Shown here in pieces: positions 1-64,000 of a stretch of 64,000 nucleotides of DNA. The DNA is from a virus. Its lineage: Duplodnaviria; Heunggongvirae; Uroviricota; Caudoviricetes. Location: IMG/VR virus record IMGVR_UViG_3300021963_000032. One strand, given 5' to 3'. The notes beneath the pieces are model-generated. The model saw nothing but the letters and a program-made list of their open reading frames with translations, did no database searches and was not told the DNA's origin. The number at the start of each line of letters is the position of its first letter. Positions within the stretch are counted from its first letter, which is position 1. The translations under genes were made by a program, and so were the position numbers.

Positions 1-830
1 AAGGAGTTGATTTAGAAACCTACTTCAAAACCAACAACATCAACAAGTCGGTTGATGATCAATTAAAAACAATTAAAGAGAGTTTTGCTTTCTTGTTTGT
101 AGGTCACTGGTTGAATGGAGAGTTCGGAGAGGATAGAAAGAACGTATCAGCGATGATTAGAGTATTCTTGGAAGCTTTCAAAGGAAAGGCATCACACAAC
201 CAACCAGCCCTTATCTTAAAAACATCTCAAGCAGACTTCAGCCCACTCGACAGAGACGATGTATTAAAAAAGATTGATGCAATTTATCGCTCAATGAATA
301 CAACAAAGAAGCTACCAAAGGTTTATCTATTGCATGGTGATTTGTCTGACGATGAAATGAACTCACTATACAATCACCCAAAGGTAAAAGCACACCTTAC
401 CTTTACAAAAGGAGAAGGCTTTGGACGTCCTTTGGCTGAGGCAAGTTTATCTCAAAAGGTAATCATTGCTCCAAACTGGTCCGGACATACAGACTTCTTA
501 AAGGACGCTGCACTCCTTCCAGGACAATTGACAAACGTACATCCTTCAGCAGCTTGGGAGAATGTTCTTCTGCAAGAATCTCAATGGTTCACAGTAGATT
601 ACGGATATGCAGCAGGTATTTTGAAAGATGTAGTTGACAATTACAAAAACTATGAGGTGATGGGTAAAAAGCAAGCTTCACACGTTAAGAATAACTTCAA
701 CTTACAAGGAATGCAGGAGTTGTTGATTCAAACGCTAGACAAGTATGTTCCAGAGTTTCCGAAACAAGTACAGCTCAAACTACCACAACTCAAAAAAGTA
801 CAATTACCACAACTTAAAAAAATACAATAA
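1..830 (+). CDS. Glycosyltransferase family 1 (GT4-like), C-terminal part. The ORF is open to the window start, so it is 5'-truncated. TTG at 93 is only an internal candidate start.
   Basis: EGFGRPLAEA matches the GT1 EX7E region. The reading frame is open from nt 3 with no stop. The C-terminus carries a PQLKKVQLPQLKK repeat tail. Confidence 0.55.
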   Translation, partial: GVDLETYFKTNNINKSVDDQLKTIKESFAFLFVGHWLNGEFGEDRKNVSAMIRVFLEAFKGKASHNQPALILKTSQADFSPLDRDDVLKKIDAIYRSMNTTKKLPKVYLLHGDLSDDEMNSLYNHPKVKAHLTFTKGEGFGRPLAEASLSQKVIIAPNWSGHTDFLKDAALLPGQLTNVHPSAAWENVLLQESQWFTVDYGYAAGILKDVVDNYKNYEVMGKKQASHVKNNFNLQGMQELLIQTLDKYVPEFPKQVQLKLPQLKKVQLPQLKKIQ

Positions 831-1063
831 TGGAAAACAACAAAATGCGTTACTTTATAACGACCTACACTAGCTTCTCACACAACCATGTGATTGCTTT
901 ATTGTCATCTAATGACGCAGAATACAGATTTATTGATTACCCAACAGAGGAGAGTTATAGTAAATTTGAAGTAATAAGCGACAGAGCAGCGTTTGAAATG
1001 TTGCGTGAAGCTTCAAAAGAAAATGACGGATCCGCTTTTACTTTAGAATATGGAACCTATTAA
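830..1063 (+). CDS. hypothetical protein
   Basis: ORF with ATGA overlap to the upstream gene, in a codirectional operon. Confidence 0.35.
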   Translation: MENNKMRYFITTYTSFSHNHVIALLSSNDAEYRFIDYPTEESYSKFEVISDRAAFEMLREASKENDGSAFTLEYGTY

Positions 1064-1544
1064 AATTATATGCCCGCATTGCGGAGGAGATCATTGCTTT
1101 GAGGAGAGTCAGACAATCCCAACACCAAACGGAGATTCAGAGCAAGAAGTAACTAGTTGGATGTGTACAGATTGTGGCTATACATCTACAACTCTAAACG
1201 AAGAGGGATCAGCTATAATCACTGAGTACGAAGAAGTAACAGCGGAGCTTATCAAAGACCTACGTTGGGTCAATCCAGCAGACAACTTGGTTTGGTATCC
1301 AATCGTACTGAACTTCCCTACATTTGGACTTATCTTCCCAGACGGAACAAGTGAGGCTGATTGGACGTGGATGGCAGCTCCTGCAGTGGATATTGCAGAG
1401 GAAAGTCAAAGTAACTTTCCAATCCCAGGACAACCAGGAAACTTCTACACTAGACGTGTAGACATGGAATCAGGAAAGCATTTCAGTAGAGATGAGTTTA
1501 CTCAAGCTTGCGAGTTTATTGGATTTATTCAATCAGGAAACTAA
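1050..1544 (+). CDS. hypothetical zinc-ribbon protein
   Basis: CPHCGG...CTDCGY forms a CxxC...CxxC pair. Confidence 0.4.
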   Translation: MEPIKIICPHCGGDHCFEESQTIPTPNGDSEQEVTSWMCTDCGYTSTTLNEEGSAIITEYEEVTAELIKDLRWVNPADNLVWYPIVLNFPTFGLIFPDGTSEADWTWMAAPAVDIAEESQSNFPIPGQPGNFYTRRVDMESGKHFSRDEFTQACEFIGFIQSGN

Positions 1545-1547
1545 ACC

Positions 1548-2192
1548 ATGAAAATTAGTTATGCAATACTAACTCACAATGAAGGGGATTACATACAGAA
1601 GTTGATCCCCTTCTTGTTGAAGAACAAGCAAGATCAGGATGAGATTGTTATTGTTGATGATTATTCCGATGACCAACTTACAAAGGATGTCTTAGAAAAA
1701 CATAAAGCAGACATTGTATTAGATTATCGAACGTTTGATGGTGACGCTACTCAGAAGAATTACCTTAACAGCAAGTGTACCGGTGACTTCATTCTTCAGC
1801 TAGATGCTGATGAATTGGTTACTGAATGGTTCATGTCTAACCTACACGAGATAGTAGAGCAAAACGAAGAGGTTGATTTGTTCATTATGCCTAGGATCAA
1901 TACAGTTAGTGGATTGACTGAGGATTGGATTAAGCAATGGGGTTGGCGTGTTAACGAAAAAGGATGGGTTAACTTTCCAGATCACCAAATGAGACTTTAC
2001 AGAAACTGCGACTATGTGACATGGGAAGGATTGCTGCACAGTAAGATCGTAGGATCAAAGCAGTTTACAATACTACCAGATGATGAGGAGTTTTGTATAA
2101 TACATCTTAAAGAGTTGAGTAGACAAGTAGAACAAAACAATCTATACGATAAGATAGAACAAACAGGTCGAACAAAGTATAAAGTAAAATAA
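1548..2192 (+). CDS. Glycosyltransferase family 2
   Basis: ISYAILTHNEGDYIQKLIP...IVIVDDYSDD N-terminus with a DADE (DxD-like) motif. Confidence 0.6.
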   Translation: MKISYAILTHNEGDYIQKLIPFLLKNKQDQDEIVIVDDYSDDQLTKDVLEKHKADIVLDYRTFDGDATQKNYLNSKCTGDFILQLDADELVTEWFMSNLHEIVEQNEEVDLFIMPRINTVSGLTEDWIKQWGWRVNEKGWVNFPDHQMRLYRNCDYVTWEGLLHSKIVGSKQFTILPDDEEFCIIHLKELSRQVEQNNLYDKIEQTGRTKYKVK

Positions 2193-2199
2193 ATAACAT

Positions 2200-2823
2200 A
2201 TGAAATTGCTAGAAAACTACGAAAAGTTGGACAATGGGGTTATAAGACAGATTAATAGAGAACCTTATAATTACGACTTCGATTATTCAAACGATTACAA
2301 CAAGCTAGGTGAAATTGGAAAGCGAATGAGCTATCTGCGACTAGGGTACTTATTAGGTGTTTTAGATTTCACACCTAAATCAATACTCGATATTGGTTAT
2401 GGGAATGGAGATTTTCTAGAAGCGTGTGTTAACGCAATACCACTATGCTACGGTCAAGACTTATCACCTTACCCAGTACCGGTTGGTGCTGAGAAAGTTG
2501 ATTCACTAGATATAGAAGTGGACGTTATTACAATGTTTGATGTATTAGAGCATTGGGAAAACATATACGACATCCAGCATCTAAAGTGTAAGTATCTATA
2601 CGTATCACTACCAAATTGCGATTACAAGTCTAATGAGTGGTTTGAATCGTGGAAGCATAGAAAGCCAAATGAGCATTTGTGGTTTTTTGATAAGGATTCC
2701 CTAATTCGCTTTATGAGTGAGGTAGGCTTTGAGTATGTTGCAACCTCTTATGTAGAAGATATAATCAGAAAAGACGCACTTAATAGTCCTAACATATTGT
2801 CAGCTGTTTTTAAAAAGCTATAG
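2200..2823 (+). CDS. Class I SAM-dependent methyltransferase
   Basis: LDIGYGNGDFLE motif I and a downstream MFDVLEHW motif. Confidence 0.55.
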   Translation: MKLLENYEKLDNGVIRQINREPYNYDFDYSNDYNKLGEIGKRMSYLRLGYLLGVLDFTPKSILDIGYGNGDFLEACVNAIPLCYGQDLSPYPVPVGAEKVDSLDIEVDVITMFDVLEHWENIYDIQHLKCKYLYVSLPNCDYKSNEWFESWKHRKPNEHLWFFDKDSLIRFMSEVGFEYVATSYVEDIIRKDALNSPNILSAVFKKL

Positions 2824-2825
2824 TT

Positions 2826-3656
2826 ATGAAAATACTGGTTATTAACTGGGGATGGATAGGAGATAGTATATTTGCTAGCCATATAGCAGAAAACTGCAAG
2901 CTGAACGGTTACGAACGTGTCGACCTTCTAGTAGGTTTCCCACAGACAGCTCCTCTACTTAGACTCAATCCACTAATAGATAACGTATATGTATCTAAAG
3001 TACCTGATTTCGATCCAGTAACGGATGGTATAGATTTGTCAATCTATGATGAAGTGTATAAGACGAGTGGATTGTTCTTTAACCAACTCCCGCTTGATAC
3101 CTTTAATACGACTTTTAAGTTTGAAAAGCTAAAATACAACTATAAGCTGTATACTGAGGAGGTAGCTTTAGAGTTTGAAGACAACACTAAGCCAATTCTA
3201 GCATTTCAATTAGATTGGCATCTGCGGTCCGCCAATGTAGATGGACCAAGAGATCCGCAGCGAATAATGGAAGCACTGCAGTCCAGATACAACATATACC
3301 CTATAGGTGGTAAGAATCACTGGGAACTAAATGAGGAGACTGGTAGTGATTTTCTTTTAATGGCTTCTGCTCTGAAGCATTGTAAATTATTCTTTGGTGT
3401 TCCAGGAGGTTTGCATGTTATTGCAGGAGGAGTTGGAACCAAGACCGTATGCACATCAGAACACGTTATGGAACATTATATCGTACGTGGTGAATTTGTG
3501 GGTGATGATTTTGAAGCATTTAAAGATCAAATACGTCCACATGCATCGAGGTTATTTCCTGATGAAACAAACACACCTGATAGTAGACACGAACTACTAC
3601 CACCTCACATTTCTGACGATGAGATAATAAAGTATCTTTTGGAGTTGGAACTTTAA
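2826..3656 (+). CDS. Putative GT9-like (heptosyltransferase-like) glycosyltransferase
   Basis: MKILVINWGWIGDSIF N-terminus resembles the GT9 KILVIRLSSLGD signature. Confidence 0.35.
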   Translation: MKILVINWGWIGDSIFASHIAENCKLNGYERVDLLVGFPQTAPLLRLNPLIDNVYVSKVPDFDPVTDGIDLSIYDEVYKTSGLFFNQLPLDTFNTTFKFEKLKYNYKLYTEEVALEFEDNTKPILAFQLDWHLRSANVDGPRDPQRIMEALQSRYNIYPIGGKNHWELNEETGSDFLLMASALKHCKLFFGVPGGLHVIAGGVGTKTVCTSEHVMEHYIVRGEFVGDDFEAFKDQIRPHASRLFPDETNTPDSRHELLPPHISDDEIIKYLLELEL

Positions 3657-3693
3657 ACAAAAAACCGTATTATTAAATAACAGTTACAATAAG

Positions 3694-4440
3694 ATGATAG
3701 AAGCAGTAGTATTATATTCAAGCAACGATAGTAGGTTTGCAGAAGCATGCGTCAAGTCGTTACTTAGCGCAAATATCAAAACACACATTATCGCATATTC
3801 GCATATGTGGAACGGAACTCCTGAGGATACCGAAAAGTTACAAGCTCCACTACTGCAGTACCAAGACAATGCATTATTTAGCCAATACCTTATTGATTGG
3901 GTACCAGGACAGAGTCCTTGGTATTGGGAAGGTTTAGGAAGATACTTAGGTACTCAAGAGGTGTCTGACGCAAGCGACTACATACTATACATCGATATAG
4001 ATGAGATAATAGATCCCGTTAAGTTTACAACTTGGATCGATTCCGGTAAGTTTAAAGAGCATGATGCACTCAAACTTTCTACACATTGGTACTGGAGAGA
4101 ACCAATTTACCAGGCAAACGCCTTAGAGGATAGTGTTGTAATGTTGAGGACTTCGATAGCTAAACAGCTACCATTCCAAGCAGGCGGTCGTGACATCTAC
4201 TTCCATGCATCTCAAAACTCAATTAGAAACATAAATGAGGCTGATCCAATGATTCATCACTACTCTTGGGTTCGTACCAAAGAAGAGATGTTAAATAAGG
4301 TTAGTAATTGGGGACATGCTGGTGATAGGGTGAATTGGAAGGAGCTTGTAGAAGAAGAGTATAGTCGTCCTTTCAATGGACAAGACTTCCTACACAACTA
4401 CCAATATACGGTAGTAGATAATAAATTTAATATCAAATAA
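3694..4440 (+). CDS. hypothetical protein in the glycosylation cluster
   Basis: ORF only, sitting inside the glycosyltransferase cluster. Confidence 0.35.
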   Translation: MIEAVVLYSSNDSRFAEACVKSLLSANIKTHIIAYSHMWNGTPEDTEKLQAPLLQYQDNALFSQYLIDWVPGQSPWYWEGLGRYLGTQEVSDASDYILYIDIDEIIDPVKFTTWIDSGKFKEHDALKLSTHWYWREPIYQANALEDSVVMLRTSIAKQLPFQAGGRDIYFHASQNSIRNINEADPMIHHYSWVRTKEEMLNKVSNWGHAGDRVNWKELVEEEYSRPFNGQDFLHNYQYTVVDNKFNIK

Positions 4441-4442
4441 TT

Positions 4443-5132
4443 ATGAGTTTAATAGGAACAAAGATAGTTGAAGTACCTTATTTTTTAAATCAGATTACCG
4501 AAATAGACAAGGATATACTAATAGTGGGAGAGTGCAAAGGTGGTACTGAGGGCATTGGTGAAGGTTTGTTCGAGCTTGGCTGTACTAATGTTACAACAAC
4601 CGACATTCTAGAAGCGCTACCAGAATCGTGGCTACGTAAGACTACAGATTGGGAGCATATTAAAACTGACTTTATAAAATTCGATGAAACTAAAAAGTAC
4701 GACTTTATAATCTCGATATCGGTGTTTGAGCATTTTGGTATGTTCTGGGAAGGTAAGGCCTATGATGTTGATAGTGACATTGAGGATATGGTTCTATGGA
4801 ATCATGACTTACAAGGGATACTCAAAGCTAGTAGATTAATGAAGGATGAGCACTCTAAGGTAATCATCACACTACCAATCGGACCTTATATGAATTACCA
4901 AGATTCAGGGTATCCGTTTTTGCGATACTACGATCTGCAAAGGCAAAATCTAGTTAAGAAGACACTTGCAGATAACGGCTTTAGAGTTAGTGATGAGAAG
5001 TTCTTTCTTTCAACTGATTATACAGAATGGTTTGAGGCTGATCAAAATATCAACTCACCAGAGAGTTATAGAAAGTACTGCAACCCATACACTCCTAACA
5101 TGATTTGGGGTCTAACAATCCAAAAACAATGA
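4443..5132 (+). CDS. Putative methyltransferase-like protein
   Basis: ILIVGECKGGTEGIGEG...FDFIISISVFEHFG gives a weak Rossmann / MTase-like pattern. Confidence 0.3.
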   Translation: MSLIGTKIVEVPYFLNQITEIDKDILIVGECKGGTEGIGEGLFELGCTNVTTTDILEALPESWLRKTTDWEHIKTDFIKFDETKKYDFIISISVFEHFGMFWEGKAYDVDSDIEDMVLWNHDLQGILKASRLMKDEHSKVIITLPIGPYMNYQDSGYPFLRYYDLQRQNLVKKTLADNGFRVSDEKFFLSTDYTEWFEADQNINSPESYRKYCNPYTPNMIWGLTIQKQ

Positions 5133-5824
5133 AAGTAATATATCGAATTTCAGATGCAGGCTACAATAAAGTAAAGCCTGCTTACATAGACAACGAATCA
5201 TGTTTAAAGAATTTCTGCAATGTGTTTTTTGATCACATTCACGATATTCACATTATCGCAGATAACTGCAGCGAGTCTACATTGAACATGATTAAGAAGT
5301 ATATTGATCCATCTATGATCGAGCAGGTATCTGTAGGACATGGAGCTGGGACGTTCAATCTAGCAGTGGATAAGGCATTAAGTTGGAACGACGATGAGAT
5401 TGTTTATTTTGTAGAAAACGACTACCTACATAAGCAAAACTCCCCAGATATCTTAAAGGAGGGGTTTGATTTAGGATCTTCCTTTGTTGCTCTATATGAC
5501 CATCCTGATAAGTACATGGAACCGACATCTGGAGGTAATCCATACTGCGAAGGTGGTGCTGAAGACACTAGAGTTTATTTATCGAACTCCTGCCATTGGA
5601 AGATAACAAACTCAACAACAATGACTCTCGCTGCCAAAGTATCCACTCTGAAGAGATGTGAAAGTATCATGAGAAAGCACACATCCGGAACTCACCCAAA
5701 TGATTTTCAGATGTTCCTAGAGCTGCGTGAGAATAATGAATTATTAATAACACCACTTCCAGGATATGCAACACATGGAGAGACAGCGTGGCTATCACCT
5801 TTAACAGATTGGAGTAGTATATGA
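5129..5824 (+). CDS. hypothetical protein, possibly GT-like
   Basis: An internal ATG at 5129 avoids the overlap with the upstream gene. IVYFVENDY motif. Confidence 0.35.
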   Translation: MKVIYRISDAGYNKVKPAYIDNESCLKNFCNVFFDHIHDIHIIADNCSESTLNMIKKYIDPSMIEQVSVGHGAGTFNLAVDKALSWNDDEIVYFVENDYLHKQNSPDILKEGFDLGSSFVALYDHPDKYMEPTSGGNPYCEGGAEDTRVYLSNSCHWKITNSTTMTLAAKVSTLKRCESIMRKHTSGTHPNDFQMFLELRENNELLITPLPGYATHGETAWLSPLTDWSSI

Positions 5825-6594
5825 TATCAGTTATAATACCAACGTACAAAAGCCCAGATGCTTTAGATTTATGTTTGCGATCTGCAATAGAAGGGCAGGC
5901 AGAGAAAAATCAGATCATAGTAGTAGTCGATGGATTCTACGAACTTAACAAACACGTACTAGACAAGTGGGCTGATTCAATTGATGTGCTCGATATGGAA
6001 GAGAATGTAGGATTGTGCAGAGGAACAAACCTAGGAGTGTACAATGCAGCTCACGATAAAATCCTAATCGTAAACGACGATAACGTATTCCCTCAGCATT
6101 GGGATACAATCTTGGAGGAGGAATGGGAAGAGGGAGCAGTCATTGCACCAAACCAAATAGAACCTTATGCAAGTATGTTTCCTCAGTTCATTATCGAAGA
6201 CTTGGGACGAGATCCTAAAACATTTGACTTAGAAGCTTTTTGGAGATTTAATTACCACTACGCTTCGGGGGATAAGAAAGATGAGAGTGGATCGACACTA
6301 CCTATTTATATGGCTAAGATGGACTACCTTCGACTAGGAGGTTGGGATGAAAACTATGAAATGGGAATGGTAGCAGATTGGGACTTCTTTTTGAAATGTA
6401 AGCTAAGCGGTCTAAAGATGGTTAGAAACTGGAACCTTCACTTCTACCACTTTGTATCGCTATCGACAGCAACTCCTGAGAAGATACAACAACGTAAGGA
6501 TACTGAAATAGCAGGACATGAGTATGCTAAGTATAAGTGGGGTGGATATATAAGAAACAAACGAGAAGATAATAGCAAAATTATAATCAAATAA
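5821..6594 (+). CDS. Glycosyltransferase family 2
   Basis: MISVIIPTYKSPDALDLCLRS...IIVVVDGF. Confidence 0.6.
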   Translation: MISVIIPTYKSPDALDLCLRSAIEGQAEKNQIIVVVDGFYELNKHVLDKWADSIDVLDMEENVGLCRGTNLGVYNAAHDKILIVNDDNVFPQHWDTILEEEWEEGAVIAPNQIEPYASMFPQFIIEDLGRDPKTFDLEAFWRFNYHYASGDKKDESGSTLPIYMAKMDYLRLGGWDENYEMGMVADWDFFLKCKLSGLKMVRNWNLHFYHFVSLSTATPEKIQQRKDTEIAGHEYAKYKWGGYIRNKREDNSKIIIK

Positions 6595-6597
6595 CTT

Positions 6598-6843
6598 ATG
6601 CAGTTCTTTCTACTTATGCCAGGCGATAAAGAAGAGGATACTCTTAACGAAGCCAACCTACTAGGTGAAACATCCTTCGGTACTTTCTGGGCAGGTACAG
6701 CCCTCAAGACTTTAATGACTATAGTCGATAAAGAGCCAGAGCTGTTGCAACACATTAGAATTGCTCAAGATATGTCAAAGGCTATATTCACCGTAGAGGA
6801 GTTTTTAACAGCTATTCAAAAACATAAAATCAGAATGAGATGA
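6598..6843 (+). CDS. hypothetical protein
   Basis: ORF. Confidence 0.3.
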   Translation: MQFFLLMPGDKEEDTLNEANLLGETSFGTFWAGTALKTLMTIVDKEPELLQHIRIAQDMSKAIFTVEEFLTAIQKHKIRMR

Positions 6844-6988
6844 AGTATTATTATTACTCAAAAGTAGATTCAACTAATGAGAAGCTTGGATCAGTTATAG
6901 CGTTAAGTAGACTAGGAGCAGCAAAAATGTTTGCTCAAAGAAAAAGACTTGACTTAAAATCCTTCCTTTCCGTGTATAGTATCAGTAG

Positions 6989-7498
6989 ATGAAACTATTT
7001 ATAGGAAAGAATGAGGGGGTGATGAAAATAGTAGTAACTCGGACAAACAAGAAGAAGCAGTCATATGAAGTGGCTGTTGTGGATGGAGTTACCTCAATTT
7101 ACAAAGAAACAGTCAGTGGAATCAAGAACCGTGATGAGGTTGTTTGGAAGTTGGCTGACCTATATGGTGCTATGGATATCGAGATTGTCGAACCTAAGCC
7201 GAGAGAGTTCAAGTTCTCTGAGATACCAAACATTCCAGTCCTAGATGAAGAGGAAGCTGAAGAGTACTTTGAGGATTGTGAAGAGGCAGTTTACGATAGA
7301 ATCGTTGTCGCAATTAAAGAAGGATTGCATACAAAGAGAAACGTTGTAAGGTTGTTTGAGCTTAACGGTACTGGAGTGTATCTTACCTCAGACAGATCAA
7401 ACTGGAAGGGTGGATTAGAACAAGTACTACAGCACTACATAAGAATTGAAGCATACGAAAAGTGTACAGCAGTACACAAGTTGATAGAAAAAATATAG
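6989..7498 (+). CDS. hypothetical protein
   Basis: ORF preceded by a GGAAAGAATGAGGGGGTG purine-rich stretch. Confidence 0.4.
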   Translation: MKLFIGKNEGVMKIVVTRTNKKKQSYEVAVVDGVTSIYKETVSGIKNRDEVVWKLADLYGAMDIEIVEPKPREFKFSEIPNIPVLDEEEAEEYFEDCEEAVYDRIVVAIKEGLHTKRNVVRLFELNGTGVYLTSDRSNWKGGLEQVLQHYIRIEAYEKCTAVHKLIEKI

Positions 7499-7500
7499 TT

Positions 7501-8124
7501 ATGAGAAAGTTTAGGTCTACGATACTACTCCAATCTCAGATTGAAGGAGCGATGAAGGTTACTCGATCAAATAGAGCAGCAGCTGAATATTTGAGAGTGA
7601 GTTTCAATATGTACAAAAGATATGCCAAGCGTTATATGAATGACCAAGGCATCTCACTATTCGAAGCGCACAAGAATCAAGCAGGAGTTGGAGTAACAAA
7701 GAATCGAGTAGCAGACTCAAGACACAAGGTAGACGACATCTTACTAGGTAAGCACCCCAACTACCCACCATACAAACTATTCAAAAGATTATTGCAGAGT
7801 GGTTATATTGAAGAGTGTTGCAAAAGCTGTGGGTACCACCAAAAGAGGCCAACAGATCTAAAAGCACCACTTGTAATGAATCACATCGATGGTGATAAGA
7901 CTAACCATAAGTTTGATAACCTAGAAGTGCTATGCTACAATTGCTACTTCGTATTGGTTGGGGATTTGAGAAAGACGTTACTGAGAGATTCCACCGAGAG
8001 ACCTGAGCAATATACTTCCGAACTATTTGATGGAGGACAAGACACACTCGATGCCATGGCAGGATTGGATCTACTCACAGATGAAGAAAAGCAAGCATTA
8101 ATTAATAGCCTAGGTACACTATGA
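7501..8124 (+). CDS. HNH endonuclease with N-terminal HTH-like region
   Basis: CKSCGY...NHIDGDKTNHKFDNLEVLCYNCY matches the HNH motif. The ATG at 7501 is immediately after the upstream stop. Confidence 0.6.
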   Translation: MRKFRSTILLQSQIEGAMKVTRSNRAAAEYLRVSFNMYKRYAKRYMNDQGISLFEAHKNQAGVGVTKNRVADSRHKVDDILLGKHPNYPPYKLFKRLLQSGYIEECCKSCGYHQKRPTDLKAPLVMNHIDGDKTNHKFDNLEVLCYNCYFVLVGDLRKTLLRDSTERPEQYTSELFDGGQDTLDAMAGLDLLTDEEKQALINSLGTL

Positions 8125-8570
8125 TAAGTACAAAAGAAATAGCAACTAGACGCATAAGAAAGATTGAGAAGAGATTAGTACCAAAGCTTAGGCATAAGAG
8201 ATGGTACAGAAAAGTAGTTGGAATATTATTAATCCCAGTTGCGCTAACCACACACGGCATTGACCTTCTTATAGAATACTATTACAAAAAGAAGCCTACC
8301 GTGAAAGGAACTAAGCATAGAATCAACTTAGGAAACATCATAGCAGGGTTTACAAACCTAGCGTTTCCAAATGAGGAGGTTGAAAAGATAGCACATAGTA
8401 GAGCTGAGATTTGTGCACGATGCCCTTTCGCAATGAAGACGGGAGTGTATAGTGTGGTTAAAGATAATCGTACAGTTACTATTCAAGGAATGAAGTGTAC
8501 TGAGTGCGGTTGCAATCTAAGTGCCAAAGTAAGAAGCATACACGACACATGCCCAGTAGGAAAGTGGTAA
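8121..8570 (+). CDS. hypothetical membrane-anchored Cys-rich protein
   Basis: N-terminal TM segment. CARCPF...CTECGC...CPVGKW cysteine cluster. Confidence 0.4.
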   Translation: MISTKEIATRRIRKIEKRLVPKLRHKRWYRKVVGILLIPVALTTHGIDLLIEYYYKKKPTVKGTKHRINLGNIIAGFTNLAFPNEEVEKIAHSRAEICARCPFAMKTGVYSVVKDNRTVTIQGMKCTECGCNLSAKVRSIHDTCPVGKW

Positions 8571-8809
8571 AAGGTCCTATAGGGATTCTGGTATTTGATG
8601 ACGAGTTTAATCATATTAAGTTTGTTGTGGATGTGTTGTCTCAGACATTTGGCTTTCCACCTACCCAAGCCTACCAGTGTGCAAACCTAATACATGAGAG
8701 AGGGTCTTATGTAGTTAAAACTCTAACGTATAAGGAGAAGCAGAAAGCTGAGCTACTTAGAAACATTCTTGTATCAAATGGGTTAATTGCTAAAATAATT
8801 CCTCTGTAA
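8549..8809 (+). CDS. clpS: ClpS-like ATP-dependent Clp protease adaptor
   Basis: ILVFDDEFNHIKFVVDVLSQTFGF...AYQCANLIHERGSYVV resembles the ClpS core (vilhNDdyTpmefVv-vL...lseeeAt-imlevHekG). The start is taken at an internal ATG. Confidence 0.5.
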   Translation: MPSRKVVKGPIGILVFDDEFNHIKFVVDVLSQTFGFPPTQAYQCANLIHERGSYVVKTLTYKEKQKAELLRNILVSNGLIAKIIPL

Positions 8810-8847
8810 CTGTTGCAGAATCGTTATCTATGTTGTATCTTTACGGC

Positions 8848-9771
8848 ATGAAAAACGAACAGAACCTAGGATATGCATGCATCAATATGCAGCTCCGTAA
8901 GCAAAACATTTTTACCGGTAGAACTTGTCGTAAAGCTACATTCCAAGAGAAGGGTTTAGATTACGTAGGCGAATTAGGATTGCAGAATGTCCGAGACTTA
9001 TATCAAATCGTCCAGTGGAACAGCCGCAATAACATTAAGATGTATCGTATCGGTTCAGATATCTTTCCGTGGCAGAGTGAGTATAAGTTGGAACAACTAC
9101 CTCAGTATACTAAGATTGTTAACTTGCTCAAAGCTATTGGAGACTATGTTACAAAAGATGGTCAACGACTATCATTCCATCCAGGGCCATTTAATATTCT
9201 AGGATCTACTAAGCCTGGTGTTGTTGAGCGTACTATTGTCGACCTGCAGAATCACTCAGAGATATTTGACTTAATGGGATTCGAACCTAGCCCGTACAAT
9301 AAGATTAACATCCACGTTGGAGCTACGTATGGTGATAAGGAGGGTACATTAGATCGCTGGTGTAATAACTTTAAGCGTCTCAATGAGAGAACACGGAAAC
9401 GCATCACATTAGAGAATGACGATAAGGAGAGTATGTATACGATTGTAGACCTACTATGGGCACACGAACGCGTTGGTGTTCCGTTGGTGTTTGATTACCA
9501 TCACCATAACTGCCACCCAGGAGATATTGATCAACAGACAGCTTTGCAATATGCAATGAGTACTTGGCCAGAGGGAATTAGACCAGCTGTGCATTATTCA
9601 TCTTCTCGTAGGCTAAACGAAGATAGCAGTGTCAAAGTACAAGCACATGCTGATTACATATACGAAAAGATTGATACGTTCGGTTATGATATTGATATCA
9701 TGTTGGAATGTAAAGCAAAGGAGCTTGCCTTGTTGGAATATCGAAAAAAACATAGTATATTAGTAGCATGA
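8848..9771 (+). CDS. uvdE: UV damage endonuclease (UvdE family)
   Basis: LGYACINMQL...KMYRIGSDIFPW...HPGPF...INIHVG matches UvdE. The start is taken at the ATG just after the promoter motif at 8813-8844. Confidence 0.6.
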   Translation: MKNEQNLGYACINMQLRKQNIFTGRTCRKATFQEKGLDYVGELGLQNVRDLYQIVQWNSRNNIKMYRIGSDIFPWQSEYKLEQLPQYTKIVNLLKAIGDYVTKDGQRLSFHPGPFNILGSTKPGVVERTIVDLQNHSEIFDLMGFEPSPYNKINIHVGATYGDKEGTLDRWCNNFKRLNERTRKRITLENDDKESMYTIVDLLWAHERVGVPLVFDYHHHNCHPGDIDQQTALQYAMSTWPEGIRPAVHYSSSRRLNEDSSVKVQAHADYIYEKIDTFGYDIDIMLECKAKELALLEYRKKHSILVA

Positions 9772-9882
9772 AAATTATAACAACAATAACTACATCAATC
9801 ATACACATACTAAGTGGGACGTGGTTAGTGTACGGAATCGTACGTATGGTAGTTAGAATACAAAACGCATTAAAGGATTAAT

Positions 9883-10152
9883 ATGAAACAAATAACAACC
9901 GGAATAGCAGTAACCTTGGCATTTATGTTGGGAATGTACATTTTAACAAAAGCTAAACCACGCTATCCAGAAAGTACACTATACCATTGTAGGGTGAATA
10001 AGGTAGTAGAAGAGTTTCCACATGGAGGTATCACACCAGATGTAAGGTATAGGTTAACAACAGATGAGGGCTTTGTAGTATTTTCGTACAACCGAGAATT
10101 TTCAGTAGGGGACTCAATCGAAGTCCGAGTAGTAAGAATAAGTAAACAATAA
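9883..10152 (+). CDS. hypothetical membrane protein
   Basis: N-terminal TM helix. Confidence 0.35.
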   Translation: MKQITTGIAVTLAFMLGMYILTKAKPRYPESTLYHCRVNKVVEEFPHGGITPDVRYRLTTDEGFVVFSYNREFSVGDSIEVRVVRISKQ

Positions 10153-10165
10153 AAACCAAATAAGT

Positions 10166-10393
10166 ATGTATTTTACAGTTTCAGTTAAAGTGTCATTCGA
10201 AGATGACAAAGGAAAAGTTAAGAAATCAGTTGAGCGTTACCTAGTAGACGCAATGTCAGTAACAGAAGCGGAAGCTAGAACAACAGAGTTCATGAAGTCA
10301 GATACACGTGACTCAGAGATCGTAGCTGTTAATCAGTCTCGTATTCTTGAAGTGATTAGTCCAAAGGAAACTCCTGATGTTTATGGAAAGTAA
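10166..10393 (+). CDS. hypothetical protein
   Basis: ORF. Confidence 0.35.
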   Translation: MYFTVSVKVSFEDDKGKVKKSVERYLVDAMSVTEAEARTTEFMKSDTRDSEIVAVNQSRILEVISPKETPDVYGK

Positions 10394-10607
10394 TTTTCAA
10401 CCTGATTCTATCGTACAAGCCGTTATTCAGCGGTTTGTCGATAGAGCCAAGTTTGGTCACGAGAAGTATGGAACTGACTTGGATAGAAAGGATCTAACAA
10501 TGGATGAGTGGATCCAACACGCTCAAGATGAATTGCACGATGGTATTCTATATCTTGAGAAAATAAAGCAAACTCTTAAAGAGTTTAACAAAACAATCAA
10601 TATTTAG
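10377..10607 (+). CDS. hypothetical protein
   Basis: ORF. Confidence 0.35.
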   Translation: MFMESNFQPDSIVQAVIQRFVDRAKFGHEKYGTDLDRKDLTMDEWIQHAQDELHDGILYLEKIKQTLKEFNKTINI

Positions 10608-10634
10608 TAGTAACACTAACCAATAACACACAAG

Positions 10635-10865
10635 ATGATTACATGCAAAGTATGTGGTAATGAGATACCAGAGGGAAGATTAAAAGCAGTACCAGGAACA
10701 AAAACATGCGTACAACATTCAACAGCAACTAAGTTCGCTGCAAATGTAGTAAGCTACGGGAATGCCGAGGCAGGCGACCTTGTCAACGAAATTGAAATCG
10801 TAAGAGATGCAAAAGCAGTTGAGCAATTGAATCACTACTCAAAACAAATTGGTTCATATAAGTAA
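10635..10865 (+). CDS. DksA/TraR-family C4 zinc-finger protein
   Basis: CKVCGNEIPEGRLKAVPGTKTCVQHS pattern. Confidence 0.45.
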   Translation: MITCKVCGNEIPEGRLKAVPGTKTCVQHSTATKFAANVVSYGNAEAGDLVNEIEIVRDAKAVEQLNHYSKQIGSYK

Positions 10866-11062
10866 TGGCTGACGATCGTTCTGAGATATTTAGAGCTATG
10901 AGTAATAGGTATAGATTAAAGGTTATACTAGCTGAGCTAGGTACCGAACCGAACCTAACTCAAATATCATTTATCCAGGATTGCATCGAGATAGCTAAGC
11001 TTGAACCAGACAGTAGCACTAATAAAATTATACAAGATGCTTTTGAGAGAATTAGAAGATAA
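10865..11062 (+). CDS. hypothetical protein
   Basis: ORF with ATGA overlap. Confidence 0.35.
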   Translation: MADDRSEIFRAMSNRYRLKVILAELGTEPNLTQISFIQDCIEIAKLEPDSSTNKIIQDAFERIRR

Positions 11063-11399
11063 GATAACAAGCATAAGACCAGTATACGATAAGACTGTCT
11101 TAGGAGGGCACTTTGAAGTAACCTTTGGACCAAATGTAGTATTCAATCTATCATTCCCAGCATTCTTGAAAAACAAGTTTGAAGAGGATCAGAAACTGAA
11201 AGACTATGTACGAAATAGAAAAGATGATGCAGAGATAAGTGCATCGGGAATTGTCAACAACTTATACTACATTGGATGTCCAGTGGATGAGTGGGTTGAA
11301 GACTACTTTGTAAACGTACGCAGTAAGGTATCACAGTTTGATGCACTACTTCAGTTATTCAATCACTTAAAGAGTTTCGGAGATGACAATACAAAATAA
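11037..11399 (+). CDS. hypothetical protein
   Basis: ORF. An internal start is chosen to limit overlap. Confidence 0.35.
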   Translation: MLLRELEDKITSIRPVYDKTVLGGHFEVTFGPNVVFNLSFPAFLKNKFEEDQKLKDYVRNRKDDAEISASGIVNNLYYIGCPVDEWVEDYFVNVRSKVSQFDALLQLFNHLKSFGDDNTK

Positions 11400-11793
11400 C
11401 GATCAAGACTTTTCACATATAGATTACACTGAGTGTCCTATTTGTGGTAATGAAGCAATCAGTGAAGTAGTACATGAAACCCACGAAGAGAATATACAAT
11501 GCCACAGCTGCGGTTATGCTAGACGAATGTCGATCATCGATGGCAAGCTAGATATGCAGGAGTATGTCAATCACGGGTGCTATAAGGTACAGATGAAAGG
11601 ATCACCCACATTAGAGTGCGGATCGTTCACAACACCAGAAGCAGAACAAGCGTTTGTAGAATTAATAAATAATTTAGGAGAAAAAGTTGCACATGCGGAA
11701 TATTCTAAGTATATTAACGAAACAATCGAGACCACAGTGGTCGTAGACGGAGAAATACATAAAATACAAATAGATGAGCAAGAACAGCAGTAA
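11383..11793 (+). CDS. hypothetical zinc-ribbon protein
   Basis: CPICGN...CHSCGY. Confidence 0.4.
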   Translation: MTIQNNDQDFSHIDYTECPICGNEAISEVVHETHEENIQCHSCGYARRMSIIDGKLDMQEYVNHGCYKVQMKGSPTLECGSFTTPEAEQAFVELINNLGEKVAHAEYSKYINETIETTVVVDGEIHKIQIDEQEQQ

Positions 11794-12110
11794 GCAGTTA
11801 GTAGAGCAAGTACAGTCATGGGTTAGCTGGATTGCAGCAGTAGGAAGAAGAAATCAAAATAATCCAAAGAAATACGAAAAAAAAGTTGCATACGAGAGTA
11901 AAAAGGAGTATGTTAGTAAAAAGAGTTAATACTTATAAGGGAATGAAAGCATTGAACAACATATTACGCAATACAACGATTAGCATGTCGAGACATGAAT
12001 GGTCAGCGTGTGGAGTGCCGTTTAATGTCCTTGATCCAAAACAGTATCAATCACAATCTCGGGTTTTAGTATGAAGTAACGAATAAAAAAGTTAAATTAT
12101 ATATAAAAGG

Positions 12111-12137
12111 AACCCGAGTCACAAGCTCGGGTTTTTT
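12111..12137 (+). terminator. Rho-independent terminator
   Basis: ACCCGAGtcacaagCTCGGG hairpin followed by TTTTTTT. Confidence 0.6.
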
Positions 12138-12141
12138 TATT

Positions 12142-12215
12142 GCTTTCTTAGCTCAGTTGGTAGAGCGCTTCACTTGTAATGAAGATGTCATCGGTTCGAC
12201 TCCGGTAGAAAGCTC
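12142..12215 (+). tRNA. tRNA-Thr(TGT)
   Basis: Hand-folded cloverleaf. GCTCAGTTGGTAGAGC D-arm, anticodon loop CTTGTAA, GGTTCGACTCC T-arm. Confidence 0.7.
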
Positions 12216-12249
12216 AGAACAAATGTTCTTTGACATATTGGCTTTAAAT

Positions 12250-12321
12250 TTTCCCCTCGTCTAATCGGCAGGACGTCTGGTTTTGGGCCAGAAGATCGAG
12301 GTTCGAACCCTTGGGGGAAAA
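12250..12321 (+). tRNA. tRNA-Gln(TTG)
   Basis: Acceptor TTTCCCC/GGGGAAA, anticodon loop TTTTGGG, T-loop TTCGAAC. Confidence 0.65.
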
Positions 12322-12328
12322 CAATAAT

Positions 12329-12412
12329 GGAAGTTTAATTAAGCTGGCGCTTAACCTAGTCTTGAAAACTAGTGGTACCGAAAGGTATGGGGATCGATAC
12401 CTCAGGCTTCCT
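12329..12412 (+). tRNA. tRNA-Ser(TGA), type II
   Basis: Acceptor GGAAGTT/GGCTTCC, anticodon loop CTTGAAA, long variable arm. Confidence 0.55.
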
Positions 12413-12539
12413 CTAAATCAATACAGAGTTGAATGATACGAGCCTCCAAAGTTCGAAAGGAGTCATGGTTTGATTGAAGCGAGCAACTGTGCGCTATACA
12501 AAAAGTGTTTGCATTCGGCAAATACTACACAGTTGACAA

Positions 12540-12612
12540 CTAGGTGTGGGAAAGTTGGTAATCCGCGTGGTTTGGGACCACGAGACCGCAGGTTCGAGCC
12601 CTGCCACTTAGA
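12540..12612 (+). tRNA. tRNA-Pro(TGG)
   Basis: Anticodon stem CGTGG/CCACG, loop TTTGGGA, T-arm GCAGGTTCGAGCCCTGC. Confidence 0.65.
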
Positions 12613-12681
12613 CTATTTTTTAATCACTAAAACCCCAGAAATTATGGAAAGTGACAAGAGCGACAAGAGTCGCAAACAGCC

Positions 12682-12755
12682 GATCTCGTAGCTCAGTTGG
12701 CTAGAGCACCTCACTTTTAATGAGGGAGTCGTGGGTTCGAGCCCCACCGGGATCA
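12682..12755 (+). tRNA. tRNA-Lys(TTT)
   Basis: Acceptor GATCTCG/CGGGATC, anticodon loop CTTTTAA. Confidence 0.7.
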
Positions 12756-12764
12756 CAAACAAAT

Positions 12765-12837
12765 GCTCCTTTAGCTCAGTTGGTAGAGCGCTGCCCTTAC
12801 ATGGCAGATGTCGCAAGTTCGAGCCTTGCAGGGAGTA
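12765..12837 (+). tRNA. tRNA-Val(TAC)
   Basis: Anticodon stem CTGCC/GGCAG, loop CTTACAT. Confidence 0.65.
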
Positions 12838-12847
12838 CAAATAATAT

Positions 12848-12931
12848 GCCGTAGCGCTGAAGTTGGAGAGTCGGGGCAGACTGTAAATCTGTTGTCGTAA
12901 GGCTGAGTAGGTTCGAATCCTACCTGCGGCA
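12848..12931 (+). tRNA. tRNA-Tyr(GTA), long variable arm
   Basis: Acceptor GCCGTAG/CTGCGGC, anticodon loop CTGTAAA, T-arm GTAGGTTCGAATCCTAC. Confidence 0.65.
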
Positions 12932-12936
12932 CAATT

Positions 12937-13008
12937 GGACAAGTAGCTCAGGGGTAGAGCAAGCGACTGTTAATCGCTGGGTCGGAGGTTCGATCCCTCC
13001 CTTGTCCG
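12937..13008 (+). tRNA. tRNA-Asn(GTT)
   Basis: Acceptor GGACAAG/CTTGTCC, anticodon loop CTGTTAA. Confidence 0.7.
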
Positions 13009-13166
13009 CAATGATATAATGTTGGGTTTCCTGGTAGTAACGGTATTAACCATGGTAAGTAAGCTACAAGATTCTAGTAATAAGCACCAGATGGATTCCG
13101 TGCGACTAAAGTATCAATAGTTTTAAGGGTGGCTCTAGTTCTATAAAAACGTAATTGCCTCCACCA

Positions 13167-13240
13167 GCGCTTATAGCTCAATTGGTTAGAGCACCCGCCT
13201 GATACGCGGAAGGTTATTGGTTCGATTCCAGTTAAGCGCA
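13167..13240 (+). tRNA. tRNA-Ile(GAT)
   Basis: Acceptor GCGCTTA/TAAGCGC, anticodon loop CTGATAC. Confidence 0.7.
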
Positions 13241-13298
13241 CAAAAAGAGGAATAACTAGTGTGGGTGCCTCAACTGCTGCAGCAGTACCACACTCAAT

Positions 13299-13384
13299 GG
13301 AGAGTAAACCTTGATGGCGATAGGGCTTGCCTGCTAAGCAATGTGTACCCGTAAGGGTATTTGGTTCGATTCCAATGCTCTCCG
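13299..13384 (+). tRNA. Probable type II tRNA, tentatively Ser(GCT)
   Basis: Acceptor GGAGAGT/GCTCTCC, T-arm TTGGTTCGATTCCAA, candidate anticodon loop CTGCTAA. The D-arm is atypical. Confidence 0.4.
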
Positions 13385-13389
13385 CAGCA

Positions 13390-13460
13390 TGCCGTAGGTC
13401 CTGGGTGGACGAGGTGGGCTCATATCCTGCTTTGGATTGGTTCGAACCCAATATACGGTA
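13390..13460 (+). tRNA. tRNA-Met/Ile2 family (CAT), copy 1
   Basis: Anticodon loop CTCATAT, T-arm ATTGGTTCGAACCCAAT. The acceptor pairing is slightly irregular. Confidence 0.5.
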
Positions 13461-13470
13461 CAACAAAGGT

Positions 13471-13635
13471 ATGATGAATATGAAAAAAGTAATAACAGGA
13501 AGTTTCGAATCATCGAGAGATGTACTTCGAGGAAAGGCTCCATCGCCCAAAGGACGATTGGACTGGCGTGGTCAGGCCGTACAAGTTTACAACAAGTTCG
13601 CTAAGAAGTTGACTAAACGTAAGTCAGCGTTGTGA
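13471..13635 (+). CDS. Small basic protein (54 aa) embedded in the tRNA array
   Basis: ATG preceded by AAAGG. The product is MMNMKKVITGSFESSRDVLRGKAPSPKGRLDWRGQAVQVYNKFAKKLTKRKSAL. A strong terminator follows immediately. Confidence 0.35.
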   Translation: MMNMKKVITGSFESSRDVLRGKAPSPKGRLDWRGQAVQVYNKFAKKLTKRKSAL

Positions 13636-13640
13636 ATTGA

Positions 13641-13670
13641 CCCTCCCCACTTACGGAGTGGGGTTTTTTT
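13641..13670 (+). terminator. Rho-independent terminator
   Basis: CCCTCCCCACttacgGAGTGGGG followed by TTTTTTT. Confidence 0.65.
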
Positions 13671-13674
13671 AAAT

Positions 13675-13748
13675 GGTGGTTGTAGCTCAATCGGAAGAGC
13701 GCCAGATTGTGATTCTGGAGGTAGTGGGATCGAAACCCACCATTCACC
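13675..13748 (+). tRNA. tRNA-His(GTG) with encoded G-1
   Basis: Anticodon stem CCAGA/TCTGG, loop TTGTGAT. An extra 5' G pairs with the C discriminator. Confidence 0.6.
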
Positions 13749-13754
13749 CAATAT

Positions 13755-13840
13755 GCCTCGGTGGTGAAATTGGTAAACACGCTGGATTTAAGCTCCAGTG
13801 GGCAGTAATGTCCTTGCGGGTTCGAGCCCCGCCTGAGGTA
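13755..13840 (+). tRNA. tRNA-Leu(TAA), type II
   Basis: Anticodon stem CTGGA/TCCAG, loop TTTAAGC, long variable arm, T-arm GCGGGTTCGAGCCCCGC. Confidence 0.65.
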
Positions 13841-13989
13841 CTAAAGATGATACAAAGCGTAGAATGGTAAGCGTGGAGAGACGTGGCGCAAGGGTACACA
13901 CTAAGGATAAGCAATCAGTGCTCAACTCTCTAATGGTGTGTGAAGCCACTGAGGCAAGATTCCTGATAAAGCCATTTATCATCTTTTTT

Positions 13990-14061
13990 GCCCACATAGT
14001 TCAATGGATAGAACGTCCGGCTACGAACCGGGAGATAGGAGTTCGAATCTCTTTGAGGGTA
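13990..14061 (+). tRNA. tRNA-Arg(ACG)
   Basis: D-arm GTTCAATGGATAGAAC, anticodon stem TCCGG/CCGGG, loop CTACGAA. Confidence 0.6.
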
Positions 14062-14066
14062 CAAAT

Positions 14067-14139
14067 GCCCCTATAGTTCAACTGAATAGAACATCCCCCT
14101 TCTAAGGGGAAGATTGGAGTTTGACTCTCTGTGGGGGTA
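14067..14139 (+). tRNA. tRNA-Arg(TCT)
   Basis: Anticodon stem TCCCC/GGGGA, loop CTTCTAA. The T-loop TTTGACT is atypical. Confidence 0.5.
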
Positions 14140-14176
14140 CGATCCGATGTGTGATCCGAGCTAGGTCGGATAATTT

Positions 14177-14249
14177 ACTCCAGTAGCTCAGTTGGTAGAG
14201 CACCGGATTCCAAATCCGGGTGTCGGAGGTTCGAGTCCTTCCTGGTGTG
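14177..14249 (+). tRNA. tRNA-Trp(CCA)
   Basis: Anticodon stem CCGGA/TCCGG, loop TTCCAAA, T-arm GGAGGTTCGAGTCCTTC. Confidence 0.65.
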
Positions 14250-14317
14250 CATAAGACGGGAGGCGAGTGTTGAGGGTACAACCGTTAGGATACCTCAGCC
14301 AAGTCCTCCCCGAAGAA

Positions 14318-14390
14318 GGACAGGTAGCTCAGTCGGTAGAGCACGGCGCTGAAGACGCTGGTGTCGGGGGTTCGAATCCCTCTCTGTCCA
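14318..14390 (+). tRNA. tRNA-Phe(GAA)
   Basis: Acceptor GGACAGG/TCTGTCC, anticodon loop CTGAAGA. Confidence 0.7.
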
Positions 14391-14395
14391 CAAAT

Positions 14396-14465
14396 GCTCA
14401 GGTTGATCTTGGAGGTCGGTAGGTCTGCAAAACTTACAGAGTTGGTTCGATTCCAACCTTGAGCT
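14396..14465 (+). tRNA. tRNA-Cys(GCA), compact 70 nt
   Basis: Acceptor GCTCAGG/CTTGAGC, anticodon stem TAGGT/ACTTA, loop CTGCAAA, short D-arm. Confidence 0.55.
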
Positions 14466-14509
14466 CAAAAATAATTGTTCATAACTTTGTAATTATTTTG
14501 ATATAACTG

Positions 14510-14546
14510 TTGCAAACACCACAACAATGGAGTATCTTTAGGTATA
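14510..14546 (+). promoter_or_regulatory. Conserved phage promoter motif (TTGCA...TATCTTTAGGTATA) driving the tRNA sub-cluster
   Basis: CTGTTGCAAACACC...AGTATCTTTAGGTATAAG, preceded by the GTTCATAACTTT upstream element. Confidence 0.55.
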
Positions 14547-14591
14547 AGAAAGAGCAAAGGAGTTCATTGACGTAGTGGTAAACAAACAAAC

Positions 14592-14679
14592 AGTCAGGTG
14601 ATAGTAATTGGTAACTGCGGTGGTGCGTTAAGAGCGCTTAATATCCATCGGATTACAGGTTCGAGTCCTGTCCTGACTA
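14592..14679 (+). tRNA. Non-canonical tRNA-like element, 88 nt, anticodon unresolved (possibly Leu-like type II)
   Basis: Perfect acceptor AGTCAGG/CCTGACT and canonical T-arm ACAGGTTCGAGTCCTGT. The internal region (GGTGG...21 nt...CCATC) does not fold into a standard anticodon arm. Confidence 0.4.
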
Positions 14680-14699
14680 TAAAAAAGTTAACAAAAGTG

Positions 14700-14730
14700 T
14701 TGACTTATCGAAACAAAAGGAGTATATTTA
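14700..14730 (+). promoter_or_regulatory. Promoter variant (TTGAC...TATATTTA) with duplicated leader GTTCATTGACATAGTGGTAAACAAACAAAC
   Basis: Near-duplicate of the 14510-14591 promoter-leader unit, placed upstream of the second tRNA sub-cluster. Confidence 0.5.
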
Positions 14731-14765
14731 TAAAAGTTCATTGACATAGTGGTAAACAAACAAAC

Positions 14766-14847
14766 GCGCGAGTGGTGGAATTGGTAGACACGCCGGATTT
14801 AGGATCCGGTGCCGAAGGGTTTGAGGGTTCGAGTCCCTCCTTGCGTA
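14766..14847 (+). tRNA. tRNA-Leu(TAG), type II
   Basis: Anticodon stem CCGGA/TCCGG, loop TTTAGGA, long variable arm, T-arm GAGGGTTCGAGTCCCTC. Confidence 0.65.
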
Positions 14848-14943
14848 CAAAAAGATCAACTAGTCACTGTAATCAATCAGTGGGCGTCAGTAAGTATTCT
14901 GAGCGACGTTTAAATCCTGACAGCAATGTTGATTTTTTATTTT

Positions 14944-15017
14944 GCAGGCATAGCTCAATTGGCTAGAGCACTAGCCTTCCAAGCTGGGGGTTGTGGGTTC
15001 GAGTCCCACTGCCTGCT
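14944..15017 (+). tRNA. tRNA-Gly(TCC), with 3' CCA encoded
   Basis: Acceptor GCAGGCA/TGCCTGC, anticodon loop CTTCCAA, T-arm GTGGGTTCGAGTCCCAC followed by TCCA. Confidence 0.7.
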
Positions 15018-15022
15018 CCAAT

Positions 15023-15096
15023 GGGGGATTAGCTCAGCTGGCTAGAGCACTGCACTTGCACTGCAGGGGTCAACGGTTCGAATCCGTTATCCTCCA
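15023..15096 (+). tRNA. tRNA-Ala(TGC)
   Basis: Anticodon stem CTGCA/TGCAG, loop CTTGCAC, T-arm AACGGTTCGAATCCGTT. Confidence 0.7.
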
Positions 15097-15101
15097 CAAT
15101 T

Positions 15102-15173
15102 GGTCCATTGGTGTAGTGGCTAACATACCACCCTGTCACGGTGGTGCCGCGAGTTCGATTCTCGCATGGACCG
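15102..15173 (+). tRNA. tRNA-Asp(GTC)
   Basis: Acceptor GGTCCAT/ATGGACC, anticodon loop CTGTCAC. Confidence 0.7.
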
Positions 15174-15183
15174 CAAACAATAC

Positions 15184-15255
15184 GCTGCCATCGTCTAACG
15201 GTTAGGACCTATGGTTTTCATCCATAAAATCGGAGTTCGATTCTCCGTGGCAGTA
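15184..15255 (+). tRNA. tRNA-Glu(TTC)
   Basis: TCGTCTAACGGTTAGGAC D-arm, anticodon stem TATGG/CCATA, loop TTTTCAT. Confidence 0.7.
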
Positions 15256-15350
15256 CAAAGATCGGAGTAATTAACCGATCCTAACAAGTAAGTATGCATA
15301 TAGCTTAAAGAGATTTGACGTCACTAATTTCTGCATGCTTCTCTTGATTA

Positions 15351-15426
15351 ACTACTTATGGTGTAAATTGGTTTGCACACGGGTCACACGGCCCGAGGGT
15401 TATAGGTTCGAGTCCTATGGGTAGTT
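15351..15426 (+). tRNA. tRNA-like with atypical anticodon loop, identity unresolved
   Basis: Acceptor ACTACTT/GGGTAGT and T-arm ATAGGTTCGAGTCCTAT are canonical. The anticodon stem CGGG/CCCG encloses a 6- or 8-nt loop (T)CACACG(G). Confidence 0.35.
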
Positions 15427-15432
15427 CAACAT

Positions 15433-15505
15433 AGCGGGGTGGAGAAGATGGTATTCTCGGCGGGCTCATAACCCGAGGACGCTGGTTCGAGTCCGGCCCC
15501 CGCTA
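15433..15505 (+). tRNA. tRNA-Met/Ile2 family (CAT), copy 2
   Basis: Acceptor AGCGGGG/CCCCGCT, D-stem GAGA/TCTC, anticodon loop CTCATAA. Confidence 0.6.
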
Positions 15506-15601
15506 CAAATACGTAAACCTAAGTACCCATACCGCTCACGGTGGGCTAAGTAAGATACAATTTCGTACTGCGGGAAGTAGAATGCTTAGGAGCGTGTTTA
15601 C

Positions 15602-15684
15602 GGCTAGGAGTGTAAAAGGCGTCGGTGCTGATTCCATCTGTTGAAGATGGTTGCTCATTGTAGGTTCGAATCCTATCCTAGCTG
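15602..15684 (+). tRNA. Putative type II tRNA-like element, anticodon unresolved
   Basis: Acceptor GGCTAGG/CCTAGCT and T-arm GTAGGTTCGAATCCTAT. The internal hairpin CCATCtgttgaaGATGG could be the anticodon arm (TTG) or the variable arm. Confidence 0.3.
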
Positions 15685-15689
15685 CAGAG

Positions 15690-15763
15690 GGTCCTTTAGC
15701 TCAGTTGGTTAGAGCAGCTCGCTCATAACGAGAAGGTCCCAGGTTCGAATCCTGGATGGACCA
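15690..15763 (+). tRNA. tRNA-Met/Ile2 family (CAT), copy 3
   Basis: GCTCAGTTGGTTAGAGC D-arm, anticodon loop CTCATAA, T-arm CCAGGTTCGAATCCTGG. Confidence 0.6.
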
Positions 15764-15772
15764 CACAAAAAG

Positions 15773-15803
15773 TTGCAAATAAGAAAAGAAAGTTGTATAT
15801 TAA
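15773..15803 (+). promoter_or_regulatory. Promoter motif (TTGCAAAT...TGTATATTAAA)
   Basis: Same TTGCA -33 and TAnnTTTA -7 architecture as the other promoter instances. Confidence 0.45.
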
Positions 15804-15819
15804 AAGAAAAGAAACAGTT

Positions 15820-16740
15820 ATGAAGAATCATTCACTATCACCAAAAGGTTTATCGCTATCTCAAGCGCAATCAGTATCCAATCTTTGTAATCAAAGAGCA
15901 AAGGATATCCAGGCCAATATTTCAGTAATCAACAATGCACAGAAGGTTATTACCATTGACGGTAAAGACTACGTTAAGACTGTAGGTAATGCAATCCCTT
16001 ACGAGATCGTGGATCTTTTGAAAGAGAAAGCACGCTTACATGCTGCCCAAGCTTTCTTGATGGAGAACATCAAAGCTAAAGACGAAGCGCTGAGTGAGAT
16101 CAAGAATAGACGATTCGTTTCTGGTATCGAAGGTCCTGAGAGCCCACGTTATATGGAACCAGAATACATCGATCCAGTTGATGAGCAGTGGGGTTGGGAA
16201 CAGCTATCTACTAAAGAGTACTGTGAGTTCTTAGAAGCTGAAGCATTTGCATCACACGTTGGACAATTCATCCACGGAGGTGGTAAGTTGGATAAACTTC
16301 GTAAGGAGTTACCTACAATGGAATTGTTGGAGTGGGCTGAGATTGAGGATGGCAAGAAGACGCCAGTAGTAGTTAATGCACACCACACGTCAGAGTATTT
16401 AGCTGACTTGCATGAGGATCTTTCTGGACTTCATAGAGATTACGAGCAAAAAGTAAACTACTATAAAGCTAAGGTGAAGAACCTAGTGACTTTGGAGAAT
16501 GCTCGCATTGCTCGAGTTAATGCAGACAACCAGTCAGCAGCTAACGAAATCAACGACAAGTTGATTACAGAGTACAAAACTGCAAGACAAGCTTGGTTAG
16601 CCAAAGTTTCGAAAGCAACAAATGAGTTTGAAGAAGCTCGTCAGAAAGAGACCGCTCGAATCGCAGCTCTACGAATTGAGGTATCACCGATATTCAAAGA
16701 AGTGATTGATGGCTTTCTTTCTAAGTTAGGTAAAGAGTAA
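15820..16740 (+). CDS. hypothetical protein
   Basis: ORF. The start is taken downstream of the promoter motif. The product is a coiled-coil-rich acidic protein. Confidence 0.45.
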   Translation: MKNHSLSPKGLSLSQAQSVSNLCNQRAKDIQANISVINNAQKVITIDGKDYVKTVGNAIPYEIVDLLKEKARLHAAQAFLMENIKAKDEALSEIKNRRFVSGIEGPESPRYMEPEYIDPVDEQWGWEQLSTKEYCEFLEAEAFASHVGQFIHGGGKLDKLRKELPTMELLEWAEIEDGKKTPVVVNAHHTSEYLADLHEDLSGLHRDYEQKVNYYKAKVKNLVTLENARIARVNADNQSAANEINDKLITEYKTARQAWLAKVSKATNEFEEARQKETARIAALRIEVSPIFKEVIDGFLSKLGKE

Positions 16741-17075
16741 GGTGGTAGGGAGCTAGACATGAGTCGATGCTCCCTTACTTTTGTGTTGGGATAGTTAGGT
16801 TTTCTTATACAAGATATGATATATATTCATTATACTAAGAAACGCTGGATGTAGGGCACTGCCCTTATTTAGCCCTGAAACTATCGCTTCCCTGCAAACT
16901 CCAAAAGCTGAGATAGAACTCAACGTTAGACAAGTTACTCCTCTCCGGTCGAGATAATTGGCTAGCAAACCGAGACTTAGTTTTTGATTTTGCCTTTGTA
17001 GCAGGGAAGGTCTTTGATTTGGAATTTAGCATTGGTTTAGTCTATATCCCTAATTATCTCAACAACTTATTTTAT

Positions 17076-17179
17076 AGTCAGGTGGCGGAATGGTAGACGC
17101 TCAGGGTGATAATTAAGTAGTTCGGATTATAAATACAACCTCGATGGACTACATGTAGGTTCGAATCCTGCCCTGACTA
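17076..17179 (+). tRNA. Non-canonical 104-nt tRNA-like element, Leu-like D-arm, possibly intron- or insert-containing
   Basis: The acceptor AGTCAGG/CCTGACT is identical to the element at 14592. D-arm GCGGAATGGTAGACGC, T-arm GTAGGTTCGAATCCTGC, with about 30 extra nt internally. Confidence 0.35.
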
Positions 17180-17224
17180 CAAGCGTAGAAGTTCATTGAC
17201 ATAAAATAATAGGAGAACCACAAT

Positions 17225-17620
17225 ATGGAAACAACAATGTTTGCTTTAGGGATTCTTGCGATGATAATGGTGATGTTAATTACTGTTGTTGTTGTTGGTA
17301 TTGTTAAGGTATTTAAGATGAGTAAACAAATCAAAGATTTCTACACATACCTGCATGAGTCAGAAAGATCTACAAGTGATTACATTCGTAGAGTAGAGCA
17401 AAATACTGATATGCAGTTTCGGGATGTTAATAGAGATATCAACATGATCGAACATACGATGATGAATCGAATGGATCACGGATTGATAGCAGTAAATGAT
17501 CAAATTACAGATTCAGTTACTCAAAGTAATTCGTATACAGACAAACGAATCGATAAGCTAATTGATACCTACTTTGAGGTACAAGAAGCAAAACAATCAA
17601 AAAAACTAATTAAAGGATAA
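17225..17620 (+). CDS. hypothetical membrane protein
   Basis: N-terminal TM helix (LGILAMIMVMLITVVVVGIV). Confidence 0.4.
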   Translation: METTMFALGILAMIMVMLITVVVVGIVKVFKMSKQIKDFYTYLHESERSTSDYIRRVEQNTDMQFRDVNRDINMIEHTMMNRMDHGLIAVNDQITDSVTQSNSYTDKRIDKLIDTYFEVQEAKQSKKLIKG

Positions 17621-17664
17621 ATCCGTCAAAGCTTCTACGCTTTCTATTTATATAAAACAATCAT

Positions 17665-19650
17665 ATGAAACATATTAGTACAATTCTATTTGTATTGATC
17701 TTTGCTACAAGCTTTGGTCAGTACTGTCCTGCATTAGGACCAGATCAACTCCTTCCATGTGGGTTAGGAACAACGACGTTAACAGCTGACCTATCTCAGT
17801 GTGGACCTGGAGGACCTTCTCCAAAACAAACCACGGATTACCTAGTTAGTAGTATTCCCTATGTTGCTCAAGCTAACACGGGTACTAACATATTCATGAC
17901 AGATGATTCTCAGCAAGGACCTTTTAATATAGGATTCAACTTTTGCTTCTTCGGATCAACCTATACTCAATTCTATATAGGATCGAATGGTTGGATATCT
18001 TTCTCAGGAGGGCAGCCAACTACATTTACCTCTTCACCAATTCCAACAGCAAACCCTCTAGTACCTAAGAATTGTGTAATGGGGCCATGGCAGGATTGGC
18101 ATCCAGGACTTGGTGGTCAGATTAAATATCAAACAACTGGAGTAGCTCCATGTAGAAAATTAACAGTAAGTTGGATAGGTGTACCTATGTTTAGTTGTAC
18201 GGGAAACCAAGGAACATTCCACATTGTGGTCTATGAGTCAACTAACGCAATCGAAACCTATATTCAAGATAAACCTGCATGTACACAGTGGCAAGGTGGT
18301 ACCGCAGTAGAAGGTATACACAATACAGCTGGTTCAATAGGGATAGCCGTTCCTGGAAGAAACTCCACAGCATGGACTGCAAACAATGATGCTTGGAGGT
18401 GGACTCCAAATGGTCCTCTAGTTAATCCAGTACTGACTTGGTACCAGGTAGGTAATCCAGTAGCTATTGGAACTGGACCATCTATAACAGTCACACCACC
18501 CGCTGCAGGTGCTCAGTATACTTGTCGTTTTGTTTATCCTATTTGTAATGTAGGATGGGCTACTTGTAATGCTTTTGCAGGATTGGGACCAGATACAGTA
18601 TTCGTACAACCTGGACCTCCGTATCCAGTAGTAAGTCCAATTGCAGGTTCAGATACTCTATGTTCGTATTCAACAAATGAGCTATATACAATTATCAATC
18701 AACCTGGAGTAAATTACTTATGGGACGCTGTTGGGACTATTACGTCAGGTCAAGGTGCAGATAGCATTACTATTGATTGGAATGCAATTGCTCCAGGATT
18801 CATTCCTGGTGGGGTTATGGTTACTCCGGAAGCAAATGGTTGTGTAGGTGCACCTGCTTCTTTTGATTTATTTATACTAGATGTTGTTCCAATTATTCAA
18901 CCGATAGGACCATTCTGCGAATATGACGATAGCACTCAGCTAGTTGGTAATCCATTAGGTGGAGCATTCTCAGGAGTAGGAGTTTCTAATACTTACTTCA
19001 ATCCACAAAACGCAGCTGGCGTTGATACAATTACTTATACATACACTCTCAGTGGCTGTACGTTTGATACAACAACTCTTGTTACCGTGTACCCAAAACC
19101 TACCTTAGATTCTATTACTCCTCACAATACATTCTTTGAGATATGTGAGCTAGAAGTGGCCACAATAACATGGGATGCAGATGGTTATCCTGCAAATGGA
19201 TATACGGAGTGGACTTGGTTAGGACAGAATACTCAGCAACCATTATTATCTGTAACAGTACCTTGGGATTCAGCAGGAACATATAATGTGTCTGCAGTCT
19301 ATTGGGCTAATGGTTGTGTGTCGGATCCACAAACTGCTTACATCACAGTAATTCAGTGTCCGGAAACTTTATTCTATATTCCTAATTCATTTACACCAGA
19401 TGGTAACGAATGGAATCAAGTATGGCAACCTATAATTACTAGTGGGATAGATCCATACAACTATCAGGTGTTGGTGTACAATCGTTGGGGAGAAGTTGTA
19501 TTTGAGTCTCACGACATTGAAGTTGGATGGGATGGAACTTATAAAGGTAGGCCATGCATGGAAGGTGTATACTTTTACATAGTAAGCTGTACCGATACTA
19601 AAACAGCTAAGAAGTTTAACCTACAAGGACATATTTCTTTATTAAAATAA
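17665..19650 (+). CDS. Secreted Cys-rich protein with T9SS type-B C-terminal sorting domain (gliding-motility-associated CTD)
   Basis: Signal peptide MKHISTILFVLIFATSFGQ. The C-terminus FYIPNSFTPDGNEWNQVW...YNRWGEVVFES...GWDGTYKG matches the TIGR04131-like CTD motif. Confidence 0.55.
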   Translation: MKHISTILFVLIFATSFGQYCPALGPDQLLPCGLGTTTLTADLSQCGPGGPSPKQTTDYLVSSIPYVAQANTGTNIFMTDDSQQGPFNIGFNFCFFGSTYTQFYIGSNGWISFSGGQPTTFTSSPIPTANPLVPKNCVMGPWQDWHPGLGGQIKYQTTGVAPCRKLTVSWIGVPMFSCTGNQGTFHIVVYESTNAIETYIQDKPACTQWQGGTAVEGIHNTAGSIGIAVPGRNSTAWTANNDAWRWTPNGPLVNPVLTWYQVGNPVAIGTGPSITVTPPAAGAQYTCRFVYPICNVGWATCNAFAGLGPDTVFVQPGPPYPVVSPIAGSDTLCSYSTNELYTIINQPGVNYLWDAVGTITSGQGADSITIDWNAIAPGFIPGGVMVTPEANGCVGAPASFDLFILDVVPIIQPIGPFCEYDDSTQLVGNPLGGAFSGVGVSNTYFNPQNAAGVDTITYTYTLSGCTFDTTTLVTVYPKPTLDSITPHNTFFEICELEVATITWDADGYPANGYTEWTWLGQNTQQPLLSVTVPWDSAGTYNVSAVYWANGCVSDPQTAYITVIQCPETLFYIPNSFTPDGNEWNQVWQPIITSGIDPYNYQVLVYNRWGEVVFESHDIEVGWDGTYKGRPCMEGVYFYIVSCTDTKTAKKFNLQGHISLLK

Positions 19651-19716
19651 TTCTACTTAACTGTTGCAAAATCGGTATTAAGGTAGTATATTTACTACAT
19701 AAAATTAATACTAGTT

Positions 19717-20001
19717 ATGAAACGTAAGAGAAACTTCAAAACAACATTTCTTAGATTACTCAGACGGGTAGGATGGCTTTGTAAGAAACCAACTCCTCCC
19801 ACTCGTCGTTTGCGGATAGCATCAACATCGTGGCCAGATTCACGAATCACACCTATACAAGCAGAGCAGCACAATTGGGTAGAAGCTAAGAAGAGTTACC
19901 GAAAAGATTGTCATTTTGACTCAGTCACATTTACTTGCAAGTGTGGTGTTAAGTCGGTAGAAGAGTTTATGCAAGGATGTAATCAAAGTAAAAACAAATA
20001 A
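19717..20001 (+). CDS. hypothetical basic protein
   Basis: ORF downstream of the promoter motif at 19664. Confidence 0.4.
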   Translation: MKRKRNFKTTFLRLLRRVGWLCKKPTPPTRRLRIASTSWPDSRITPIQAEQHNWVEAKKSYRKDCHFDSVTFTCKCGVKSVEEFMQGCNQSKNK

Positions 20002-20011
20002 AACACAAGTT

Positions 20012-20344
20012 ATGAAAGAGACAATTAACCAGACAACAGTATCGTTTATAAAGAAACATGCTAAGAATGCGTTGAGCATTATTGTAGCGGTATCAATCGC
20101 AACAGCATCATTCAAGTTAGGTGCCAAGTATGGTAACACTGAGAAGAAAGAAGCTGCAGTAGAAAACCCATACGCACATGCATTCTCTCCTGAGGAGATC
20201 TCGATTGCAGTGAACGAAAGTAATGAGTTGATCATGATCGAACGAGCTACTGGAAAGTACATTGTGTATAGTGATAAGATTGGTCAGACAATTTTTGGAA
20301 TGTATGCTAACCGCATTAGTCAAGAGGTGAATGCTGGTAAATAG
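20012..20344 (+). CDS. hypothetical membrane protein
   Basis: TM segment ALSIIVAVSIATA. Confidence 0.35.
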   Translation: MKETINQTTVSFIKKHAKNALSIIVAVSIATASFKLGAKYGNTEKKEAAVENPYAHAFSPEEISIAVNESNELIMIERATGKYIVYSDKIGQTIFGMYANRISQEVNAGK

Positions 20345-20858
20345 TATTAAAATCGGTATTGCAGTGGCATCAGTTGCTGTCGCTGCACTTACCGTTACTA
20401 CTCCGGAAACAGAAACAAAAACAACAAACACACAAGTAAGGATTCCGGATAGTATCGATCAAGGTTCTCCTGCAAGTTTGCAGATGTACAATTACATTAA
20501 AGCATACGCAGATACGTTTGACATTCCATTGCGCTATGCATTTGGTATTGCCAACACTGAGACTGGTTACAATGGACCATTCCACTGGAAGTACAATCCA
20601 GCACAAACATCATGTGCAGGTGCAGTAGGACCAATGCAAGTAATGGTATCAACAGCTAGATGGATTAACAAAGATGGTGTATCAAAAGAGAGGTTACGAA
20701 CTGATATTAGATACAACGTCTACACTTCAATGAAATTATTACACAAGCTATTTATTAAAAACAGAGACTGGAAGCTAGTGTTCGGAGAATACAATACCGG
20801 ACGTCCTTGTGTTAATGGATACGCTCACAAAGTTTACAACTACAAAGCTAAATGGTAA
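20331..20858 (+). CDS. Lytic transglycosylase (SLT domain) with signal/TM N-terminus
   Basis: ANTETGYN...GAVGPMQV resembles the SLT ES...GAxGLMQ motifs. Confidence 0.45.
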   Translation: MLVNSIKIGIAVASVAVAALTVTTPETETKTTNTQVRIPDSIDQGSPASLQMYNYIKAYADTFDIPLRYAFGIANTETGYNGPFHWKYNPAQTSCAGAVGPMQVMVSTARWINKDGVSKERLRTDIRYNVYTSMKLLHKLFIKNRDWKLVFGEYNTGRPCVNGYAHKVYNYKAKW

Positions 20859-21205
20859 TGAAAGAAGAATTAGGATTCGAAGATAGCATAAGCCCAGATG
20901 TCTATGATGGTACAGAAGATTTGGATCGAATGAGAGACCAAGCTGTAAATTGGTTAGGTCACGGTAATCGAATTAGAACAATCGCAGCTCTTCAAGATAG
21001 AAATGCTCTTTTAGAATATGAAGGAGATGAAGACGAAAAGGTGATGCAATGGATCGGTGAGAATTTAGATCTGGACTGTCCCAATCAATATATGATTTCA
21101 GATCTAGCAGAGATTGTTGATAGTTGGGGACTAAAGAAAACCACAGCAAAAGAAGCAAGACACGCAATTTTAACAGTACTTGTGGAGTACATTGGAGGTT
21201 GCTAA
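20852..21205 (+). CDS. hypothetical protein
   Basis: ORF. Confidence 0.35.
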   Translation: MVMKEELGFEDSISPDVYDGTEDLDRMRDQAVNWLGHGNRIRTIAALQDRNALLEYEGDEDEKVMQWIGENLDLDCPNQYMISDLAEIVDSWGLKKTTAKEARHAILTVLVEYIGGC

Positions 21206-21220
21206 CTATTTATTAATAAG

Positions 21221-22456
21221 ATGATAAAACTAAAGAACATACTAAACGAAGTACTCGAAGAAGGAGTATATGATCCAGGAATCCTAAAATGCGTATTCCT
21301 AGCAGGTGGGCCTGGATCAGGTAAAACAACAGCAGCAAATCAATTACTTGGAGTAAGCTTTGATAGCTTTTCTGAGGCTGGACTAAAACCAGTTAATAGT
21401 GACAAATTCTTTGAGTTCATCTTAAAGTCTCGTAACCTACCAACTGACCTAGCATCTCTTTCTCCTGAGGACTTTGAGAAGATTACTGTAGGTGCAGACT
21501 CTCCTAGAGAGAAAGCAAAGGGAATGTTGAAGACATCTTATACATACTACGTTGGTGGTCGTTTAGGTCTTATCATTGATGGTACTGGAGATGATCCAAA
21601 CAAAACAAGACAACAAGCAGAGGAATTGCAGAAAGTGTTTGGCTACGATGTAGCTATGGTGTTTGTTAACACATCACTAGAAAAAGCGATTGATAGAAAT
21701 AACAATCGAGAAAGAAAGCTACCTGCTGATCTTGTAACTAAGATCTGGAATGAAGCACAGAAAGCAAAGGAAGTACATAAGCGCTTCTTTGGTAACAACT
21801 TCTACGAAGTACTTAACGAGAAGGATAGTGCACCAGGACAGCCATTAGATATCAACCCACAAGTACAAAAGTTAGTACGTTCGTTCATACAAAAGCCAGT
21901 TCAGAACCCAGTAGGTAAAGAGTGGATCAAGAAAGCACTTGCTGCAAAGTCTTCTATGAGTGAAGCAGAAAATCCTCAGTATGAGATATTCTGTGATATG
22001 GATGGAGTGCTTTGTGATTTTGTTAAGCAGTGGAAGAAATACTTCAAAGGAGAAGCTCCTGACGATATGAGACATCGAATTGGTAAACCAGAGTTTGATG
22101 AGTACCTAGATTCTATGGACAGAAAGTTTTGGAATACTATGGAGTGGATGCCAGGAATGCAAAGAGTGTGGAATGTTATTAGCAACTATGGTGCAGGTGC
22201 TAAAATACTTAGTGCCCCTGCCGAGAACCCAGACTCACCTGCAGGTAAGTTGGATTGGGTAAAGAAGAATCTTTCAAATCCAGAAGTGATCTTCCGCAAG
22301 TCAACACAAAAGCAAGAGTTCTCAGGACCTAACAAGATCCTTATTGATGACCTCAAAAGAAATATTGATCAGTGGAGAGCTAGAGGAGGAATTGGAATAC
22401 ACCACATCAGCGTGGAGAAGACACTAAAAGAACTAAGTGATTTAGGAATAAAATAA
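21221..22456 (+). CDS. Fusion of a P-loop (d)NMP kinase-like domain and a HAD 5'(3')-deoxyribonucleotidase-like domain
   Basis: N-terminal FLAGGPGSGKTT Walker A. C-terminal FCDMDGVLCDF HAD motif I (compare DMDGVLADF of NT5C-type enzymes). Confidence 0.5.
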   Translation: MIKLKNILNEVLEEGVYDPGILKCVFLAGGPGSGKTTAANQLLGVSFDSFSEAGLKPVNSDKFFEFILKSRNLPTDLASLSPEDFEKITVGADSPREKAKGMLKTSYTYYVGGRLGLIIDGTGDDPNKTRQQAEELQKVFGYDVAMVFVNTSLEKAIDRNNNRERKLPADLVTKIWNEAQKAKEVHKRFFGNNFYEVLNEKDSAPGQPLDINPQVQKLVRSFIQKPVQNPVGKEWIKKALAAKSSMSEAENPQYEIFCDMDGVLCDFVKQWKKYFKGEAPDDMRHRIGKPEFDEYLDSMDRKFWNTMEWMPGMQRVWNVISNYGAGAKILSAPAENPDSPAGKLDWVKKNLSNPEVIFRKSTQKQEFSGPNKILIDDLKRNIDQWRARGGIGIHHISVEKTLKELSDLGIK

Positions 22457-22483
22457 ACCAACGAAAGTTGGTTTTTTTGTTTT
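22457..22483 (+). terminator. Rho-independent terminator
   Basis: CCAACgaaaGTTGG followed by TTTTTTTGTTTT. Confidence 0.55.
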
Positions 22484-22604
22484 AATTAGGTATATTAATA
22501 GAAATAAGTATGGGACCATTAGAAGGACAATTACATTTATTAGCAATCACCGTTACGGTAGTATGTATAGTGGTTCATTTAATTTTTGCAAACAAAAACA
22601 AGGA

Positions 22605-23003
22605 ATGAAGATAGGAGTTATAGCAGGAAACTTTGACGTTATCCACCCAGGTTATATCTATATGTTTGATGAGTGTAAGCAGAACTGCGACCACCTCGTA
22701 GTACTATTGCATACGGATCCTACCATCGAACGTCCCGAAAAGCTCAAGCCAATTTTAACAGTTGAAGAGAGACGTAAAATCTTATTTGCTTTAGATATTC
22801 CTACAGTCATATCTTATGATACGGAAAAGGAGTTGTATTGGATGCTCCACGATGGAGACTATGATGTGCGTTTTCTAGGGGACGATTACATGGGTAAGTC
22901 CTTTACTGGAGATGACCTTAGTATTCCAATTCACTATCTCAACAGAGATCACGGTTGGTCAACAACAAAGTACAAACGATTAATAGCAGATTCACTATGT
23001 TAA
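22605..23003 (+). CDS. Cytidylyltransferase-like nucleotidyltransferase (NMNAT / glycerol-3-P cytidylyltransferase family)
   Basis: GVIAGNFDVIHPGYIYMF matches the (T/H)xGH nucleotidyltransferase signature. Confidence 0.45.
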   Translation: MKIGVIAGNFDVIHPGYIYMFDECKQNCDHLVVLLHTDPTIERPEKLKPILTVEERRKILFALDIPTVISYDTEKELYWMLHDGDYDVRFLGDDYMGKSFTGDDLSIPIHYLNRDHGWSTTKYKRLIADSLC

Positions 23004-23105
23004 GAAAAATTAACAAATGGTTTGAAATCAATTTTGGTTGGTTTTTTATAAGCGGAAGAAAGAGAGCTCACTGGGCTGATTATTTAAGAAAAAAGTATAA
23101 GGTAT

Positions 23106-23255
23106 GAATGATAAAGAAATGATCAAAGTTCAAGAGGAACTAATTAACGTACTCTACTCACAAGTGGTAGACTTATCGATGATGTCTAAGATTGAATTAG
23201 GCGACGATGTAATTGCAGAAATTCAGCGATTAAGAAACCTAATGTCTGAGTATTA
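23106..23255 (+). CDS. small hypothetical protein (49 aa)
   Basis: ORF below the track cutoff that fills the gap before thyA. Confidence 0.25.
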
Positions 23256-23256
23256 A

Positions 23257-24540
23257 ATGAATAATCTCGATAAACAGTACACCACACTACTCCAAGACAT
23301 ATTGGACAATGGAGTAACCAAACAAGATCGCACTGGTACTGGAACAGTATCTGTATTTGGTAGACAAATTAGACATAAGATGTCAGAAGGGTTTCCTTTA
23401 CTTACAACTAAGAAGATGCCATTTAAACTTATAGCAACAGAGCTGATGTGGTTCCTTCGTGGTGATACAAACATTAAATTTCTAGTAGACAACAACTGTC
23501 ATATTTGGGATGGCGATGCTTATAAAGCGTATGAACAATGGTATGAACATATGAGTAAAACCACACCATTTACTGTACCTAAAAGGTTTACACAAGATGA
23601 GTTGATTAAGGCAATTAGTCTTGATGAGTATCATGCTAAGCATTTTGGCGAGTTAGGTCCAATTTATGGTAAGCAATGGAGAAAGTGGTCATATGAAGCT
23701 GGTGAAGTTAATAAAGGTGGTATAGACCAAATCGCAAACCTAATCAACGACCTTAAAACAAACCCAGACTCTAGGCGTTTAATGGTTAATGCTTGGAATG
23801 TTGGTGAATTGGATTCAATGGTTCTCCCACCTTGTCATTATGGATTTCAAGTTTATACAAGGGAGTTGAGTTTAGATGAAAGAGGCGAATTATTTAGAAA
23901 AACTTACCCAGATAAATCAGTTAGTGATTTCGCTCCACAAGGAATGGAAGTACAATCACTAAGCCACCAACTATATACAAGATATAATAATGCAAATATT
24001 CCAACCAGAGCAATCTCTTTAATGTGGAATCAGCGTTCAGTAGATACATTCTTAGGTTTACCATTCAACATTGCATCTTATGGATTGTTATTGGAAATAA
24101 TTGCTAAAGCAGTTAATATGGTTCCAGATGAATTGATCGGTAACTTGGGTGATACACATTTGTATTTGGATCATATTGAACAAGCAAAGGAACAGATTGG
24201 CAAAAAACTAGATCTAGATGAACGACAAGCAATGGTCACCCAAGAAATGTTTAATCAAATATATAATGCTGGAGACAGTAGCACATTAACACATTCTGAA
24301 ATTGATCAATGGGACATTCCAAGAATCAAAACCAGAGAACCCTATCCACTACCAACTTTAAATATCAATACAGAATTTTGGCCAACAGAATCTGGAGAGT
24401 GTGGTGTAGGTCCTATTGATGCGACAGCAGTATTTGCAGGGTTCGCTAACGATCATTTCTGCAAGTGTCTGTTGGAAGAAGACTTGCAACTAGGCAACTA
24501 TAAATCACACCCACACATTAAAGCACCTTTATCAAATTAA
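23257..24540 (+). CDS. thyA: Thymidylate synthase family (ThyA / pyrimidine hydroxymethylase-like), enlarged to 427 aa
   Basis: DRTGTGTVSVFG, FPLLTTKKMPFK, ELMWFLRGDTN and the catalytic VLPPCHYGFQVY motif. Large insertions make it longer than canonical 264-316 aa ThyA. Confidence 0.65.
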   Translation: MNNLDKQYTTLLQDILDNGVTKQDRTGTGTVSVFGRQIRHKMSEGFPLLTTKKMPFKLIATELMWFLRGDTNIKFLVDNNCHIWDGDAYKAYEQWYEHMSKTTPFTVPKRFTQDELIKAISLDEYHAKHFGELGPIYGKQWRKWSYEAGEVNKGGIDQIANLINDLKTNPDSRRLMVNAWNVGELDSMVLPPCHYGFQVYTRELSLDERGELFRKTYPDKSVSDFAPQGMEVQSLSHQLYTRYNNANIPTRAISLMWNQRSVDTFLGLPFNIASYGLLLEIIAKAVNMVPDELIGNLGDTHLYLDHIEQAKEQIGKKLDLDERQAMVTQEMFNQIYNAGDSSTLTHSEIDQWDIPRIKTREPYPLPTLNINTEFWPTESGECGVGPIDATAVFAGFANDHFCKCLLEEDLQLGNYKSHPHIKAPLSN

Positions 24541-24966
24541 ATGGAACTACTTAACTCCCACCCAATCAAGAAGTCTGACCTAGGCTTTCATGGTAATCTC
24601 TTTGGAGGAAAGCTCCTAGCATGGATTGATGCATCAGCTGCAGGATATGCAATGCAGCTATGTGATACACCAAGAATGGTTACGGTATCAATTGATCAGT
24701 GTAACTTTGAGAAGCCAGCCCGAGAAGGTCAGCTACTGAAAATATATGGAAAGCCTGCCTCAGTAGGTAATAGCTCTGTCTCTTTGTATATGGAAGCAAG
24801 AGCACACAACGTATATACTGGGAAGCAGATTATCGTATTAAAGACCCATATCAAGTTCGTACACATAGACGAAGGTGGGTATCCAATTCCAGTAGGAGAG
24901 AAAGGTAGAAGTAGAATTACTAGAATAATAGAAAGTAGTAGCAAAATCGAAACAAAATTACTATAG
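24541..24966 (+). CDS. Hotdog-fold acyl-CoA thioesterase-like protein
   Basis: GNLFGGKLLAWIDASAAGYAM resembles the YciA/4HBT thioesterase signature. Confidence 0.45.
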   Translation: MELLNSHPIKKSDLGFHGNLFGGKLLAWIDASAAGYAMQLCDTPRMVTVSIDQCNFEKPAREGQLLKIYGKPASVGNSSVSLYMEARAHNVYTGKQIIVLKTHIKFVHIDEGGYPIPVGEKGRSRITRIIESSSKIETKLL

Positions 24967-25112
24967 TTAGGCATGAGTATCGGAGAACAAACACTAAGCA
25001 CAATGATGCCTTTGTTACAAGATGTAGCAACAAAGCATGGGTTGAGATTATACATCGCACGTGAGTTTAAGATGGCTCGATTTCTACTAGCAAATGTTTA
25101 CTTAAATTTTAT

Positions 25113-25826
25113 ATGATAGTTACTTTAATTTCAGACACGCACACAAAGCATAACCAAATCACAAAGGATCTTCCTGGTGGTGATTTATTAATCCATGCCG
25201 GTGACTTTATGTCCTCAGGTTACAGCCCTTATGAAGCAGAAGAGTTCTTTAAGTGGTTTGATAAAATTAACAACTATGACACAAAAGTGTTCATTGCAGG
25301 TAACCACGATCGATTAATGGAGAGTGATCCTGAATGGGCTAGTGGTATTCTAACCGGATACAAGACTATAGAATACCTACAAGACGATTGGTTGGGGATA
25401 TATAACGATGGTCCTAATGGTGATCTACCGGAAGAGAATGTACGCATCTACGGTTCACCATGGCAACCTGAGTTCTACGATTGGGCTTTTAATTTACCAA
25501 GACATAGTGAAGAGATGAAAGCACGTTGGGATGCAATTCCTGATTTTACAGATATCCTAATAACACACGGACCTCCATTCGGTCACTTAGATATTCCAGG
25601 TGGAGGAAGACCTATACGAGTTGGATGTGAAATGCTACGTGCACGAGTTGATGTAGTTAGACCAAAGATTCATGTGTTTGGACATATCCATGGAAGTCAC
25701 GGTTACTACTACGATGGGCACACTCACTTCTTCAATGCTTCTGCACTGAATGAGAGGTATGAGTATCGCAATCTACCATTCACATTTGATTGGAATCATT
25801 TAACTAATGAAATTAAATGGTTGTAG
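25113..25826 (+). CDS. Calcineurin-like metallophosphoesterase
   Basis: DTH...GDF...GNHD...HGP...GHIHG motif series. Confidence 0.55.
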   Translation: MIVTLISDTHTKHNQITKDLPGGDLLIHAGDFMSSGYSPYEAEEFFKWFDKINNYDTKVFIAGNHDRLMESDPEWASGILTGYKTIEYLQDDWLGIYNDGPNGDLPEENVRIYGSPWQPEFYDWAFNLPRHSEEMKARWDAIPDFTDILITHGPPFGHLDIPGGGRPIRVGCEMLRARVDVVRPKIHVFGHIHGSHGYYYDGHTHFFNASALNERYEYRNLPFTFDWNHLTNEIKWL

Positions 25827-25854
25827 TTCGGATATAAAGTCGTATCTTTAGATC

Positions 25855-26145
25855 ATGAGAAAAGTAACACAACGCAAAGCAATCGAAGGGGATCTTGAAG
25901 ATTACATTGGAGGTATTGTCTCTACAAACTTAACAGCTACATGCAGAGCTAAGCTTGTTGCAGTTAGTACTGAGTTATGTTTGTTTGAGACTTCACCTAC
26001 TCCATATGACGTACTAAGAGTTAAAGGTTACGACTGTGTTGTTGGTGAGATATTCACACTATCAACTCGCGATGTACGTTTTATGTACTTCCCACCAGAT
26101 GAAAACAAATTTAATAAAGATGGAAAGATATTGCAAGAGTTGTGA
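25855..26145 (+). CDS. hypothetical protein
   Basis: ORF. Confidence 0.35.
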   Translation: MRKVTQRKAIEGDLEDYIGGIVSTNLTATCRAKLVAVSTELCLFETSPTPYDVLRVKGYDCVVGEIFTLSTRDVRFMYFPPDENKFNKDGKILQEL

Positions 26146-26518
26146 GAAACAAACCTCACACAGACAGAAAGGACTAAGATCACCAGTTGATGTATGCAAC
26201 GACTGTGATACTATTAACTCAACATACACTCTAATAAAGAGTAATGGAGAGATGCATAGAGCTAATCAAGTAAAGTTTGTAGAGTGGGCTGGTGAGGAGT
26301 TAGGAAGTCGTGGTAAAAAGCTACATGAGTTTCCTAAGGTAGGGTTTAGTGCTCTACTGGATCCTCAGTATGGTCCTAGCTTCACTTGGCTGACTACACC
26401 TATCATTGAGATTGTAGAGATCAAAGAGGAGTACTTCAAGTTCAAAACACAGAACAGTAGCTACGAACTATTTGGTCCTATGGAGATGTACGACGAAGCT
26501 AATGGTAATCCGGTATGA
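26120..26518 (+). CDS. hypothetical zinc-ribbon protein
   Basis: CKSCEK...CNDCD. An internal ATG is chosen as the start. Confidence 0.35.
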   Translation: MERYCKSCEKQTSHRQKGLRSPVDVCNDCDTINSTYTLIKSNGEMHRANQVKFVEWAGEELGSRGKKLHEFPKVGFSALLDPQYGPSFTWLTTPIIEIVEIKEEYFKFKTQNSSYELFGPMEMYDEANGNPV

Positions 26519-26868
26519 AGATAAACTACGCAGCACTCGGATTGGGAATGTTATTTGGCTTTCTAGCTCAAATATGTGTATTCTTCCAACTACAAGGACC
26601 AATGAAGTATGAGTGGTTTAAGAATAATTACTGGTTGACAGTGATGATGGGCATTCCTATCTCAATGCTATTTATGGAATCAGTAAAGTATATGGTAGCT
26701 GCTTATGATGGTCAAATGTGGCCTTCCCGACTAATTGGATTCAGTATCGGTGCAGTTGTATTTACTTGGCTTAGTTGGTTACTATTCAAAGAACCACTCA
26801 CATTAAAAACCATAGTCAGTTTACTATTCGCAGCAGGAATACTAGGTGTTCAGATTTTTTGGAAATAA
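26515..26868 (+). CDS. hypothetical integral membrane protein
   Basis: Three or four TM helices. Confidence 0.4.
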   Translation: MKINYAALGLGMLFGFLAQICVFFQLQGPMKYEWFKNNYWLTVMMGIPISMLFMESVKYMVAAYDGQMWPSRLIGFSIGAVVFTWLSWLLFKEPLTLKTIVSLLFAAGILGVQIFWK

Positions 26869-26880
26869 TTTAACAAGCTG

Positions 26881-26912
26881 TTGCAAAATCGTTTCATTGG
26901 TAGTATCTTTAC
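26881..26912 (+). promoter_or_regulatory. Conserved phage promoter (TTGCAAAATCG...TAGTATCTTTAC)
   Basis: Motif ends 4 nt upstream of the ATG at 26916. Confidence 0.55.
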
Positions 26913-26915
26913 TGT

Positions 26916-27365
26916 ATGAAAAAAGACACAGTTATATTCGATTTAGATGGCACATTGGCTTTGATTGATGAAAGAAGAGCTTTGGCCGCAAAACCAAACG
27001 GAAAGATCAATTGGAAAATATTCTTTGCTCCAGAGAACATTGCATTGGATAAACCAAATACACCGGTTATGTCGGCATTTCACGGATTTAAGCGCCAAGG
27101 GTTCGATGTAGTTATTTTCTCAGGAAGAGATGAAATAAGTCGCGCTGAAACCATAGCATGGCTAGACGGCTACGATATTGAACCAGATGCCTTGAAGATG
27201 AGACCACAAGGATCTTTCACACCGGATGATATCTTGAAGAAACAGTGGTTAGATGAGTTGGGAGCAGACAAAGTGTTCTGTGTATTCGATGACAGAGATA
27301 AAGTAGTACAAATGTGGAGAGACAATGGATTAACTTGTTTCCAAGTAGCTCCGGGTAATTTTTAA
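26916..27365 (+). CDS. HAD-family phosphatase (polynucleotide 3'-phosphatase-like)
   Basis: VIFDLDGTLA HAD motif I and FSGRDE motif II region, adjacent to the kinase, CCA enzyme and RNA ligase. Confidence 0.5.
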   Translation: MKKDTVIFDLDGTLALIDERRALAAKPNGKINWKIFFAPENIALDKPNTPVMSAFHGFKRQGFDVVIFSGRDEISRAETIAWLDGYDIEPDALKMRPQGSFTPDDILKKQWLDELGADKVFCVFDDRDKVVQMWRDNGLTCFQVAPGNF

Positions 27366-27368
27366 GTT

Positions 27369-27755
27369 ATGAAAGAGTTATTCTTATTAAGAGGTTTGCC
27401 TGGAAGTGGTAAGTCTACGTTAGCTAAAACATTAGGAGGACTTCACTACGAAGCTGATATGTACTTTACAAATGCTGCAGGAGACTATAAGTTTGATCCC
27501 ACTGGTTTACGTAGCGCACATGAGTGGTGCCGAGATTTAGTCTGGGTAGCTATGACTAAGTCTGAACCACTTGTAGTAGTATCAAACACATTCACTCAGG
27601 AGTGGGAGATGGAAGCTTACTACAAATTAGCTGAGAAGTATGGATATCGAGTATCGTCATTGATAGTTGAGAACCGTCACGGAGGAGTAAATGAGCATGG
27701 AGTACCAGCTGACAAGTTGGAACAAATGAAGAATAGATTCGAAGTAAAACTATAA
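27369..27755 (+). CDS. P-loop polynucleotide 5'-kinase-like protein
   Basis: LLRGLPGSGKSTLAK resembles the T4 Pnk-type kinase Walker A. Confidence 0.5.
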   Translation: MKELFLLRGLPGSGKSTLAKTLGGLHYEADMYFTNAAGDYKFDPTGLRSAHEWCRDLVWVAMTKSEPLVVVSNTFTQEWEMEAYYKLAEKYGYRVSSLIVENRHGGVNEHGVPADKLEQMKNRFEVKL

Positions 27756-27772
27756 AAAGTTTTGCACAACTG

Positions 27773-27810
27773 TTGCATCAACGGAAAATAGGTACGACCT
27801 TTAGATATAA
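27773..27810 (+). promoter_or_regulatory. Conserved phage promoter (TTGCA-N22-CTTTAGATATAA)
   Basis: Family motif upstream of the ATG at 27828. Confidence 0.5.
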
Positions 27811-27827
27811 TTAAAAACACACAAGTT

Positions 27828-28577
27828 ATGCCAAAGATTTACAAAGTAGGAGGTTGCGTTAGGGATACGTTTCTAGGTATTGATTCGAAGGATATTGATT
27901 TTACCTTTGTGTTAGATAACATTGACAGATCCGTAGAGGAAGGGTTTCAGATAATGACTGAGTACCTAGAACATAAGGGATTCACAATCTTCTTATCGAC
28001 TCCACAGATGTTTACAATTAGAGCTAAGTTCCCAAGTACAGACGGACCTTATGCTAGATACTGCGGTATGGTTGCAGACTTTGTGTTAGCGAGAAAGGAA
28101 GTTGGATATGTTCCAGGAACGAGACAACCGATTCTTGAGTTAGGTACGTTAGAAGATGACCTTATTAGAAGAGACTTCACTCTGAATGCACTAGCTGTAG
28201 ATGAGGACGGAAATCTAATTGATCTTTTCAATGGCGTTAACGATCTAAAGGTAGGCTTACTCAGAACTCCATTAGATCCAAAAGTCACAATGATGGATGA
28301 TCCATTGAGGTTTTTAAGAGCTTTGAGGTTTAGTATCACTAAAGACTTTACGATTGCTCTTGAGATATTCGATGCTATACAAAACCAACCTGAGATTCTA
28401 GAGAAGCTAGAAAAAGTAGTCTCTGCAGAGAGAATTAGAGAAGAGGTTTTCAAAATGATGAATGCTGACACTGTAAAGACTTTGGAGTTGTTTAGAATCG
28501 TAGAAGAGATGGTTCCAGGATTCACTAAGCTAGTATTCAGCAAAGGTCTATGGTTGAAACCAACATTTGAACAATAA
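27828..28577 (+). CDS. cca: Class II nucleotidyltransferase: CCA-adding enzyme / poly(A) polymerase head domain
   Basis: VGGCVRDTFLGIDSKDIDF and RRDFTLNAL signatures. Confidence 0.65.
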   Translation: MPKIYKVGGCVRDTFLGIDSKDIDFTFVLDNIDRSVEEGFQIMTEYLEHKGFTIFLSTPQMFTIRAKFPSTDGPYARYCGMVADFVLARKEVGYVPGTRQPILELGTLEDDLIRRDFTLNALAVDEDGNLIDLFNGVNDLKVGLLRTPLDPKVTMMDDPLRFLRALRFSITKDFTIALEIFDAIQNQPEILEKLEKVVSAERIREEVFKMMNADTVKTLELFRIVEEMVPGFTKLVFSKGLWLKPTFEQ

Positions 28578-28595
28578 ATAAATACACAATAAGAA

Positions 28596-29735
28596 ATGGA
28601 AAATAACAACAGCGTATGTTACGTAGGACTCGTAACAGAAGTAAAAGCCATCGAAGGAGCTGACAACATTGAGTTAGCAGTAGTTGGTGGATGGAATGCA
28701 ATCACTAAGAAAGGTGAATATGCAGTAGGTGATAAAGTTGTAGTAGCTACAACAGATGCAGTCATTCCAGTTGGGTTATCTGACTTAATGCAAGTGACTA
28801 ACTACTTGCGTAAAGGACAACGAGTGAGAACCGTTAAGTTGCGAGGAGTATACTCTGAGTGCTTATTAATCCCATTTAAGTATCTAGCTCCTAAGTCATT
28901 GGAAAAGAATGTTAAGGATGGTGATGACATGATGGAGATCTTAGGAGTAACCAAGTACGAGCCACCGGTAAGACAAGTTCAGTTATCATCTGGAAGAAAG
29001 GTCAAATACAAAGACAATCCAAACTTCCATGTCTACTACAAGTTCCCTAACTTGAAGAATGTAGCTGGGATGTTTACTGAGGAAGATGTAGTTGAGATCA
29101 CTAGAAAGATTCATGGTACCAATGCTCGCTATGGTATTGTCAAAAAGACTAGCTTGTCTTTCATGGACAAAGTTAAAAAGTTCTTCCGCTTAGGTGGAGA
29201 GTGGATTGATTATGAGTATGTGTACGGATCTCACAACGTTGAGAAAGGTTCTGACTCACAAGGATTCTACTCTACAGATGTTTGGAGAACAATTGCTGAC
29301 AAGTACCAAATCAAAGAAAAGCTTTGGACGATTGTTAAGGAAGAGTACACTCCAGAACAGTTGGGAGCAGGGATTGTAATGTATGGTGAAATCTACGGAG
29401 CAGGTATTCAGAAGAATTACGAGTACGGATTAACTGATATGGAGTTTGTCGGGTTCGACTTCTCTGAGGATGGAACATACTTTGCACCACTCACATCACA
29501 ATATGCTATCAAAAACGTGATGGGATTACCATATGTAGAGCAATTGCATTTCGGACCATGGACACAAGAAGTACAAGACAAGTATGTGTTCAATAACTTC
29601 ATCGAAGGTACTAAGGTGCCACACGAGGGAATTGTAATCAAGTACCACACTGGTCAGCGAAACAAAGTAGCTAAAGTAATCAACCCAGACTACTTGATCT
29701 ACGGAGAGAAACACAACGTAGGAGACTCACACTAA
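28596..29735 (+). CDS. ATP-dependent RNA ligase (Rnl2/Rnl5-like) with N-terminal OB-like domain
   Basis: Motif I KIHGTN, motif IV EGIVIK, motif V KVAKVINP. N-terminal VGLVTEVKAIEGADNIELAVVGGWNAI OB-like segment. Confidence 0.6.
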   Translation: MENNNSVCYVGLVTEVKAIEGADNIELAVVGGWNAITKKGEYAVGDKVVVATTDAVIPVGLSDLMQVTNYLRKGQRVRTVKLRGVYSECLLIPFKYLAPKSLEKNVKDGDDMMEILGVTKYEPPVRQVQLSSGRKVKYKDNPNFHVYYKFPNLKNVAGMFTEEDVVEITRKIHGTNARYGIVKKTSLSFMDKVKKFFRLGGEWIDYEYVYGSHNVEKGSDSQGFYSTDVWRTIADKYQIKEKLWTIVKEEYTPEQLGAGIVMYGEIYGAGIQKNYEYGLTDMEFVGFDFSEDGTYFAPLTSQYAIKNVMGLPYVEQLHFGPWTQEVQDKYVFNNFIEGTKVPHEGIVIKYHTGQRNKVAKVINPDYLIYGEKHNVGDSH

Positions 29736-30043
29736 TGGTAGCACGAACGAAGATAGGAAGCTTTCGAGCAACTTGGGTGTTGAGGCATCGATGGGAAGAA
29801 GGATCTGAAAGCATTTTAAAAAACTATGAGGCTAATAATATTAGACGTACATGGGAGCTGGGTATTTGGGCAAAACGATCTAAAGCAGTTGGTCGCAGAA
29901 AAGCTGGTAAAGATAAAGCTGATACCATTATTAAGACGTTCGGATCCGATAATCACGTAAACTGCTACATGATAGGATTAAATTTAATTATTGCTAAAGT
30001 TTGGGTTGATTTCAAATTCAGCCCAACACTTGGCACAAAATAA
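29735..30043 (+). CDS. hypothetical protein
   Basis: ORF with ATGA coupling. Confidence 0.3.
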   Translation: MVARTKIGSFRATWVLRHRWEEGSESILKNYEANNIRRTWELGIWAKRSKAVGRRKAGKDKADTIIKTFGSDNHVNCYMIGLNLIIAKVWVDFKFSPTLGTK

Positions 30044-30053
30044 AACTTATACA

Positions 30054-30317
30054 ATGTTTAAAGGTTTTGGAAATTTTAGAAATGCAATACTGATAGTTCT
30101 AGGAATGGGTTTGATGTATGTTCCAATTGTCTACTTCGCAAAGCAGGAATCGATGCAATGTGATGAAGTAGTATTCCTCGAGGGTGAATTGAGTATGGAC
30201 GTAAGGGAGGTAAACTCTCACGACAATGGAATGTCTACTATCTATCTGTGTGATGGAAAAGTATTAAAGGTACCAACTAGAAGAATAATTAAAATAGTAG
30301 ATAAAGATGTTCGATAA
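30054..30317 (+). CDS. hypothetical membrane protein
   Basis: TM helix AILIVLGMGLMYVPIVYF. Confidence 0.35.
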   Translation: MFKGFGNFRNAILIVLGMGLMYVPIVYFAKQESMQCDEVVFLEGELSMDVREVNSHDNGMSTIYLCDGKVLKVPTRRIIKIVDKDVR

Positions 30318-30876
30318 GATAAGACGATGGTGGCGATGGGAAGCACGCTACATGCATAGAGATTTTGCTCAAGGAGTAAAGAACTTGTGGAAATGGTTTC
30401 CAACTATTTGGAAAGATCGAGATTGGGATGAACATTTCATTTATGAATTGCTTCGTGTGAAGTTAGAGTTCCAAGCCGAGTACATTGGAAGCAGAGACAT
30501 ACACACTACGGCAAAGCGTGATGCTGAGTTAATGAGATTAGTGGCTCGATTGATTAAGCTTCAGCAAGATGACCACTACGGCATGGAGTATATGGAATAC
30601 CACGATCAAGATCTTAATTGGGTAGACATAGAAGATCGTCCAGGATATGTTGAAGCAGTGTTTGATCAAAAGTCTGAGAGGTTTGATGAGTTCTTTGCAA
30701 AGTACCCTAGACAATACAAGCGAGTAGCTAGTGGTGAAATCAATCGATACAGACGTGAGTTCTCTAAGAAAGATAAGCAGGAAATCGCAATGGAGATTGC
30801 TCACGAGAATCAGGCACGTTGTCAGAAGCTACTATTCAGCATCATGCACGAGCATATCCAAGGATGGTGGGACTAA
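30307..30876 (+). CDS. hypothetical protein
   Basis: ORF. Confidence 0.4.
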   Translation: MFDKIRRWWRWEARYMHRDFAQGVKNLWKWFPTIWKDRDWDEHFIYELLRVKLEFQAEYIGSRDIHTTAKRDAELMRLVARLIKLQQDDHYGMEYMEYHDQDLNWVDIEDRPGYVEAVFDQKSERFDEFFAKYPRQYKRVASGEINRYRREFSKKDKQEIAMEIAHENQARCQKLLFSIMHEHIQGWWD

Positions 30877-31253
30877 TGAAAGAGGTACAAGATAGAGTTT
30901 GGGCTAAGGTCAAAGAACTTAGAAAGCAGGGCAAATTACCAGATTGGTCAGATGAAGACTTTAAAGATGAACCATCAGCATTAGCGAACTCCCAATACAG
31001 ATTACAAAGTGACCCAGCAGGATTCTTAGGACCACAACACTCTCAGCACCTGGTTGGAAAGACATTCATGTATAATGGTCCTTATGGACTTCACGAATGG
31101 ACTGACAAAGTAAGCCAAGTAACGATGTGTAAAGAAATGCACAGTGAACCTGGAAAGTTGCTTAGTGTAATGGGTTATAAAGTGGAGTGGTATGTAAGAG
31201 CTTCACGAACAAATTACATTTATCCATTAAAAGAGGTAATTTTTTTAGATTAA
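30876..31253 (+). CDS. hypothetical protein
   Basis: ORF with a TAATG overlap start. Confidence 0.35.
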   Translation: MKEVQDRVWAKVKELRKQGKLPDWSDEDFKDEPSALANSQYRLQSDPAGFLGPQHSQHLVGKTFMYNGPYGLHEWTDKVSQVTMCKEMHSEPGKLLSVMGYKVEWYVRASRTNYIYPLKEVIFLD

Positions 31254-31256
31254 CTG

Positions 31257-31288
31257 TTGCAAATACGAATCAAAGGTAGTATATTTAG
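31257..31288 (+). promoter_or_regulatory. Conserved phage promoter (TTGCAAATACG...TAGTATATTTAG)
   Basis: Family motif 4 nt upstream of the ATG at 31292. Confidence 0.5.
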
Positions 31289-31291
31289 AGC

Positions 31292-31528
31292 ATGAAAGAA
31301 AGACAGAATAAAACACCGTCAGGTTTAAGAGTAGGAATCACAGCGTTGGCCTTCGGTATAATGACGACACTCTATGGAGAGTATATTGTCAGCAGAGAGG
31401 TTCCAAGTTATGTGGTAGGATTGTGCACCATAGTGGTGGTAGCATCTTTAGGATACACAATAAAGAGTATTATCGAGTATATAGACTCAAAGTTTAATAA
31501 ATCAGTTACAAACAAAAAACAAAAGTAA
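31292..31528 (+). CDS. small membrane protein
   Basis: Two TM helices. Confidence 0.4.
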   Translation: MKERQNKTPSGLRVGITALAFGIMTTLYGEYIVSREVPSYVVGLCTIVVVASLGYTIKSIIEYIDSKFNKSVTNKKQK

Positions 31529-31531
31529 ATT

Positions 31532-32476
31532 ATGTTATTTAGTATTATTTTAATTATCGCAGCTGTAGGGTTTGCTGCATTCAGAATCATCAAAGGACTT
31601 TCTCTAGTGGAGAATGCAGGTTATAATGACGCAACGGCTAAAGCAAAGGGTCGTAGTATGGTTCGGACGGGAATTGTAGTTGCAATTTTAGGATTACTTG
31701 TTGGTATGTTTCAACCATTTTCATTGGAACGAATCGATGCAGGTAATAAAGGTTTGAAAGTAAACTTAACCGGATCAGATAGAGGAGTTGCAAAATACCA
31801 ATATAAAACAGGATGGGTATTGTATAACAGCTGGACTGAACAAGTTAAAGAATTTCCATTATTCCAACAACACATTGAATACGATGCACAAGAAGTAATC
31901 ACTAAGGGAGGTTTCTCGGCTACTATCAAACCAAGCTTCAACTACTCACTACGAGAGGATGCTATTGGAGATATGTTTGTCAACCTACGCTTAGACATTA
32001 AGGAGATCGAGCAGGGCTGGTTAAAGAATGCTATTGTAAGTTCAGTTAATGACGTTGCGAACCGATGGGAAGTAGATGCCATCTTTAATAAACGAGAAGA
32101 GTTTGAAGCAGCAATTATTGTAGAGTGTAATAAAAGAGTATCTAAATGGTTCACTGTATCTCAGTTGCGAACTAATATAGTACCACCAGCATCACTACAA
32201 AAAGCTATCGAGGGTAAGACTAAAGCGGTCCAAGAAGCTCAAGCTGCGCAGCAACGTACACTAGTAGCTCAAGCTGAGGCATTAGAAAAGATGGCTATTG
32301 CTCGAGGTGACTCTGCTAAGACTATCATTAATGCTCAAGCTGCTGCTCTAGCTATGAAGATCAAACAGAAAGAGCTATCTCCACTTTATGTAGAGTTTGT
32401 GAAAGCATCTTCATGGGATGGTAAGTTACCAACTACAGTTGCAGGTAATGCAGGAACATTCTTGAACATCAAATAA
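31532..32476 (+). CDS. SPFH/band-7 (prohibitin-like) domain membrane protein
   Basis: N-terminal TM helix. Ala/Gln-rich C-terminal coiled-coil (QEAQAAQQRTLVAQAEALEKMAIARG) typical of the HflK/C-like family. Confidence 0.4.
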   Translation: MLFSIILIIAAVGFAAFRIIKGLSLVENAGYNDATAKAKGRSMVRTGIVVAILGLLVGMFQPFSLERIDAGNKGLKVNLTGSDRGVAKYQYKTGWVLYNSWTEQVKEFPLFQQHIEYDAQEVITKGGFSATIKPSFNYSLREDAIGDMFVNLRLDIKEIEQGWLKNAIVSSVNDVANRWEVDAIFNKREEFEAAIIVECNKRVSKWFTVSQLRTNIVPPASLQKAIEGKTKAVQEAQAAQQRTLVAQAEALEKMAIARGDSAKTIINAQAAALAMKIKQKELSPLYVEFVKASSWDGKLPTTVAGNAGTFLNIK

Positions 32477-32483
32477 CAACCAA

Positions 32484-32512
32484 CACCTAAATAAATTAAC
32501 CCTCCTAGTGAG
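32484..32512 (+). terminator. Rho-independent terminator
   Basis: CCCTCctagtgAGGG followed by TTTTTTT. Confidence 0.6.
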
Positions 32513-32532
32513 GGTTTTTTTATGTTCAGCTG

Positions 32533-32568
32533 TTGCATAAACGAATAGGAAGGAGTATCTTTAGGTAT
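32533..32568 (+). promoter_or_regulatory. Conserved phage promoter (TTGCA-N22-CTTTAGGTATAA)
   Basis: Family motif upstream of the ATG at 32584. Confidence 0.55.
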
Positions 32569-32583
32569 AAACAAAAGCAAGTT

Positions 32584-33441
32584 ATGATAGTATTAGATTT
32601 AACAAACCCAGTAAACTCCTCAGTGAAGTATCAGGTTAATAAGTTTCCTGACGGACAGCAGTCCATTACTTTACTTAATAGTCATCATTTTTGGACATTG
32701 AAGAATGAGACAATAAAGATCCATAGTCACCTTAATTCGTTCGCAGACTTGGAGTTAATTATTTGTGCTAAGAAGGTTTTAGATAACCTAGGAACTCCTC
32801 AAGTAATACTACACGTTCCATACTTCCTAGGAGCTAGATCGGATCGTAGGTTTGAAGAGGGAACAGTTCACTACCTTAAAGAGGTAATCTGTCCTATTAT
32901 CAACTCACTGAAGTTTGATGCAGTGGTAGTATTAGATCCTCACTCAGATGTACTTGAAGCTTGTCTCGATAACATGGTGAAGATCGACAACCACTTAATT
33001 GTGAAGTCTGCATTGACTGCAATTGACAATAAGAATGATGCACGAGATCGAATCTGCTTAGTGTCACCTGACGCTGGTGCTTACAAGAAGATCTTTGATG
33101 TAGCTAAGAAGTTCGACATTGATAAAGTGATTACAGCTACAAAGGTCCGAGACTTGAAGACCGGTAAGATCTTACATACAGAAGTTCCTACACCAGACAT
33201 GCACAACGACATTAAATATGTGATTGTCGATGACATCTGTGATGGTGGTAGAACTTTCACTGAGATTGCAAAGGCTATCAAAGCTGTTAGACCAACTGCT
33301 AAAATCTATCTAGTAGTAACTCACGGAATCTTCTCAGGTGGTGAAAAGCCTTTGAAAGAGTACTTTGAGCATGTATACACTACTAATAGTGTGAAGGAAG
33401 GTGAGTCAGATTTTGTTACACGATACAACGTATTCAAATGA
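32584..33441 (+). CDS. prs: Ribose-phosphate pyrophosphokinase homolog (PRPP synthetase-like, candidate ADP-ribose pyrophosphokinase)
   Basis: VIVDDICDGGRTFTEIAK matches the PRPP/PRT-binding motif DDxxDTGxT. The N-terminal Prs-like domain is present. The start is set after the promoter. Confidence 0.6.
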   Translation: MIVLDLTNPVNSSVKYQVNKFPDGQQSITLLNSHHFWTLKNETIKIHSHLNSFADLELIICAKKVLDNLGTPQVILHVPYFLGARSDRRFEEGTVHYLKEVICPIINSLKFDAVVVLDPHSDVLEACLDNMVKIDNHLIVKSALTAIDNKNDARDRICLVSPDAGAYKKIFDVAKKFDIDKVITATKVRDLKTGKILHTEVPTPDMHNDIKYVIVDDICDGGRTFTEIAKAIKAVRPTAKIYLVVTHGIFSGGEKPLKEYFEHVYTTNSVKEGESDFVTRYNVFK

Positions 33442-33878
33442 TAGTGTACCACAAAGACTTCTTCATCAACAGATTAGTGAAGGAGTGGCTCAACCACGAG
33501 AAGTTAGTCATCGCATGCGACTTAGATGACACAATCATTCCATACAACCTAGAGCTAACACAAAGCTGTGCAGATGTTGTTGAGTTGATACTAGATTGCC
33601 AAAAGGAAGGAATTGTATTCATTATCAATACAGCACGAGAACGATCCAAGTTGATTGATAGTGTAGGCCAAGTAGAGGATTTAGGAATCAAAGTACACTC
33701 AGTTAACGAAATGCCTCCCTATTGGACACTACCAATTGGAGTATCAGGTAAAGTGTATGCTAACATATTCTTAGACGATCGAGGTGGATTGGAATGTACC
33801 AAGCACCAATTGCGTAAAGCATTGGAGATAGTAAAACAGATAAGAGAACAACAAAAAATACAGAATGAAAGTAATTAA
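33438..33878 (+). CDS. HAD-like hydrolase
   Basis: VIACDLDDTIIP matches the DxDxT motif. Confidence 0.4.
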   Translation: MIVYHKDFFINRLVKEWLNHEKLVIACDLDDTIIPYNLELTQSCADVVELILDCQKEGIVFIINTARERSKLIDSVGQVEDLGIKVHSVNEMPPYWTLPIGVSGKVYANIFLDDRGGLECTKHQLRKALEIVKQIREQQKIQNESN

Positions 33879-34341
33879 ACCACCACATGCAATAACTGAA
33901 AGAACGTACGGACATCCAACTATCTTCCTAGCTGGAAGTATTGAGATGGGTAAAGCAGAGGATTGGCAATCACAGATGGAATGGCTATTTCGTGATAAAG
34001 ATGTAACCATATTTAATCCTCGCAGAGAGGAATGGGATTCGTCTTGGACTCAGGACATTGAGAATCCACAATTCTATCAGCAAGTGAATTGGGAGTTGAA
34101 TGCATTAGAGAAGAGTGATCTAATCTTTATGTACTTTGCACCTGGAACGCAATCACCAATATCACTACTAGAGCTTGGACTATTTGCACACACCGGTAAG
34201 TTGGTTGTATGCTGTCCGGAAGGTTTTTGGAGAAAGGGTAATGTTGATATCGTTTGTGATAGATATGGCATTCCAGTATTCTCAAATGTAGTAGCAGCTC
34301 AGGGAGAATTATACAGCAGATGGTTAGAATTATTTAAGTAA
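33865..34341 (+). CDS. Nucleoside 2-deoxyribosyltransferase-like (Rcl/YtoQ family) protein
   Basis: IFLAGSIEMG...FNPRREEWDS...LIFMYF pattern of the deoxyribosyltransferase fold. Confidence 0.45.
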   Translation: MKVIKPPHAITERTYGHPTIFLAGSIEMGKAEDWQSQMEWLFRDKDVTIFNPRREEWDSSWTQDIENPQFYQQVNWELNALEKSDLIFMYFAPGTQSPISLLELGLFAHTGKLVVCCPEGFWRKGNVDIVCDRYGIPVFSNVVAAQGELYSRWLELFK

Positions 34342-34345
34342 ACTG

Positions 34346-34383
34346 TTGCATATTCAAAAAGGAATAAGTAAATTTAGGTATAA
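34346..34383 (+). promoter_or_regulatory. Conserved phage promoter (TTGCA-N22-ATTTAGGTATAA)
   Basis: Family motif upstream of the ATG at 34399. Confidence 0.5.
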
Positions 34384-34398
34384 CAAAAAAAGAGAAAT

Positions 34399-35910
34399 AT
34401 GAATCCATTATTTTTAACAGACGGGTACAAGACGGGACACCACAAGCAGTATCCAGAGGGAACCACATTAGTGTATTCCAACTTCACACCACGTAGCAAC
34501 AAGTATGCTCCGAAGGGTTGTGATAAAGTAGTATCATTTGGTCAGCAATTGATCATGAAACAGATCCACGAAGCCTTTGAGAAAGACTTCTTTCATCAAC
34601 CAAAGGAGCACGTGTGTGCTGAGATCAAACGTGAGTTGTCAATGTACTTAGGTACCGACTATGACGTATCTCACTTCGAGGCGTTATGGGATCTACAGTA
34701 TCTTCCAATCAAAGTGAAAGCTATTAAAGAAGGTACATTGGTTCCAATTAAAGTTCCAGTGTTAACAATCGTCAACACACATCCAGACTTCTATTGGATC
34801 ACTAACTACTTGGAAACAATCATCTCCAATATGTTATGGAAGCCAATGACCTCTGCAACAATTGCACATCAGTACAAGAAAGTACTAGAGCATTGGGCTG
34901 AGAAGACTAACCGTGATGCGATGGAGTTTGTTAATTGGCAGGGACATGACTTCTCTATGAGAGGTATGGATTCTACTGAAGCGGTTATCTCTTCGGGATT
35001 AGGTCACTTAACTTCATTCCTAGGATCTGACTCACTTCCAGCTATCTACGGAGCTAGAAAGTATTACGGTGAGACAGAGTTTGTTGCAGGATCAGTAAAT
35101 GCTACAGAGCACTCAGTAATGTGTGCAGGTACAAAGGATGACGAGGTTGGAACATTCCGTCGCTTGTTGACCGAGACTTATCCATCAGGAATCTTATCAG
35201 TAGTATCTGACACTTGGGATTTGTGGAAAGTATGTACCGAACACGTAGTTACATTAAAAGATGAGATTATGGCTCGTGACGGTAAGTTAGTTATCCGTCC
35301 TGACTCAGGTGACCCAGTAGATATTCTTTGTGGTTTAAATACTAGAAGTGAAGAATTTAAGAAAAATTGGTTGGACACTGCTACTCGAAATAATGGTGAA
35401 TATGAAGGAGTTATTGAAATACTTTGGAATGTATTCGGAGGAACTATCAATGAACAAGGTTACAAAGTACTTGACCCACACATCGGAGCAATCTACGGAG
35501 ACTCAATCACAATCGACAGAGCAAATGAAATCTGTGCTAGATTAGAAGCAAAAGGGTTTGCATCTACAAACGTAGTGCTAGGTATCGGATCATTCACATA
35601 CCAATACAACACACGTGATACATTTGGGTTTGCAATGAAAGCAACCTATGTTGAGGTGAATGGTGAAGGTAGAGAGATATTCAAAGATCCAATCACAGAT
35701 GATGGAACTAAGAAGTCTGCAACCGGATTGCTATGTGTTCAACCACTGAGTGACGGAAGCATCTACTTAATGGACAAAGTTAGTTGGGATAGTGAAGATA
35801 AGGGACTACTCGCTAGCATCTATGTTGATGGTAAGTTCCACAATGTTACTACTCTGTCAGATGTTCGTGCTAACTTGAGAACTGCTAACCTATTAGAAGA
35901 GCTAGTGTAA
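34399..35910 (+). CDS. nadV: Nicotinamide phosphoribosyltransferase homolog (NAMPT/NadV-like, or NARP1 Namat-like)
   Basis: N-terminal LFLTDGYKTGHHKQYP matches the NAMPT TDSYKxxHxxQYP signature. The 503-aa length fits the family. Confidence 0.65.
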   Translation: MNPLFLTDGYKTGHHKQYPEGTTLVYSNFTPRSNKYAPKGCDKVVSFGQQLIMKQIHEAFEKDFFHQPKEHVCAEIKRELSMYLGTDYDVSHFEALWDLQYLPIKVKAIKEGTLVPIKVPVLTIVNTHPDFYWITNYLETIISNMLWKPMTSATIAHQYKKVLEHWAEKTNRDAMEFVNWQGHDFSMRGMDSTEAVISSGLGHLTSFLGSDSLPAIYGARKYYGETEFVAGSVNATEHSVMCAGTKDDEVGTFRRLLTETYPSGILSVVSDTWDLWKVCTEHVVTLKDEIMARDGKLVIRPDSGDPVDILCGLNTRSEEFKKNWLDTATRNNGEYEGVIEILWNVFGGTINEQGYKVLDPHIGAIYGDSITIDRANEICARLEAKGFASTNVVLGIGSFTYQYNTRDTFGFAMKATYVEVNGEGREIFKDPITDDGTKKSATGLLCVQPLSDGSIYLMDKVSWDSEDKGLLASIYVDGKFHNVTTLSDVRANLRTANLLEELV

Positions 35911-36143
35911 TGGAAAGGAGACCAATATTTATAATTCGCTTACCAAAGAATACAACGGAAGGCGATTATATGATAGCCAAAGAGTCTTTAGAAAGGTATG
36001 AAGCCTTATACAAAGACTATCATGTTCTACTAATCGCTGGGAACCAAAACAGACAGACTGAGTTTGAATGCTACGGACATACTCTGACTGATATTGAATT
36101 GGATGAGTTGAAACAAAAAGTACTAAAGCAATATGAAGGATAA
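35910..36143 (+). CDS. hypothetical protein
   Basis: ORF with ATGG overlap. Confidence 0.35.
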   Translation: MERRPIFIIRLPKNTTEGDYMIAKESLERYEALYKDYHVLLIAGNQNRQTEFECYGHTLTDIELDELKQKVLKQYEG

Positions 36144-36861
36144 ATTATTGGGATTATATGGTGCATTAGCCGCAATGGGAGGAACTAGTTATTCAGTTTC
36201 TCCCATAGTCACCGCTAGCTCTTATAGCTCCGGCTCTTATGATTTAACTCAGTCAGAAACATATCAATATCTAATGGATGAGATAAAGAAGATGACTATG
36301 AATCAAGATGATAATGTACAAAGCTTACCATGCGTAGTTCATGATGCTATGTACCTACTAAACCTCATGTACGCAGATGTGACTGCAGATTGGTCTGACA
36401 GCTCAAAAGACTCTGAAGCAAAGGTAGAGCACTATGTACGTCAGTGTGTTGGATTGACTTTTATCAATAATACTATTAAGACTGTACTGCCAAAGTCTAG
36501 TACAGCTCTAGTTCCATTTACAATTACTGACGAGATGATCCGTAAAGATTGGGTAGACACCACTACGCAGATGATTACAATTCCTTATGAAATTTTCGCA
36601 CAGAAAGCAAAGATGCTAATGAATTGGGGAAGTGACACTTACTGTATAATGGTAGAGTCAAAGAACTATCCAGGTAGAGTGATTCCATTCTGCTACGATG
36701 AGAAGTTTGCAACTCCTGACGGTTCTGTTGGTTTTGTGTTTAAGCAACCTCAGGATCTTAGCTTAGGCAAATTATCAACTGCTTGGTGTGTAGTGATAAA
36801 GCGTAAAGTGAAATCTGCTGGTACGATTAGCAGCTACACAAATAACCATACTATTTATTAG
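36133..36861 (+). CDS. hypothetical protein
   Basis: ORF. Confidence 0.4.
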   Translation: MKDKLLGLYGALAAMGGTSYSVSPIVTASSYSSGSYDLTQSETYQYLMDEIKKMTMNQDDNVQSLPCVVHDAMYLLNLMYADVTADWSDSSKDSEAKVEHYVRQCVGLTFINNTIKTVLPKSSTALVPFTITDEMIRKDWVDTTTQMITIPYEIFAQKAKMLMNWGSDTYCIMVESKNYPGRVIPFCYDEKFATPDGSVGFVFKQPQDLSLGKLSTAWCVVIKRKVKSAGTISSYTNNHTIY

Positions 36862-36925
36862 TGTATATTGGTTACATAGTTACACGGGGAATAAGCAAGT
36901 AGTAACATAGTAACTAGTAACAGTA

Positions 36926-37069
36926 ATGGCAAAACTAAAAGCACAGGCAGCGAAAGTACACATAGCAAAGCCGAAAAAGAAAAGACCAGGAGTTCACGCG
37001 AAGACAAAAGTAAGCGCAAGTAAAAGAAGTACAAGCTGGGCAAAACCTTATGTAGGGCAAGGCAGATAA
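36926..37069 (+). CDS. small highly basic protein (47 aa)
   Basis: The product is MAKLKAQAAKVHIAKPKKKRPGVHAKTKVSASKRSTSWAKPYVGQGR. A terminator follows at 37091. Confidence 0.3.
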   Translation: MAKLKAQAAKVHIAKPKKKRPGVHAKTKVSASKRSTSWAKPYVGQGR

Positions 37070-37090
37070 GTACATTAGCCTGACACGTTG

Positions 37091-37117
37091 AAGGAGATCG
37101 AAAGGTCTCCTTTTTTT
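37091..37117 (+). terminator. Rho-independent terminator
   Basis: GGAGATCgaaaGGTCTCC followed by TTTTTTT. Confidence 0.65.
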
Positions 37118-37128
37118 ATGCACAGCTG

Positions 37129-37160
37129 TTGCAAAATCGGTATTGATGTAGTATCTTTAC
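37129..37160 (+). promoter_or_regulatory. Conserved phage promoter (TTGCAAAATCGG...TAGTATCTTTAC)
   Basis: Family motif 4 nt upstream of the ATG at 37164. Confidence 0.55.
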
Positions 37161-37163
37161 CAC

Positions 37164-37820
37164 ATGATTGATAACAAAGAGCAAATTAAAGGTCTACTTA
37201 ACTTCAGCGAACCTGGAGACTTCTACATGCTATATGTAATGAAGCGTAAGAAGGACCAACCCGAAGGTGAAAGAGATAATCACCAATCCGTAAGAACAAT
37301 CCGTTCGTACTGCATTAAGTCTATCGAGCAGTTAGACAAACGTTGGGAGGAGATTGTGATGATGTGTGAGATGTTCAAAGCTCGTGCATACATTCACGTA
37401 CAGAAACAGAACCACAAAGATGTATCGCTCAACATGATGATGGCATTAGCTCAGAGAATCCAAGATGGTAACCACGAGCAGCAGTCACTATTCGATTCAG
37501 TAGTAGGTCAGTTGAAGACGCATGAGAAGAGATGGATCGTTGACATTGATATTCCTGATCCCCATGCCGCTAGGGAGCTTGCTACGTACATCAACAGCCT
37601 CCGACCGGTAGGATCAAAGTGTGAAGCTGTCATTCCTACTAAGAATGGATACCACCTAATCACTGGTAGGTTTGATGTTAAGACATTTAGTGAGAAGTTT
37701 CCTGACATTGACATTCAGAAGAAGAATCCAACCTTACTATACTATCCAAACAGCCTAGAACAAGCTTCTGCGGTAGCCCCACCACCACCTCCACCAGATC
37801 GATTATCAAAAGGATTTTAA
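37164..37820 (+). CDS. hypothetical protein with C-terminal poly-Pro
   Basis: ORF with a PPPPPPD tail. Confidence 0.4.
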   Translation: MIDNKEQIKGLLNFSEPGDFYMLYVMKRKKDQPEGERDNHQSVRTIRSYCIKSIEQLDKRWEEIVMMCEMFKARAYIHVQKQNHKDVSLNMMMALAQRIQDGNHEQQSLFDSVVGQLKTHEKRWIVDIDIPDPHAARELATYINSLRPVGSKCEAVIPTKNGYHLITGRFDVKTFSEKFPDIDIQKKNPTLLYYPNSLEQASAVAPPPPPPDRLSKGF

Positions 37821-37824
37821 GCAT

Positions 37825-38061
37825 ATGAAAACTAGGATACACGTTAATCAGCATCATGTTAGGTCTAACAAGTCAAAGGGTACAGATCTTCCAGTCATCA
37901 CAATAAAGCAGGGAAAGACTAATACCTACTGCAATGAGGTAGAGATACTAGGACCAAGCAGAATCATATACTCAGGACCAGGATGTGATACAAAAGCACT
38001 ACTAGGTTGTGGTGCACGAGTAGTAATAGAGACAGAGAGTGAAATAAACATCATAAACTAA
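37825..38061 (+). CDS. hypothetical protein
   Basis: ORF. Confidence 0.3.
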   Translation: MKTRIHVNQHHVRSNKSKGTDLPVITIKQGKTNTYCNEVEILGPSRIIYSGPGCDTKALLGCGARVVIETESEINIIN

Positions 38062-38345
38062 TGAGCAATCTACAGAGAAGGACAACTGCAGCCTACGGCA
38101 TAGAGCGATGGTTAAGCAGCAAAGGTTACAAAGTAACCAACAAGACTACAGCAGATATGACTTGTGCATTCCTCAAGACGAAAGGACTGCAGTACACTAA
38201 GTTCAACTCAAGGTATAGAGGGAACTGGACTCCTATTGTATGTAACGCTCTGTCTGTGCAAGAATACTTTACAGAATTTACTCAATTTATTTTAAAAAAT
38301 TATCCGCTAGCTGTTGCACCGACGGAAAATAGTGCTGATCTTTAG
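38061..38345 (+). CDS. hypothetical protein
   Basis: ORF. Confidence 0.3.
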   Translation: MSNLQRRTTAAYGIERWLSSKGYKVTNKTTADMTCAFLKTKGLQYTKFNSRYRGNWTPIVCNALSVQEYFTEFTQFILKNYPLAVAPTENSADL

Positions 38346-38352
38346 GTATAAA
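38314..38352 (+). promoter_or_regulatory. Conserved phage promoter (TTGCA-N22-CTTTAGGTATAAAAGAAAGAGAGAT)
   Basis: Family motif upstream of the ATG at 38366. Confidence 0.5.
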
Positions 38353-38365
38353 AGAAAGAGAGATA

Positions 38366-38754
38366 TGAAAAAAGAAGCAAAAGTAGAGTACGGGATCACG
38401 ATCACGAAGCCATGGAGCAAAGAGATGTATGAACACAATGACACATTGGCAGAAGTTGTTAAAGACAAAGTTTTGAATATGTGGAATGAAGCCTACGAGG
38501 CTGCGGAAGCTGAGTTTGTTGATGAAGATGAGTTAGGAAATGAGTTTGGTGATCTGTATTGGGATGCCGCTAGTGATGAGATGGTAAGGATTCAAAAAGC
38601 CATTACATACTATTCGTTTTCAAATCAGAACATTATCGAAGTTGCAGAAGAGGTTGTAGACACCTTAGAGAATATGCCAACCTTCCAGCTTAGAGAGTTA
38701 GTAGAGGAGTTAGAGATCGAATTAGAAAAAGGTTTTATTGGTTTTAATAATTAA
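38366..38754 (+). CDS. hypothetical acidic protein
   Basis: ORF downstream of the promoter. Confidence 0.4.
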
Positions 38755-38759
38755 GAGAT

Positions 38760-39056
38760 ATGACAAAGCAAGAGTATTTTAAGATGGTCCGTGAGATCAA
38801 CAATGAGTTAAGAGGTGAAGGAGTAGATTGGTTTAAGACTTATTCAGAACCACGCAAGAAGACTAGCTATCGTACTAAGTTGTACTACGTTGCGTATAAT
38901 CCTAATGGTACAGTAGTTGATAGTGTAGCAGCAGCTAAGCTTATAACCAGAGTATCCCAAGGTCAGATCGAATCAAAGAGATTCATCGGTAAGAATTACT
39001 ACGGACATTCAGTAGTGAATCTAGTAATGACACCAACTAATCCACTAGAACAATAA
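38760..39056 (+). CDS. hypothetical protein
   Basis: ORF. Confidence 0.35.
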   Translation: MTKQEYFKMVREINNELRGEGVDWFKTYSEPRKKTSYRTKLYYVAYNPNGTVVDSVAAAKLITRVSQGQIESKRFIGKNYYGHSVVNLVMTPTNPLEQ

Positions 39057-39059
39057 GTT

Positions 39060-39290
39060 ATGACACAACAAGAATTAGACAAAGCTACGGAGATAATCAA
39101 CGCAGCAAACGAACAGCTTCGTATTGCCATGGACAAGCTAGATGTGCAGAAGCGCATCATCGAGACGCAAGATGAGTTGATTGCTATACTCAAAGATACC
39201 TTGAAGAATCGTGACAAATACATCACGTTGCTAGAATCACAGCTCAATGTACAAGACAACGTAATCAACAAACACGTACTTAAAGGATGA
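39060..39290 (+). CDS. hypothetical coiled-coil protein
   Basis: ORF. Confidence 0.35.
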   Translation: MTQQELDKATEIINAANEQLRIAMDKLDVQKRIIETQDELIAILKDTLKNRDKYITLLESQLNVQDNVINKHVLKG

Positions 39291-39538
39291 GTAAAGATAA
39301 GTCAAGCCTAGATCAACTTATGCGGGATGCATGGAATGATCCACAACTCTCAGATGGTGATATGCCAATGGTTAAGACACCATACCACTACTACAAGCTA
39401 GCAGTGAGTAAGCTGGAAGAACCAGATAACGATCTACTAGTGGACGATCCCAATGAGCACTGTGTAAGAGCAATGACAGAGGAAGAATTCTATTGGAGAT
39501 TAGAAAGAGATAGCAACTTTGAGTCAAAGTGGAAATAA
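39287..39538 (+). CDS. hypothetical protein
   Basis: ORF with ATGA overlap. Confidence 0.35.
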   Translation: MSKDKSSLDQLMRDAWNDPQLSDGDMPMVKTPYHYYKLAVSKLEEPDNDLLVDDPNEHCVRAMTEEEFYWRLERDSNFESKWK

Positions 39539-39604
39539 ATTCACTTTAAATGTTGCAAAGCTGGATCTTTGTGACGACCTTTAGGTATAAATAAAAAGAG
39601 AGAT

Positions 39605-40693
39605 ATGAAGTTACAAACACTATTTAAGCGAGCTACCAACGGAAAGGTGTTGGAGCATACATTCGAGATTGAAGGTAATGGTTACCGTACGATTTCAGGA
39701 TACGTTGATGGAGTGAAGACCACAACAGAATGGACCTACTGCCAAGGGAAGAATATTGGTAGAAGTAATGAAACCACACCGGAAGGTCAAGCACTAGCAG
39801 AAGCTAAGGCTGAGTGGAAGAAACGTACAGAGCGCAACTACTTTGCTAAGGTTGCTGACATAGACAATGGTACAATGTTCAAACCCATGCTCGCTAACAA
39901 GTGGGAAGACTATGCTGACAAGATTCAGTATCCTATCTACTCTCAACCTAAGTTGGATGGTATTAGATGTATCGTAAGAGAGGATGGTATGTGGACACGA
40001 ACCGGTAAACCAATCGATTCAGCACCACACATCTTTGAAGCACTTGCACCACTATTTGCAGAGAATCCAGATCTTATCTTCGACGGGGAATTATATGCTG
40101 ACAAGTATGCTAATGACTTCAACGCTATCGTATCGCTAGTGAAGAAGACCAAGCCAACAGCTAAGGACCTAGAAGACAGTGCAAAGGTTATTAAGTATCA
40201 CATCTACGACTTACCAAGCTGTGAGGAAGTATTCACTAAGAGATACAAAACACTACAGAGCATAGAGTTGCCTGAGTGCTGCGTGAAAGTAGTAACAGAT
40301 CAAATAGACAACTTGAATGATGTTGCAGGATACTACGGAGACTATATGTCAGCCGGGTATGAAGGTCAGATGCTACGAGTAGATGGAATGTACGAGAACA
40401 AACGCTCTAAGTCATTACTCAAGCATAAGTCATTCATCGATGAGGAATATACAATCGTAGGGTATGAAGAGGGTAACGGAAACCTAGCTGGAATGATCGG
40501 AGCATTAGTATTCCAAACAGCACAAGGTGATAAGTTCACAGCATCAGTGAATGGTGGGTGGGAACATCTCAAACAACTATGGAGTGAAAGAGATACTCTA
40601 GTCGGACAAGAAGCTACTATCAAGTACTTCAACATCACACCGGATGGTAAACCAAGATTCCCTAAAGTAACAGCAATCAGAAACTATGAGTAA
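39605..40693 (+). CDS. lig: ATP-dependent DNA ligase
   Basis: Motif I KLDGIR, motif IV EGQMLR, motif V LLKHK, in canonical order. Confidence 0.65.
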   Translation: MKLQTLFKRATNGKVLEHTFEIEGNGYRTISGYVDGVKTTTEWTYCQGKNIGRSNETTPEGQALAEAKAEWKKRTERNYFAKVADIDNGTMFKPMLANKWEDYADKIQYPIYSQPKLDGIRCIVREDGMWTRTGKPIDSAPHIFEALAPLFAENPDLIFDGELYADKYANDFNAIVSLVKKTKPTAKDLEDSAKVIKYHIYDLPSCEEVFTKRYKTLQSIELPECCVKVVTDQIDNLNDVAGYYGDYMSAGYEGQMLRVDGMYENKRSKSLLKHKSFIDEEYTIVGYEEGNGNLAGMIGALVFQTAQGDKFTASVNGGWEHLKQLWSERDTLVGQEATIKYFNITPDGKPRFPKVTAIRNYE

Positions 40694-40985
40694 TATGGAA
40701 GGAATATCAATACAAGCAATGAGTAACATACTCGCAGAAGCTAACAAGTGCAATCTGCAGAGCTATGGTCAAGAAAGCAGAGTATTCGGAGCAATTGAAG
40801 GAGTACTACTATGCTATGGCAAACTAAAACCAGGTGTACTTTGGAATTACAAATACGTTGATGTAGAAGTTACGGGATGGTTCGGTAAGAAGAAGATCGA
40901 GAAAAGACAACAAACCTACAGAGAGCTGATGGTGGAGTTGTTAAGACAGTTAATACATGAGGAAGTTCAAAAGCTACACCAATGA
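40686..40985 (+). CDS. hypothetical protein
   Basis: ORF. Confidence 0.35.
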   Translation: MSNMEGISIQAMSNILAEANKCNLQSYGQESRVFGAIEGVLLCYGKLKPGVLWNYKYVDVEVTGWFGKKKIEKRQQTYRELMVELLRQLIHEEVQKLHQ

Positions 40986-41695
40986 AAGACATATCCATAA
41001 GATACACAGAACCGGAGAAACCAACAGCACTAAACAGACAACCAGGGGATCCATCAGTAGTATACACATCACGTACTGTAACAATGAAGGGGACAGGATT
41101 GAATCAACGTAGCAATCTAGCAATGGTATTGTATGATGTAGAGATTAAAAATGGAAGTTCTATCGATGCAAGCTTCGATCATCTACAAGGGATATACAAT
41201 CCAACAGTGACAGTAAACTCAATACCAAAGAGCTGTTACATAGAGGCAAAGAGTATAACAAACGAGTGCATAGACTTACAAGATAAAGTAATAAACATAC
41301 CACTCAAAGCATTCGACGGGAAACAACTAATAGCATATAAGCAGTCACAAACCGGGCAGATAAACTACTTGATACTATTCCAGAGTCACACAGACAACAA
41401 CCGGGTGCATGCAATAAGACTAGAGGTACACTATAACCCAGTAATGAACGAGCACTCAGTAAGAGCATGGTTCCCAAATGAAAAGCTAAGGAACCAAGAC
41501 GAGTGGACAATACAAGTACCAAGTGAACTAAAGTATTACATAGAGAACCATATACAGAGTCTAGGGGTACAGCAAGTAGGAACATCAGCACATAGTATAA
41601 TGGGAGGACATAGAGGATACAATAGCGTACCATGGATGAACAATACTCCAATCACTATAAAGCGTACAGGGAAAGGGTCTAAACACTTATACTAG
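40982..41695 (+). CDS. hypothetical protein
   Basis: ORF. Confidence 0.4.
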   Translation: MKDISIRYTEPEKPTALNRQPGDPSVVYTSRTVTMKGTGLNQRSNLAMVLYDVEIKNGSSIDASFDHLQGIYNPTVTVNSIPKSCYIEAKSITNECIDLQDKVINIPLKAFDGKQLIAYKQSQTGQINYLILFQSHTDNNRVHAIRLEVHYNPVMNEHSVRAWFPNEKLRNQDEWTIQVPSELKYYIENHIQSLGVQQVGTSAHSIMGGHRGYNSVPWMNNTPITIKRTGKGSKHLY

Positions 41696-42030
41696 CGATA
41701 GACATTCATACTATGTGAGATGAGTAGAGTCACGATTCATAAGATAGACACTAGTATAGTAAAGGAGGGTTTGTATATCATAGGTGGGAGGGCGGACGTA
41801 TACACATTCCTCCCGCGCGAACCAAATTTTTGCTATAGAAGTTATACACTCAACACATGTGCATATCTTTTCATAACCTTCCTTCCCTCTCTACCCCCGT
41901 GTAACTAACTGATACTCAGGAGGTTACTCCAACCGGTACCCTCTGTGCCCCCCAGGAATCTAATACAACTGGGAAGTTATGAACCGAGGATTGTGCAAAA
42001 CTTTTTCTTTTATTTTTTTGTCCCTAGCTG

Positions 42031-42069
42031 TTGCTAGATCGAATAAAAGGGAGGACCTTTAGGTATAAA
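42031..42069 (+). promoter_or_regulatory. Conserved phage promoter (TTGCT-N22-CTTTAGGTATAAAGATTGAGAGAT)
   Basis: Family motif upstream of the ATG at 42081. Confidence 0.5.
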
Positions 42070-42080
42070 GATTGAGAGAT

Positions 42081-44309
42081 ATGAATAATACACAGACACA
42101 GACTTATCAAGAATTGCTTCGCAAGGCGCTGGGCAAGAAGAACACTAACACTGCCGCGCGTAAGTTAGATGTCAAGAAGAACTATGCTAGCTTCTGGATG
42201 GATGACTTAGGAAAGGGTAACGATCGCTTTGGTCTTGGTAGTGACTTCTCTGGGAAGAGTAGTGACATCGTCAAGGCTATCAAGTTGAACTCTTACCGTA
42301 AGGCGATTGCAAACTTCGTTAAGATCCTTACTAACAAAGAGATCCCCGTGAGGTTTGCTGGTAGTGATTCTTACACAGATGGTAAGAGTGTTACTATCTC
42401 TTCTGATATTAAGGACAATAACTTTGATGTCTCTGTGGGATTGGCCTTGCACGAGGCTTCTCACATTTTGTTGACTGACTTCTCTGTCCTTCCCGCACTA
42501 CGTGATGGGAAGATTGAAGCAGCTAAAGACTTGGACGGAAGGTTGGTTAAAGACCTTTTGAACTTCATTGAAGATAGACGTATTGACCACTATGTGTTTA
42601 GTACTTCTCCTGGGTACAAAGCTTACTACCACAAGTTGTATGAGCACTACTGGAACAATGACAAGACGGTTATCAAAGGCCTTTTGTCTGCTAAGTTCAG
42701 AGATGCTAAGAAGCTTGACAGTTGGATGTTCCAGATCATCAACATGATGAATCCCGCATTTGATGCGACTGTTATGCCTCGCTTGCAGGAGATCGTTACC
42801 TTGATTGGAATACCGACTATCAGTCGTTTGAAGTCTACACAAGACGCTCTTGACATTGCCATCCAGGTTGCACAGATCATCACAGACGAGATGCGCCAAG
42901 CGATCGAAGATGCAGCTAGCCAACCGGAGCCAGAACAAGGGCCAGGTCAGCCTAGTCCGGATGCAGACGGTGAAGCAGGAGAGGATCAAGAGTCCGGCAG
43001 TGAAAGTGATGATTCAAGTGAAAGTGATGATGGAAGTGAAAGTGATGATGGAAGTGAAAGTGATGATTCAAGTGAAGAAGGTCAGGGATCTAGTGAGGGT
43101 GAAGAAGGGGAAGACGGAGACGGAGAAGCTTCTACCGGTGGTACTGATCTGACTCCAGAAGAAGAGGCTGCTATCGAGAAGGTGCTTAGAGAGCAACGTA
43201 AGTTCATGGACGGAGAGAGCGGGAAGAAGCAGGCAGGTAGAAACCTCGAAAGAAAGTTAGATAAGACTGAGAAAGAGGGAGTTACGATCGAGCAAGTAGG
43301 TGGCAAGTATACTTGTCTTAACTACGATGTTACCGGTAAGGAGTTCGTTGCCGCAGCTGATGCGAAGGATAAGATACAAGAAGCTAGAAACAATGTGTAC
43401 AAGGAAGCATACGGATCACCAGCGAAGAAGGCAGCAGAAGCAGCATTAGCTGAGCTCCGCACTACTAGTGAGTTATTAAGTAATGACTACTTCAGCAGTC
43501 CTAGTGCACGATATGCTAAGGCAATCGACAAGGGAATATTGATGGGACAGTTGCTTGGTAAGAAGCTACAGATGCGTAACGAGTCACGTGAGAGAATCGA
43601 TAACAGACTGAGAAGCGGGAAGATAGACAACAGACGTCTAGCAGCTGCAGGGTACGGAATCGAGAGCATCTTCCACCAGGTGACAATAGACAAGTACAAG
43701 AAAGCTAACCTACACATGAGCTTAGATGGCTCAGGCAGTATGGGAGGAACCAACTGGGAGAACACAGCCATGATGGCAGCAGCAATTGCTAAAGCTCTTA
43801 CCTTCACATCAAACGTGGCAATGCAGATATCAATCAGGGTAACAACTAACGATAGCGGAACCCTTCCTGCTAACTACTTCATCTACGATTCTCGCAAGAA
43901 TACACTAAGAGAGCTACAGGTGATACTAAAGGCATTCAATCCTAACGGGATGACACCAGAAGGTTTGTGCTTCGAGAGTATGCTTAAGAAGAACCAACTA
44001 GTGAAGTCTAGCGCAGACATGGATAGCTACTTCGTTAACCTTTCCGACGGAGGACCTGGAGGAGTAGGACAGTACGGAGGATCAGTTGCAACGGAGCATA
44101 CAAGAGCACAAGTTACTAAGATGCGTAACGAGCTAGGTATGGGAGTATTAAGCTACTTCATGACACAGTACGGAGGTACAGACTTCGCTAGCAGTGGTAG
44201 CGGTAGAGCTTTCCAGGCCATGTACGGAAAGGCAGCTACCAACATTGCACCGGACAACGTAATGGAGATTGCTAAGACACTTAACAATTTATTTATGAAC
44301 AAGGGATAA
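42081..44309 (+). CDS. CobT-like von Willebrand factor A domain protein with an acidic Ser/Asp/Glu repeat
   Basis: MIDAS-like HMSLDGSGSMGG. Internal (SESDDG/SESDDS)x4 and EGEEGEDGDGEA acidic tract. Partner CobS-like ATPase lies at 48707. Confidence 0.5.
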   Translation: MNNTQTQTYQELLRKALGKKNTNTAARKLDVKKNYASFWMDDLGKGNDRFGLGSDFSGKSSDIVKAIKLNSYRKAIANFVKILTNKEIPVRFAGSDSYTDGKSVTISSDIKDNNFDVSVGLALHEASHILLTDFSVLPALRDGKIEAAKDLDGRLVKDLLNFIEDRRIDHYVFSTSPGYKAYYHKLYEHYWNNDKTVIKGLLSAKFRDAKKLDSWMFQIINMMNPAFDATVMPRLQEIVTLIGIPTISRLKSTQDALDIAIQVAQIITDEMRQAIEDAASQPEPEQGPGQPSPDADGEAGEDQESGSESDDSSESDDGSESDDGSESDDSSEEGQGSSEGEEGEDGDGEASTGGTDLTPEEEAAIEKVLREQRKFMDGESGKKQAGRNLERKLDKTEKEGVTIEQVGGKYTCLNYDVTGKEFVAAADAKDKIQEARNNVYKEAYGSPAKKAAEAALAELRTTSELLSNDYFSSPSARYAKAIDKGILMGQLLGKKLQMRNESRERIDNRLRSGKIDNRRLAAAGYGIESIFHQVTIDKYKKANLHMSLDGSGSMGGTNWENTAMMAAAIAKALTFTSNVAMQISIRVTTNDSGTLPANYFIYDSRKNTLRELQVILKAFNPNGMTPEGLCFESMLKKNQLVKSSADMDSYFVNLSDGGPGGVGQYGGSVATEHTRAQVTKMRNELGMGVLSYFMTQYGGTDFASSGSGRAFQAMYGKAATNIAPDNVMEIAKTLNNLFMNKG

Positions 44310-44772
44310 AAAGTTATGAACCGGTAGCTTTAGAGGGGGTATGCCTAGAGGAGACTAGAGGGGTATCCCCCCCTATATAAGACGCGATCTAGCGAGGGGG
44401 ATGCCCCCATGAAAGACGGTGATATAGCAGGGGGATATCCCCTTAAAAACACGCTTAAAACACCGTAAAACACCCCCTATAATTACGTGAAAACCGAATG
44501 GATATCGCCCTATATTGGGGAGGTTACATGCGTTCACATTTCGATGCCAATTTTTTTGCTATAGCAACATTGACACTTCGATTACACTGCGTGTAATGTA
44601 TATGTTAAATCCTCCCTTCCCTCTTGGGAAGGTCAGGCCCATCCCCATGGGGAGCCTCGAGGTTAAAAGTGGCACCCCTTGTTCATAACTTATTCCAAAA
44701 CCGAGCATATTTATACAAGTAAACCGGAGGTAAAAAATAAAAAATTTAGTATATTTCCCCTATAAAACACAC

Positions 44773-45009
44773 ATGGATATTTCGAGAAAAACACTAATGA
44801 AACGCGCGGGCTTGCTTGAAGAAGAGCAACGAATTAAGCAGGTAAGAATGACACAACAAATGTGGGATAAACTGCCATTTGACACGCGTGCAAACATGCT
44901 GTTATCAGCTGTTAAAGATCCGGATGATATCGAGCAGTATGTTGATATGGATTGGAACAATCTACCGGCTGAAGTTACACAAAACATGGTGGTATACATT
45001 AAAGCATAA
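44773..45009 (+). CDS. hypothetical protein
   Basis: ORF. Confidence 0.35.
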   Translation: MDISRKTLMKRAGLLEEEQRIKQVRMTQQMWDKLPFDTRANMLLSAVKDPDDIEQYVDMDWNNLPAEVTQNMVVYIKA

Positions 45010-45011
45010 CG

Positions 45012-45332
45012 ATGATCAAATTTAAACAAATATTGCAAGAAAAGGAGCTCAATCCGTACTCACAGTCGGTAGGTTCATTTGCGGCAAATTACGTGGGCTT
45101 CCAGGTATCAATCAGTAACGGGGACCTAGTGGAAGGTGGCGAGATTAGCGGCGATTTTCTAGTGGTTGGATACGGTAGATTAATTGAAAACACAACCGGT
45201 GATTTCAATGCAAGAACTAACCCATCTAGCGAGGTATTAATCGTGCAAGATGCGGATGGAGTTGGCTCAGGACTACACTCTATATTCTGTAGTGTTATGG
45301 AGCTACAATCTAAGGTAAAAGTAAAACAATAA
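45012..45332 (+). CDS. hypothetical protein (N-terminal MIKFKQILQE motif family)
   Basis: ORF. The N-terminus is shared with the genes at 53582, 21221, 54253, 54639 and 55178. Confidence 0.4.
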   Translation: MIKFKQILQEKELNPYSQSVGSFAANYVGFQVSISNGDLVEGGEISGDFLVVGYGRLIENTTGDFNARTNPSSEVLIVQDADGVGSGLHSIFCSVMELQSKVKVKQ

Positions 45333-45339
45333 CACACAT

Positions 45340-45648
45340 ATGAAAGACAATATTTCAAAACAAAGACTGCAGGAACTAGCAGCAATCAACAACCCGTTTC
45401 TAGTGGCAGAAGCAGTGGACGCTAACGCCATGATCAAACTAGAAGTGATGGTAAAAGCAGGTACATTAATCGATATGTTCGGGGGAGCAGAAACGCTAGC
45501 AGACACTGTAAACGACCCTAACAAATTCAGAGATTTTACACGTACAATCCAGGACGATCTAGGAGAATGGTTAGCAGGACCAGGCGGAGACGAGTGGGCT
45601 AACGACGGCGTAGAATCTGGAAATTATGACGATTATATTCCTTTCTAA
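45340..45648 (+). CDS. hypothetical protein (N-terminal SKQRLQELA motif)
   Basis: ORF. The N-terminus resembles that of the gene at 46554. Confidence 0.4.
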   Translation: MKDNISKQRLQELAAINNPFLVAEAVDANAMIKLEVMVKAGTLIDMFGGAETLADTVNDPNKFRDFTRTIQDDLGEWLAGPGGDEWANDGVESGNYDDYIPF

Positions 45649-45661
45649 ATAACACACAAAC

Positions 45662-46147
45662 ATGAAACTAAGTAACGTAAAAGCAATCATCCAACAAGAG
45701 GTGAAAAAAGTACTCAAAGAAGCGGTAGATCCGGACAACTGGCCTATCGGGTACTTTGAGGTTAAAGACACGTTTGAAATCACACCCGGTGGTGGTTGGG
45801 GCGTTAGATTTAACAAAGGCCAAATCGTACAAGTAGCACAATCTAAAGTCGATCGAAGCTTACAAACAATCACAACTTGGGATGCCCTTAAAAACGAGTG
45901 GGTAGTGAAAGCTCCACCTATTAGCGGGTACAAAGATAACGGCGGAATGTTCCCTATTTCAAGCTTTGGAGGGTCGCGTGCTTGGACTGCTAAGTTTGCT
46001 CAAAACACTACTCCTCTATCTAAAGGTGCGGCTGAATCCAAAGCGAAATCAATGGCAGCTGAGACGACATTAAGCGCTAGAGATGCGGTTAAAATGCTCA
46101 ACACATTGAAGCCAAATCAAATGGTTAAAATCACGATTGTTAAGTAA
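45662..46147 (+). CDS. hypothetical protein (N-terminal MKxSxxxAIIxxEVxxVLKEA family)
   Basis: ORF. The N-terminus is shared with the genes at 46153, 47308 and 47525. Confidence 0.4.
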   Translation: MKLSNVKAIIQQEVKKVLKEAVDPDNWPIGYFEVKDTFEITPGGGWGVRFNKGQIVQVAQSKVDRSLQTITTWDALKNEWVVKAPPISGYKDNGGMFPISSFGGSRAWTAKFAQNTTPLSKGAAESKAKSMAAETTLSARDAVKMLNTLKPNQMVKITIVK

Positions 46148-46152
46148 TCAAG

Positions 46153-46428
46153 ATGAAGAAATCACAACTACAAGCAATCATCAAAGAAGAGGTTAGAGGC
46201 GTGCTTAAAGAGGCTTCATTCTTCGATAACATGAACGACGAAACCAAAGCACTTTATCGCGAATATGCACAAAAGATTGATATCTTGGATCGCACCGCGA
46301 TCTACAATCACGACCTTTTGAATAAGGCGCTTATGGCTGATCCTCGTGTTCAAAAGAGCGCTCAAAAGAATACATTGCAAAAGGCATTAGCATGGGCAAT
46401 TACGTTTGCTCAAGAGATGGAAAGATAA
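46153..46428 (+). CDS. hypothetical protein (same N-terminal motif family)
   Basis: MKKSQLQAIIKEEVRGVLKEA. Confidence 0.4.
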   Translation: MKKSQLQAIIKEEVRGVLKEASFFDNMNDETKALYREYAQKIDILDRTAIYNHDLLNKALMADPRVQKSAQKNTLQKALAWAITFAQEMER

Positions 46429-46553
46429 TCCTAACCTGCTGAAAGCAGCGACAAATAAGTAAGGAGGGAAGGCCAAAAATATGCGGGAACTGGTGCGAAA
46501 AAATGCGCCGGTTCTTGTTTGTTTATGCGGGACTATTTATATAAAAGTTAACT

Positions 46554-46775
46554 ATGAAACACGAGACATCTAAGCAGAGATTAATGGAGTTGGCTAACGT
46601 CAGTGAAGCTATGGAAACCCCATCTGCTGCGGCGTCTGAGATACTATCTTTGCTTGCACATCCGAACATAAAGAAGAGTATGGATGCTCTTTCAGATATG
46701 ATCGGTGACCAGGAGTTTATGGCTGTTAAGAAGCTGTACGATGGTTTGTATATGGAGCTTAAAAAGTACGAATAA
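46554..46775 (+). CDS. hypothetical protein
   Basis: ORF with SKQRLMELA motif. Confidence 0.35.
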   Translation: MKHETSKQRLMELANVSEAMETPSAAASEILSLLAHPNIKKSMDALSDMIGDQEFMAVKKLYDGLYMELKKYE

Positions 46776-47302
46776 TGTTTAAGTATATACGGGACATCTT
46801 GACGACAATTACACCAGGACAGCGGATCGTTGCTTTGGCTTTTTTGTTGATGAGTATTACCGTAATTGCTGTGGGACCTAAGATTGTAGGTAGCTTTACT
46901 CAAGACACTGAGGAGTTGCAGATTAAGGTGGAATCGCAGAAGAATGAGATTGCTGATCTTACCCAGCGAGTTGGTGATTTGAATCGTCAAGTCATTACTA
47001 ACCAAACAGAGTGTACTAACCAGTGGATGTCCCGAGAGCGTGAGATTCTTGGTGTTATCAATTTGATAGAGCAAGAGGCGTTGTCTACAAACGGAAGAAT
47101 AGTGGCTACTAGTTCAACAGTCGTTCGCAGACCTAACACTTATAACTACGATAACGATACAATGCAAAGAGTGTCTATGATGGTTGTAGCACCAGAACCA
47201 GAAGTGGTGAAAACCGTTACGCATAAAGTTGATAACAGAAAGATGCTCGGTATGGTGTCAAAGCTGAAGGGTGAAATACAAAAGGACTTAGGCAAACAAT
47301 AA
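46775..47302 (+). CDS. hypothetical membrane / coiled-coil protein
   Basis: TM helix LAFLLMSITVIAV followed by a coiled coil. Confidence 0.4.
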   Translation: MFKYIRDILTTITPGQRIVALAFLLMSITVIAVGPKIVGSFTQDTEELQIKVESQKNEIADLTQRVGDLNRQVITNQTECTNQWMSREREILGVINLIEQEALSTNGRIVATSSTVVRRPNTYNYDNDTMQRVSMMVVAPEPEVVKTVTHKVDNRKMLGMVSKLKGEIQKDLGKQ

Positions 47303-47307
47303 ATTAT

Positions 47308-47523
47308 ATGAAGAAATCAGAATTACAAAAGATAATCCGTGAGGAAGTAAAAACAGCTCTAGGTGAGCAAGTTAATCCCGAGTTGGATGCTATGGTGAAG
47401 AAATTCGTTAAGGGTCTAGCTGCCAAGTATCAGTACGGAGAGCAGGACGCTCTTTATGCTATATTCGAATCATTGAAGCGCCAGCAAATGCTAGGTAACG
47501 ACGTAAATTACAGACCATACTAA
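47308..47523 (+). CDS. hypothetical protein (N-terminal motif family)
   Basis: MKKSELQKIIREEVKTALGEQ. Confidence 0.4.
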   Translation: MKKSELQKIIREEVKTALGEQVNPELDAMVKKFVKGLAAKYQYGEQDALYAIFESLKRQQMLGNDVNYRPY

Positions 47524-47524
47524 C

Positions 47525-48244
47525 ATGAAGAAATCACAACTAAAATCACTTATACGAGAGGCTGTTTCGTCTCGATTGGCAGAAGCTCAAGACTTTATGG
47601 CTCAGCTGAAAACTTCTGGTAAATTGGTAGATCCAACTGGTGTTGGTAGTTCTCCTAGATACTCTGAAACGTATCAACTAACGGGAGATACTAAGCATGA
47701 TTCTATGCGATTCTTCTACAAGCCTACCGACAAGAATAAGCCGTACGGTCTTGTATATATTCAAGGTCATGGATTAGATAGTCGTGTAATGTCATCTGTT
47801 GGATTAGGTTATCACACGCAGTCAGGAATCGCTGGTGTTGATGGCTATATTCACGATGGTAATTATAATACAAGTTGGGTATCTGAGCAAGACTTTATCA
47901 AAGCTGTAACAGATTTTAGCAATGGATTTGGTAAGTATGCTAAGTCGTATAACGACTTCTACAAGGGTAGAGGTTTGTCTCCAGGAGTTGGTGATATGAT
48001 GCAAGAAGGTGTTATGTCAGACATCGACATCATCGCACAAGAGTCAGCTACATTTGAGGAGTTTGTTAGCAAAATTGCTGCAGATCCAAAATATAAAAGC
48101 TTAGATGCAAATGACGCTGAAGTGAAGGATTTCTTGCAACAAATGTACGATGATGCACAAGTTGTAAGTGAAACAAAACACGTTAAAAAACTATCAATCA
48201 AAGAAGCAATTCGAAGTATCATTCGCAAAGAATTAAGAAAATAA
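47525..48244 (+). CDS. hypothetical protein (N-terminal motif family)
   Basis: MKKSQLKSLIREAVSSRLAEAQ. Confidence 0.4.
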   Translation: MKKSQLKSLIREAVSSRLAEAQDFMAQLKTSGKLVDPTGVGSSPRYSETYQLTGDTKHDSMRFFYKPTDKNKPYGLVYIQGHGLDSRVMSSVGLGYHTQSGIAGVDGYIHDGNYNTSWVSEQDFIKAVTDFSNGFGKYAKSYNDFYKGRGLSPGVGDMMQEGVMSDIDIIAQESATFEEFVSKIAADPKYKSLDANDAEVKDFLQQMYDDAQVVSETKHVKKLSIKEAIRSIIRKELRK

Positions 48245-48254
48245 ACCACATCTA

Positions 48255-48292
48255 CTATTGCTCTAAGAAACCACCCCACAAAGGTGGTTTTT
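48255..48292 (+). terminator. Rho-independent terminator
   Basis: AAACCACCccacaaaGGTGGTTT followed by TTTTTGTTT. Confidence 0.6.
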
Positions 48293-48337
48293 TTGTTTGT
48301 ATCGGTTCATAACTTTTAAATTATTTTTGTTTAGCTG

Positions 48338-48376
48338 TTGCATATCCGGATTGATCGGGTGTCCTTTAGGTATAGA
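48338..48376 (+). promoter_or_regulatory. Conserved phage promoter with upstream ATCGGTTCATAACTTT element
   Basis: TTGCA-N22-CTTTAGGTATAGATAAAAAGAGAAAGAT upstream of the ATG at 48392. Confidence 0.55.
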
Positions 48377-48391
48377 TAAAAAGAGAAAGAT

Positions 48392-48622
48392 ATGAAAAAT
48401 TCAATTTTAGACAAGAACGGAGCAGAGCTTCAAGTTGGTACAGTAGTAAGTCACAAGACCGGGTGGGTACGAATCACACGATTGAACAGTAAGTGGTGTA
48501 ACCTTGGTGCAATCTGGGGTGGTAGGGTTTATGAGAAGAAAGTTCCTCTTAGTGAGATCTTTGCCGACGAAGTTGCTTGGTATGAGGCTTGGACTAAAAC
48601 AGATCAGTACAGATGCATGTAA
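48392..48622 (+). CDS. hypothetical protein
   Basis: ORF. Confidence 0.4.
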   Translation: MKNSILDKNGAELQVGTVVSHKTGWVRITRLNSKWCNLGAIWGGRVYEKKVPLSEIFADEVAWYEAWTKTDQYRCM

Positions 48623-48650
48623 AAAAAATGAAAAAAAATTGCACTAACTG

Positions 48651-48696
48651 TTGCAAACACGGAAAACAGTCCTGACCTTTAGGTATAGATTTAAAG
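48651..48696 (+). promoter_or_regulatory. Conserved phage promoter
   Basis: TTGCAAACACGG...CCTGACCTTTAGGTATAGATTTAAAGAGAGAT upstream of the ATG at 48707. Confidence 0.55.
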
Positions 48697-48706
48697 AGAG
48701 ATAAAA

Positions 48707-49924
48707 ATGATTATTAAAAACACAAAAACACAAGTTATGAGTAAATTTCCAATGATTGCCGAAGTAAAGATGGCCCCTGGCAAAGGCGGTAAGATGGTTG
48801 TTAAAGCCTTCGATTCAGTTTCCGGAGAGGAAGTGAAAGGTATTGTTTATGTAACGCTTCAAGGAGCTTACAAAGCTGGTATGAACCTTGCTAAGATGAG
48901 TGAAGATTCTTCTTTCACTCGAGTTGATTCTACTGTCTCTGTTGAGATGTTAGAGCAGATTATTAGTGGTGCTGAGGTTTCAGTTCCGGAGGTTGCTCCT
49001 GCTACTAATGACGTTATGTCTTTCTTAAAGACTTGTGTTGAGAAACGTCCAGAGACACTCTACATTGAGGACCTTAACTGGAAGTTTATGTGTCGTACTG
49101 CGATGCGTGGAGGTAATATGTTGATGACTGGTCCTACCGGATGTGGTAAGTCTCAGACAGCCATTGCGGTTGCTAAGGCTCTTGGACGTGAGTTGTTCTA
49201 TGTTAACTTAGGTGCTACTCAAGATCCTCGAGGAACATTGATTGGTAACACTCACTTCTCTAAAGAGGTTGGTACTTTCTTTAACGAGTCTGCTTTCGTA
49301 AAAGCCATTCAGACTCCTAACACAGTGATCTTGCTTGATGAGATTTCTCGTGCGCATCCTGAGGCTTGGAATATCTTGATGACGGTTCTCGATCCAGGAC
49401 AGAGATACTTGAGATTGGATGAGGCTGTTGGAGCTCCTACAGTACACGTTGCAGAGGGAGTAGCGTTCATCGGAACTGCTAACATTGGTAGTGAGTATAC
49501 TGCCACAAGAGTAATGGACCGAGCGTTGTTAGACCGATTCACTATCGCTGAGATTCCTTACTTAACTGTAGCTCAGGAGTCTAAGTTGCTGACTCAGTTA
49601 CACCCAGGATTGTCTAAGAAAGTTTGTCAGAACATCGCTGAGATTGCTGGTCAGACTCGTACAGAGGTTATGACAGATAGTCCACGAATCTCTAGTGCGA
49701 TTTCGACTCGTGCAGCGATTGAGATGGCCGGGTTAATGTCTGACGGATTCGCAATCGAAGAGACAGCTCAAGTAAGTATCTACCCACTGTACTCTAACGA
49801 CGGAGGTATGCAGTCTGAGAGAACTTATGTGAAGCAGTTGGTTCAGAAGTACATCAACGATGGAACTGCTGATAACTTGACGGGTGCTGAAAGTGCTGAG
49901 GTTGAATCAAACTTACCTTTCTAA
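48707..49924 (+). CDS. CobS-like / MoxR-family AAA+ ATPase
   Basis: Walker A LMTGPTGCGKSQ. Walker B ILLDEISRAHPEAWNILMTVLD. Confidence 0.55.
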   Translation: MIIKNTKTQVMSKFPMIAEVKMAPGKGGKMVVKAFDSVSGEEVKGIVYVTLQGAYKAGMNLAKMSEDSSFTRVDSTVSVEMLEQIISGAEVSVPEVAPATNDVMSFLKTCVEKRPETLYIEDLNWKFMCRTAMRGGNMLMTGPTGCGKSQTAIAVAKALGRELFYVNLGATQDPRGTLIGNTHFSKEVGTFFNESAFVKAIQTPNTVILLDEISRAHPEAWNILMTVLDPGQRYLRLDEAVGAPTVHVAEGVAFIGTANIGSEYTATRVMDRALLDRFTIAEIPYLTVAQESKLLTQLHPGLSKKVCQNIAEIAGQTRTEVMTDSPRISSAISTRAAIEMAGLMSDGFAIEETAQVSIYPLYSNDGGMQSERTYVKQLVQKYINDGTADNLTGAESAEVESNLPF

Positions 49925-49926
49925 TC

Positions 49927-50229
49927 ATGAGAGGTAACACTAACCCAGACAAAGAGTTCATGAGAATGAAGCGCTATGTCGACAAGAAGTTTCCTGGAGC
50001 ACATACGGTTGCTAGAGAGAGAAACGGACAAATGACTTATCAGGTTTTGGATGGAAGAGGCTTTGCTGTTATTAGTGAAGAGCTGTTTCTTCCACCGGCC
50101 TTCACTGTGAGAAAAGCTTGGGAACAAGCCAAGTATGCAGCTTGGTTTTCGAACATGATTCGCAAGTCAAATGCAGCGTTTTCAGACGAGAAAATGTACA
50201 AAAAGATGGCCAGAGAAACTGGTGAATAA
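49927..50229 (+). CDS. hypothetical protein
   Basis: ORF. Confidence 0.35.
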   Translation: MRGNTNPDKEFMRMKRYVDKKFPGAHTVARERNGQMTYQVLDGRGFAVISEELFLPPAFTVRKAWEQAKYAAWFSNMIRKSNAAFSDEKMYKKMARETGE

Positions 50230-50248
50230 TGACCAAAAAACAACAAAA

Positions 50249-50770
50249 ATGAGCATAGTAAGATTTATAGCAGACCTCCATTTAGGACACGAAAACATGG
50301 CTAAAAAACGCGGATTTACTTCCGCAGCTGAGCATGATGAACATATCATAAAGATGTGGAATAGTGTGGTAAATAAGCGCGATATGACCTACATTTTAGG
50401 TGACGTGACTATGGAGACCAGTAAGTACTATCCGCTCTTAGATCGCTTGAATGGCCGTAAGAAAGTCGTGCTTGGAAACCACGATATGCCAAAGGATATT
50501 CCGGAGCTTTTGAAGCATGTAGACCAGGTTGGTGCAATGATGCGATATAAGGGCATTTGGATGTCTCACTGTCCGGTTCATCCAATGGAATTGGAACACC
50601 GCGTAAAGCGGATCATTCACGGTCATATCCACGAAAAGTTCGTTATGAAACAAGTAACGTTTCTAGGTTTTAATGTATTCAAACGTGTTGATAGACGATA
50701 CCACTGCGTGTCTTGTGAGCATGTTAACTACACTCCTAAAACGCTCGCAGAGCTGGGAATAGAAAGATAA
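50249..50770 (+). CDS. Calcineurin-like metallophosphoesterase (Ser/Thr phosphatase-like)
   Basis: IADLHLGHEN...LGDV...GNHD...GHIHE motif series. The start is taken at an internal ATG after the upstream gene. Confidence 0.5.
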   Translation: MSIVRFIADLHLGHENMAKKRGFTSAAEHDEHIIKMWNSVVNKRDMTYILGDVTMETSKYYPLLDRLNGRKKVVLGNHDMPKDIPELLKHVDQVGAMMRYKGIWMSHCPVHPMELEHRVKRIIHGHIHEKFVMKQVTFLGFNVFKRVDRRYHCVSCEHVNYTPKTLAELGIER

Positions 50771-50785
50771 TTCATTACTATTTAT

Positions 50786-51109
50786 ATGCAGATGATAAAG
50801 CTTGGAAGTATTATAAAAGAGATGGGATTACCATCATTTGATCCACCTAACAAATTCCTGAGAGGGGAGATATCCAAGCAAGCATTGATCGATAAAGCAG
50901 CACCATTAGTGCAGCCTCTACCATTCATCGATCAGAACATGCTAGATGCATTAACTTTTACCGCAACAGAGCGTGATGCCAATAAGGTTTGGAAAGCTCT
51001 TACACAAGGTGGATTAGGTGCCTACTTCGATCCTCCTACCCAAAGTGCAGAGCCCGAAATGTGGTTTATCGACACTCGAACTGCAAATGCAGACGGATTG
51101 ATCTTGTAA
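50786..51109 (+). CDS. hypothetical protein
   Basis: ORF. Confidence 0.35.
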   Translation: MQMIKLGSIIKEMGLPSFDPPNKFLRGEISKQALIDKAAPLVQPLPFIDQNMLDALTFTATERDANKVWKALTQGGLGAYFDPPTQSAEPEMWFIDTRTANADGLIL

Positions 51110-51150
51110 TAAGATCGGTTCATAACTTTCTATTTATTTTCTTGCAGCTG

Positions 51151-51196
51151 TTGCATGGCTGGATATATGTCCTGACCTTTAGGTATAGATTTAAAG
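51151..51196 (+). promoter_or_regulatory. Conserved phage promoter with upstream GATCGGTTCATAACTTT element
   Basis: Near-identical to the promoter at 48651, including CCTGACCTTTAGGTATAGATTTAAAGAGAGATAAA. Confidence 0.55.
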
Positions 51197-51226
51197 AGAG
51201 ATAAATTAATTACTAAAACACAAGTT

Positions 51227-52036
51227 ATGAAAACAATCGAATTAACACCTGCCGAATTAGAGTTGATCCAAGTAAAGCGTCAACAAGAGGAATTAGCCGC
51301 TCAAGAAGCTGCTGTTCAAAACCAACTTGCAATCGAGAAAGAAATTGCTCGAGTTAACCTCCAAGTTGAAGGTTATATTAAGCAAGAAGCTCAACAAGTG
51401 AAAGCTGCTGGTGAGTTTGCTTTACAAATGCCATCCGTAGGATTTCATGTTGATACTAGAGATCTCGAAGCTAAAGCCACTTACAAGAGTGAAGTTGTTG
51501 ACACGATCAAGTATCAAGAACAAGTAGCCTACATGCTTAAAGATGGTTATAAGATTTCGGTCAGAGAACACATCGTGTATAGTAGATATGGTGGACGTGG
51601 TAGAAGTCAGGGATATAAGATGTATGTTACCGGTCCTGGTATTGACTACAAGACTTCAAACCGTGGTTACAAAAATACCAAGAAAGTGATCGAATTAATC
51701 GAAGACACAATCGAGTCAATCAAAGCTAAAGAGTTGTTTATTGCAAAACAGAAAGGTGCGGTTGAGTCTACTGTTGCAAAGTTGACACAAGAGTTTCCTA
51801 AAGCTAAGGTGATTTCGAGTCGTGGTTGTAAGATCAATCCTTACGGATCTCCTTCTAACAGATACACTGAGTATGATAAAGTTGAAGTGAAATTGCCTAA
51901 CGGAGTTAACATAGAGTACCGAGTTCATTCAGATGGCTACATGGAACGATTAGGAATTACCTACCCTAAACACGACACAATGGAATTGATTTCAATGTTA
52001 AATAATTTAGAATTTTCTTCCGAAACTGTTGCCTAA
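51227..52036 (+). CDS. hypothetical protein
   Basis: ORF. Confidence 0.4.
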   Translation: MKTIELTPAELELIQVKRQQEELAAQEAAVQNQLAIEKEIARVNLQVEGYIKQEAQQVKAAGEFALQMPSVGFHVDTRDLEAKATYKSEVVDTIKYQEQVAYMLKDGYKISVREHIVYSRYGGRGRSQGYKMYVTGPGIDYKTSNRGYKNTKKVIELIEDTIESIKAKELFIAKQKGAVESTVAKLTQEFPKAKVISSRGCKINPYGSPSNRYTEYDKVEVKLPNGVNIEYRVHSDGYMERLGITYPKHDTMELISMLNNLEFSSETVA

Positions 52037-52067
52037 TCAAATATAAGTCACGACCTTTAGATATAAG
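52029..52067 (+). promoter_or_regulatory. Conserved phage promoter overlapping the 3' end of the upstream gene
   Basis: TTGCC-N22-CTTTAGATATAAGAAAGAGAT upstream of the ATG at 52076. Confidence 0.45.
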
Positions 52068-52075
52068 AAAGAGAT

Positions 52076-52309
52076 ATGAATACTGAACTAAATACCCGAA
52101 CAGACGTTATCAAAGCTTTGGTGGCGGAGTTCAACGAAAAGCCAGCCGGTTTTAACAATAACGAGAGAACCAAGTCAAATGAGAAGTTTTGGACCTTCAA
52201 CCGATTGTTCCATTATTATTGGGATTTGAAACATGGTCGTAAAGGTACTTACCGTACCACCCTCAATCCTGCTACCGGTTTTTATGAACTTAATAAACAA
52301 CAATCATGA
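52076..52309 (+). CDS. hypothetical protein
   Basis: ORF. Confidence 0.35.
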   Translation: MNTELNTRTDVIKALVAEFNEKPAGFNNNERTKSNEKFWTFNRLFHYYWDLKHGRKGTYRTTLNPATGFYELNKQQS

Positions 52310-52530
52310 TAAAGAAGTTGAGTGAAATGCCACGTGCAGAGAAGATTGAAATTGATTTAACTGGTCCTGAGGGCAATGCCCACTACCTAATAGGCCTAGC
52401 TACTAACCTTTGTGATAACTTTGACTTAGATGCTGTTGTTGTTCGTAAAGAGATGATGGCTAGTGATTACGAAAACTTGCTTGAAGTATTTGATAATTAT
52501 TTTGGTGAAATAGTGAATTTATATCGCTAA
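52306..52530 (+). CDS. hypothetical protein
   Basis: ORF with ATGA overlap. Confidence 0.35.
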   Translation: MIKKLSEMPRAEKIEIDLTGPEGNAHYLIGLATNLCDNFDLDAVVVRKEMMASDYENLLEVFDNYFGEIVNLYR

Positions 52531-52534
52531 AAAG

Positions 52535-52572
52535 TTGCACCGGTGGAATTAAGTCACGACCTTTAGGTATAA
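52535..52572 (+). promoter_or_regulatory. Conserved phage promoter
   Basis: TTGCA-N22-CTTTAGGTATAAAAGAAAGAGAGAT upstream of the ATG at 52586. Confidence 0.5.
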
Positions 52573-52585
52573 AAGAAAGAGAGAT

Positions 52586-52780
52586 ATGAAAACAATCGCA
52601 AACAAGACCCAAAAGACATTTGAAGCTGCCATCAGAATGGTCATGATTAGAGAAGGTAAGAGTTTCCAAGAAGCTCAAAATATCGTACTAGAGGTTGTAA
52701 ACGACTTTAAGTCAGACAACGTGACTAAGAATGACCTAGTAGATTTGATTAACACACTACATTACACATTTATAAAATAA
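52586..52780 (+). CDS. hypothetical protein
   Basis: ORF. Confidence 0.35.
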   Translation: MKTIANKTQKTFEAAIRMVMIREGKSFQEAQNIVLEVVNDFKSDNVTKNDLVDLINTLHYTFIK

Positions 52781-52785
52781 GAGAT

Positions 52786-53085
52786 ATGAATAATTCAGTA
52801 AAACAAATCGAGAAGTATTTAAACCTAACGGTACTAGCTTCAGAAAGTAAGATTCAAAGAGAGGTGTTTGGTTATAATAGAACCGAATCGTTTGAGTCAA
52901 ATAAGAAATATGCTGACATGCTTCGTCGAGGATGGTATAAGGATTTATATAAACGAGTAGAGGTTTCTGTACCAGGAGTTCGTTCAAGAATATTCTATTA
53001 CAAAGGAAGTGTAAACGAAATGCAAACCTTACTTGCAAATCGAGGAGAAACTGTTGAGTCATTTATTTTAAAAAACGAGCTATGA
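52786..53085 (+). CDS. hypothetical protein
   Basis: ORF. Confidence 0.35.
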   Translation: MNNSVKQIEKYLNLTVLASESKIQREVFGYNRTESFESNKKYADMLRRGWYKDLYKRVEVSVPGVRSRIFYYKGSVNEMQTLLANRGETVESFILKNEL

Positions 53086-53306
53086 GTAATGAAATGATTG
53101 GTAATTTTGTCTATTTGTATTTTATAATTAGTACAATGGCGTTGTTGAGATGGGGAGCTGAGATCCTCGATAATATTCAAAAGAAACGTGAGAATGGCAA
53201 AGAAGAAACAAAAGGATAGTACACCTGCTTACAACGAGGTCAACAAGAAGATCGCAGCTAGGTTAGAAAAGTTTAATAAAGAAAAAAACACACAAAAATA
53301 AAAGTT

Positions 53307-53519
53307 ATGTCAAAAGAAAAAAACGCATCGAGTGGAATTGGTTTAGGAACTGTGTTGTTCTTGATATTTTTAACATTGAAATTAGCTGAGGTTGGTCCAG
53401 TTCAGTACTGGTCTTGGTGGGCTGTAACGTGTCCTCTTTGGATTCCACTATTGCTTGTGGTAGGAATTGCAGCGATTGTTGGCCTTGTAGTTTTAATAGG
53501 TCGCGCATTGAATAAGTAG
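53307..53519 (+). CDS. small membrane protein (2 TM)
   Basis: LGTVLFLIFLTL and IPLLLVVGIAAIVGLVVLI hydrophobic segments. Confidence 0.4.
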   Translation: MSKEKNASSGIGLGTVLFLIFLTLKLAEVGPVQYWSWWAVTCPLWIPLLLVVGIAAIVGLVVLIGRALNK

Positions 53520-53539
53520 GTTTATCTCTCTTCCTACTA

Positions 53540-53578
53540 TTTATATGAAAGGTTCTTGAACGAGAGCCTTTCTTTTTA
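53540..53578 (+). terminator. Rho-independent terminator
   Basis: AAAGGTTCttgaacGAGAGCCTTT followed by CTTTTTAT. Confidence 0.5.
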
Positions 53579-53581
53579 TAT

Positions 53582-54256
53582 ATGATAAAATTCAAAAACA
53601 TATTACAAGAGCTTAGTGGTGAGGAAACTTCCCGCGAGCAGTTTGTGTTAGGAGCTTCTCGAGATATTGTGAACGCTTTTAAGTCTGGTGTTCGTAAATA
53701 CAAAGACACGTTTATATTACCACGTGGTGGTGAGGAAGCTGAAGTCAATTTAGATATCACATTTATAAAGAGACCAAAGCAGGAGTATGCTTTCTCAATA
53801 GCTGCAGGGTTTGGTCCTAAGAAAAGAGGTGATGAAGATGCATTGGAGATGTTGGTTGAGTACAATCCAAAATGGTTTCCTAACGCAATGAACGCTTTTG
53901 TAGCCGAAGTGAAAGAGACTTTAGAACATGAATTGGAGCACGTTGGTCAACAAAACTTTGACGATATGTATGTCGTGTCTAATAGGTACGACCAGCCTCT
54001 AGCATACCCAGAAGAGTCACCACAAGCACCAACCCACTTCCTTTATCTTACCAGTAATGTGGAAGTTCCAGCCTACGTTAAGGGATTACTAAAGCGAGCT
54101 AAAGTGAAGGGATTATCCTTCGAAGAAGCCCTAGAAGACTACTACAGCGACTACGTTGATACCTTTAGAGTTTATAGTACAGATTGGAGTAAAGTGAAAA
54201 AAATATGGACAGATTGGGCCTTAGCAAATAGAGATAAACTTAGAAAGTTCACATGA
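53582..54256 (+). CDS. hypothetical protein (MIKFKNILQE N-terminal family)
   Basis: ORF. Confidence 0.4.
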   Translation: MIKFKNILQELSGEETSREQFVLGASRDIVNAFKSGVRKYKDTFILPRGGEEAEVNLDITFIKRPKQEYAFSIAAGFGPKKRGDEDALEMLVEYNPKWFPNAMNAFVAEVKETLEHELEHVGQQNFDDMYVVSNRYDQPLAYPEESPQAPTHFLYLTSNVEVPAYVKGLLKRAKVKGLSFEEALEDYYSDYVDTFRVYSTDWSKVKKIWTDWALANRDKLRKFT

Positions 54257-54642
54257 TTAAACTATACGATTTACTAATAGAAACTGTAACACAATCACAA
54301 CTTGCACTACTTGAAAAGTATGCGGATAAGTTGTTTGCAGTCGTTGGGATTGATGTTGAATTTTCTAAACACTTCTTCGATCGAGTAAATGATCCCCGCA
54401 ATAATAGGCCGATCTCAGATGCTGAGTTGACTGATCTATTTCAGAAAACCTACGAGAAACACGGTAAGCAAATAGCTTCTTTGGGTGCAAGTGCTGAGGC
54501 GGTTATTGTCGATATGCAGAAGGATATTAATATTCCATTTGTGTTGCAATACAACAATAGAACGCAGCAATTAGAACTTATGTCTAAGACAATAATGCGC
54601 AAGAAAAACTTCCAAACAACCAACAAAAAATTAACTGTATGA
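54253..54642 (+). CDS. hypothetical protein (MIKLYDLLIE N-terminal family)
   Basis: ORF with ATGA overlap. Confidence 0.4.
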   Translation: MIKLYDLLIETVTQSQLALLEKYADKLFAVVGIDVEFSKHFFDRVNDPRNNRPISDAELTDLFQKTYEKHGKQIASLGASAEAVIVDMQKDINIPFVLQYNNRTQQLELMSKTIMRKKNFQTTNKKLTV

Positions 54643-55181
54643 TCAAACTAAAATCACTTATTCCAGAAGCTTATACGGATGAGTTTGGTAAAAATAAATG
54701 GGTCAATCTTCCACGCAAAGCCCTTGAGGATTACGCTGATACTATTGCTGATCTTGTAGTGAATGCTTATGCAGGTAAGGGGGGTAATTTTGAGATACGG
54801 ACCGGTAACGATGTACGCTCATCTGATCTGAATTTCTGGGTATCTAACGATGTAGACTCAGATGAGGATATGGATGTTGTGGTAGGAGGAAAGGTAACTC
54901 CAGCAGGGACAAAGATGACAATGATAGGTCAGGATGGTGGTGCTACTGCTAAAAAAGTAGGAGTAACTAAGATGATTGAGCTTATGAAGACGAGAGGTTT
55001 TTATGCTGAAATGGATAAGGATATGGCTGCTAAATTTGGTTTGCCAATCACAAAAGATGAAGCTGATATTCGTAAAGTTATTAATAAGGATCTTAAAATG
55101 AATCCCGATGGTAGCTATGATAGAAAGCTTACTGGCGGTCCAGTTAAAACAAAAGTATTAGTAGGGATTCCAAAGGTATGA
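54639..55181 (+). CDS. hypothetical protein (MIKLKSLIPE N-terminal family)
   Basis: ORF with ATGA overlap. Confidence 0.4.
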   Translation: MIKLKSLIPEAYTDEFGKNKWVNLPRKALEDYADTIADLVVNAYAGKGGNFEIRTGNDVRSSDLNFWVSNDVDSDEDMDVVVGGKVTPAGTKMTMIGQDGGATAKKVGVTKMIELMKTRGFYAEMDKDMAAKFGLPITKDEADIRKVINKDLKMNPDGSYDRKLTGGPVKTKVLVGIPKV

Positions 55182-55597
55182 TAAAGCTAAAACACATATT
55201 AGTAGAAGCAAAAACAAATTGTCCAATTGCAACGCAGGATATTCATGTTAATTTGAAAAACCGTCAACACGGAATTGATGAATATCACTATGGACCAGCC
55301 AATCCAGAGAAGCCAGGTAATTATTGGAAGGATGCGGCTAAGCGATGGAAGACTGATGAATCTACTGCTAAAACAATGCTGTGTGCTAATTGTGCTGCAT
55401 TTGACGTTTCAGACAAGATGTACGATTGTATGACAAAAGGCATTGAGGGTGATGAAGAAAACATAGATGCATTAGCTACAATCGAAAAAGGTGATTTAGG
55501 TTATTGTAATTTTCTTCACTTCAAGTGTGCAGGTTCAAGAAGCTGTGCAGCATGGGTAACTGGCGGATCACTAGATGATAAGGATTTAACCAAATAA
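55178..55597 (+). CDS. hypothetical protein (MIKLKHILVE N-terminal family)
   Basis: ORF with ATGA overlap. Confidence 0.4.
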   Translation: MIKLKHILVEAKTNCPIATQDIHVNLKNRQHGIDEYHYGPANPEKPGNYWKDAAKRWKTDESTAKTMLCANCAAFDVSDKMYDCMTKGIEGDEENIDALATIEKGDLGYCNFLHFKCAGSRSCAAWVTGGSLDDKDLTK

Positions 55598-55601
55598 TAC
55601 A

Positions 55602-56264
55602 ATGTTAAACTACACTACATCAAAACCCGTTTATCAAAATATTGAAATATCTAAACCACTTCCCGACGACATAGCTGACCGTATTTTGTTAAATGGTACT
55701 TGTCATGTTGATCATGAGGGTTTTGATCTAAATGAGATAGAACAAGCATATCACAAACACAATGGTGTTTCTTTAGAGCACGACACAACGTGGTACAAAG
55801 ATGGTGATGCGACCAGAGGAGCACATGCAATTATTCAGCCATGGTTGATACAGACTGGTGATTCTGAATTAATATTAGATCATAGTCAGTTTGTTTTTCG
55901 ATATCCATTATCGGGCGATGCTGCTGCACAAGTAAAAACGTACGCAAAGCAACGTCCAGAATTATTAAGAATATTAAGTGCTGAATTTAAGTGTGGGTTG
56001 GATTTATGTATCGATCATTTATCAGCTGACAGGGTACGACCTATAGTCCATATTGAGTGGGACTATCTAGATATATCCACCATGATGGTTGATGTAGATT
56101 ACGTACAAACCGCACTACAACACACCAATTGGCAAGAAATAATATCAGTTGTTAACCGTTTCAATAGGTTATCAAAAAACTCACTAGATGCATTTCAACA
56201 AGCGGATTTTAGGTCTATGCTATTGTTTGGTCGCAAATCCTACGCACTAATTCCTACGTTGTAA
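55602..56264 (+). CDS. hypothetical protein
   Basis: ORF. Confidence 0.4.
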   Translation: MLNYTTSKPVYQNIEISKPLPDDIADRILLNGTCHVDHEGFDLNEIEQAYHKHNGVSLEHDTTWYKDGDATRGAHAIIQPWLIQTGDSELILDHSQFVFRYPLSGDAAAQVKTYAKQRPELLRILSAEFKCGLDLCIDHLSADRVRPIVHIEWDYLDISTMMVDVDYVQTALQHTNWQEIISVVNRFNRLSKNSLDAFQQADFRSMLLFGRKSYALIPTL

Positions 56265-56299
56265 TGTTTATTAAAGAAACGGCTTAGGACCGTAATAGC

Positions 56300-56350
56300 T
56301 ATGGCTATTTAGAACCACCCCAGTGTCGCTACCAGGGTGGTTTCTTTTAT
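56300..56350 (+). terminator. Rho-independent terminator
   Basis: ACCACCCcagtgtcgctaccaGGGTGGT followed by TTCTTTT. Confidence 0.5.
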
Positions 56351-56370
56351 CTAGCAACTATTTATAAAGG

Positions 56371-57159
56371 ATGGAAGTTAGAGGATACATACACCCCGAA
56401 GCAGCTTTTGCAACTATATCTGAATGGGAACAAGTAGCTAAACAGTTTCTTGCTTTACAGAAGAAAGGTGCAGATACGAGAGGTGGTGTAATAGATTCCA
56501 ATCCAGAATTAGCATCTCTAGTACAGAGGTGGTTTAGTTTTTTGTTATATGTTGAAACTCAGCAATACGATCTACTCACTCAAAAGAATGTACTAGATTT
56601 TATTGAAGATTTTGTTAATCACCGAGTGTGGGGAATGCGAAAAGAGTTTGGAGCTTACTTCTACGATGATAGTAGAGATGTAAGTTATATAAACGACATT
56701 CGAGTTGCTTACTTTTACTCACGTGGTGATATAGAGCCTTATGTTCTTTTGGACGATAATATCGTTTCTAAGTTGTACGATACTACCACCGAAAAGGTAA
56801 TAGTGAAGCACTGGACAACAGAGCAAGGAATGCGAAACATACAAGACAGTATTAACAATCAGCACACCTATGCAATAAGCACTTTCACTAAACAGTGGAA
56901 GCCTTTTTTCAGAAAGGACAGTAATATTCTCTTAAAGCTGGAAGGAAACCTTCGTGGAGCGTTTAAGAGCGATGTTAAGAGTTTTGCTACAGATGGTGGT
57001 AATAGAGCTGTTAATATGTTTAGATTGGCTTATCCTGGTGAAGAAACAAATCTATGCTTAAACGCTGCTGACTGTATAGGAGGCGCCACCGCCTTATGGA
57101 ACGAGTTTATCGTAAAGCCTACAAAACTGTTAGCCTTTAAAAAAATACAAAGATACTAA
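56371..57159 (+). CDS. hypothetical protein
   Basis: ORF. Confidence 0.4.
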   Translation: MEVRGYIHPEAAFATISEWEQVAKQFLALQKKGADTRGGVIDSNPELASLVQRWFSFLLYVETQQYDLLTQKNVLDFIEDFVNHRVWGMRKEFGAYFYDDSRDVSYINDIRVAYFYSRGDIEPYVLLDDNIVSKLYDTTTEKVIVKHWTTEQGMRNIQDSINNQHTYAISTFTKQWKPFFRKDSNILLKLEGNLRGAFKSDVKSFATDGGNRAVNMFRLAYPGEETNLCLNAADCIGGATALWNEFIVKPTKLLAFKKIQRY

Positions 57160-57217
57160 CGTCATATATTTATTCGGTTACTGGTTATATCATATAAACA
57201 CAAAACCTATAATTAGT

Positions 57218-57466
57218 ATGAAAAAGTTTTTCAGTCGTCTTTTTGATGACAACAACTCAATCAATGAAAAATCTGTAGTCGGTTTCATCGCATTCCTTAT
57301 GTTGGTGATTGCTTTGGCTGTTGATTTAATTACCGGAGCTTATGGGAAACCCCTACTTATCAACAAATTTATCTTTGATGGATTTATGGTGATCGTATTG
57401 GGGTCATTCGGAATTGCTTCTGTTGACAAGTGGATTAATAAAAAAAATAACAAAGAAGAGGAATAA
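57218..57466 (+). CDS. Putative holin (2 TM)
   Basis: Two hydrophobic helices and a charged C-terminus. The stop overlaps the endolysin start. Confidence 0.4.
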   Translation: MKKFFSRLFDDNNSINEKSVVGFIAFLMLVIALAVDLITGAYGKPLLINKFIFDGFMVIVLGSFGIASVDKWINKKNNKEEE

Positions 57467-58077
57467 TGAGTCTAAAAAGTCTACAAGAAAAGATCGGGGT
57501 TACTGCAGATGGTGCTTTCGGTCCAGGAACAATGAAAGCAGCAATGACTTTCTATAAACTAACTCCAGTTCGTGCTGCGCATTTCTTTGCACAAACAGCT
57601 CACGAAACGGGAGAATATAAACTATTCAGTGAGAATCTAAACTACTCTGCACAAGGCTTGCAAGGTACATTTGGTAAATATTTTCCAGGTAACCTAGAGG
57701 AATCTTATGCTCGTAATCCGGAAAAGATCGCTAACAGAGTTTATGCTGATCGTATGGGTAATGGTAACGAAGCGTCAGGTGATGGTTGGAAGTATCGTGG
57801 AAGAGGTGCTCTTCAATTGACTGGAAAAGCTAACTATGAAGCATTTGCTAAGTATTTAGGTAAACCAGAAATCATGACTAATCCTGATCTAGTTGCAACA
57901 ACTTATGCATTCGAATCTGCGATGTATTTTTTTGAAAAGAATAAGCTTTGGGCTATTTGTGATAAAGGAGTTGACGCTGCGACAATCACAGCTTTAACAA
58001 AAAGAATTAACGGTGGTACAAATGGATTGGATCACAGAACAAAGCTAACTGCTAAATACTATAATTACGTAAAATAA
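57466..58077 (+). CDS. Endolysin, GH19 (chitinase class I-like lysozyme) with N-terminal peptidoglycan-binding repeat
   Basis: AHFFAQTAHETGEY matches the GH19 signature. N-terminal LQEKIGVTADGAFGPGTMKA resembles PG_binding_1. Confidence 0.6.
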   Translation: MSLKSLQEKIGVTADGAFGPGTMKAAMTFYKLTPVRAAHFFAQTAHETGEYKLFSENLNYSAQGLQGTFGKYFPGNLEESYARNPEKIANRVYADRMGNGNEASGDGWKYRGRGALQLTGKANYEAFAKYLGKPEIMTNPDLVATTYAFESAMYFFEKNKLWAICDKGVDAATITALTKRINGGTNGLDHRTKLTAKYYNYVK

Positions 58078-58667
58078 TGGCTTACACAAGAGAACAAATA
58101 GAAGCCGCTGTAAAAGCTAAGGGATATGCTTGGTTTGAAGGCGCAAAAGATTACGATGTTAATATCGTAGGAGTTAGAAACTCAGCAACTGGACAAGTGG
58201 TGACAAATGTGTTTGATGACACTATGACAATCTCTTACAAAGAGAATGGTGAGTGGAAGTTTAACCAATGGCCATGTACAACAGATCCTGGTAAGAAGGG
58301 AGTAAAGGAGTACCATAACGCAGCAGGTGTTGCTCGTTTGGTTGAAGGTCAGTATCGTGGTTCTCACACTTTAGGTTTACACCAAGGAAAGTATGAAGCG
58401 TTAAAGCAAGCAAAGAATGTAAAAGTTTATCGTGATGCAAACAAAGATATGACTTACGATGAAACTAAAATTGCTGAAGGCGTTTTTGGTATCAATATTC
58501 ATAAAGCTGGTGTGGATTCAACTTACGTTGAAAACTGGTCAGAGGGTTGTCAGGTATTTAAGAAGTCAGTTGACTTCGAAGCTTTCATGGTAATCTGTCG
58601 CAAAGCAGCAGCTATCCATGGTAAATCGTTCACATACACGTTACTTGAGTCTAGTGACTTAAAATAA
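58077..58667 (+). CDS. hypothetical protein
   Basis: ORF with TAATGG overlap. Confidence 0.35.
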   Translation: MAYTREQIEAAVKAKGYAWFEGAKDYDVNIVGVRNSATGQVVTNVFDDTMTISYKENGEWKFNQWPCTTDPGKKGVKEYHNAAGVARLVEGQYRGSHTLGLHQGKYEALKQAKNVKVYRDANKDMTYDETKIAEGVFGINIHKAGVDSTYVENWSEGCQVFKKSVDFEAFMVICRKAAAIHGKSFTYTLLESSDLK

Positions 58668-58684
58668 GCGAGGAAAAGCATTGA

Positions 58685-59086
58685 ATGGATAACTTAGGGA
58701 AATTTATACCACTGTTTTTTGGTGGAGGATGGATTGTATTAGTAATCGGGGCAGCAGGAATGCTGGCCCGACTTGCTACGAGTAAAAATCCCGAAGAGAA
58801 AACAGTATCACAAATTATTAACAACATGGTTGCTGCTATGATTGCATCACTGATATCTTGGTTTATCCTGGAGCAGTTTGAAATTGCAGCTATGTGGAAA
58901 GCGTTGGTTTATGGTTTGGTAGGATTAAACTCTCCAGAATTATTGTCAGGTATTATTAAGATATCAACTAAGTTCTCAGAGAATCCTGGTGAATTTATTT
59001 CAAACGCCAAATCAGGTAAGATTACATCAACAAAGAAGGCTCCAACTAGAACTACTAGAAAGCCTACGACAAGAAAGACAAAATGA
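58685..59086 (+). CDS. membrane protein with basic KKAPTRTTRKPTTRKTK tail (spanin-like candidate)
   Basis: Two or three TM helices and a Lys/Thr/Arg-rich C-terminus. Confidence 0.35.
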   Translation: MDNLGKFIPLFFGGGWIVLVIGAAGMLARLATSKNPEEKTVSQIINNMVAAMIASLISWFILEQFEIAAMWKALVYGLVGLNSPELLSGIIKISTKFSENPGEFISNAKSGKITSTKKAPTRTTRKPTTRKTK

Positions 59087-59820
59087 AACAAACAACGTTA
59101 ATGGTTATTTTAACTGGTATTATTATTGTTATAGCCAGTTTTGGAAAGTATGTTGAGTCAAACATATCAGTATCAGCTACTACAATTTTAGAGGATCGCC
59201 TTAAACCAGCACCTATGTTGTCCCACATTTTTGACTACTTTGGTACGACGGTTCAAGATGCATTAACATCTCCTAATACGGATATCAGTAGTATACAAAA
59301 ACAACGCGAAGCTATTCTACTAGAAAAACAAAATAGAGATACTCTGTGGAGTCAATACACGAGTACCTACTTAGTAGAGTCTGAAGCTAAGATGGTTGAA
59401 AAGGTAAATATCGAAATGGCAGAGCTTGATGAAACTATTGATGTGATATTAACATCTCCAGATACGGTAAAAGTGAAATCAATTATAACGTCAGATAAAT
59501 TCAATGCTCAAATGAATACAGCAATGAATGATATAAACTGGCTGTTAGACTTACAAACCCAGGTTGGGCAAGAAGAGACAATGAAGATGATTGCATTGTT
59601 GGAAAACTTCTCTCACTTTATGGTTGGAGCGATTGCATTAGCGTTTATAATGCTTGGTTCTATGCTATATCCAAAAATATTCAACAAAGATAAAACTCCT
59701 GCTAAGCCAGTCAGAAAGACGAGAGCTACTGCTGCGAAAAAAACAACTACACGCAAACCAGTTGTACGGAAGCCAGTTACAAAAAAACCTGTAACTCGAA
59801 AAAATACAACAAGAAAATGA
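59083..59820 (+). CDS. membrane protein with basic (KKPV/TRK)-repeat tail (spanin-like candidate)
   Basis: N-terminal TM, central coiled coil, second TM, C-terminal AKKTTTRKPVVRKPVTKKPVTRKNTTRK. Confidence 0.35.
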   Translation: MKQTTLMVILTGIIIVIASFGKYVESNISVSATTILEDRLKPAPMLSHIFDYFGTTVQDALTSPNTDISSIQKQREAILLEKQNRDTLWSQYTSTYLVESEAKMVEKVNIEMAELDETIDVILTSPDTVKVKSIITSDKFNAQMNTAMNDINWLLDLQTQVGQEETMKMIALLENFSHFMVGAIALAFIMLGSMLYPKIFNKDKTPAKPVRKTRATAAKKTTTRKPVVRKPVTKKPVTRKNTTRK

Positions 59821-60284
59821 TCAAAAACTTTTTATTAGCACTTACACTTCTACTTACGTTTAACCTATCAGCACAGGATACAACACAGAATCGGAACTAT
59901 ATTTGTATCGGAACTGGTGCATTTTTTAACTCTCCTATGATGGATTGGCAACAACTCCTGGGAGCTTCTATAGAATACGGAAGGTATTTTGAGTCGGGAG
60001 TTGCATTAGGTATTAACTTTGGATATTGGTCTCTTGCTAAGGGATCCGAATACAATGGTGTTAAAATAACATATCCACTTCTGTCGACAGATTATTATTC
60101 ATTCTCACTTAGTGGTGGTGTAAACTACTTCTTCACGTACAAGGATTTACTCTTTGAGTATGACTTTAATACAAACATATTTCTTAAAAACGACTACTCA
60201 CTTAGCTTTAGTTACTGCTTCCAAAGCGGTTTAGGATACGATCGAGCGCAAAGTTTTAACATTGGAATTAATAAAGATTTTTAA
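59817..60284 (+). CDS. Outer-membrane beta-barrel protein (OmpA-like/porin-family fold) with signal peptide
   Basis: Signal peptide MIKNFLLALTLLLTFNLSAQ, alternating aromatic beta-strand pattern, C-terminal aromatic residue. Confidence 0.45.
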   Translation: MIKNFLLALTLLLTFNLSAQDTTQNRNYICIGTGAFFNSPMMDWQQLLGASIEYGRYFESGVALGINFGYWSLAKGSEYNGVKITYPLLSTDYYSFSLSGGVNYFFTYKDLLFEYDFNTNIFLKNDYSLSFSYCFQSGLGYDRAQSFNIGINKDF

Positions 60285-60317
60285 TCTCTTATAGCTCCCT
60301 ATTTATATTAAAAACAC

Positions 60318-61130
60318 ATGGCAGTAATAAGTAGAACGGGTATTTCAAATGGAAGCACACTTGATGCTTCTCACATCACAAACATCATAGATGCTTTGGA
60401 TGGAACCAGCACAACTACACATATAATAGCATCCGGATCATTTACTGGATCCTTTGGTGGTAGCTTTAATGGAACAGCAACTTCTGCAAGTAGTGCCATA
60501 GCTGCTGTAACAGCAGCAACCGCATCGAATATTACGGTAACCAACACAGCGACTGGAACAGGTCCTTATTACGTCGTGTTTGCAGACGGTACTACTGGCC
60601 ATAGAGCAGCACGAGTTGATTCGGGATCATTAACTTTTAATGCTACAACTAACACACTAACCGTTACCTCATCAAATGCTATACTTGCAACAACTGCAAC
60701 TGCGGCTCCACTTATAATGCAATTTACACACACTACCACTTCAAGCTTACAAGCAACACCGTGGTTCTTTGCTAACTTTGCTGCAAATACCTTCACTTCA
60801 GCTAATAGAATGTACTGCACATCACCAATAACTGGTACAATTATAAGTGCTAGTGTTGATACACACAACGCTGCGGGATATACTGGAAGTGCTAAAATTT
60901 CATTTCAAGTCGTGTTACATGCTTCCGCTTCAAACGCGATCTCTTCATCCTTAGCGGGTTCTGTATTTACGCAACCAGGCTCAGGTTTTATATCAAGTAC
61001 TAGAGCTGCACTTGATACTCCTCTCGATGTATTGGCTGGTAACACTCTTTCTATAAAGTATATTTCAGATACAACTACAACAAACAACTTAGCAATTACT
61101 AACGCAGTAACCCTATACTTCAGACCTTAA
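60318..61130 (+). CDS. Low-complexity Thr/Ser/Ala-rich protein (possible fiber/structural)
   Basis: ATSASSAIAAVTAATASNITVTNTATGTG-type composition. Confidence 0.35.
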   Translation: MAVISRTGISNGSTLDASHITNIIDALDGTSTTTHIIASGSFTGSFGGSFNGTATSASSAIAAVTAATASNITVTNTATGTGPYYVVFADGTTGHRAARVDSGSLTFNATTNTLTVTSSNAILATTATAAPLIMQFTHTTTSSLQATPWFFANFAANTFTSANRMYCTSPITGTIISASVDTHNAAGYTGSAKISFQVVLHASASNAISSSLAGSVFTQPGSGFISSTRAALDTPLDVLAGNTLSIKYISDTTTTNNLAITNAVTLYFRP

Positions 61131-61178
61131 CTTAGCTTTTGTAGCTAATTGTTTTATTTTTTACTATATTAACGTACT

Positions 61179-61373
61179 ATGAGTAGTGAAGATTTAATTC
61201 TTGATATCATGCACGAAGCCCATTCACTTGGATTACATGAACACGTTTTTAAAAAAGTAACTGAATTATCTGGTTCACTACGTATATACGATACTCAACA
61301 ACGAGCTGTTATTTACGAGCAAGCTTATAAACTAGTTATAGATGAAAGAACAAACAACCAAAGTATTATTTGA
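61179..61373 (+). CDS. hypothetical protein
   Basis: ORF. Confidence 0.3.
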   Translation: MSSEDLILDIMHEAHSLGLHEHVFKKVTELSGSLRIYDTQQRAVIYEQAYKLVIDERTNNQSII

Positions 61374-61872
61374 TCCAGTCCAAATTGATGACTGCGTTTG
61401 GGGAATTGCCAAACATATTAACGAGAAGTACAAAAACCACGACGAAGAATCTAATATAGTATTCTGTCCAATTCTTACCGGTGTAATTCCTTTCTTTGTA
61501 AACCTATCTAGCTACCTTGAATTTGATCCTTATGTAGAATATATTGGAGCAGCTTCTTATGAGGGAACTGAGCAACAAGAAATTAAAACATACAGAATGC
61601 CTAAACCAGAATTGATTCAGGATAAGGTTGTGTGGTTGTTTGATGACATTGCTGACAGCGGTAAAACTTTACAACACCTTAAAGACATCTTAATGTCGTA
61701 CGGAGCTAAGCAAGTGTATACTTGTGTATTGTTGAAAAAGAATACATGCCCATTCCCAGTAGATGTTTATGGTTTTCCATTAGAGGATGATGCTTGGGTG
61801 CATGGATTTGGGTTAGATGCTCCAAACGGACGAGGAAGAATTTCACCAGCTTTATTTACAACAACACCTTAA
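61342..61872 (+). CDS. Hypoxanthine/guanine phosphoribosyltransferase-like (type I PRTase)
   Basis: VWLFDDIADSGKTL matches the PRPP-binding motif. Confidence 0.55.
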   Translation: MKEQTTKVLFDPVQIDDCVWGIAKHINEKYKNHDEESNIVFCPILTGVIPFFVNLSSYLEFDPYVEYIGAASYEGTEQQEIKTYRMPKPELIQDKVVWLFDDIADSGKTLQHLKDILMSYGAKQVYTCVLLKKNTCPFPVDVYGFPLEDDAWVHGFGLDAPNGRGRISPALFTTTP

Positions 61873-62072
61873 TCATGATGACAATTTCATTTTACATCCA
61901 ACCCGAAGATGCTCTCGTACTTTGCAGCTACTTAGAGTCCTTTGACGAGGAGGAAGAGAATCCAGTACTGTACATTAGTAATCAACCTACAAGCCCTCAA
62001 GATTTACTTATTACAATTAAGTTTGAGCAATATAACGAGTTAATTGACCTCGAACTTGTTGAATGGCTTTGA
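61866..62072 (+). CDS. hypothetical acidic protein
   Basis: ORF with an internal start. Confidence 0.3.
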   Translation, partial: TLIMMTISFYIQPEDALVLCSYLESFDEEEENPVLYISNQPTSPQDLLITIKFEQYNELIDLELVEWL

Positions 62073-62105
62073 TCTTTGGAAAACTTTTCCTATATTTAAT
62101 TCAAA

Positions 62106-62485
62106 GGGGCTGCTTTGGCTTTGACAAGCAGACGCGTTCTTTGAGATGATGCAAGCAGGGTTAGATGGAAACCCTTAAACACCTATCACAACATAAATGC
62201 AAACGTAGAACTTTCTACATGGACCTTCGAAGATGTTATGGCATTCGTAGGTGGTGAATTAGCAGTAGCTGCATAGTCGCTCCCGTATCACTCATGGGAC
62301 ATTAAATAGAAGTGAACGAAAGAGTACATCTCGCTGACTCATTAAATAAGAGTGGGGAACATTGGTCCGATTGACGATGTTGAAGAACTGATCGGTATTT
62401 TGTCTAGTTAGAAAACGAGACTAAGCTTGTGAACGAGTCTGTTTGAATATCTGTTTGGACGAGGGTTCGACCCCCTCCAGCTCCA
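62106..62485 (+). ncRNA. ssrA: tmRNA (SsrA)
   Basis: 5' GGGGCTG...GACAAGCAGACGCG and 3' GGACGAGGGTTCGACCCCCTCCAGCTCCA form a tRNA-like acceptor and T-arm. The internal tag ORF ...GCATTCGTAGGTGGTGAATTAGCAGTAGCTGCATAG encodes ...AFVGGELAVAA* ending in the typical LAxAA. Confidence 0.6.
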
Positions 62486-62521
62486 CTATCTCTCGTGTCG
62501 AAAGGCACAACTTGTGTGTTA

Positions 62522-62555
62522 AGGAATGGCTAAGGAAACTTGGCCATTCTTTTTT
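62522..62555 (+). terminator. Rho-independent terminator
   Basis: AATGGCTAAGgaaaCTTGGCCATT followed by CTTTTTT. Confidence 0.6.
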
Positions 62556-62687
62556 GCTGAGATATTTATATGCAGAATAGGTTATGTTATAAATTTATTT
62601 TAAATTATTTTCACAAAACTGTTGACTTTCTGGATTATTTTCCTGATATTATTAAAATAAATTATTAATTAATAACTTTTAAATTTT

Positions 62688-63023
62688 ATGGTTTTAACAA
62701 TTATTACAATTTCCAGTTTACTTTTATCTGGAACATTTATTTACCTTTACAATAAGGAAGTAAATAAGAAAAAGGATATTGAGGCTAAGTACCAAGCTAC
62801 AGAAAAGTTTGCGGAAGAAGCAGGATCTACAATCCTTAAATTGCAAACTGAGAAGAAAGAATTACAAAACACTTTAGCTCTTTCTCAAGCTCGTAACACT
62901 ATTGCTAAAACAGCAGAAAGAGCTGTAGAGAAGTTAGAAGCTAGCCGTCCAGTTGTAGCAGGAGAAGAAAAACCAAAAGCACGTAGAGGCCGTCGCAAAA
63001 AGCCAGCTGCTAACAAAGACTAA
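62688..63023 (+). CDS. membrane-anchored coiled-coil protein with basic C-terminus
   Basis: N-terminal TM and a KPKARRGRRKKPAANKD tail. Confidence 0.35.
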   Translation: MVLTIITISSLLLSGTFIYLYNKEVNKKKDIEAKYQATEKFAEEAGSTILKLQTEKKELQNTLALSQARNTIAKTAERAVEKLEASRPVVAGEEKPKARRGRRKKPAANKD

Positions 63024-63026
63024 TAA

Positions 63027-63452
63027 ATGAAATGCTTTAAACGATTAGTAAATTCTAAGTTTTTAGCTAAAGCATCTGAGGAGCTTTCTCGAGCGCGTAA
63101 AGTATTACACGACGGGGAAGCTCCTCTTTTTGATACAATACACATCTACAATAAGGCTGATAGAAAGTACGTCTATGATTGCTATGTAGAAGATTATATG
63201 TTACTGGATGAAATCGAAAACGCGTTTGATCCAACAGAAGATTATAAGAATATAGTGTTTTACTTAGAAGAAGATTATCTTCTATTTGTATACAGCAGAT
63301 CTCGAAAGCTTATCCAGGAGGCAGTAGCATATTCCTTTAATGTGCACGGAGATATTCCAATTCATAAATCAAAGCATACCATTCACAATAAGGTTTGGTA
63401 TACTGCACTGATTGACACTAGAATGCCATTCCCAACTCCAGTTCCAAACTGA
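63027..63452 (+). CDS. hypothetical protein
   Basis: ORF. Confidence 0.35.
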   Translation: MKCFKRLVNSKFLAKASEELSRARKVLHDGEAPLFDTIHIYNKADRKYVYDCYVEDYMLLDEIENAFDPTEDYKNIVFYLEEDYLLFVYSRSRKLIQEAVAYSFNVHGDIPIHKSKHTIHNKVWYTALIDTRMPFPTPVPN

Positions 63453-63490
63453 ATTTGCTAATTTGGATATTTATTACTATAGTTAGTAAT

Positions 63491-63934
63491 ATGAAACAGA
63501 AAATTAGCAAAAGCAAAACCCTTGAATGTAAAGTCTGCGGACAAGATGTTCACAATTGTGGAGCTACTGCAGATGCAGTTACTTGTAGCCAGTGTGTTAT
63601 GGAACTGTATTGGCATGAAGAAGATGCTCCTAAAAGAAAGGTTGTAGGTTTCCCTAAAGGTTGGAGATTTATGAAGCAATTTGTTCATGAAAACGGTACT
63701 GTGTACTTTCGTGGTGAAGAGCAACCGGATCTTAAAGGAACACTTCCAGCAACACCTTTAGCAGTCAAGGAACCTAGAGTTAAGAAAAGTAAAGCACAAA
63801 AAGCCCAAGAGAAGCAAGAAGCTCTAAGTAGGTTCAGTAAGCTTAAGAAAGATTTAGCAAAGGAAAACAGATTGACTTATCGCAGAAAGATAGAGTCAGA
63901 AATTAAACGGTTACAAAAAACAATTAAGTTATGA
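63491..63934 (+). CDS. zinc-finger protein with basic C-terminus
   Basis: CKVCGQDVHNC...CSQC pattern, with an internal ATG chosen as the start. Confidence 0.35.
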   Translation: MKQKISKSKTLECKVCGQDVHNCGATADAVTCSQCVMELYWHEEDAPKRKVVGFPKGWRFMKQFVHENGTVYFRGEEQPDLKGTLPATPLAVKEPRVKKSKAQKAQEKQEALSRFSKLKKDLAKENRLTYRRKIESEIKRLQKTIKL

Positions 63935-64000
63935 ATTTTACAGCAGAAGAATTACAAAGTAATTTTGATAAGCTAATCAGTTACATTGAGAAGCATTTTG

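Follow-up and report, generated by a model that had tools for sequence, protein, structure and literature searches.

The interval from 12142 to 15763 is probably an island of decoding RNAs in the genome of a large phage that is uncultivated and probably infects Bacteroidota. Taken as a whole, with the mechanism proposed below, we hold this explanation with fair confidence; it comprises 25 tRNAs, which form a complete yet minimal set for decoding, and, in the spacers, tRNA-shaped, non-decoding RNAs (X1, X3, and X4). Large phage tRNA arrays are already known, and the novelty here is in the extras in the island. The window (the whole stretch of 64,000 nucleotides analysed) has a GC content of 39%.

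ARAGORN, which the earlier note had named as a check, found 23 co-oriented tRNAs at 12142–15764 at default settings, 21 of which were also called by Rfam at the gathering threshold. The two serine tRNAs appeared only at relaxed ARAGORN thresholds; tRNA-Ser(TGA) has no Rfam match, while tRNA-Ser(GCT) has a sub-threshold match to Rfam tRNA-Sec (40.1 bits) and is 94% identical in two related loci (L004 and L010). With both, the array has 25 anticodons for all 20 amino acids, an essentially complete phage set, as expected from the earlier count of about 25 tRNAs with near-complete coverage. The tRNA-Asp(GTC) is 100% identical in L004, and tRNA-Glu(TTC) shares 90.5% identity with its counterpart in Cellulophaga phages. 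Two details that had been read by eye are indeed present in the sequence: the CCA encoded by tRNA-Gly and the G-1 of tRNA-His (G at 13675, opposite C73). CCA is encoded in tRNA-Gly only; CA after N73 opens the trailers of nearly all the tRNA genes, and an N73-C-A-A trailer is nearly universal. Deviant structures could impair the function of several tRNAs, namely Ser(TGA), CAT type A, Cys, and Tyr.

Features of the island and its surroundings (all on the + strand; A, ARAGORN; R, Rfam; rA, relaxed ARAGORN)
Feature	Coordinates	Basis or remarks
Intrinsic-terminator-like hairpin + T7	12106–12141	ends 3 nt 5' of tRNA-Thr
tRNA-Thr(TGT)	12142–12214	A; R 69.5 bits
boxA-like GTTCTTTGACATATTGG	12225–12241	8 nt 5' of tRNA-Gln
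tRNA-Gln(TTG)	12250–12321	A, R
tRNA-Ser(TGA), class II	12329–12412	rA; AT-rich 3-bp D stem, T loop ATCGATA
Spacer RNA A, small structured RNA	12416–12475	invariant core GAATGATACGAGCC..CAAAGTTCGAAAGGAGTCA, covarying outer helix
tRNA-Pro(TGG)	12540–12612	A, R
tRNA-Lys(TTT)	12682–12755	A, R
tRNA-Val(TAC)	12765–12837	A, R
tRNA-Tyr(GTA), class II	12848–12931	A; R 39.1 bits
tRNA-Asn(GTT)	12937–13008	A, R
tRNA-Ile(GAT)	13167–13240	A, R
tRNA-Ser(GCT), class II	13299–13384	rA
tRNA(CAT) type A, 70 nt	13391–13460	A
Small basic ORF, 51 aa from ATG 13480 (54 aa from 13471)	13480–13635	4 homologs
Intrinsic-terminator-like hairpin, 8 bp, 5 GC, + T7	13645–13670	ends 5 nt before His G-1
tRNA-His(GTG) with encoded G-1	13675–13748	A, R, sequence
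tRNA-Leu(TAA), class II	13755–13840	A, R
Spacer RNA D, ~150 nt, structured, non-tRNA	13842–13989	15 loci, 70–88% identity
tRNA-Arg(ACG)	13990–14061	A, R
tRNA-Arg(TCT)	14067–14139	A, R
tRNA-Trp(CCA)	14177–14249	A, R
tRNA-Phe(GAA)	14318–14390	A, R
tRNA-Cys(GCA), short D arm	14396–14465	A; R 33.7 bits, E-value mode only
X1-unit promoter TTGCAA-N17-TATCTT(TA)	14510–14540	read from sequence
Leader copy 1: boxA-like GTTCATTGACGT then AGTGGTAAACAAACAAAC	14562–14591	abuts X1
X1	14592–14679	rA, comparison; acceptor AGTCAGG/CCTGACT, discriminator A, canonical T arm
Leu(TAG)-unit promoter TTGACT-N17-TATATT	14700–14728	scan, 10/12 matches
Leader copy 2: boxA-like GTTCATTGACAT then AGTGGTAAACAAACAAAC	14736–14765	abuts tRNA-Leu(TAG)
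tRNA-Leu(TAG), class II	14766–14847	A, R
Structured spacer, terminator-like	14849–14943	read from sequence; T-run abuts tRNA-Gly
tRNA-Gly(TCC)	14944–15020	A, R, sequence; tRNA 14944–15017, CCA 15018–15020
tRNA-Ala(TGC)	15023–15096	A, R
tRNA-Asp(GTC)	15102–15173	A, R
tRNA-Glu(TTC)	15184–15255	A, R
X3	15351–15426	rA; homologs L086, L043; 'anticodon' loop 6 or 8 nt
tRNA(CAT) type B, initiator-like	15433–15505	A, R
Spacer RNA J, ~95 nt, structured	15508–15600	9 loci
X4, short subtype	15602–15684	rA, homologs
tRNA(CAT) type C, canonical shape	15690–15763	A, R
Conserved 303-aa protein, unknown function	15829–16740	follows array in array-bearing related contigs
X2	17076–17179	R tRNA 36.3 bits; Leu-like D arm, 52-nt irregular core
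boxA-like GTTCATTGACAT	17191–17202	between X2 and membrane-protein gene 17225–17620
Split polynucleotide kinase-phosphatase	26916–27755	phosphatase ORF 26916–27365, kinase ORF 27369–27755
Short tRNA nucleotidyltransferase (CCA-adding family)	27828–28577	Pfam PolyA_pol 5e-20; phrog_24229 3.9e-60
RNA ligase	28596–29735	phrog_968 1.6e-59; Pfam RNA_ligase
Phage tmRNA	62106–62488	A; R 98.6 bits

Each codon box or half-box has a single tRNA. Each four-codon box is served by one U34 tRNA (A34 for CGN) and each split box by one G34 and/or one U34 tRNA, plus Trp and three CAT tRNAs. Standard wobble makes 83% of the 15,389 phage codons readable, and this rises to 99.9% if U34 reads four ways; the sole unread codon is then CGG, the rarest, with 13 uses. 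NNA is the most used codon in every family box. These statistics show that phage codon usage is tuned to the phage's own one-per-box tRNA set.

The three CAT tRNAs had been proposed to be the initiator, elongator Met, and Ile2 (lysidine) species. Type B is initiator-like: it has a GGG:CCC anticodon stem (G29–31:C39–41), A11:U24, and A1-U72, with a weak pair or mismatch at position 1-72 throughout the family, and closely resembles E. coli tRNA-fMet. The other two fit the proposal, in either order as far as sequence can tell. Types A and C are distinct, each kept across the phage family, type A despite its deviant structure (reduced D arm, G1-U72, G7.A66; no Rfam match). Type A is a candidate elongator Met or Ile2 tRNA; type C, with C4-G69 and C5-G68, is a candidate Ile2 (lysidine) or elongator Met tRNA, the TilS determinants consulted for it being those cited in PMC12069591. 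No TilS was seen within the 64-kb window, and thus AUA decoding would rest on the host enzyme.

The 30-nt leader occurs in exactly two copies, where shuffles predict none, and its core is also present beyond these two cassettes, at 12225 and 17191. The invariant core, GTTC(A/T)TTGACAT, matches the boxA consensus GYTCTTTAANA (PMC5725501) at 9–10 of 11 positions and is identical to the core of putative boxA elements that PMC7665894 (supplementary file 4) lists ahead of CRISPR arrays of Bacteroidetes; the core 12-mer of the element at 12225 equals the boxA proposed for Odoribacter splanchnicus. The commonest variant in the window (GTTCATTGA) has A at boxA position 5 in place of the T of the published consensus. 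The motif G[TC]TC[TA]TTGA is 12.6-fold denser inside arrays than outside, and 34 of 58 occurrences have a tRNA no more than 40 nt downstream. The leader core is thus best read, from its sequence, as a putative Nus-factor antitermination signal of the boxA type, and not as the conserved RNase P-proximal leader of the earlier note. The duplication of the cassettes is real and conserved, but the first copy abuts X1 rather than a tRNA 5' end.

The suggested division into sub-operons agrees with the internal promoters and terminator-like hairpins that split the array. A promoter scan alone was not above chance (7 found, 8.9 expected in shuffles), and promoter calls are based on conservation: relatives keep promoter and leader ahead of the first tRNA of the array, and the X1-unit promoter aligns with the conserved promoter at this position in L027, L036, and L044. 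Four terminator-like hairpins adjoin tRNA 5' ends with no space for a promoter, an arrangement explicable only with read-through. The spacer at 14849–14943 has no homolog among related loci.

The spacers are not filler, as they hold a positionally conserved ORF, three structured RNAs, and tRNA-shaped RNAs. The structured RNAs, predicted from sequence comparison, are conserved and undescribed, matching no Rfam family. Spacer RNA A has a 36-nt core that is 94–100% identical in six related loci. Spacer RNA D combines long blocks that do not vary with hairpins that vary and carry insertions; it has two compensatory pairs and an AT-rich hairpin with a T-run at its 3' end, abutting tRNA-Arg; in spacer RNA J, 11 of 21 predicted pairs have compensatory changes. 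The small ORF, described earlier as 54 residues long and flanked by terminators, is basic and is followed by a strong hairpin with T7 (13645–13663), but no terminator precedes it. All four homologs (69–84% identity) are 51 amino acids long, which makes ATG 13480 the likely start, and the ORF occupies the same place, 5' of tRNA-His, in L214–L216.

The array and the gene that follows are syntenic, with tRNA order kept, in dozens of IMG/VR contigs of up to 434 kb; no cultured relative was found. The lineage is a freshwater one, and the host is probably a member of the Bacteroidota: related contigs fall preferentially into metagenome-assembled genome (MAG) bins of this phylum, and Shine-Dalgarno motifs are in effect missing, with 9 of 78 genes, under the random rate. 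The 303-aa protein matched no PHROG family.

From gene content, conservation, synteny, motif identity, covariation, and codon statistics, we infer how the island may be expressed and used. Host-type promoters would transcribe it as several units, and boxA in the nascent leader would recruit host Nus factors, so that RNA polymerase could traverse a long array that is untranslated and rich in hairpins and escape Rho-dependent (perhaps also intrinsic) termination. To our knowledge, Nus-factor antitermination is established against Rho and not against intrinsic terminators. Host RNase P would cut the 5' ends, the N73-C-A-A trailer would be trimmed at the 3' end, and CCA would be added by the phage-encoded nucleotidyltransferase. 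The set, along with the kinase-phosphatase, RNA ligase, and tmRNA, would sustain phage translation if host tRNAs were scarce, mismatched, or cleaved by defences. Phage tRNAs rescue infection from tRNA-cleaving defences (PMC10264068, PMC11464382, PMC11555353), and the insurance role that the earlier note had raised, with its putative anti-defence part, fits the window context.

Pure compensation for A/U-ending codons poorly decoded by a GC-richer host, with no anti-defence role, is possible but somewhat improbable. The GC content and the preference for NNA and NNU codons, which U34 and G34 anticodons fit, speak for it, but a selective set would be expected, and here every box is served, including the initiator and the unbiased Trp and Met; the array also travels with the kinase-phosphatase, RNA ligase, CCA-adding enzyme, and tmRNA. 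Compensation and defence are not mutually exclusive, and both may hold. That the array shows no adaptive pattern, being a tRNA operon lately captured from a host or a set decaying into pseudogenes, is already largely refuted and highly improbable. This would account for the poor or nil scores of Ser(TGA), CAT type A, Cys, Tyr, X1, X3, and X4 against the tRNA covariance model, but order and types, even deviant ones, are kept between phages with no more than 50–60% identity in the flanking protein, and codon-anticodon co-adaptation is coherent. At the DNA level, GenBank phages match at best in single tRNAs (90–95% identity). In a scan of bacterial genomes made with the X 5' half, this half occurs in 11 MAG contigs only and in no isolate genome.

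We consider it unlikely that the leader motif is instead a site of endonucleolytic processing or a promoter recognized by a phage-encoded RNA polymerase or sigma factor, even though ~20 nt (AGAGTTCATTGACATATTGG) are conserved, exceeding the 11–12-nt boxA core, at a near-fixed 16–23 nt from the tRNA 5' end. The extension also occurs in Bacteroidetes boxA instances (GACATGTTGA, GACAAGTTGG; PMC7665894), and a conserved host-type promoter lies ~25 nt upstream of the motif. The motif has only 4–5 copies in 64 kb with ~110 genes, four of them at RNA genes; a general phage promoter would be far commoner. X1, X3, and X4 lie inside the interval but were absent from the 25 tRNAs first noticed; X2, the second member of the AGTCAGG family, lies outside it, and the X4 homolog in L187 carries the AGTCAGG/CCTGACT acceptor. 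X1 lacks a regular anticodon arm and has no Rfam match, and X3 has the CA trailer and 6-nt gap to the next tRNA of real tRNAs. That X1–X4 are dead tRNA-Leu-type pseudogenes with drifting anticodon regions, transcribed only as passengers, is quite doubtful. No consistent anticodon arm or associated gene was found, and ARAGORN gives scattered anticodons, as pseudogenes would. However, the family is widespread in phages, with acceptor, D, and T arms near-invariant in >100 viral contigs around a hypervariable core (165 cores fall in 143 clusters), and divergent acceptor stems are fully compensated. The cores are replaced wholesale, with altered lengths, between loci whose 120-nt flanks are 92–100% identical, in genomes with about 99% identity around the element, rather than drifting, and X1 has its own promoter and boxA-like leader.

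The proposed antitermination of the array would resemble that of rRNA operons and CRISPR arrays. As a decoding set, the island is like that of the apicoplast, whose 25 isotypes are described as the smallest natural set known and as equal to the theoretical minimum (PMC12069591, PMC3499367); the phage set likewise numbers 25.

The array encodes tRNAs for all 20 amino acids. From the list of 25 in the earlier note, ARAGORN at default settings, the check proposed there, retains 23, and the remaining two, tRNA-Ser(TGA) and tRNA-Ser(GCT), are called solely under lowered thresholds. The acceptor, anticodon, variable, and T arms are good in both tRNA-Ser genes, and the tRNA-Ser(GCT) gene is 94% identical in two relatives. 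Rfam confirms 21 of the 23 at the gathering threshold, with tRNA-Cys (33.7 bits in a more permissive mode) bringing the count to 22. These independent tRNA finders agree on genes that are clustered and co-oriented within 3.6 kb, with 11 spacers of 4–10 nt, in a phage setting: the surrounding genes match PHROG families, and the relatives are IMG/VR viral contigs. Sequence details reported along with the list are present as well, namely a CCA encoded after tRNA-Gly, a G-1 on tRNA-His (opposite C73), and two identical 30-nt leaders. The list of 25 tRNAs therefore stands, and the observation is real and mostly well described. The inventory of tRNA-shaped genes was short, three further ones having been missed. 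Nearly every tRNA or tRNA-like gene of the island is followed by N73-C-A(-A), and the short spacers are CAAAT-like; CCA occurs solely at tRNA-Gly. The C-A(-A) trailer may be a 3′-processing signal, or C74 may be templated.

Coordinates of features in the window and in related viral loci (IMG/VR contigs designated by L numbers)
Feature	Location	Strand	Description
tRNA array	12142-15764	+	23 tRNA genes (ARAGORN, default settings)
tRNA-Ser(TGA)	12329-12412	+	
tRNA-Ser(GCT)	13299-13384	+	
CAT type A	13391-13460	+	CAT-anticodon tRNA
CAT type B	15433-15505	+	CAT-anticodon tRNA
CAT type C	15690-15763	+	CAT-anticodon tRNA
First cassette promoter	14510-14538		TTGCAA-N17-TATCTT
First cassette leader	14562-14591		before X1
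Second cassette promoter			TTGACT-N17-TATATT
Second cassette leader	14736-14765		before tRNA-Leu(TAG)
Leader-motif copies	12225; 14562; 14736; 17191		two in the leaders; extra copies in the Thr-Gln gap (12225) and 3′ of X2 (17191)
boxA-type motif forms			GUUCAUUGACAU and GUUCUUUGACAU
Spacer RNA A	12416-12475		between tRNAs
Spacer RNA D	13842-13989		between tRNAs
Spacer RNA J	15508-15600		between tRNAs
X1	14592-14679		non-canonical tRNA-like element
X2	17076-17179		non-canonical tRNA-like element
X3	15351-15426		non-canonical tRNA-like element
X4	15602-15684		non-canonical tRNA-like element
Conserved intergenic DNA	16880-17075	+	between the 303-aa gene and X2
55-aa ORF	16865-17032	-	alternative to an RNA at 16880-17075
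tRNA-care operon	26916-29735	+	PNK phosphatase ORF, PNK kinase ORF, tRNA nucleotidyltransferase (249 aa, short), RNA ligase
PRPP-synthetase-like phosphoribosyltransferase	32533-33441	+	NAD+ salvage
NAMPT	34399-35910	+	phrog_448, 1.5e-197; NAD+ salvage
tmRNA	62106-62488	+	Rfam, 98.6 bits; 62106-62486 by ARAGORN
DUF559-like and RNaseH-like ORFs	L214 3843-4550, 6835-7287; L216 1378-2085		between tRNA genes
DUF805b RNA motif	L013 13743-13775		Rfam RF02914, 38.8 bits (gathering 35.6); downstream of array
Third tRNA-like family	L036 4188-4272; L042 2732-2816; L052 197-280		examples

The anticodons constitute a minimal complete decoding set. One U34 tRNA serves each of seven family boxes and an ACG anticodon serves CGN, while each NNY pair has one G34 tRNA and each NNR pair one U34 tRNA; CCA and three CAT species make up the remainder. 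Each family box (U34 or A34) and half-box is thereby covered once, along with a candidate initiator and a candidate Ile2 tRNA, with no redundancy. Standard wobble reads 83% of the 15,389 codons in 69 genes of the window, and four-way reading by U34 brings this to 99.9%. On the latter reading, 60 of the 61 sense codons are covered, the exception being CGG, which is the rarest codon (13 uses), and NNA is the most used codon in every family box. The Plasmodium apicoplast has 25 isotypes, described as the lowest number of any known translation system and equal to the theoretical minimum under superwobbling (PMC12069591; superwobbling, PMC3499367). Given the one-per-box anticodons, the matching codon usage, and the apicoplast-like number of 25, the tRNA set is adaptive and internally coherent in its pattern. 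The U34 superwobble logic in family boxes is likewise that of the apicoplast, as is the presence of three CAU genes, one requiring lysidine for AUA. Unlike the apicoplast, the carrier here is a virus, which has access also to host tRNAs. Four-way reading, as in the apicoplast comparison, would presuppose that U34 in the phage tRNAs is unmodified, or carries a modification that lets it read all four codons. A virus with exactly the theoretical minimum decoding set, and with codon usage tuned to that set, offers a natural test case of the extent to which phage translation can be made independent of the host's tRNAs, a topical question because many defense systems kill by tRNA cleavage.

The three CAT types recur across the phage family. 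Type B is an initiator-like tRNA as judged from its sequence, having a CAU anticodon, three G:C pairs at 29-31:39-41 (GCGGG-CTCATAA-CCCGA), and A11:U24 (D stem GAGA/TCTC). The C1·A72 mismatch is absent from the window and the related locus L004, both of which have a weak A1-U72 pair; most relatives listed have a mismatch at 1-72 (C·A, C·U, U·U, or A·A). The E. coli formylase tolerates weak 1-72 pairs. Type C is canonical, with U33 and A37 about its CAU (loop CTCATAA), and contains C4-G69 and C5-G68 (GGTCCTT/ATGGACC), cited as determinants for E. coli TilS (PMC12069591). Most inspected type C homologs keep C4-G69, with C5 being variable. Positions 27-43 of type C are G·A rather than G·U, a difference that alone cannot settle the Ile2 assignment, since determinants are species-specific. 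Type C is the last tRNA before the gene for a 303-aa protein, both in the window and in the majority of related arrays of comparable layout. Type A is 70 nt in length with a reduced D arm, and is without C4-G69 and C5-G68. We tentatively assign type C as tRNA-Ile2 and type A as elongator tRNA-Met, although the reverse is possible. BLAST against E. coli was uninformative for classifying the CAT tRNAs, the top match being tRNA-Ile at 76%, and co-occurrence with tRNA-Ile(TAT) in relatives did not discriminate between the types.

Both promoter-leader cassettes are confirmed. The first cassette promoter aligns with a conserved promoter that follows a T-run and precedes the first array tRNA in three related loci (L027, L036, and L044). 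The conserved promoter cassettes fit TTG-N20-TAnnTTTA, the Bacteroidetes promoter type. Each leader had been described as abutting a tRNA, but the first adjoins X1, a tRNA-like gene outside the 25. The proposal in the earlier note of an RNase P-proximal leader is not sustained: the tRNA-proximal CAAACAAAC is a spacer of the usual type, and the invariant part, AGTTCATTGAC(A/G)TA, is of boxA type. In a set of 47 non-redundant sequences, made up of the window plus 46 related loci, G[TC]TC[TA]TTGA is 12.6 times denser within arrays than outside, and in 34 of 58 cases it lies 40 nt or less upstream of a tRNA. Its usual form is AGAGTTCATTGACATATTGG, located ~20 nt before the first tRNA. Compared with the gamma-proteobacterial boxA consensus GYTCTTTAANA (PMC5725501), the copy in the Thr-Gln gap (GTTCTTTGACA) matches at 10 of 11 positions and the other three copies at 9 of 11. 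The Thr-Gln copy reads TGTTCTTTGACATATTGGCT and has the same 12-mer as the putative boxA that Stringer et al. listed before a CRISPR array of Odoribacter splanchnicus, AGTTCTTTGACATGTTGAAA; their putative CRISPR-array boxA sequences for Haliscomenobacter hydrossis and Allochromatium vinosum are CGCTCTTTGACAAGTTGGTA and AGTTCTTTGACAATCAAAAT, respectively (PMC7665894, supplementary file 4). Long untranslated arrays require BoxA and Nus factors for escape from Rho (PMC7665894). In the window and more than 25 related loci, the boxA-like element is preceded by the conserved promoter and followed by the first tRNA, and would thus lie in the transcribed leader, given the inferred start site. Because the motif matches listed boxA sequences, and because a 3.6-kb untranslated array is the same kind of substrate, we read the leader as a promoter plus a boxA-type element, with putative NusB/NusE binding and Rho suppression.

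A hairpin and T-run occur directly before tRNA-Thr, tRNA-His, tRNA-Arg(ACG), and tRNA-Gly, leaving no space for a promoter. Passage of polymerase through these promoterless sites would be explained if the leader is a boxA and its antitermination extends to them. The established effect of Nus antitermination is on Rho-dependent termination and not on intrinsic terminators. A boxA-like 9-mer (GTTCTTTGA) also lies inside the tmRNA at 62136, with ~1 such match per strand expected by chance in 64 kb.

The window is 39% GC, with essentially all genes on one strand, and PHROG/Pfam matches include NAMPT, thymidylate synthase, DNA ligase, RNA ligase, PNK, and tRNA nucleotidyltransferase. GenBank phages gave no DNA-level relative, only single-tRNA matches. 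A neighboring 661-aa protein has its best match in the 635-kb uncultured phage genome LR745206.1, where no tRNA lies closer than 20 kb to the homolog. Directly after the array comes the gene for the 303-aa protein, of which IMG/VR contains 83 confirmed relatives (~50–60% identity); their contigs reach 434 kb, and the best 80 of these relatives supplied the related loci, mostly from 100–430-kb freshwater contigs. Most of the relatives scanned have the same kind of tRNA array just upstream of the 303-aa gene, with much the same gene order, which argues that the island is long established and conserved in a large uncultivated lineage rather than recently captured. A Bacteroidota host is probable, based on the promoter type, the scarcity of Shine-Dalgarno motifs (before nine of 78 genes, under the random rate), the assignment of MAG bins (five of 11 MAG contigs carrying the lineage's tRNA-like element, from lakes, are binned as Flavobacterium, Sediminibacterium, or Chitinophagaceae), and the 90.5% identity of tRNA-Glu to that of Cellulophaga phages. 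Upstream regions are A/T-rich without Shine-Dalgarno motifs, for example at 2200, 3694, and 19717.

CCA-adding activity is needed for all tRNAs other than tRNA-Gly, which alone encodes its CCA, and a tRNA nucleotidyltransferase is part of the tRNA-care operon. The window also encodes a tmRNA, whose predicted tag is unusually long (ANVELSTWTFEDVMAFVGGELAVAA). Its NAD+ salvage genes include, besides those tabulated, a cytidylyltransferase-like match somewhere in the window. Phage tRNAs rescue infection from tRNA-cleaving defenses (PMC10264068, PMC11464382, PMC11555353). For a one-per-box set accompanied by repair and CCA-adding enzymes, an anti-defense role would fit better than selective codon compensation, with the two roles not being exclusive.

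The ORF embedded in the array (54 aa) has no PHROG family match and no homolog within the 80 IMG/VR loci. Four 51-aa homologs (69–84% identity) were found in a large protein collection, and these occupy the same position, directly before tRNA-His, in related arrays. The ORF therefore encodes a real small basic protein, with ATG 13480 as its probable start. It had been called terminator-flanked, which holds for its downstream side and not for its upstream side. The arrays with these homologs also contain DUF559-like (endonuclease-type) and RNaseH-like ORFs, which suggests invasion by mobile genes.

Three of the spacers between tRNAs contain conserved structured RNAs. Spacer D is conserved in 15 loci, with invariant blocks (GGAGAG, TACACAC...GTGTGTG, and AGATTCCTGATAAA), variable hairpins carrying insertions, and two compensatory pairs. 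Spacer J is conserved in nine loci and has compensatory changes in 11 of its 21 predicted pairs, and spacer A has a 36-nt core that is 94–100% identical in six loci, within an outer helix that covaries freely. Rfam yielded nothing for spacers A, D, and J, X1, X3, X4, or CAT type A over 11900-17400 (E≤10), and no match over the homologous spacers of L004 (E≤0.05). A hammerhead-like identity for spacers A and D was rejected, as the CUGAUGA-like and GAAA-like blocks, compared by hand, are wrongly ordered and spaced for it and Rfam gave no match. Conservation of the intergenic DNA preceding X2 is wider than that of the tRNA spacers, taking in 69 retrieved loci, and the stretch has no Rfam match. 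Many of its positions are at least 90% invariant (AAAACTGAGATAGAACTCAA, GTGGCTAGC, GAGACTTAG, and GGAAGGTC...TAGTCTATAT), and it contains a GCTTCC/GGAAGG helix. This is probably another structured RNA, the alternative being a minus-strand ORF. A DUF805b RNA motif lies downstream of one related array.

X1 and X2 have in common an acceptor stem (AGTCAGG/CCTGACT), a canonical T arm, and A as the discriminator; X2 additionally carries a D arm of Leu type, and scores 36.3 bits in Rfam as a 104-nt ‘tRNA’. X4 belongs to a shorter subtype; its homolog in the related locus L187 has the AGTCAGG acceptor, and X3 is another conserved odd tRNA-shaped gene. All four have the body of a tRNA, consisting of an acceptor stem, a T arm with a TTCRANN loop, a discriminator, and a tRNA-like 3′ trailer. 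The 5-bp anticodon stem and 7-nt loop of a canonical tRNA are missing from all four: ARAGORN calls them at relaxed thresholds only, with 6- or 8-nt loops or pseudo-introns, and constrained folds give no common anticodon arm. X3 and X4 have the normal CA trailer and lie 4–6 nt from the next tRNA, and are thus presumably processed like tRNAs.

The X arms occur in at least 20 related loci. A scan with the 25-nt 5′ half of X found at least 120 stretches in viral contigs, and 11 MAG contigs only among 185,579 bacterial and archaeal species genomes. Among the matches listed, there are 165 unique X elements of 78–183 nt, 27 of which are called by ARAGORN, with scattered anticodons. Anchoring on the 5′ half alone recovered a matching T arm and 3′ strand in 122 of 143 elements (CCTGACT in 101 of the 122, ACAGG/CCTGT in 103, and discriminator A in 106). 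Rare variants have compensated acceptor stems (AGTTAGG/CCTAACT, ATTAAAG/CTTTAAT, and TGTCTAA/TTAGACA). No common fold is shared by the stretch that separates the D and T arms and at times extends into the D loop, and among the matches listed the cores fall into 143 sequence clusters. The related loci L004 and L010 are ~98–99% identical over 460 nt outside the X core, while their ~45-nt cores are unalignable. Wholesale core replacement is seen in five of eight pairs with flank identity of ~0.9 or more, and includes length changes (e.g., 80 nt versus 30 nt). Such replacement between near-identical flanks, length changes included, argues for cassette exchange, not drift. A genome often has two or three X elements close together, all with different cores, as in L082 (three within ~700 nt), L013 (3805 and 3968), L099, L114, and L165. 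A third family of non-canonical tRNA-like elements, 84–87 nt in length (A(A/G)T(A/C)GGTTGGTGTCAACGGGA...CTAGGGTTAACATGGACG...GGGTTCGAATCCC), often lies just upstream of X in related loci, and has no clear member in the window.

Several identities for the X family were considered and rejected. Mimicry of a host tRNA-Leu would place the 5′ half in host genomes, but it is found in no isolate genome and in just 11 MAG contigs, which resemble mis-binned phage. An intron-containing tRNA would have the core excised, yet the conserved parts stop at the D arm and resume at the T arm, so that excision would leave no anticodon arm. Generation of the cores by a diversity-generating retroelement or by inversion is at odds with alternative cores that vary in length, cannot be aligned, and show no reverse-complement relationship to one another. 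As for cores acting as spacer-like guides, ~2 Mb of related phage DNA contains no match outside other X elements, and a tie to a particular downstream gene is countered by the heterogeneity of the neighbors. It is possible, and we offer it tentatively, that X1, X2, and the related X4 form a natural tRNA-scaffold system with functional core cassettes of fast turnover. The near-invariant body (acceptor, Leu-type D arm, T arm, A73, and CA trailer) would then provide for host processing, CCA-tagging, and stabilization, and the 30–130-nt core, in place of the anticodon and variable arms, would be the functional cassette. Such a core might be a decoy, sponge, or antisense RNA directed against variable host or competitor factors, and recombination at the conserved arms would, under diversifying selection, swap the cores. 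No relevant description of the X family or of similar phage tRNA-like RNAs was found in the literature.

As a large phage tRNA array, the island is of a known kind. Other large clusters are those of T5 (~24 tRNAs), KVP40, and mycobacteriophage Bxz1 (tRNAs and a tmRNA). Clusters of cultured phages similarly have dozens of co-oriented tRNAs in a few kb, along with small ORFs and pseudo or odd tRNAs; no cultured phage has the flanking protein or the DNA in common with the window. Cellulophaga phage phi4:1 (Lightbulbvirus Cba41), whose host belongs to Bacteroidota, has 23 annotated tRNAs (two pseudo) and several 33–50-aa ORFs, with no boxA-like leader beside its tRNAs and no AGTCAGG-type elements. 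Unlike the phi4:1 cluster, the set here has exactly one tRNA per codon box. Huge phages are also uncultivated and large, with many tRNAs, a tmRNA, and tRNA-related enzymes (Al-Shayeb et al. 2020, PMC7162821), but the huge-phage relative LR745206.1 differs in having no tRNAs near its homolog, and the related contigs here differ in being mostly of 100–430 kb. The novelty lies in a set designed as the exact minimum, in the boxA-type leader, in the structured RNAs conserved in the spacers, and in the tRNA-shaped family with cassette-like cores.

As in rRNA operons and CRISPR arrays (PMC7665894, PMC5725501), the boxA-type motif is a short leader RNA element of a transcript that is long, structured, and untranslated, and the core of the motif is identical to putative Bacteroidetes boxA instances (PMC7665894). 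Unlike in those cases, it precedes phage tRNA sub-operons and one mRNA, where its function is putative; no report of a boxA in a phage tRNA array was found in the literature. If it is a boxA, viral tRNA arrays would join rRNA and CRISPR arrays as sites of Nus-factor antitermination, and the leader would also be a simple host-phylum marker for uncultivated phages.

The structured spacer RNAs, at least three in number, and the widespread X family with its cassette-like cores offer specific candidates, open to testing, for RNA functions new to phages; routine tRNA annotation misses these RNAs or mislabels them as odd tRNAs. Were the scaffold reading true, phage tRNA arrays would also serve to express hypervariable small RNAs of an undescribed class. 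We know of no counterpart to the conserved arms and swapped core of the X family. The T4 tRNA cluster contains the stable RNAs ‘species 1 and 2’ (rnaC and rnaD), which, compared by description only, resemble X in being stable RNAs, either non-tRNA or tRNA-like, that are transcribed and processed together with phage tRNAs. Ponchon and Dardel reportedly engineered ‘tRNA scaffolds’ for recombinant RNA expression, in which the acceptor, D, and T arms are kept for processing and stabilization and an arbitrary RNA replaces the anticodon arm. The X elements have this same architecture, but whereas the engineered scaffolds are man-made, X is natural, with a putative role for its core.

Follow-up and report, generated by a model that had tools for sequence, protein, structure and literature searches.

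Four elements in the window (the whole 64-kb stretch of phage DNA that was analysed), termed E1 to E4, were confirmed to be genuine, conserved and structured RNA genes, and none of the four is an ordinary tRNA. With moderate confidence we read them as non-decoding, tRNA-shaped small RNAs from three phage-specific families (A, B and C). The first-pass annotation had offered four options (intron-containing tRNAs, frameshift or suppressor tRNAs, decoys for anticodon nucleases, and tRNA-like regulatory RNAs). A tRNA-like RNA that does not decode is the only one supported by the data. The main point beyond that annotation is that E1 and E2 belong to a very large family in which an invariant frame carries exchangeable cores.

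Four tRNA-shaped RNA genes in a phage genome

Re-reading of the sequence bore out the coordinates and sequences first given for the elements. All four contain a 7-bp acceptor stem and a T arm with a TPsiC-type loop, and homologues of each were found in other phage contigs. The window contains 17 copies of the T-loop motif GGTTCGANTCC, versus 0.04 expected, indicating that the elements did not arise by chance. None of the four was called in a default ARAGORN run. In the Infernal search that the first-pass annotation had proposed, the scores on RF00005 (gathering threshold 29 bits) were mixed: E2 scored 36.3 bits, but only through a local alignment that skipped the anticodon arm (47-nt local insert), E4 scored 19.1 bits, below the threshold, and E3 gave no match. 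E1 reached 17.1 bits on the Sec model, also below threshold, and had no significant Rfam match. A canonical anticodon arm (5-bp stem, 7-nt loop, U33, purine 37, standard elbow distance) was absent from E2, E3 and E4.

Three of the elements lie within a tRNA array. E2 lies outside it, as had been noted, 46 nt upstream of an ORF at 17225-17620.

12142..15764, + strand: tRNA array holding E1, E3 and E4 (23 ARAGORN tRNAs plus two tRNA-Ser at relaxed threshold)
26916..29735, + strand: phage tRNA maintenance module (Pfam and PHROGs matches)
26916-27365, + strand: PNKP-type phosphatase (Pfam/PHROGs)
27369-27755, + strand: P-loop kinase (Pfam/PHROGs)
27828-28577, + strand: tRNA nucleotidyltransferase / CCA-adding enzyme (Pfam/PHROGs)
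28596-29735, + strand: RNA ligase (Pfam/PHROGs)

With the two relaxed-threshold tRNA-Ser added, none of the 20 amino acids is missing from the array, which has both Leu(taa) and Leu(tag). We see in the maintenance module a setting for the proposed maturation of the tRNA-like RNAs and for a phage-host conflict centred on tRNAs. The phage also has a true tmRNA of its own, at 62106-62488, the sole Rfam tmRNA match in the window. A tmRNA identity was rejected for the elements themselves, which are 76-104 nt long, E1 and E2 carrying U3-A70 and not G3:U70. The YrlA model (RF02553) was likewise rejected, scoring 22-25 bits against a 69-bit threshold and covering the T arms only.

E1 and E2 share one acceptor stem

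As originally described, E1 and E2 have the identical acceptor AGTCAGG/CCTGACT and canonical T arms, and the core of E1 reads GGTGG, 21 nt, CCATC. The discriminator A is also common to both.

14592..14679, + strand: E1, family-A tRNA-like RNA, 88 nt (sequence, MFE and centroid fold)
14592-14598 / 14672-14678, + strand: E1 acceptor, discriminator A at 14679
about 14601-14618, + strand: E1 degenerate D arm
14618-14650, + strand: E1 extended arm replacing the anticodon arm (6 bp, internal loop, 6 bp, AGCG tetraloop)
14655-14671, + strand: E1 T arm (ACAGG-TTCGAGT-CCTGT)
14562..14591, + strand: leader/promoter-like repeat GTTCATTGACGTAGTGGTAAACAAACAAAC, directly upstream of E1
14736-14765, + strand: second copy of this repeat, preceding tRNA-Leu(tag)
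17076..17179, + strand: E2, family-A tRNA-like RNA, 104 nt (fold and RF00005 at 36.3 bits)
17076-17082 / 17172-17178, + strand: E2 acceptor, A73 at 17179
17084-17101, + strand: E2 Leu-type D arm
17102-17154, + strand: E2 core, 53 nt
17155-17171, + strand: E2 T arm (GTAGG-TTCGAAT-CCTGC)

The motif of the leader-like repeat is present also at 12225 and 17191, and ahead of the E1 orthologue in L303 lies a similar GTTCTTTGACATA. That orthologue is 90% identical to E1 within unrelated flanks and shows one compensatory pair in the outer stem; the L303 element is solitary and lies between ORFs. A close relative, L223, is without E1, the difference being a 174-nt indel bounded by a 30-nt direct repeat. 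At the E2 site L223 keeps the same frame with a different, 21-nt core, between flanks that are 90-100% identical, and the E2 core type recurs in L304 at 94% identity in an unrelated context with unrelated flanks.

Family A: one frame, many cores

Family A comprised 203 distinct members, 61-191 nt in length, from uncultivated phages (for the most part those of freshwater Bacteroidota), and is apparently a large, undescribed phage family. Its frame, which derives from tRNA-Leu, consists of the acceptor AGUCAGG/CCUGACU, U8, a Leu-type D arm, a canonical T arm and A73. Among the real tRNAs carried by these phages, each isoacceptor shows 9-32 acceptor variants, against essentially one for family A. 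Most members were recovered with a search pattern that contained the 3′ end, A73 included, so uniformity there is partly ascertainment; the protein-anchored loci, a fairer but small sample (n=34), gave U8 in 33/34, G9 in 34/34 and A73 in 31/34. Among the genomes of 185,579 species, the 24-nt 3′ end of the frame was found in 22 contigs, all from MAGs and mostly binned as Bacteroidota, and in no isolate genome, indicating that it does not belong to a host tRNA. An attP site or host tRNA fragment was also discarded, both tRNA halves being present in the elements and the 3′ end in no isolate genome.

Between the arms of this frame, more than 170 unrelated core types of about 10-130 nt replace the anticodon and variable region. 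One syntenic slot held five different, unrelated cores (57-143 nt) at five related loci. Where the same core type was shared, identity was 0.88 in the core and 0.94 in the frame, against about 0.62 in the flanks, the level of unrelated sequence. As judged from these alignments, whole core types are shown to be conserved as units and exchanged between phages. Compensatory changes were seen in the cores as well as in the D stems, and GNRA-capped hairpins were enriched twofold in the cores (39 vs 19.5 ± 4.2 expected). Some members have an extra hairpin inserted in the D loop. Against our reading of the elements, the cores were only weakly more stable than shuffles (mean z -0.7), and no target or partner emerged: no Rfam family matched any core, and the cores of E1 and E2 had no antisense match within the window.

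Exchange of this kind might also be expected of DNA-level cassettes, in which the conserved ends would be recombination sites or homology arms and the tRNA-likeness a relic, the RNA itself having little function. Such cassettes would fit the replacement of whole elements between close relatives, with crossovers in the ~12 nt at the start and the ~8 nt at the end, the direct repeat that borders the E1 indel, and the occurrence of the same element in unrelated contexts. However, the conserved parts are structural features of tRNA (U8, the D-loop GG, the TTCGA T loop and paired stems), compensatory changes are seen in cores and in both D and T stems, no protein, whether a recombinase or another, is a consistent neighbour, and the two ends are inverted repeats over 7 nt only. 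We consider cassettes of this type unlikely.

The placement of family A bears on a further explanation, that the tRNA-like folds are processing punctuation, providing no more than cleavage signals for RNase P or RNase Z, by which neighbouring transcripts would be separated or stabilised, as might apply to E2 and the L303 element. Cleavage by these enzymes needs only the top half of a tRNA, which the elements retain, and several members, E2 included, sit between ORFs instead of in arrays. Punctuation would leave unexplained the long, conserved and covarying cores and the single acceptor sequence kept everywhere, as well as the presence of up to 8 copies in an array, interspersed with real tRNAs that already give cleavage sites. 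We regard it as quite unlikely.

The frame also has a bearing on charging. Leucyl-tRNA synthetase (LeuRS) needs A73 and a core formed by U8-A14, G18-U55 and G19-C56, and removing the entire anticodon stem-loop lowers affinity by only 2.5-fold (PMC2377443). This identity set is present in E2 and in the family-A consensus (AGUCAGG-U8-G9-GCGG-A14-A-U-(U)-G18-G19-UAGA-CGC ... UUCGAAU ... A73). Because every known LeuRS determinant is kept, family A may be leucylated. The set is less clearly present in E1, where an additional U precedes A14 and the D stem is weak.

E3 and E4 represent two further families

15351..15426, + strand: E3, family-C tRNA-like RNA (13 distinct homologues)
15351-15357 / 15419-15425, + strand: E3 acceptor, the 5′ strand followed by a 3-nt linker
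15361-15378, + strand: E3 D arm
15380-15395, + strand: E3 hairpin in the place of the anticodon arm (CGGGUC-ACAC-GGCCCG, 6 bp and tetraloop)
15402-15418, + strand: E3 T arm
15602..15684, + strand: E4, family-B tRNA-like RNA, 83 nt
15602-15608 / 15677-15683, + strand: E4 acceptor
15609-15612 with 15652-15655, + strand: E4 long-range helix P2
15618-15629, + strand: E4 P3 hairpin
15634-15650, + strand: E4 P4 hairpin (CCAUCU-GUUGA-AGAUGG, 6-bp stem, 5-nt loop)
15660-15676, + strand: E4 T arm

Covariation supports the predicted folds of E3 and E4, acceptor and T arms included. In the E3 family (13 distinct sequences) 97.9% of cells were paired and 8 pairs showed changes on both sides; the covarying stem is 5-6 bp and its loop 4, 5 or 6 nt, never 7 or 8. 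The acceptor, D and T arms and the CGGG.../...CCCG stem of E3 stand as first annotated, whereas the loop of 6 or 8 nt gives way to a 6-bp stem with an ACAC tetraloop. For the E4 family an 18-sequence alignment had 95.6% of cells paired and 13 pairs with changes on both sides, P2 included. This family is compact, a two-hairpin domain closed by the long-range helix with no anticodon loop; E4 lies at the position first assigned to it, and its length is 83 and not 82 nt.

Aberrant cores, and in E1 a weakened D stem, are what decaying tRNA pseudogenes might show. Against decay, E4 keeps 98.8% identity in L223 between flanks that have both been replaced, hundreds of members retain frames that are intact and nearly the same, core conservation extends across unrelated flanks, and covariation was found in all three families. 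This pattern of conservation effectively refutes the pseudogene explanation, which we hold to be extremely improbable.

Evidence on decoding

Unusual decoding tRNAs (intron-containing, frameshift or suppressor tRNAs or, for E1, a long-armed tRNA-Leu(UAA)) are in our judgement very unlikely. Folded differently, E1 can show a GUUAAGA (UAA) heptaloop at the end of an arm at least 4 bp longer than usual, and ARAGORN calls the L303 orthologue tRNA-Leu(taa) through this loop, with U33 and G37, but its fold of L303 breaks a good D stem and the covarying outer stem. A decoding-related role may apply to the E1 type alone.

With introns allowed, ARAGORN called E1 as Leu(taa) and E2 as Cys(aca) or Tyr(ata) depending on the threshold. 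These calls are inconsistent and at non-canonical positions, and no single excision gives a canonical anticodon arm, so the proposal of intron-containing tRNAs finds no support. The E2 score above the Rfam tRNA threshold would favour a tRNA, but the match leaves out the anticodon arm, and the 21-nt core of the L223 orthologue speaks against an intron in E2. Cores of about 10-130 nt are too short for self-splicing or group I introns, and cores at one syntenic slot are unrelated.

Suppressor and frameshift tRNAs fared no better. Loops of the E3 family are 4-6 nt in all 13 sequences, and ARAGORN called 33/203 family-A members with scattered 'anticodons', often of the A34 type. The ORFs of the window read long and contiguous in the standard code, with no sign of recoding, and the array already serves all 20 amino acids, with its own Leu(taa) and Leu(tag).

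A decoy for host anticodon nucleases had also been suggested and is possible as such, but anticodon-loop mimicry is disfavoured: anticodon-like heptaloops in the cores numbered 15 against 14.1 ± 3.8 expected, with no enrichment, which makes mimicry of the nuclease substrate unlikely. A different kind of decoy or sponge is possible, if doubtful. Here the frame itself would be active, titrating a factor that binds the acceptor/T/D region (such as a toxin that modifies tRNA ends, a nuclease, LeuRS, EF-Tu, RNase P or a defence that senses tRNAs); loss of the anticodon arm would avoid decoding or cleavage, and copy number would set dosage. Frame uniformity beyond that of real tRNAs, many copies per genome and the short, simple replacements in E3 and E4 are consistent with this, and the tRNA repair, CCA addition, full tRNA set and tmRNA of the phage suggest that host attack on tRNAs matters. 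An irrelevant core, however, should drift or shrink, whereas between randomised flanks the same core types are still 0.88-0.94 identical, and cores reach 130 nt with compensatory changes and GNRA enrichment; the absence of enriched anticodon-like loops counts against mimicry of an anticodon-nuclease substrate.

Proposed mechanism and relation to known systems

Returning to the reading as non-decoding RNAs with functional cores, each of E1-E4 retains what the tRNA machinery of the cell recognises in a tRNA, namely the 7-bp acceptor, the T arm and an elbow-forming D arm or D-like hairpin. The elements would be transcribed together with or beside the tRNA array, excised by RNase P and 3′ trimming, given CCA, for which the phage's own CCA-adding enzyme would be at hand, and protected from decay as tRNAs are. 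They would be unable to read codons in normal geometry. The frame would then act as a chassis for biogenesis and stability, a natural counterpart of the engineered 'tRNA scaffold', and probably also as a handle for one common partner. The core would be the specific functional module, swapped between phages by recombination in the conserved ends, and such exchange would fit effectors in a fast phage-host conflict.

The elements could well represent a natural tRNA scaffold for exchangeable functional modules, with expression, maturation and action all predicted. A more specific version, which we put forward tentatively, is that family A is a natural modular RNA display: a single invariant, probably leucylatable and CCA-tailed frame serving one conserved partner or pathway would carry a large library of horizontally exchanged modules, for example aptamer-like inhibitors or specificity determinants directed against host defence or translation factors, swapped through the frame ends by freshwater Bacteroidota phages.

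The engineered scaffold of Ponchon and Dardel likewise keeps the acceptor, T and D arms and carries structured RNA at the anticodon stem-loop; it is processed and stable in bacteria with inserts to about 250 nt (PMC3753655). Family A has the corresponding features, with the arms retained and a variable insert, conserved as a unit, at the anticodon-arm position. In contrast, the scaffold was man-made from human tRNA-Lys3 or E. coli tRNA-Met, replaces the anticodon stem-loop only and has no natural repertoire, whereas family A has a Leu frame, replaces both anticodon and variable arms, and is natural in hundreds of phages.

The RNAC and RNAD of phage T4 (species 1 and 2 RNAs) are also small stable RNAs inside a phage tRNA cluster, whose function has been obscure for decades (PMC3014915, PMC9697503). 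Compared by description, they differ from family A in being two fixed genes of T4-like Enterobacteria phages. We know of no family with an invariant frame and variable cores for either. YrlA, found in some phages too, resembles the elements in that it does not decode and contains a tRNA-like module made of a T arm, a D arm and an acceptor-like stem, but it ends in a Ro-binding stem rather than an acceptor stem and pairs with the Rsr protein. The tRNA-like domain of tmRNA shares the acceptor and T arm and a replaced anticodon arm, and its long-range helix after the D-like region resembles P2 of the E4 family; unlike the elements, which have no ORF, tmRNA has a tag ORF and pseudoknots, an alanine identity given by G3:U70, and a length of at least about 230 nt. 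In the gammaherpesvirus MHV68, tRNA-miRNA-encoded RNAs use a viral non-decoding tRNA-like module as an expression and processing handle for hairpins. That virus is eukaryotic, and its hairpins, unlike the cores of E1-E4, lie downstream of the tRNA-like part and are released by tRNase Z. Allo-tRNAs (8/4 or 9/3 acceptor/T stems) share with the elements an odd cloverleaf, an occurrence in metagenomes and phages, and a tendency to be missed by standard finders, but differ from E2, E3 and E4 in having a normal 7-nt anticodon loop and in decoding (PMC5389517).

Phage tRNA arrays are usually read as codon supply or as replacement for cleaved host tRNAs, yet a sizeable share of the 'tRNA-like' genes here cannot decode. 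If the cores are effectors, they would form a new phage small-RNA class, provide a precedent in nature for biotechnology's tRNA-scaffold trick, and supply a ready library of stable modules that fold in vivo; should the modular display prove true, it would stand as the RNA equivalent of cassettes of anti-defence genes. With 30-45 bits, many family-A members exceed the tRNA threshold of Rfam, and annotation would count them as tRNAs. Together with the scattered anticodons of those called by ARAGORN, this indicates that tRNA censuses of such phage genomes are biased.

Four tRNA-like elements that differ from ordinary tRNAs

The coordinates of E1 and E2 in the first-pass annotation, their common acceptor AGTCAGG/CCTGACT and their canonical T arms were borne out by the sequence, and both elements carry a discriminator A. 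The 7-bp acceptors and T arms of E3 and E4 also stood, while the length of E4 was corrected from 82 to 83 nt. Default ARAGORN, which reports 23 tRNAs and a tmRNA in the window, did not call any of the four. Against an expectation of 0.04, the window contains 17 copies of the T-loop motif GGTTCGANTCC. Infernal searches against Rfam gave the following best matches.

Best Infernal matches of the four elements
14592-14679, E1: tRNA-Sec model, 17.1 bits, not significant
17076-17179, E2: RF00005, 36.3 bits (threshold 29), with the whole anticodon arm placed in a 47-nt local insert
15351-15426, E3: no match
15602-15684, E4: RF00005, 19.1 bits, with the match limited to the acceptor and T arm

Judging from these scores and from the skipped anticodon arm of E2, Infernal therefore does not assign the elements as ordinary tRNAs, consistent with their description at first pass as non-canonical.

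An invariant frame around variable cores

The ORF at 15820-16737, used as bait, recovered 80 IMG/VR loci containing elements with ends like those of E1 and E2 and unrelated middles. Scanning IMG/VR with the 24-nt 3' end yielded at least 120 stretches, and from the matching stretches at least 203 distinct elements of 61-191 nt were extracted (family A). All have the layout AGUCAGG-UG-GCGGAAU(U)GGUAGACGC, then a core, then (U)ACAGG-UUCGAAU-CCUGU-CCUGACU-A, such that a Leu-type frame of acceptor, D arm and T arm encloses a core standing in for the anticodon and variable arms; some members have an extra covarying hairpin within the D loop. Among the matches listed, up to eight copies lie within 3.5 kb with real tRNAs in between, clustering by similarity divides the cores into 173 groups, of which 149 have a single member, and default ARAGORN called 33 of the 203 members, with 'anticodons' that are scattered and often of the A34 type. 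In a less biased set, drawn from protein-anchored loci using only the 5' acceptor and T loop as anchors, U8 was present in 33/34 elements, G9 in 34/34 and A73 in 31/34. Each real isoacceptor of the same phages shows 9-32 variants of the acceptor stem, versus essentially one in family A.

Among genomes, the family-A 3' end was detected on 22 MAG contigs only, mostly from Bacteroidota bins (Chitinophagia, Flavobacterium, Sediminibacterium and Saprospirales being the bins with it), and in none of the isolate genomes scanned; an origin of family A as a host tRNA or an attP relic is therefore ruled out. Full-text literature searches turned up no published account of such a family, and Rfam searches likewise gave no description of it.

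Cores are exchanged and conserved as units

The metagenome scan returned a single close relative of the window (L223), with an ORF 93% identical as protein. This relative is without E1, and the leader GTTCATTGACRTAGTGGTAAACAAACAAAC occurs as a 30-nt direct repeat on both sides of the 174-nt difference. The E2 site is occupied in L223 by an element with a different core, between flanks that are 90-100% identical; the two elements diverge from approximately position 13 to position 97, and their cores (53 nt in the window, 21 nt in L223) cannot be aligned. E4 is 98.8% identical in L223 despite replacement of both flanks, and E3 is kept, its stem having undergone compensatory change at two pairs. 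Five related loci share an upstream region and the element ends, and contain five different cores of 57-143 nt. A role at the DNA level, in which the elements act as cassettes or in recombination, carries the second-greatest weight of five alternatives to the RNA-based reading developed below.

In 32 pairs of elements with the same core type, mean identity was 0.88 in the core and 0.94 in the frame, against about 0.62 in the 120-nt flanks, which is the level observed for unrelated sequence. The cores of E1 and E2 had no match in approximately 3 Mb of fetched phage DNA, and exact-word scans of IMG/VR identified exactly one relative of each. The relative of E1 (L303) is 90% identical across 88 nt with flanks at 59%, and shows one compensatory pair (GGUGG/CCAUC to GGCGG/CCGUC) around an invariant inner 21 nt; the relative of E2 (L304) is 94% identical across 82 nt with flanks at 57%. 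Hairpins capped by GNRA loops are twofold enriched in cores (39 versus 19.5 +/- 4.2), those with 4-8 nt loops are over-represented by about 30%, and there are a few extra T-loop hairpins. Core folds are only slightly more stable than shuffles (z -0.7; -0.57 for E2), so single-sequence folding alone tells little, and no Rfam family was detected in the cores of 20 loci at E < 0.05.

Taken together, the exchange of cores, the identity of same-type cores over unrelated flanks and the signs of RNA structure indicate that cores are selected RNA units rather than drifting spacers, and that whole elements are swapped by recombination. Decay to pseudogenes, the least weighty of the five alternatives, is excluded by this conservation pattern.

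E3 and E4 belong to separate covarying families

The E3 family (family C) comprises 13 distinct sequences that fold into an acceptor, a 3-nt linker, a D arm, a 5-6 bp stem and a T arm. Pairing in this fold is 97.9%, with both-side changes at 8 pairs; none of 500 shuffles reached the covariation score, and slid controls were 37-48% paired. The loop of the stem has 4, 5 or 6 nt and never 7. The E4 family (family B) comprises 18 sequences, part of them with the AGUCAGG frame, and its fold is 95.6% paired with both-side changes at 13 pairs.

Helices of the E4-family fold
P2: long-range helix around a conserved UAAUGA-type joiner (UAAAAG in E4)
P3: small GG-loop hairpin
P4: variable hairpin with a loop of 3-13 nt

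An anticodon loop is absent from both E3 and E4.

Decoding and other readings of the cores

The proposal that the elements are unusual decoding tRNAs is fourth in weight among the alternatives. The inner invariant sequence of E1 can adopt either the minimum free energy fold, GUUAAG/CUUAAU with an AGCG tetraloop, or a second fold, GGUGC/GCGCU with a GUUAAGA loop (U33, UAA, G37), and it is via the latter that ARAGORN calls the L303 copy a tRNA-Leu. This second fold gives up both the covarying outer stem and the good D stem, and in either fold the E1 arm exceeds the standard tRNA geometry by 4 bp or more. The earlier suggestion of suppressor or frameshift tRNAs with expanded loops finds no support in the 4-6 nt loops of the E3 family, and no sign of recoding was found in the window. 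Introns, also suggested, do not account for the elements: ARAGORN intron calls were inconsistent and non-canonical, self-splicing introns would not fit into cores of this size, and cores at orthologous sites are unrelated or very short.

Heptaloops of the form NUNNNRN closed by at least 4 bp were not enriched in cores (15 versus 14.1 +/- 3.8 expected), and mimicry of anticodon loops was rejected. Antisense RNAs directed at the phage's own 64 kb were rejected as well, the E1 and E2 cores showing no longer match to either strand than shuffled cores do. Membership of another Rfam family was not borne out by Rfam searches.

A proposed tRNA-like chassis

Beyond the observed anatomy, conservation, core exchange and gene context of the elements, we propose that the RNAs would be transcribed from their own leaders or together with the tRNA array, excised by RNase P with 3' trimming, and then receive CCA. 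They may be stable because the acceptor/T minihelix and elbow are kept. The alternative that the elements are processing punctuation is third in weight.

The whole LeuRS identity set is present in family A, and the anticodon arm is dispensable for LeuRS, its deletion causing only a 2.5-fold loss of affinity (PMC2377443); leucylation of family A is therefore plausible. The RNAs would not be expected to take part in decoding.

In the engineered tRNA scaffold the acceptor, T and D arms are retained, the anticodon stem-loop is the insertion site, and bacteria process and protect the chimeras (PMC3753655). By analogy with this design, we read the frame as a chassis for biogenesis and stability and the core as a specific functional module. 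A shared partner probably also uses the frame as a handle. Clustering of 1,257 ORFs within 3 kb of elements at 142 loci revealed no partner protein for family A, the largest family being present in 11 loci. A decoy or sponge based on the top half of the tRNA carries the most weight of the five alternatives to this chassis-and-module reading.

Among known systems, the synthetic scaffold is closest to family A in design, and T4 RNAC and RNAD, which are small RNAs of unassigned function encoded within a phage tRNA cluster, are closest in setting (PMC3014915, PMC9697503). YrlA, the tRNA-like domain of tmRNA and allo-tRNAs have single features in common with the elements, and membership tests placed the elements in none of these groups. 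We rate the elements as belonging among tRNA-like non-coding RNAs, their combination of an invariant frame with an exchangeable core being an unusual and possibly new principle.

Leaders and neighbouring structured elements

The motif GTTC(A/T)TTGAC(A/G) is found at 12225, 14562, 14736 and 17191, ahead of tRNA-Gln, E1, tRNA-Leu(tag) and the ORF at 17225, respectively, and in L303 and numerous related loci GTTCTTTGA-type motifs lie before or after elements. The motif probably serves the phage as a promoter or leader; inspection by eye found no convincing -10 or -7 elements of a sigma-70/Bacteroidota promoter for the GTTCATTGAC motif.

Further non-coding features near the elements
15262-15283: hairpin GATCGG-AGTAATTAA-CCGATC after tRNA-Glu; comparable hairpins, with (A)GTAATTAA as the loop, come after family-A elements of other phages (L090, L096)
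15507-15601: 95-nt leader upstream of E4
16885-17075: non-coding stretch upstream of E2, within the gap 16790-17075

The 16885-17075 stretch is conserved above neighbouring coding DNA (~90% identity to L223, ~82% in the surrounding region). In the fetched loci it has 147 blastn matches at 75-83% identity, which nearly always directly follow a homologue of the ORF at 15820-16737. Rfam gave no match, and the stretch may be a conserved ncRNA or a leader. A family-A element follows it only in the window and L223. Kin of the 15507-15601 leader (72-80% identity in L091, L082, L152, L006, L003 and L089) lie upstream of family-B elements in several cases; L223 entirely lacks this leader, carrying instead an insert of 105 nt on the downstream side of E4.

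The phage and its tRNA genes

The window is phage DNA with a single coding strand and 39% GC. The gene at 17665-19650 encodes a CHU_C domain of type IX secretion, which points to a Bacteroidota host. No close relative was found among isolated phages in INPHARED, the sole match being of tRNA-Glu to Cellulophaga phages; a distant search with E2 returned generic tRNA pieces only, and a protein search with the neighbouring ORF returned no match. The tRNA array, together with two tRNA-Ser genes seen only at a relaxed ARAGORN threshold, covers all 20 amino acids.

Translation-related genes of the window
12329-12413: tRNA-Ser (TGA), missed by default ARAGORN
13299-13385: tRNA-Ser (GCT), missed by default ARAGORN
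26916-29735: contiguous tRNA-care module
26916-27365: PNKP-type phosphatase of the module
27369-27755: P-loop kinase of the module
27828-28577: CCA-adding enzyme of the module
28596-29735: RNA ligase of the module
62106-62488: tmRNA of the phage (98.6 bits), whose predicted tag, ANVELSTWTFEDVMAFVGGELAVAA, is unusually long

At the relaxed threshold both tRNA-Ser are drawn in an allo-tRNA-like form (acceptor of 8 bp, T stem of 4 bp), and for the one at 13299-13385 the tRNA-Sec model gives 40.1 bits, under the threshold of 47. The 71-nt tRNA(CAT) at 13391-13461, with a reduced D arm, is an ARAGORN call missing from the Rfam tRNA matches; its 69-nt kin (ACCGAGTGAGCTTGGGATCAAGG...) occur in L018, L021 and L068. 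A perfect T-loop motif, GGTTCGAATCC, lies at 9277-9287 (-) within the UvdE ORF 8830-9771, where no tRNA-like element was called. Apart from the tRNA-care module, the window encodes a fusion of a kinase and an NT5C phosphatase (21221-22456), a metallophosphoesterase (25113-25826) and NAD-salvage-type genes at 32533-33441 (phosphoribosyltransferase/PRPP-synthetase-like) and 34399-35910 (NAMPT/NAPRTase).

Related phages have other structured RNAs next to their tRNA and family-A arrays, namely GOLLD RNA (298.8 bits, L109 1477-1884) and freshwater-1 RNA (70.1 bits, threshold 72, L096 4124-4186). The 80 related loci contain 196 T-loop motifs outside called tRNAs, including further families of T-arm elements missed by ARAGORN: families typified by AATCGGTTGGTGTCAACGGG... 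(85 nt), TGGTCTGAAGCTTAAG... (75 nt, TGTTA loop) and GTTCGTATAGATG... (154 nt), as well as a D-armless element of 71 nt (example sites of such elements: L037 4194-4278; L013 6243-6317; L037 6626-6779; L043 7400-7470).
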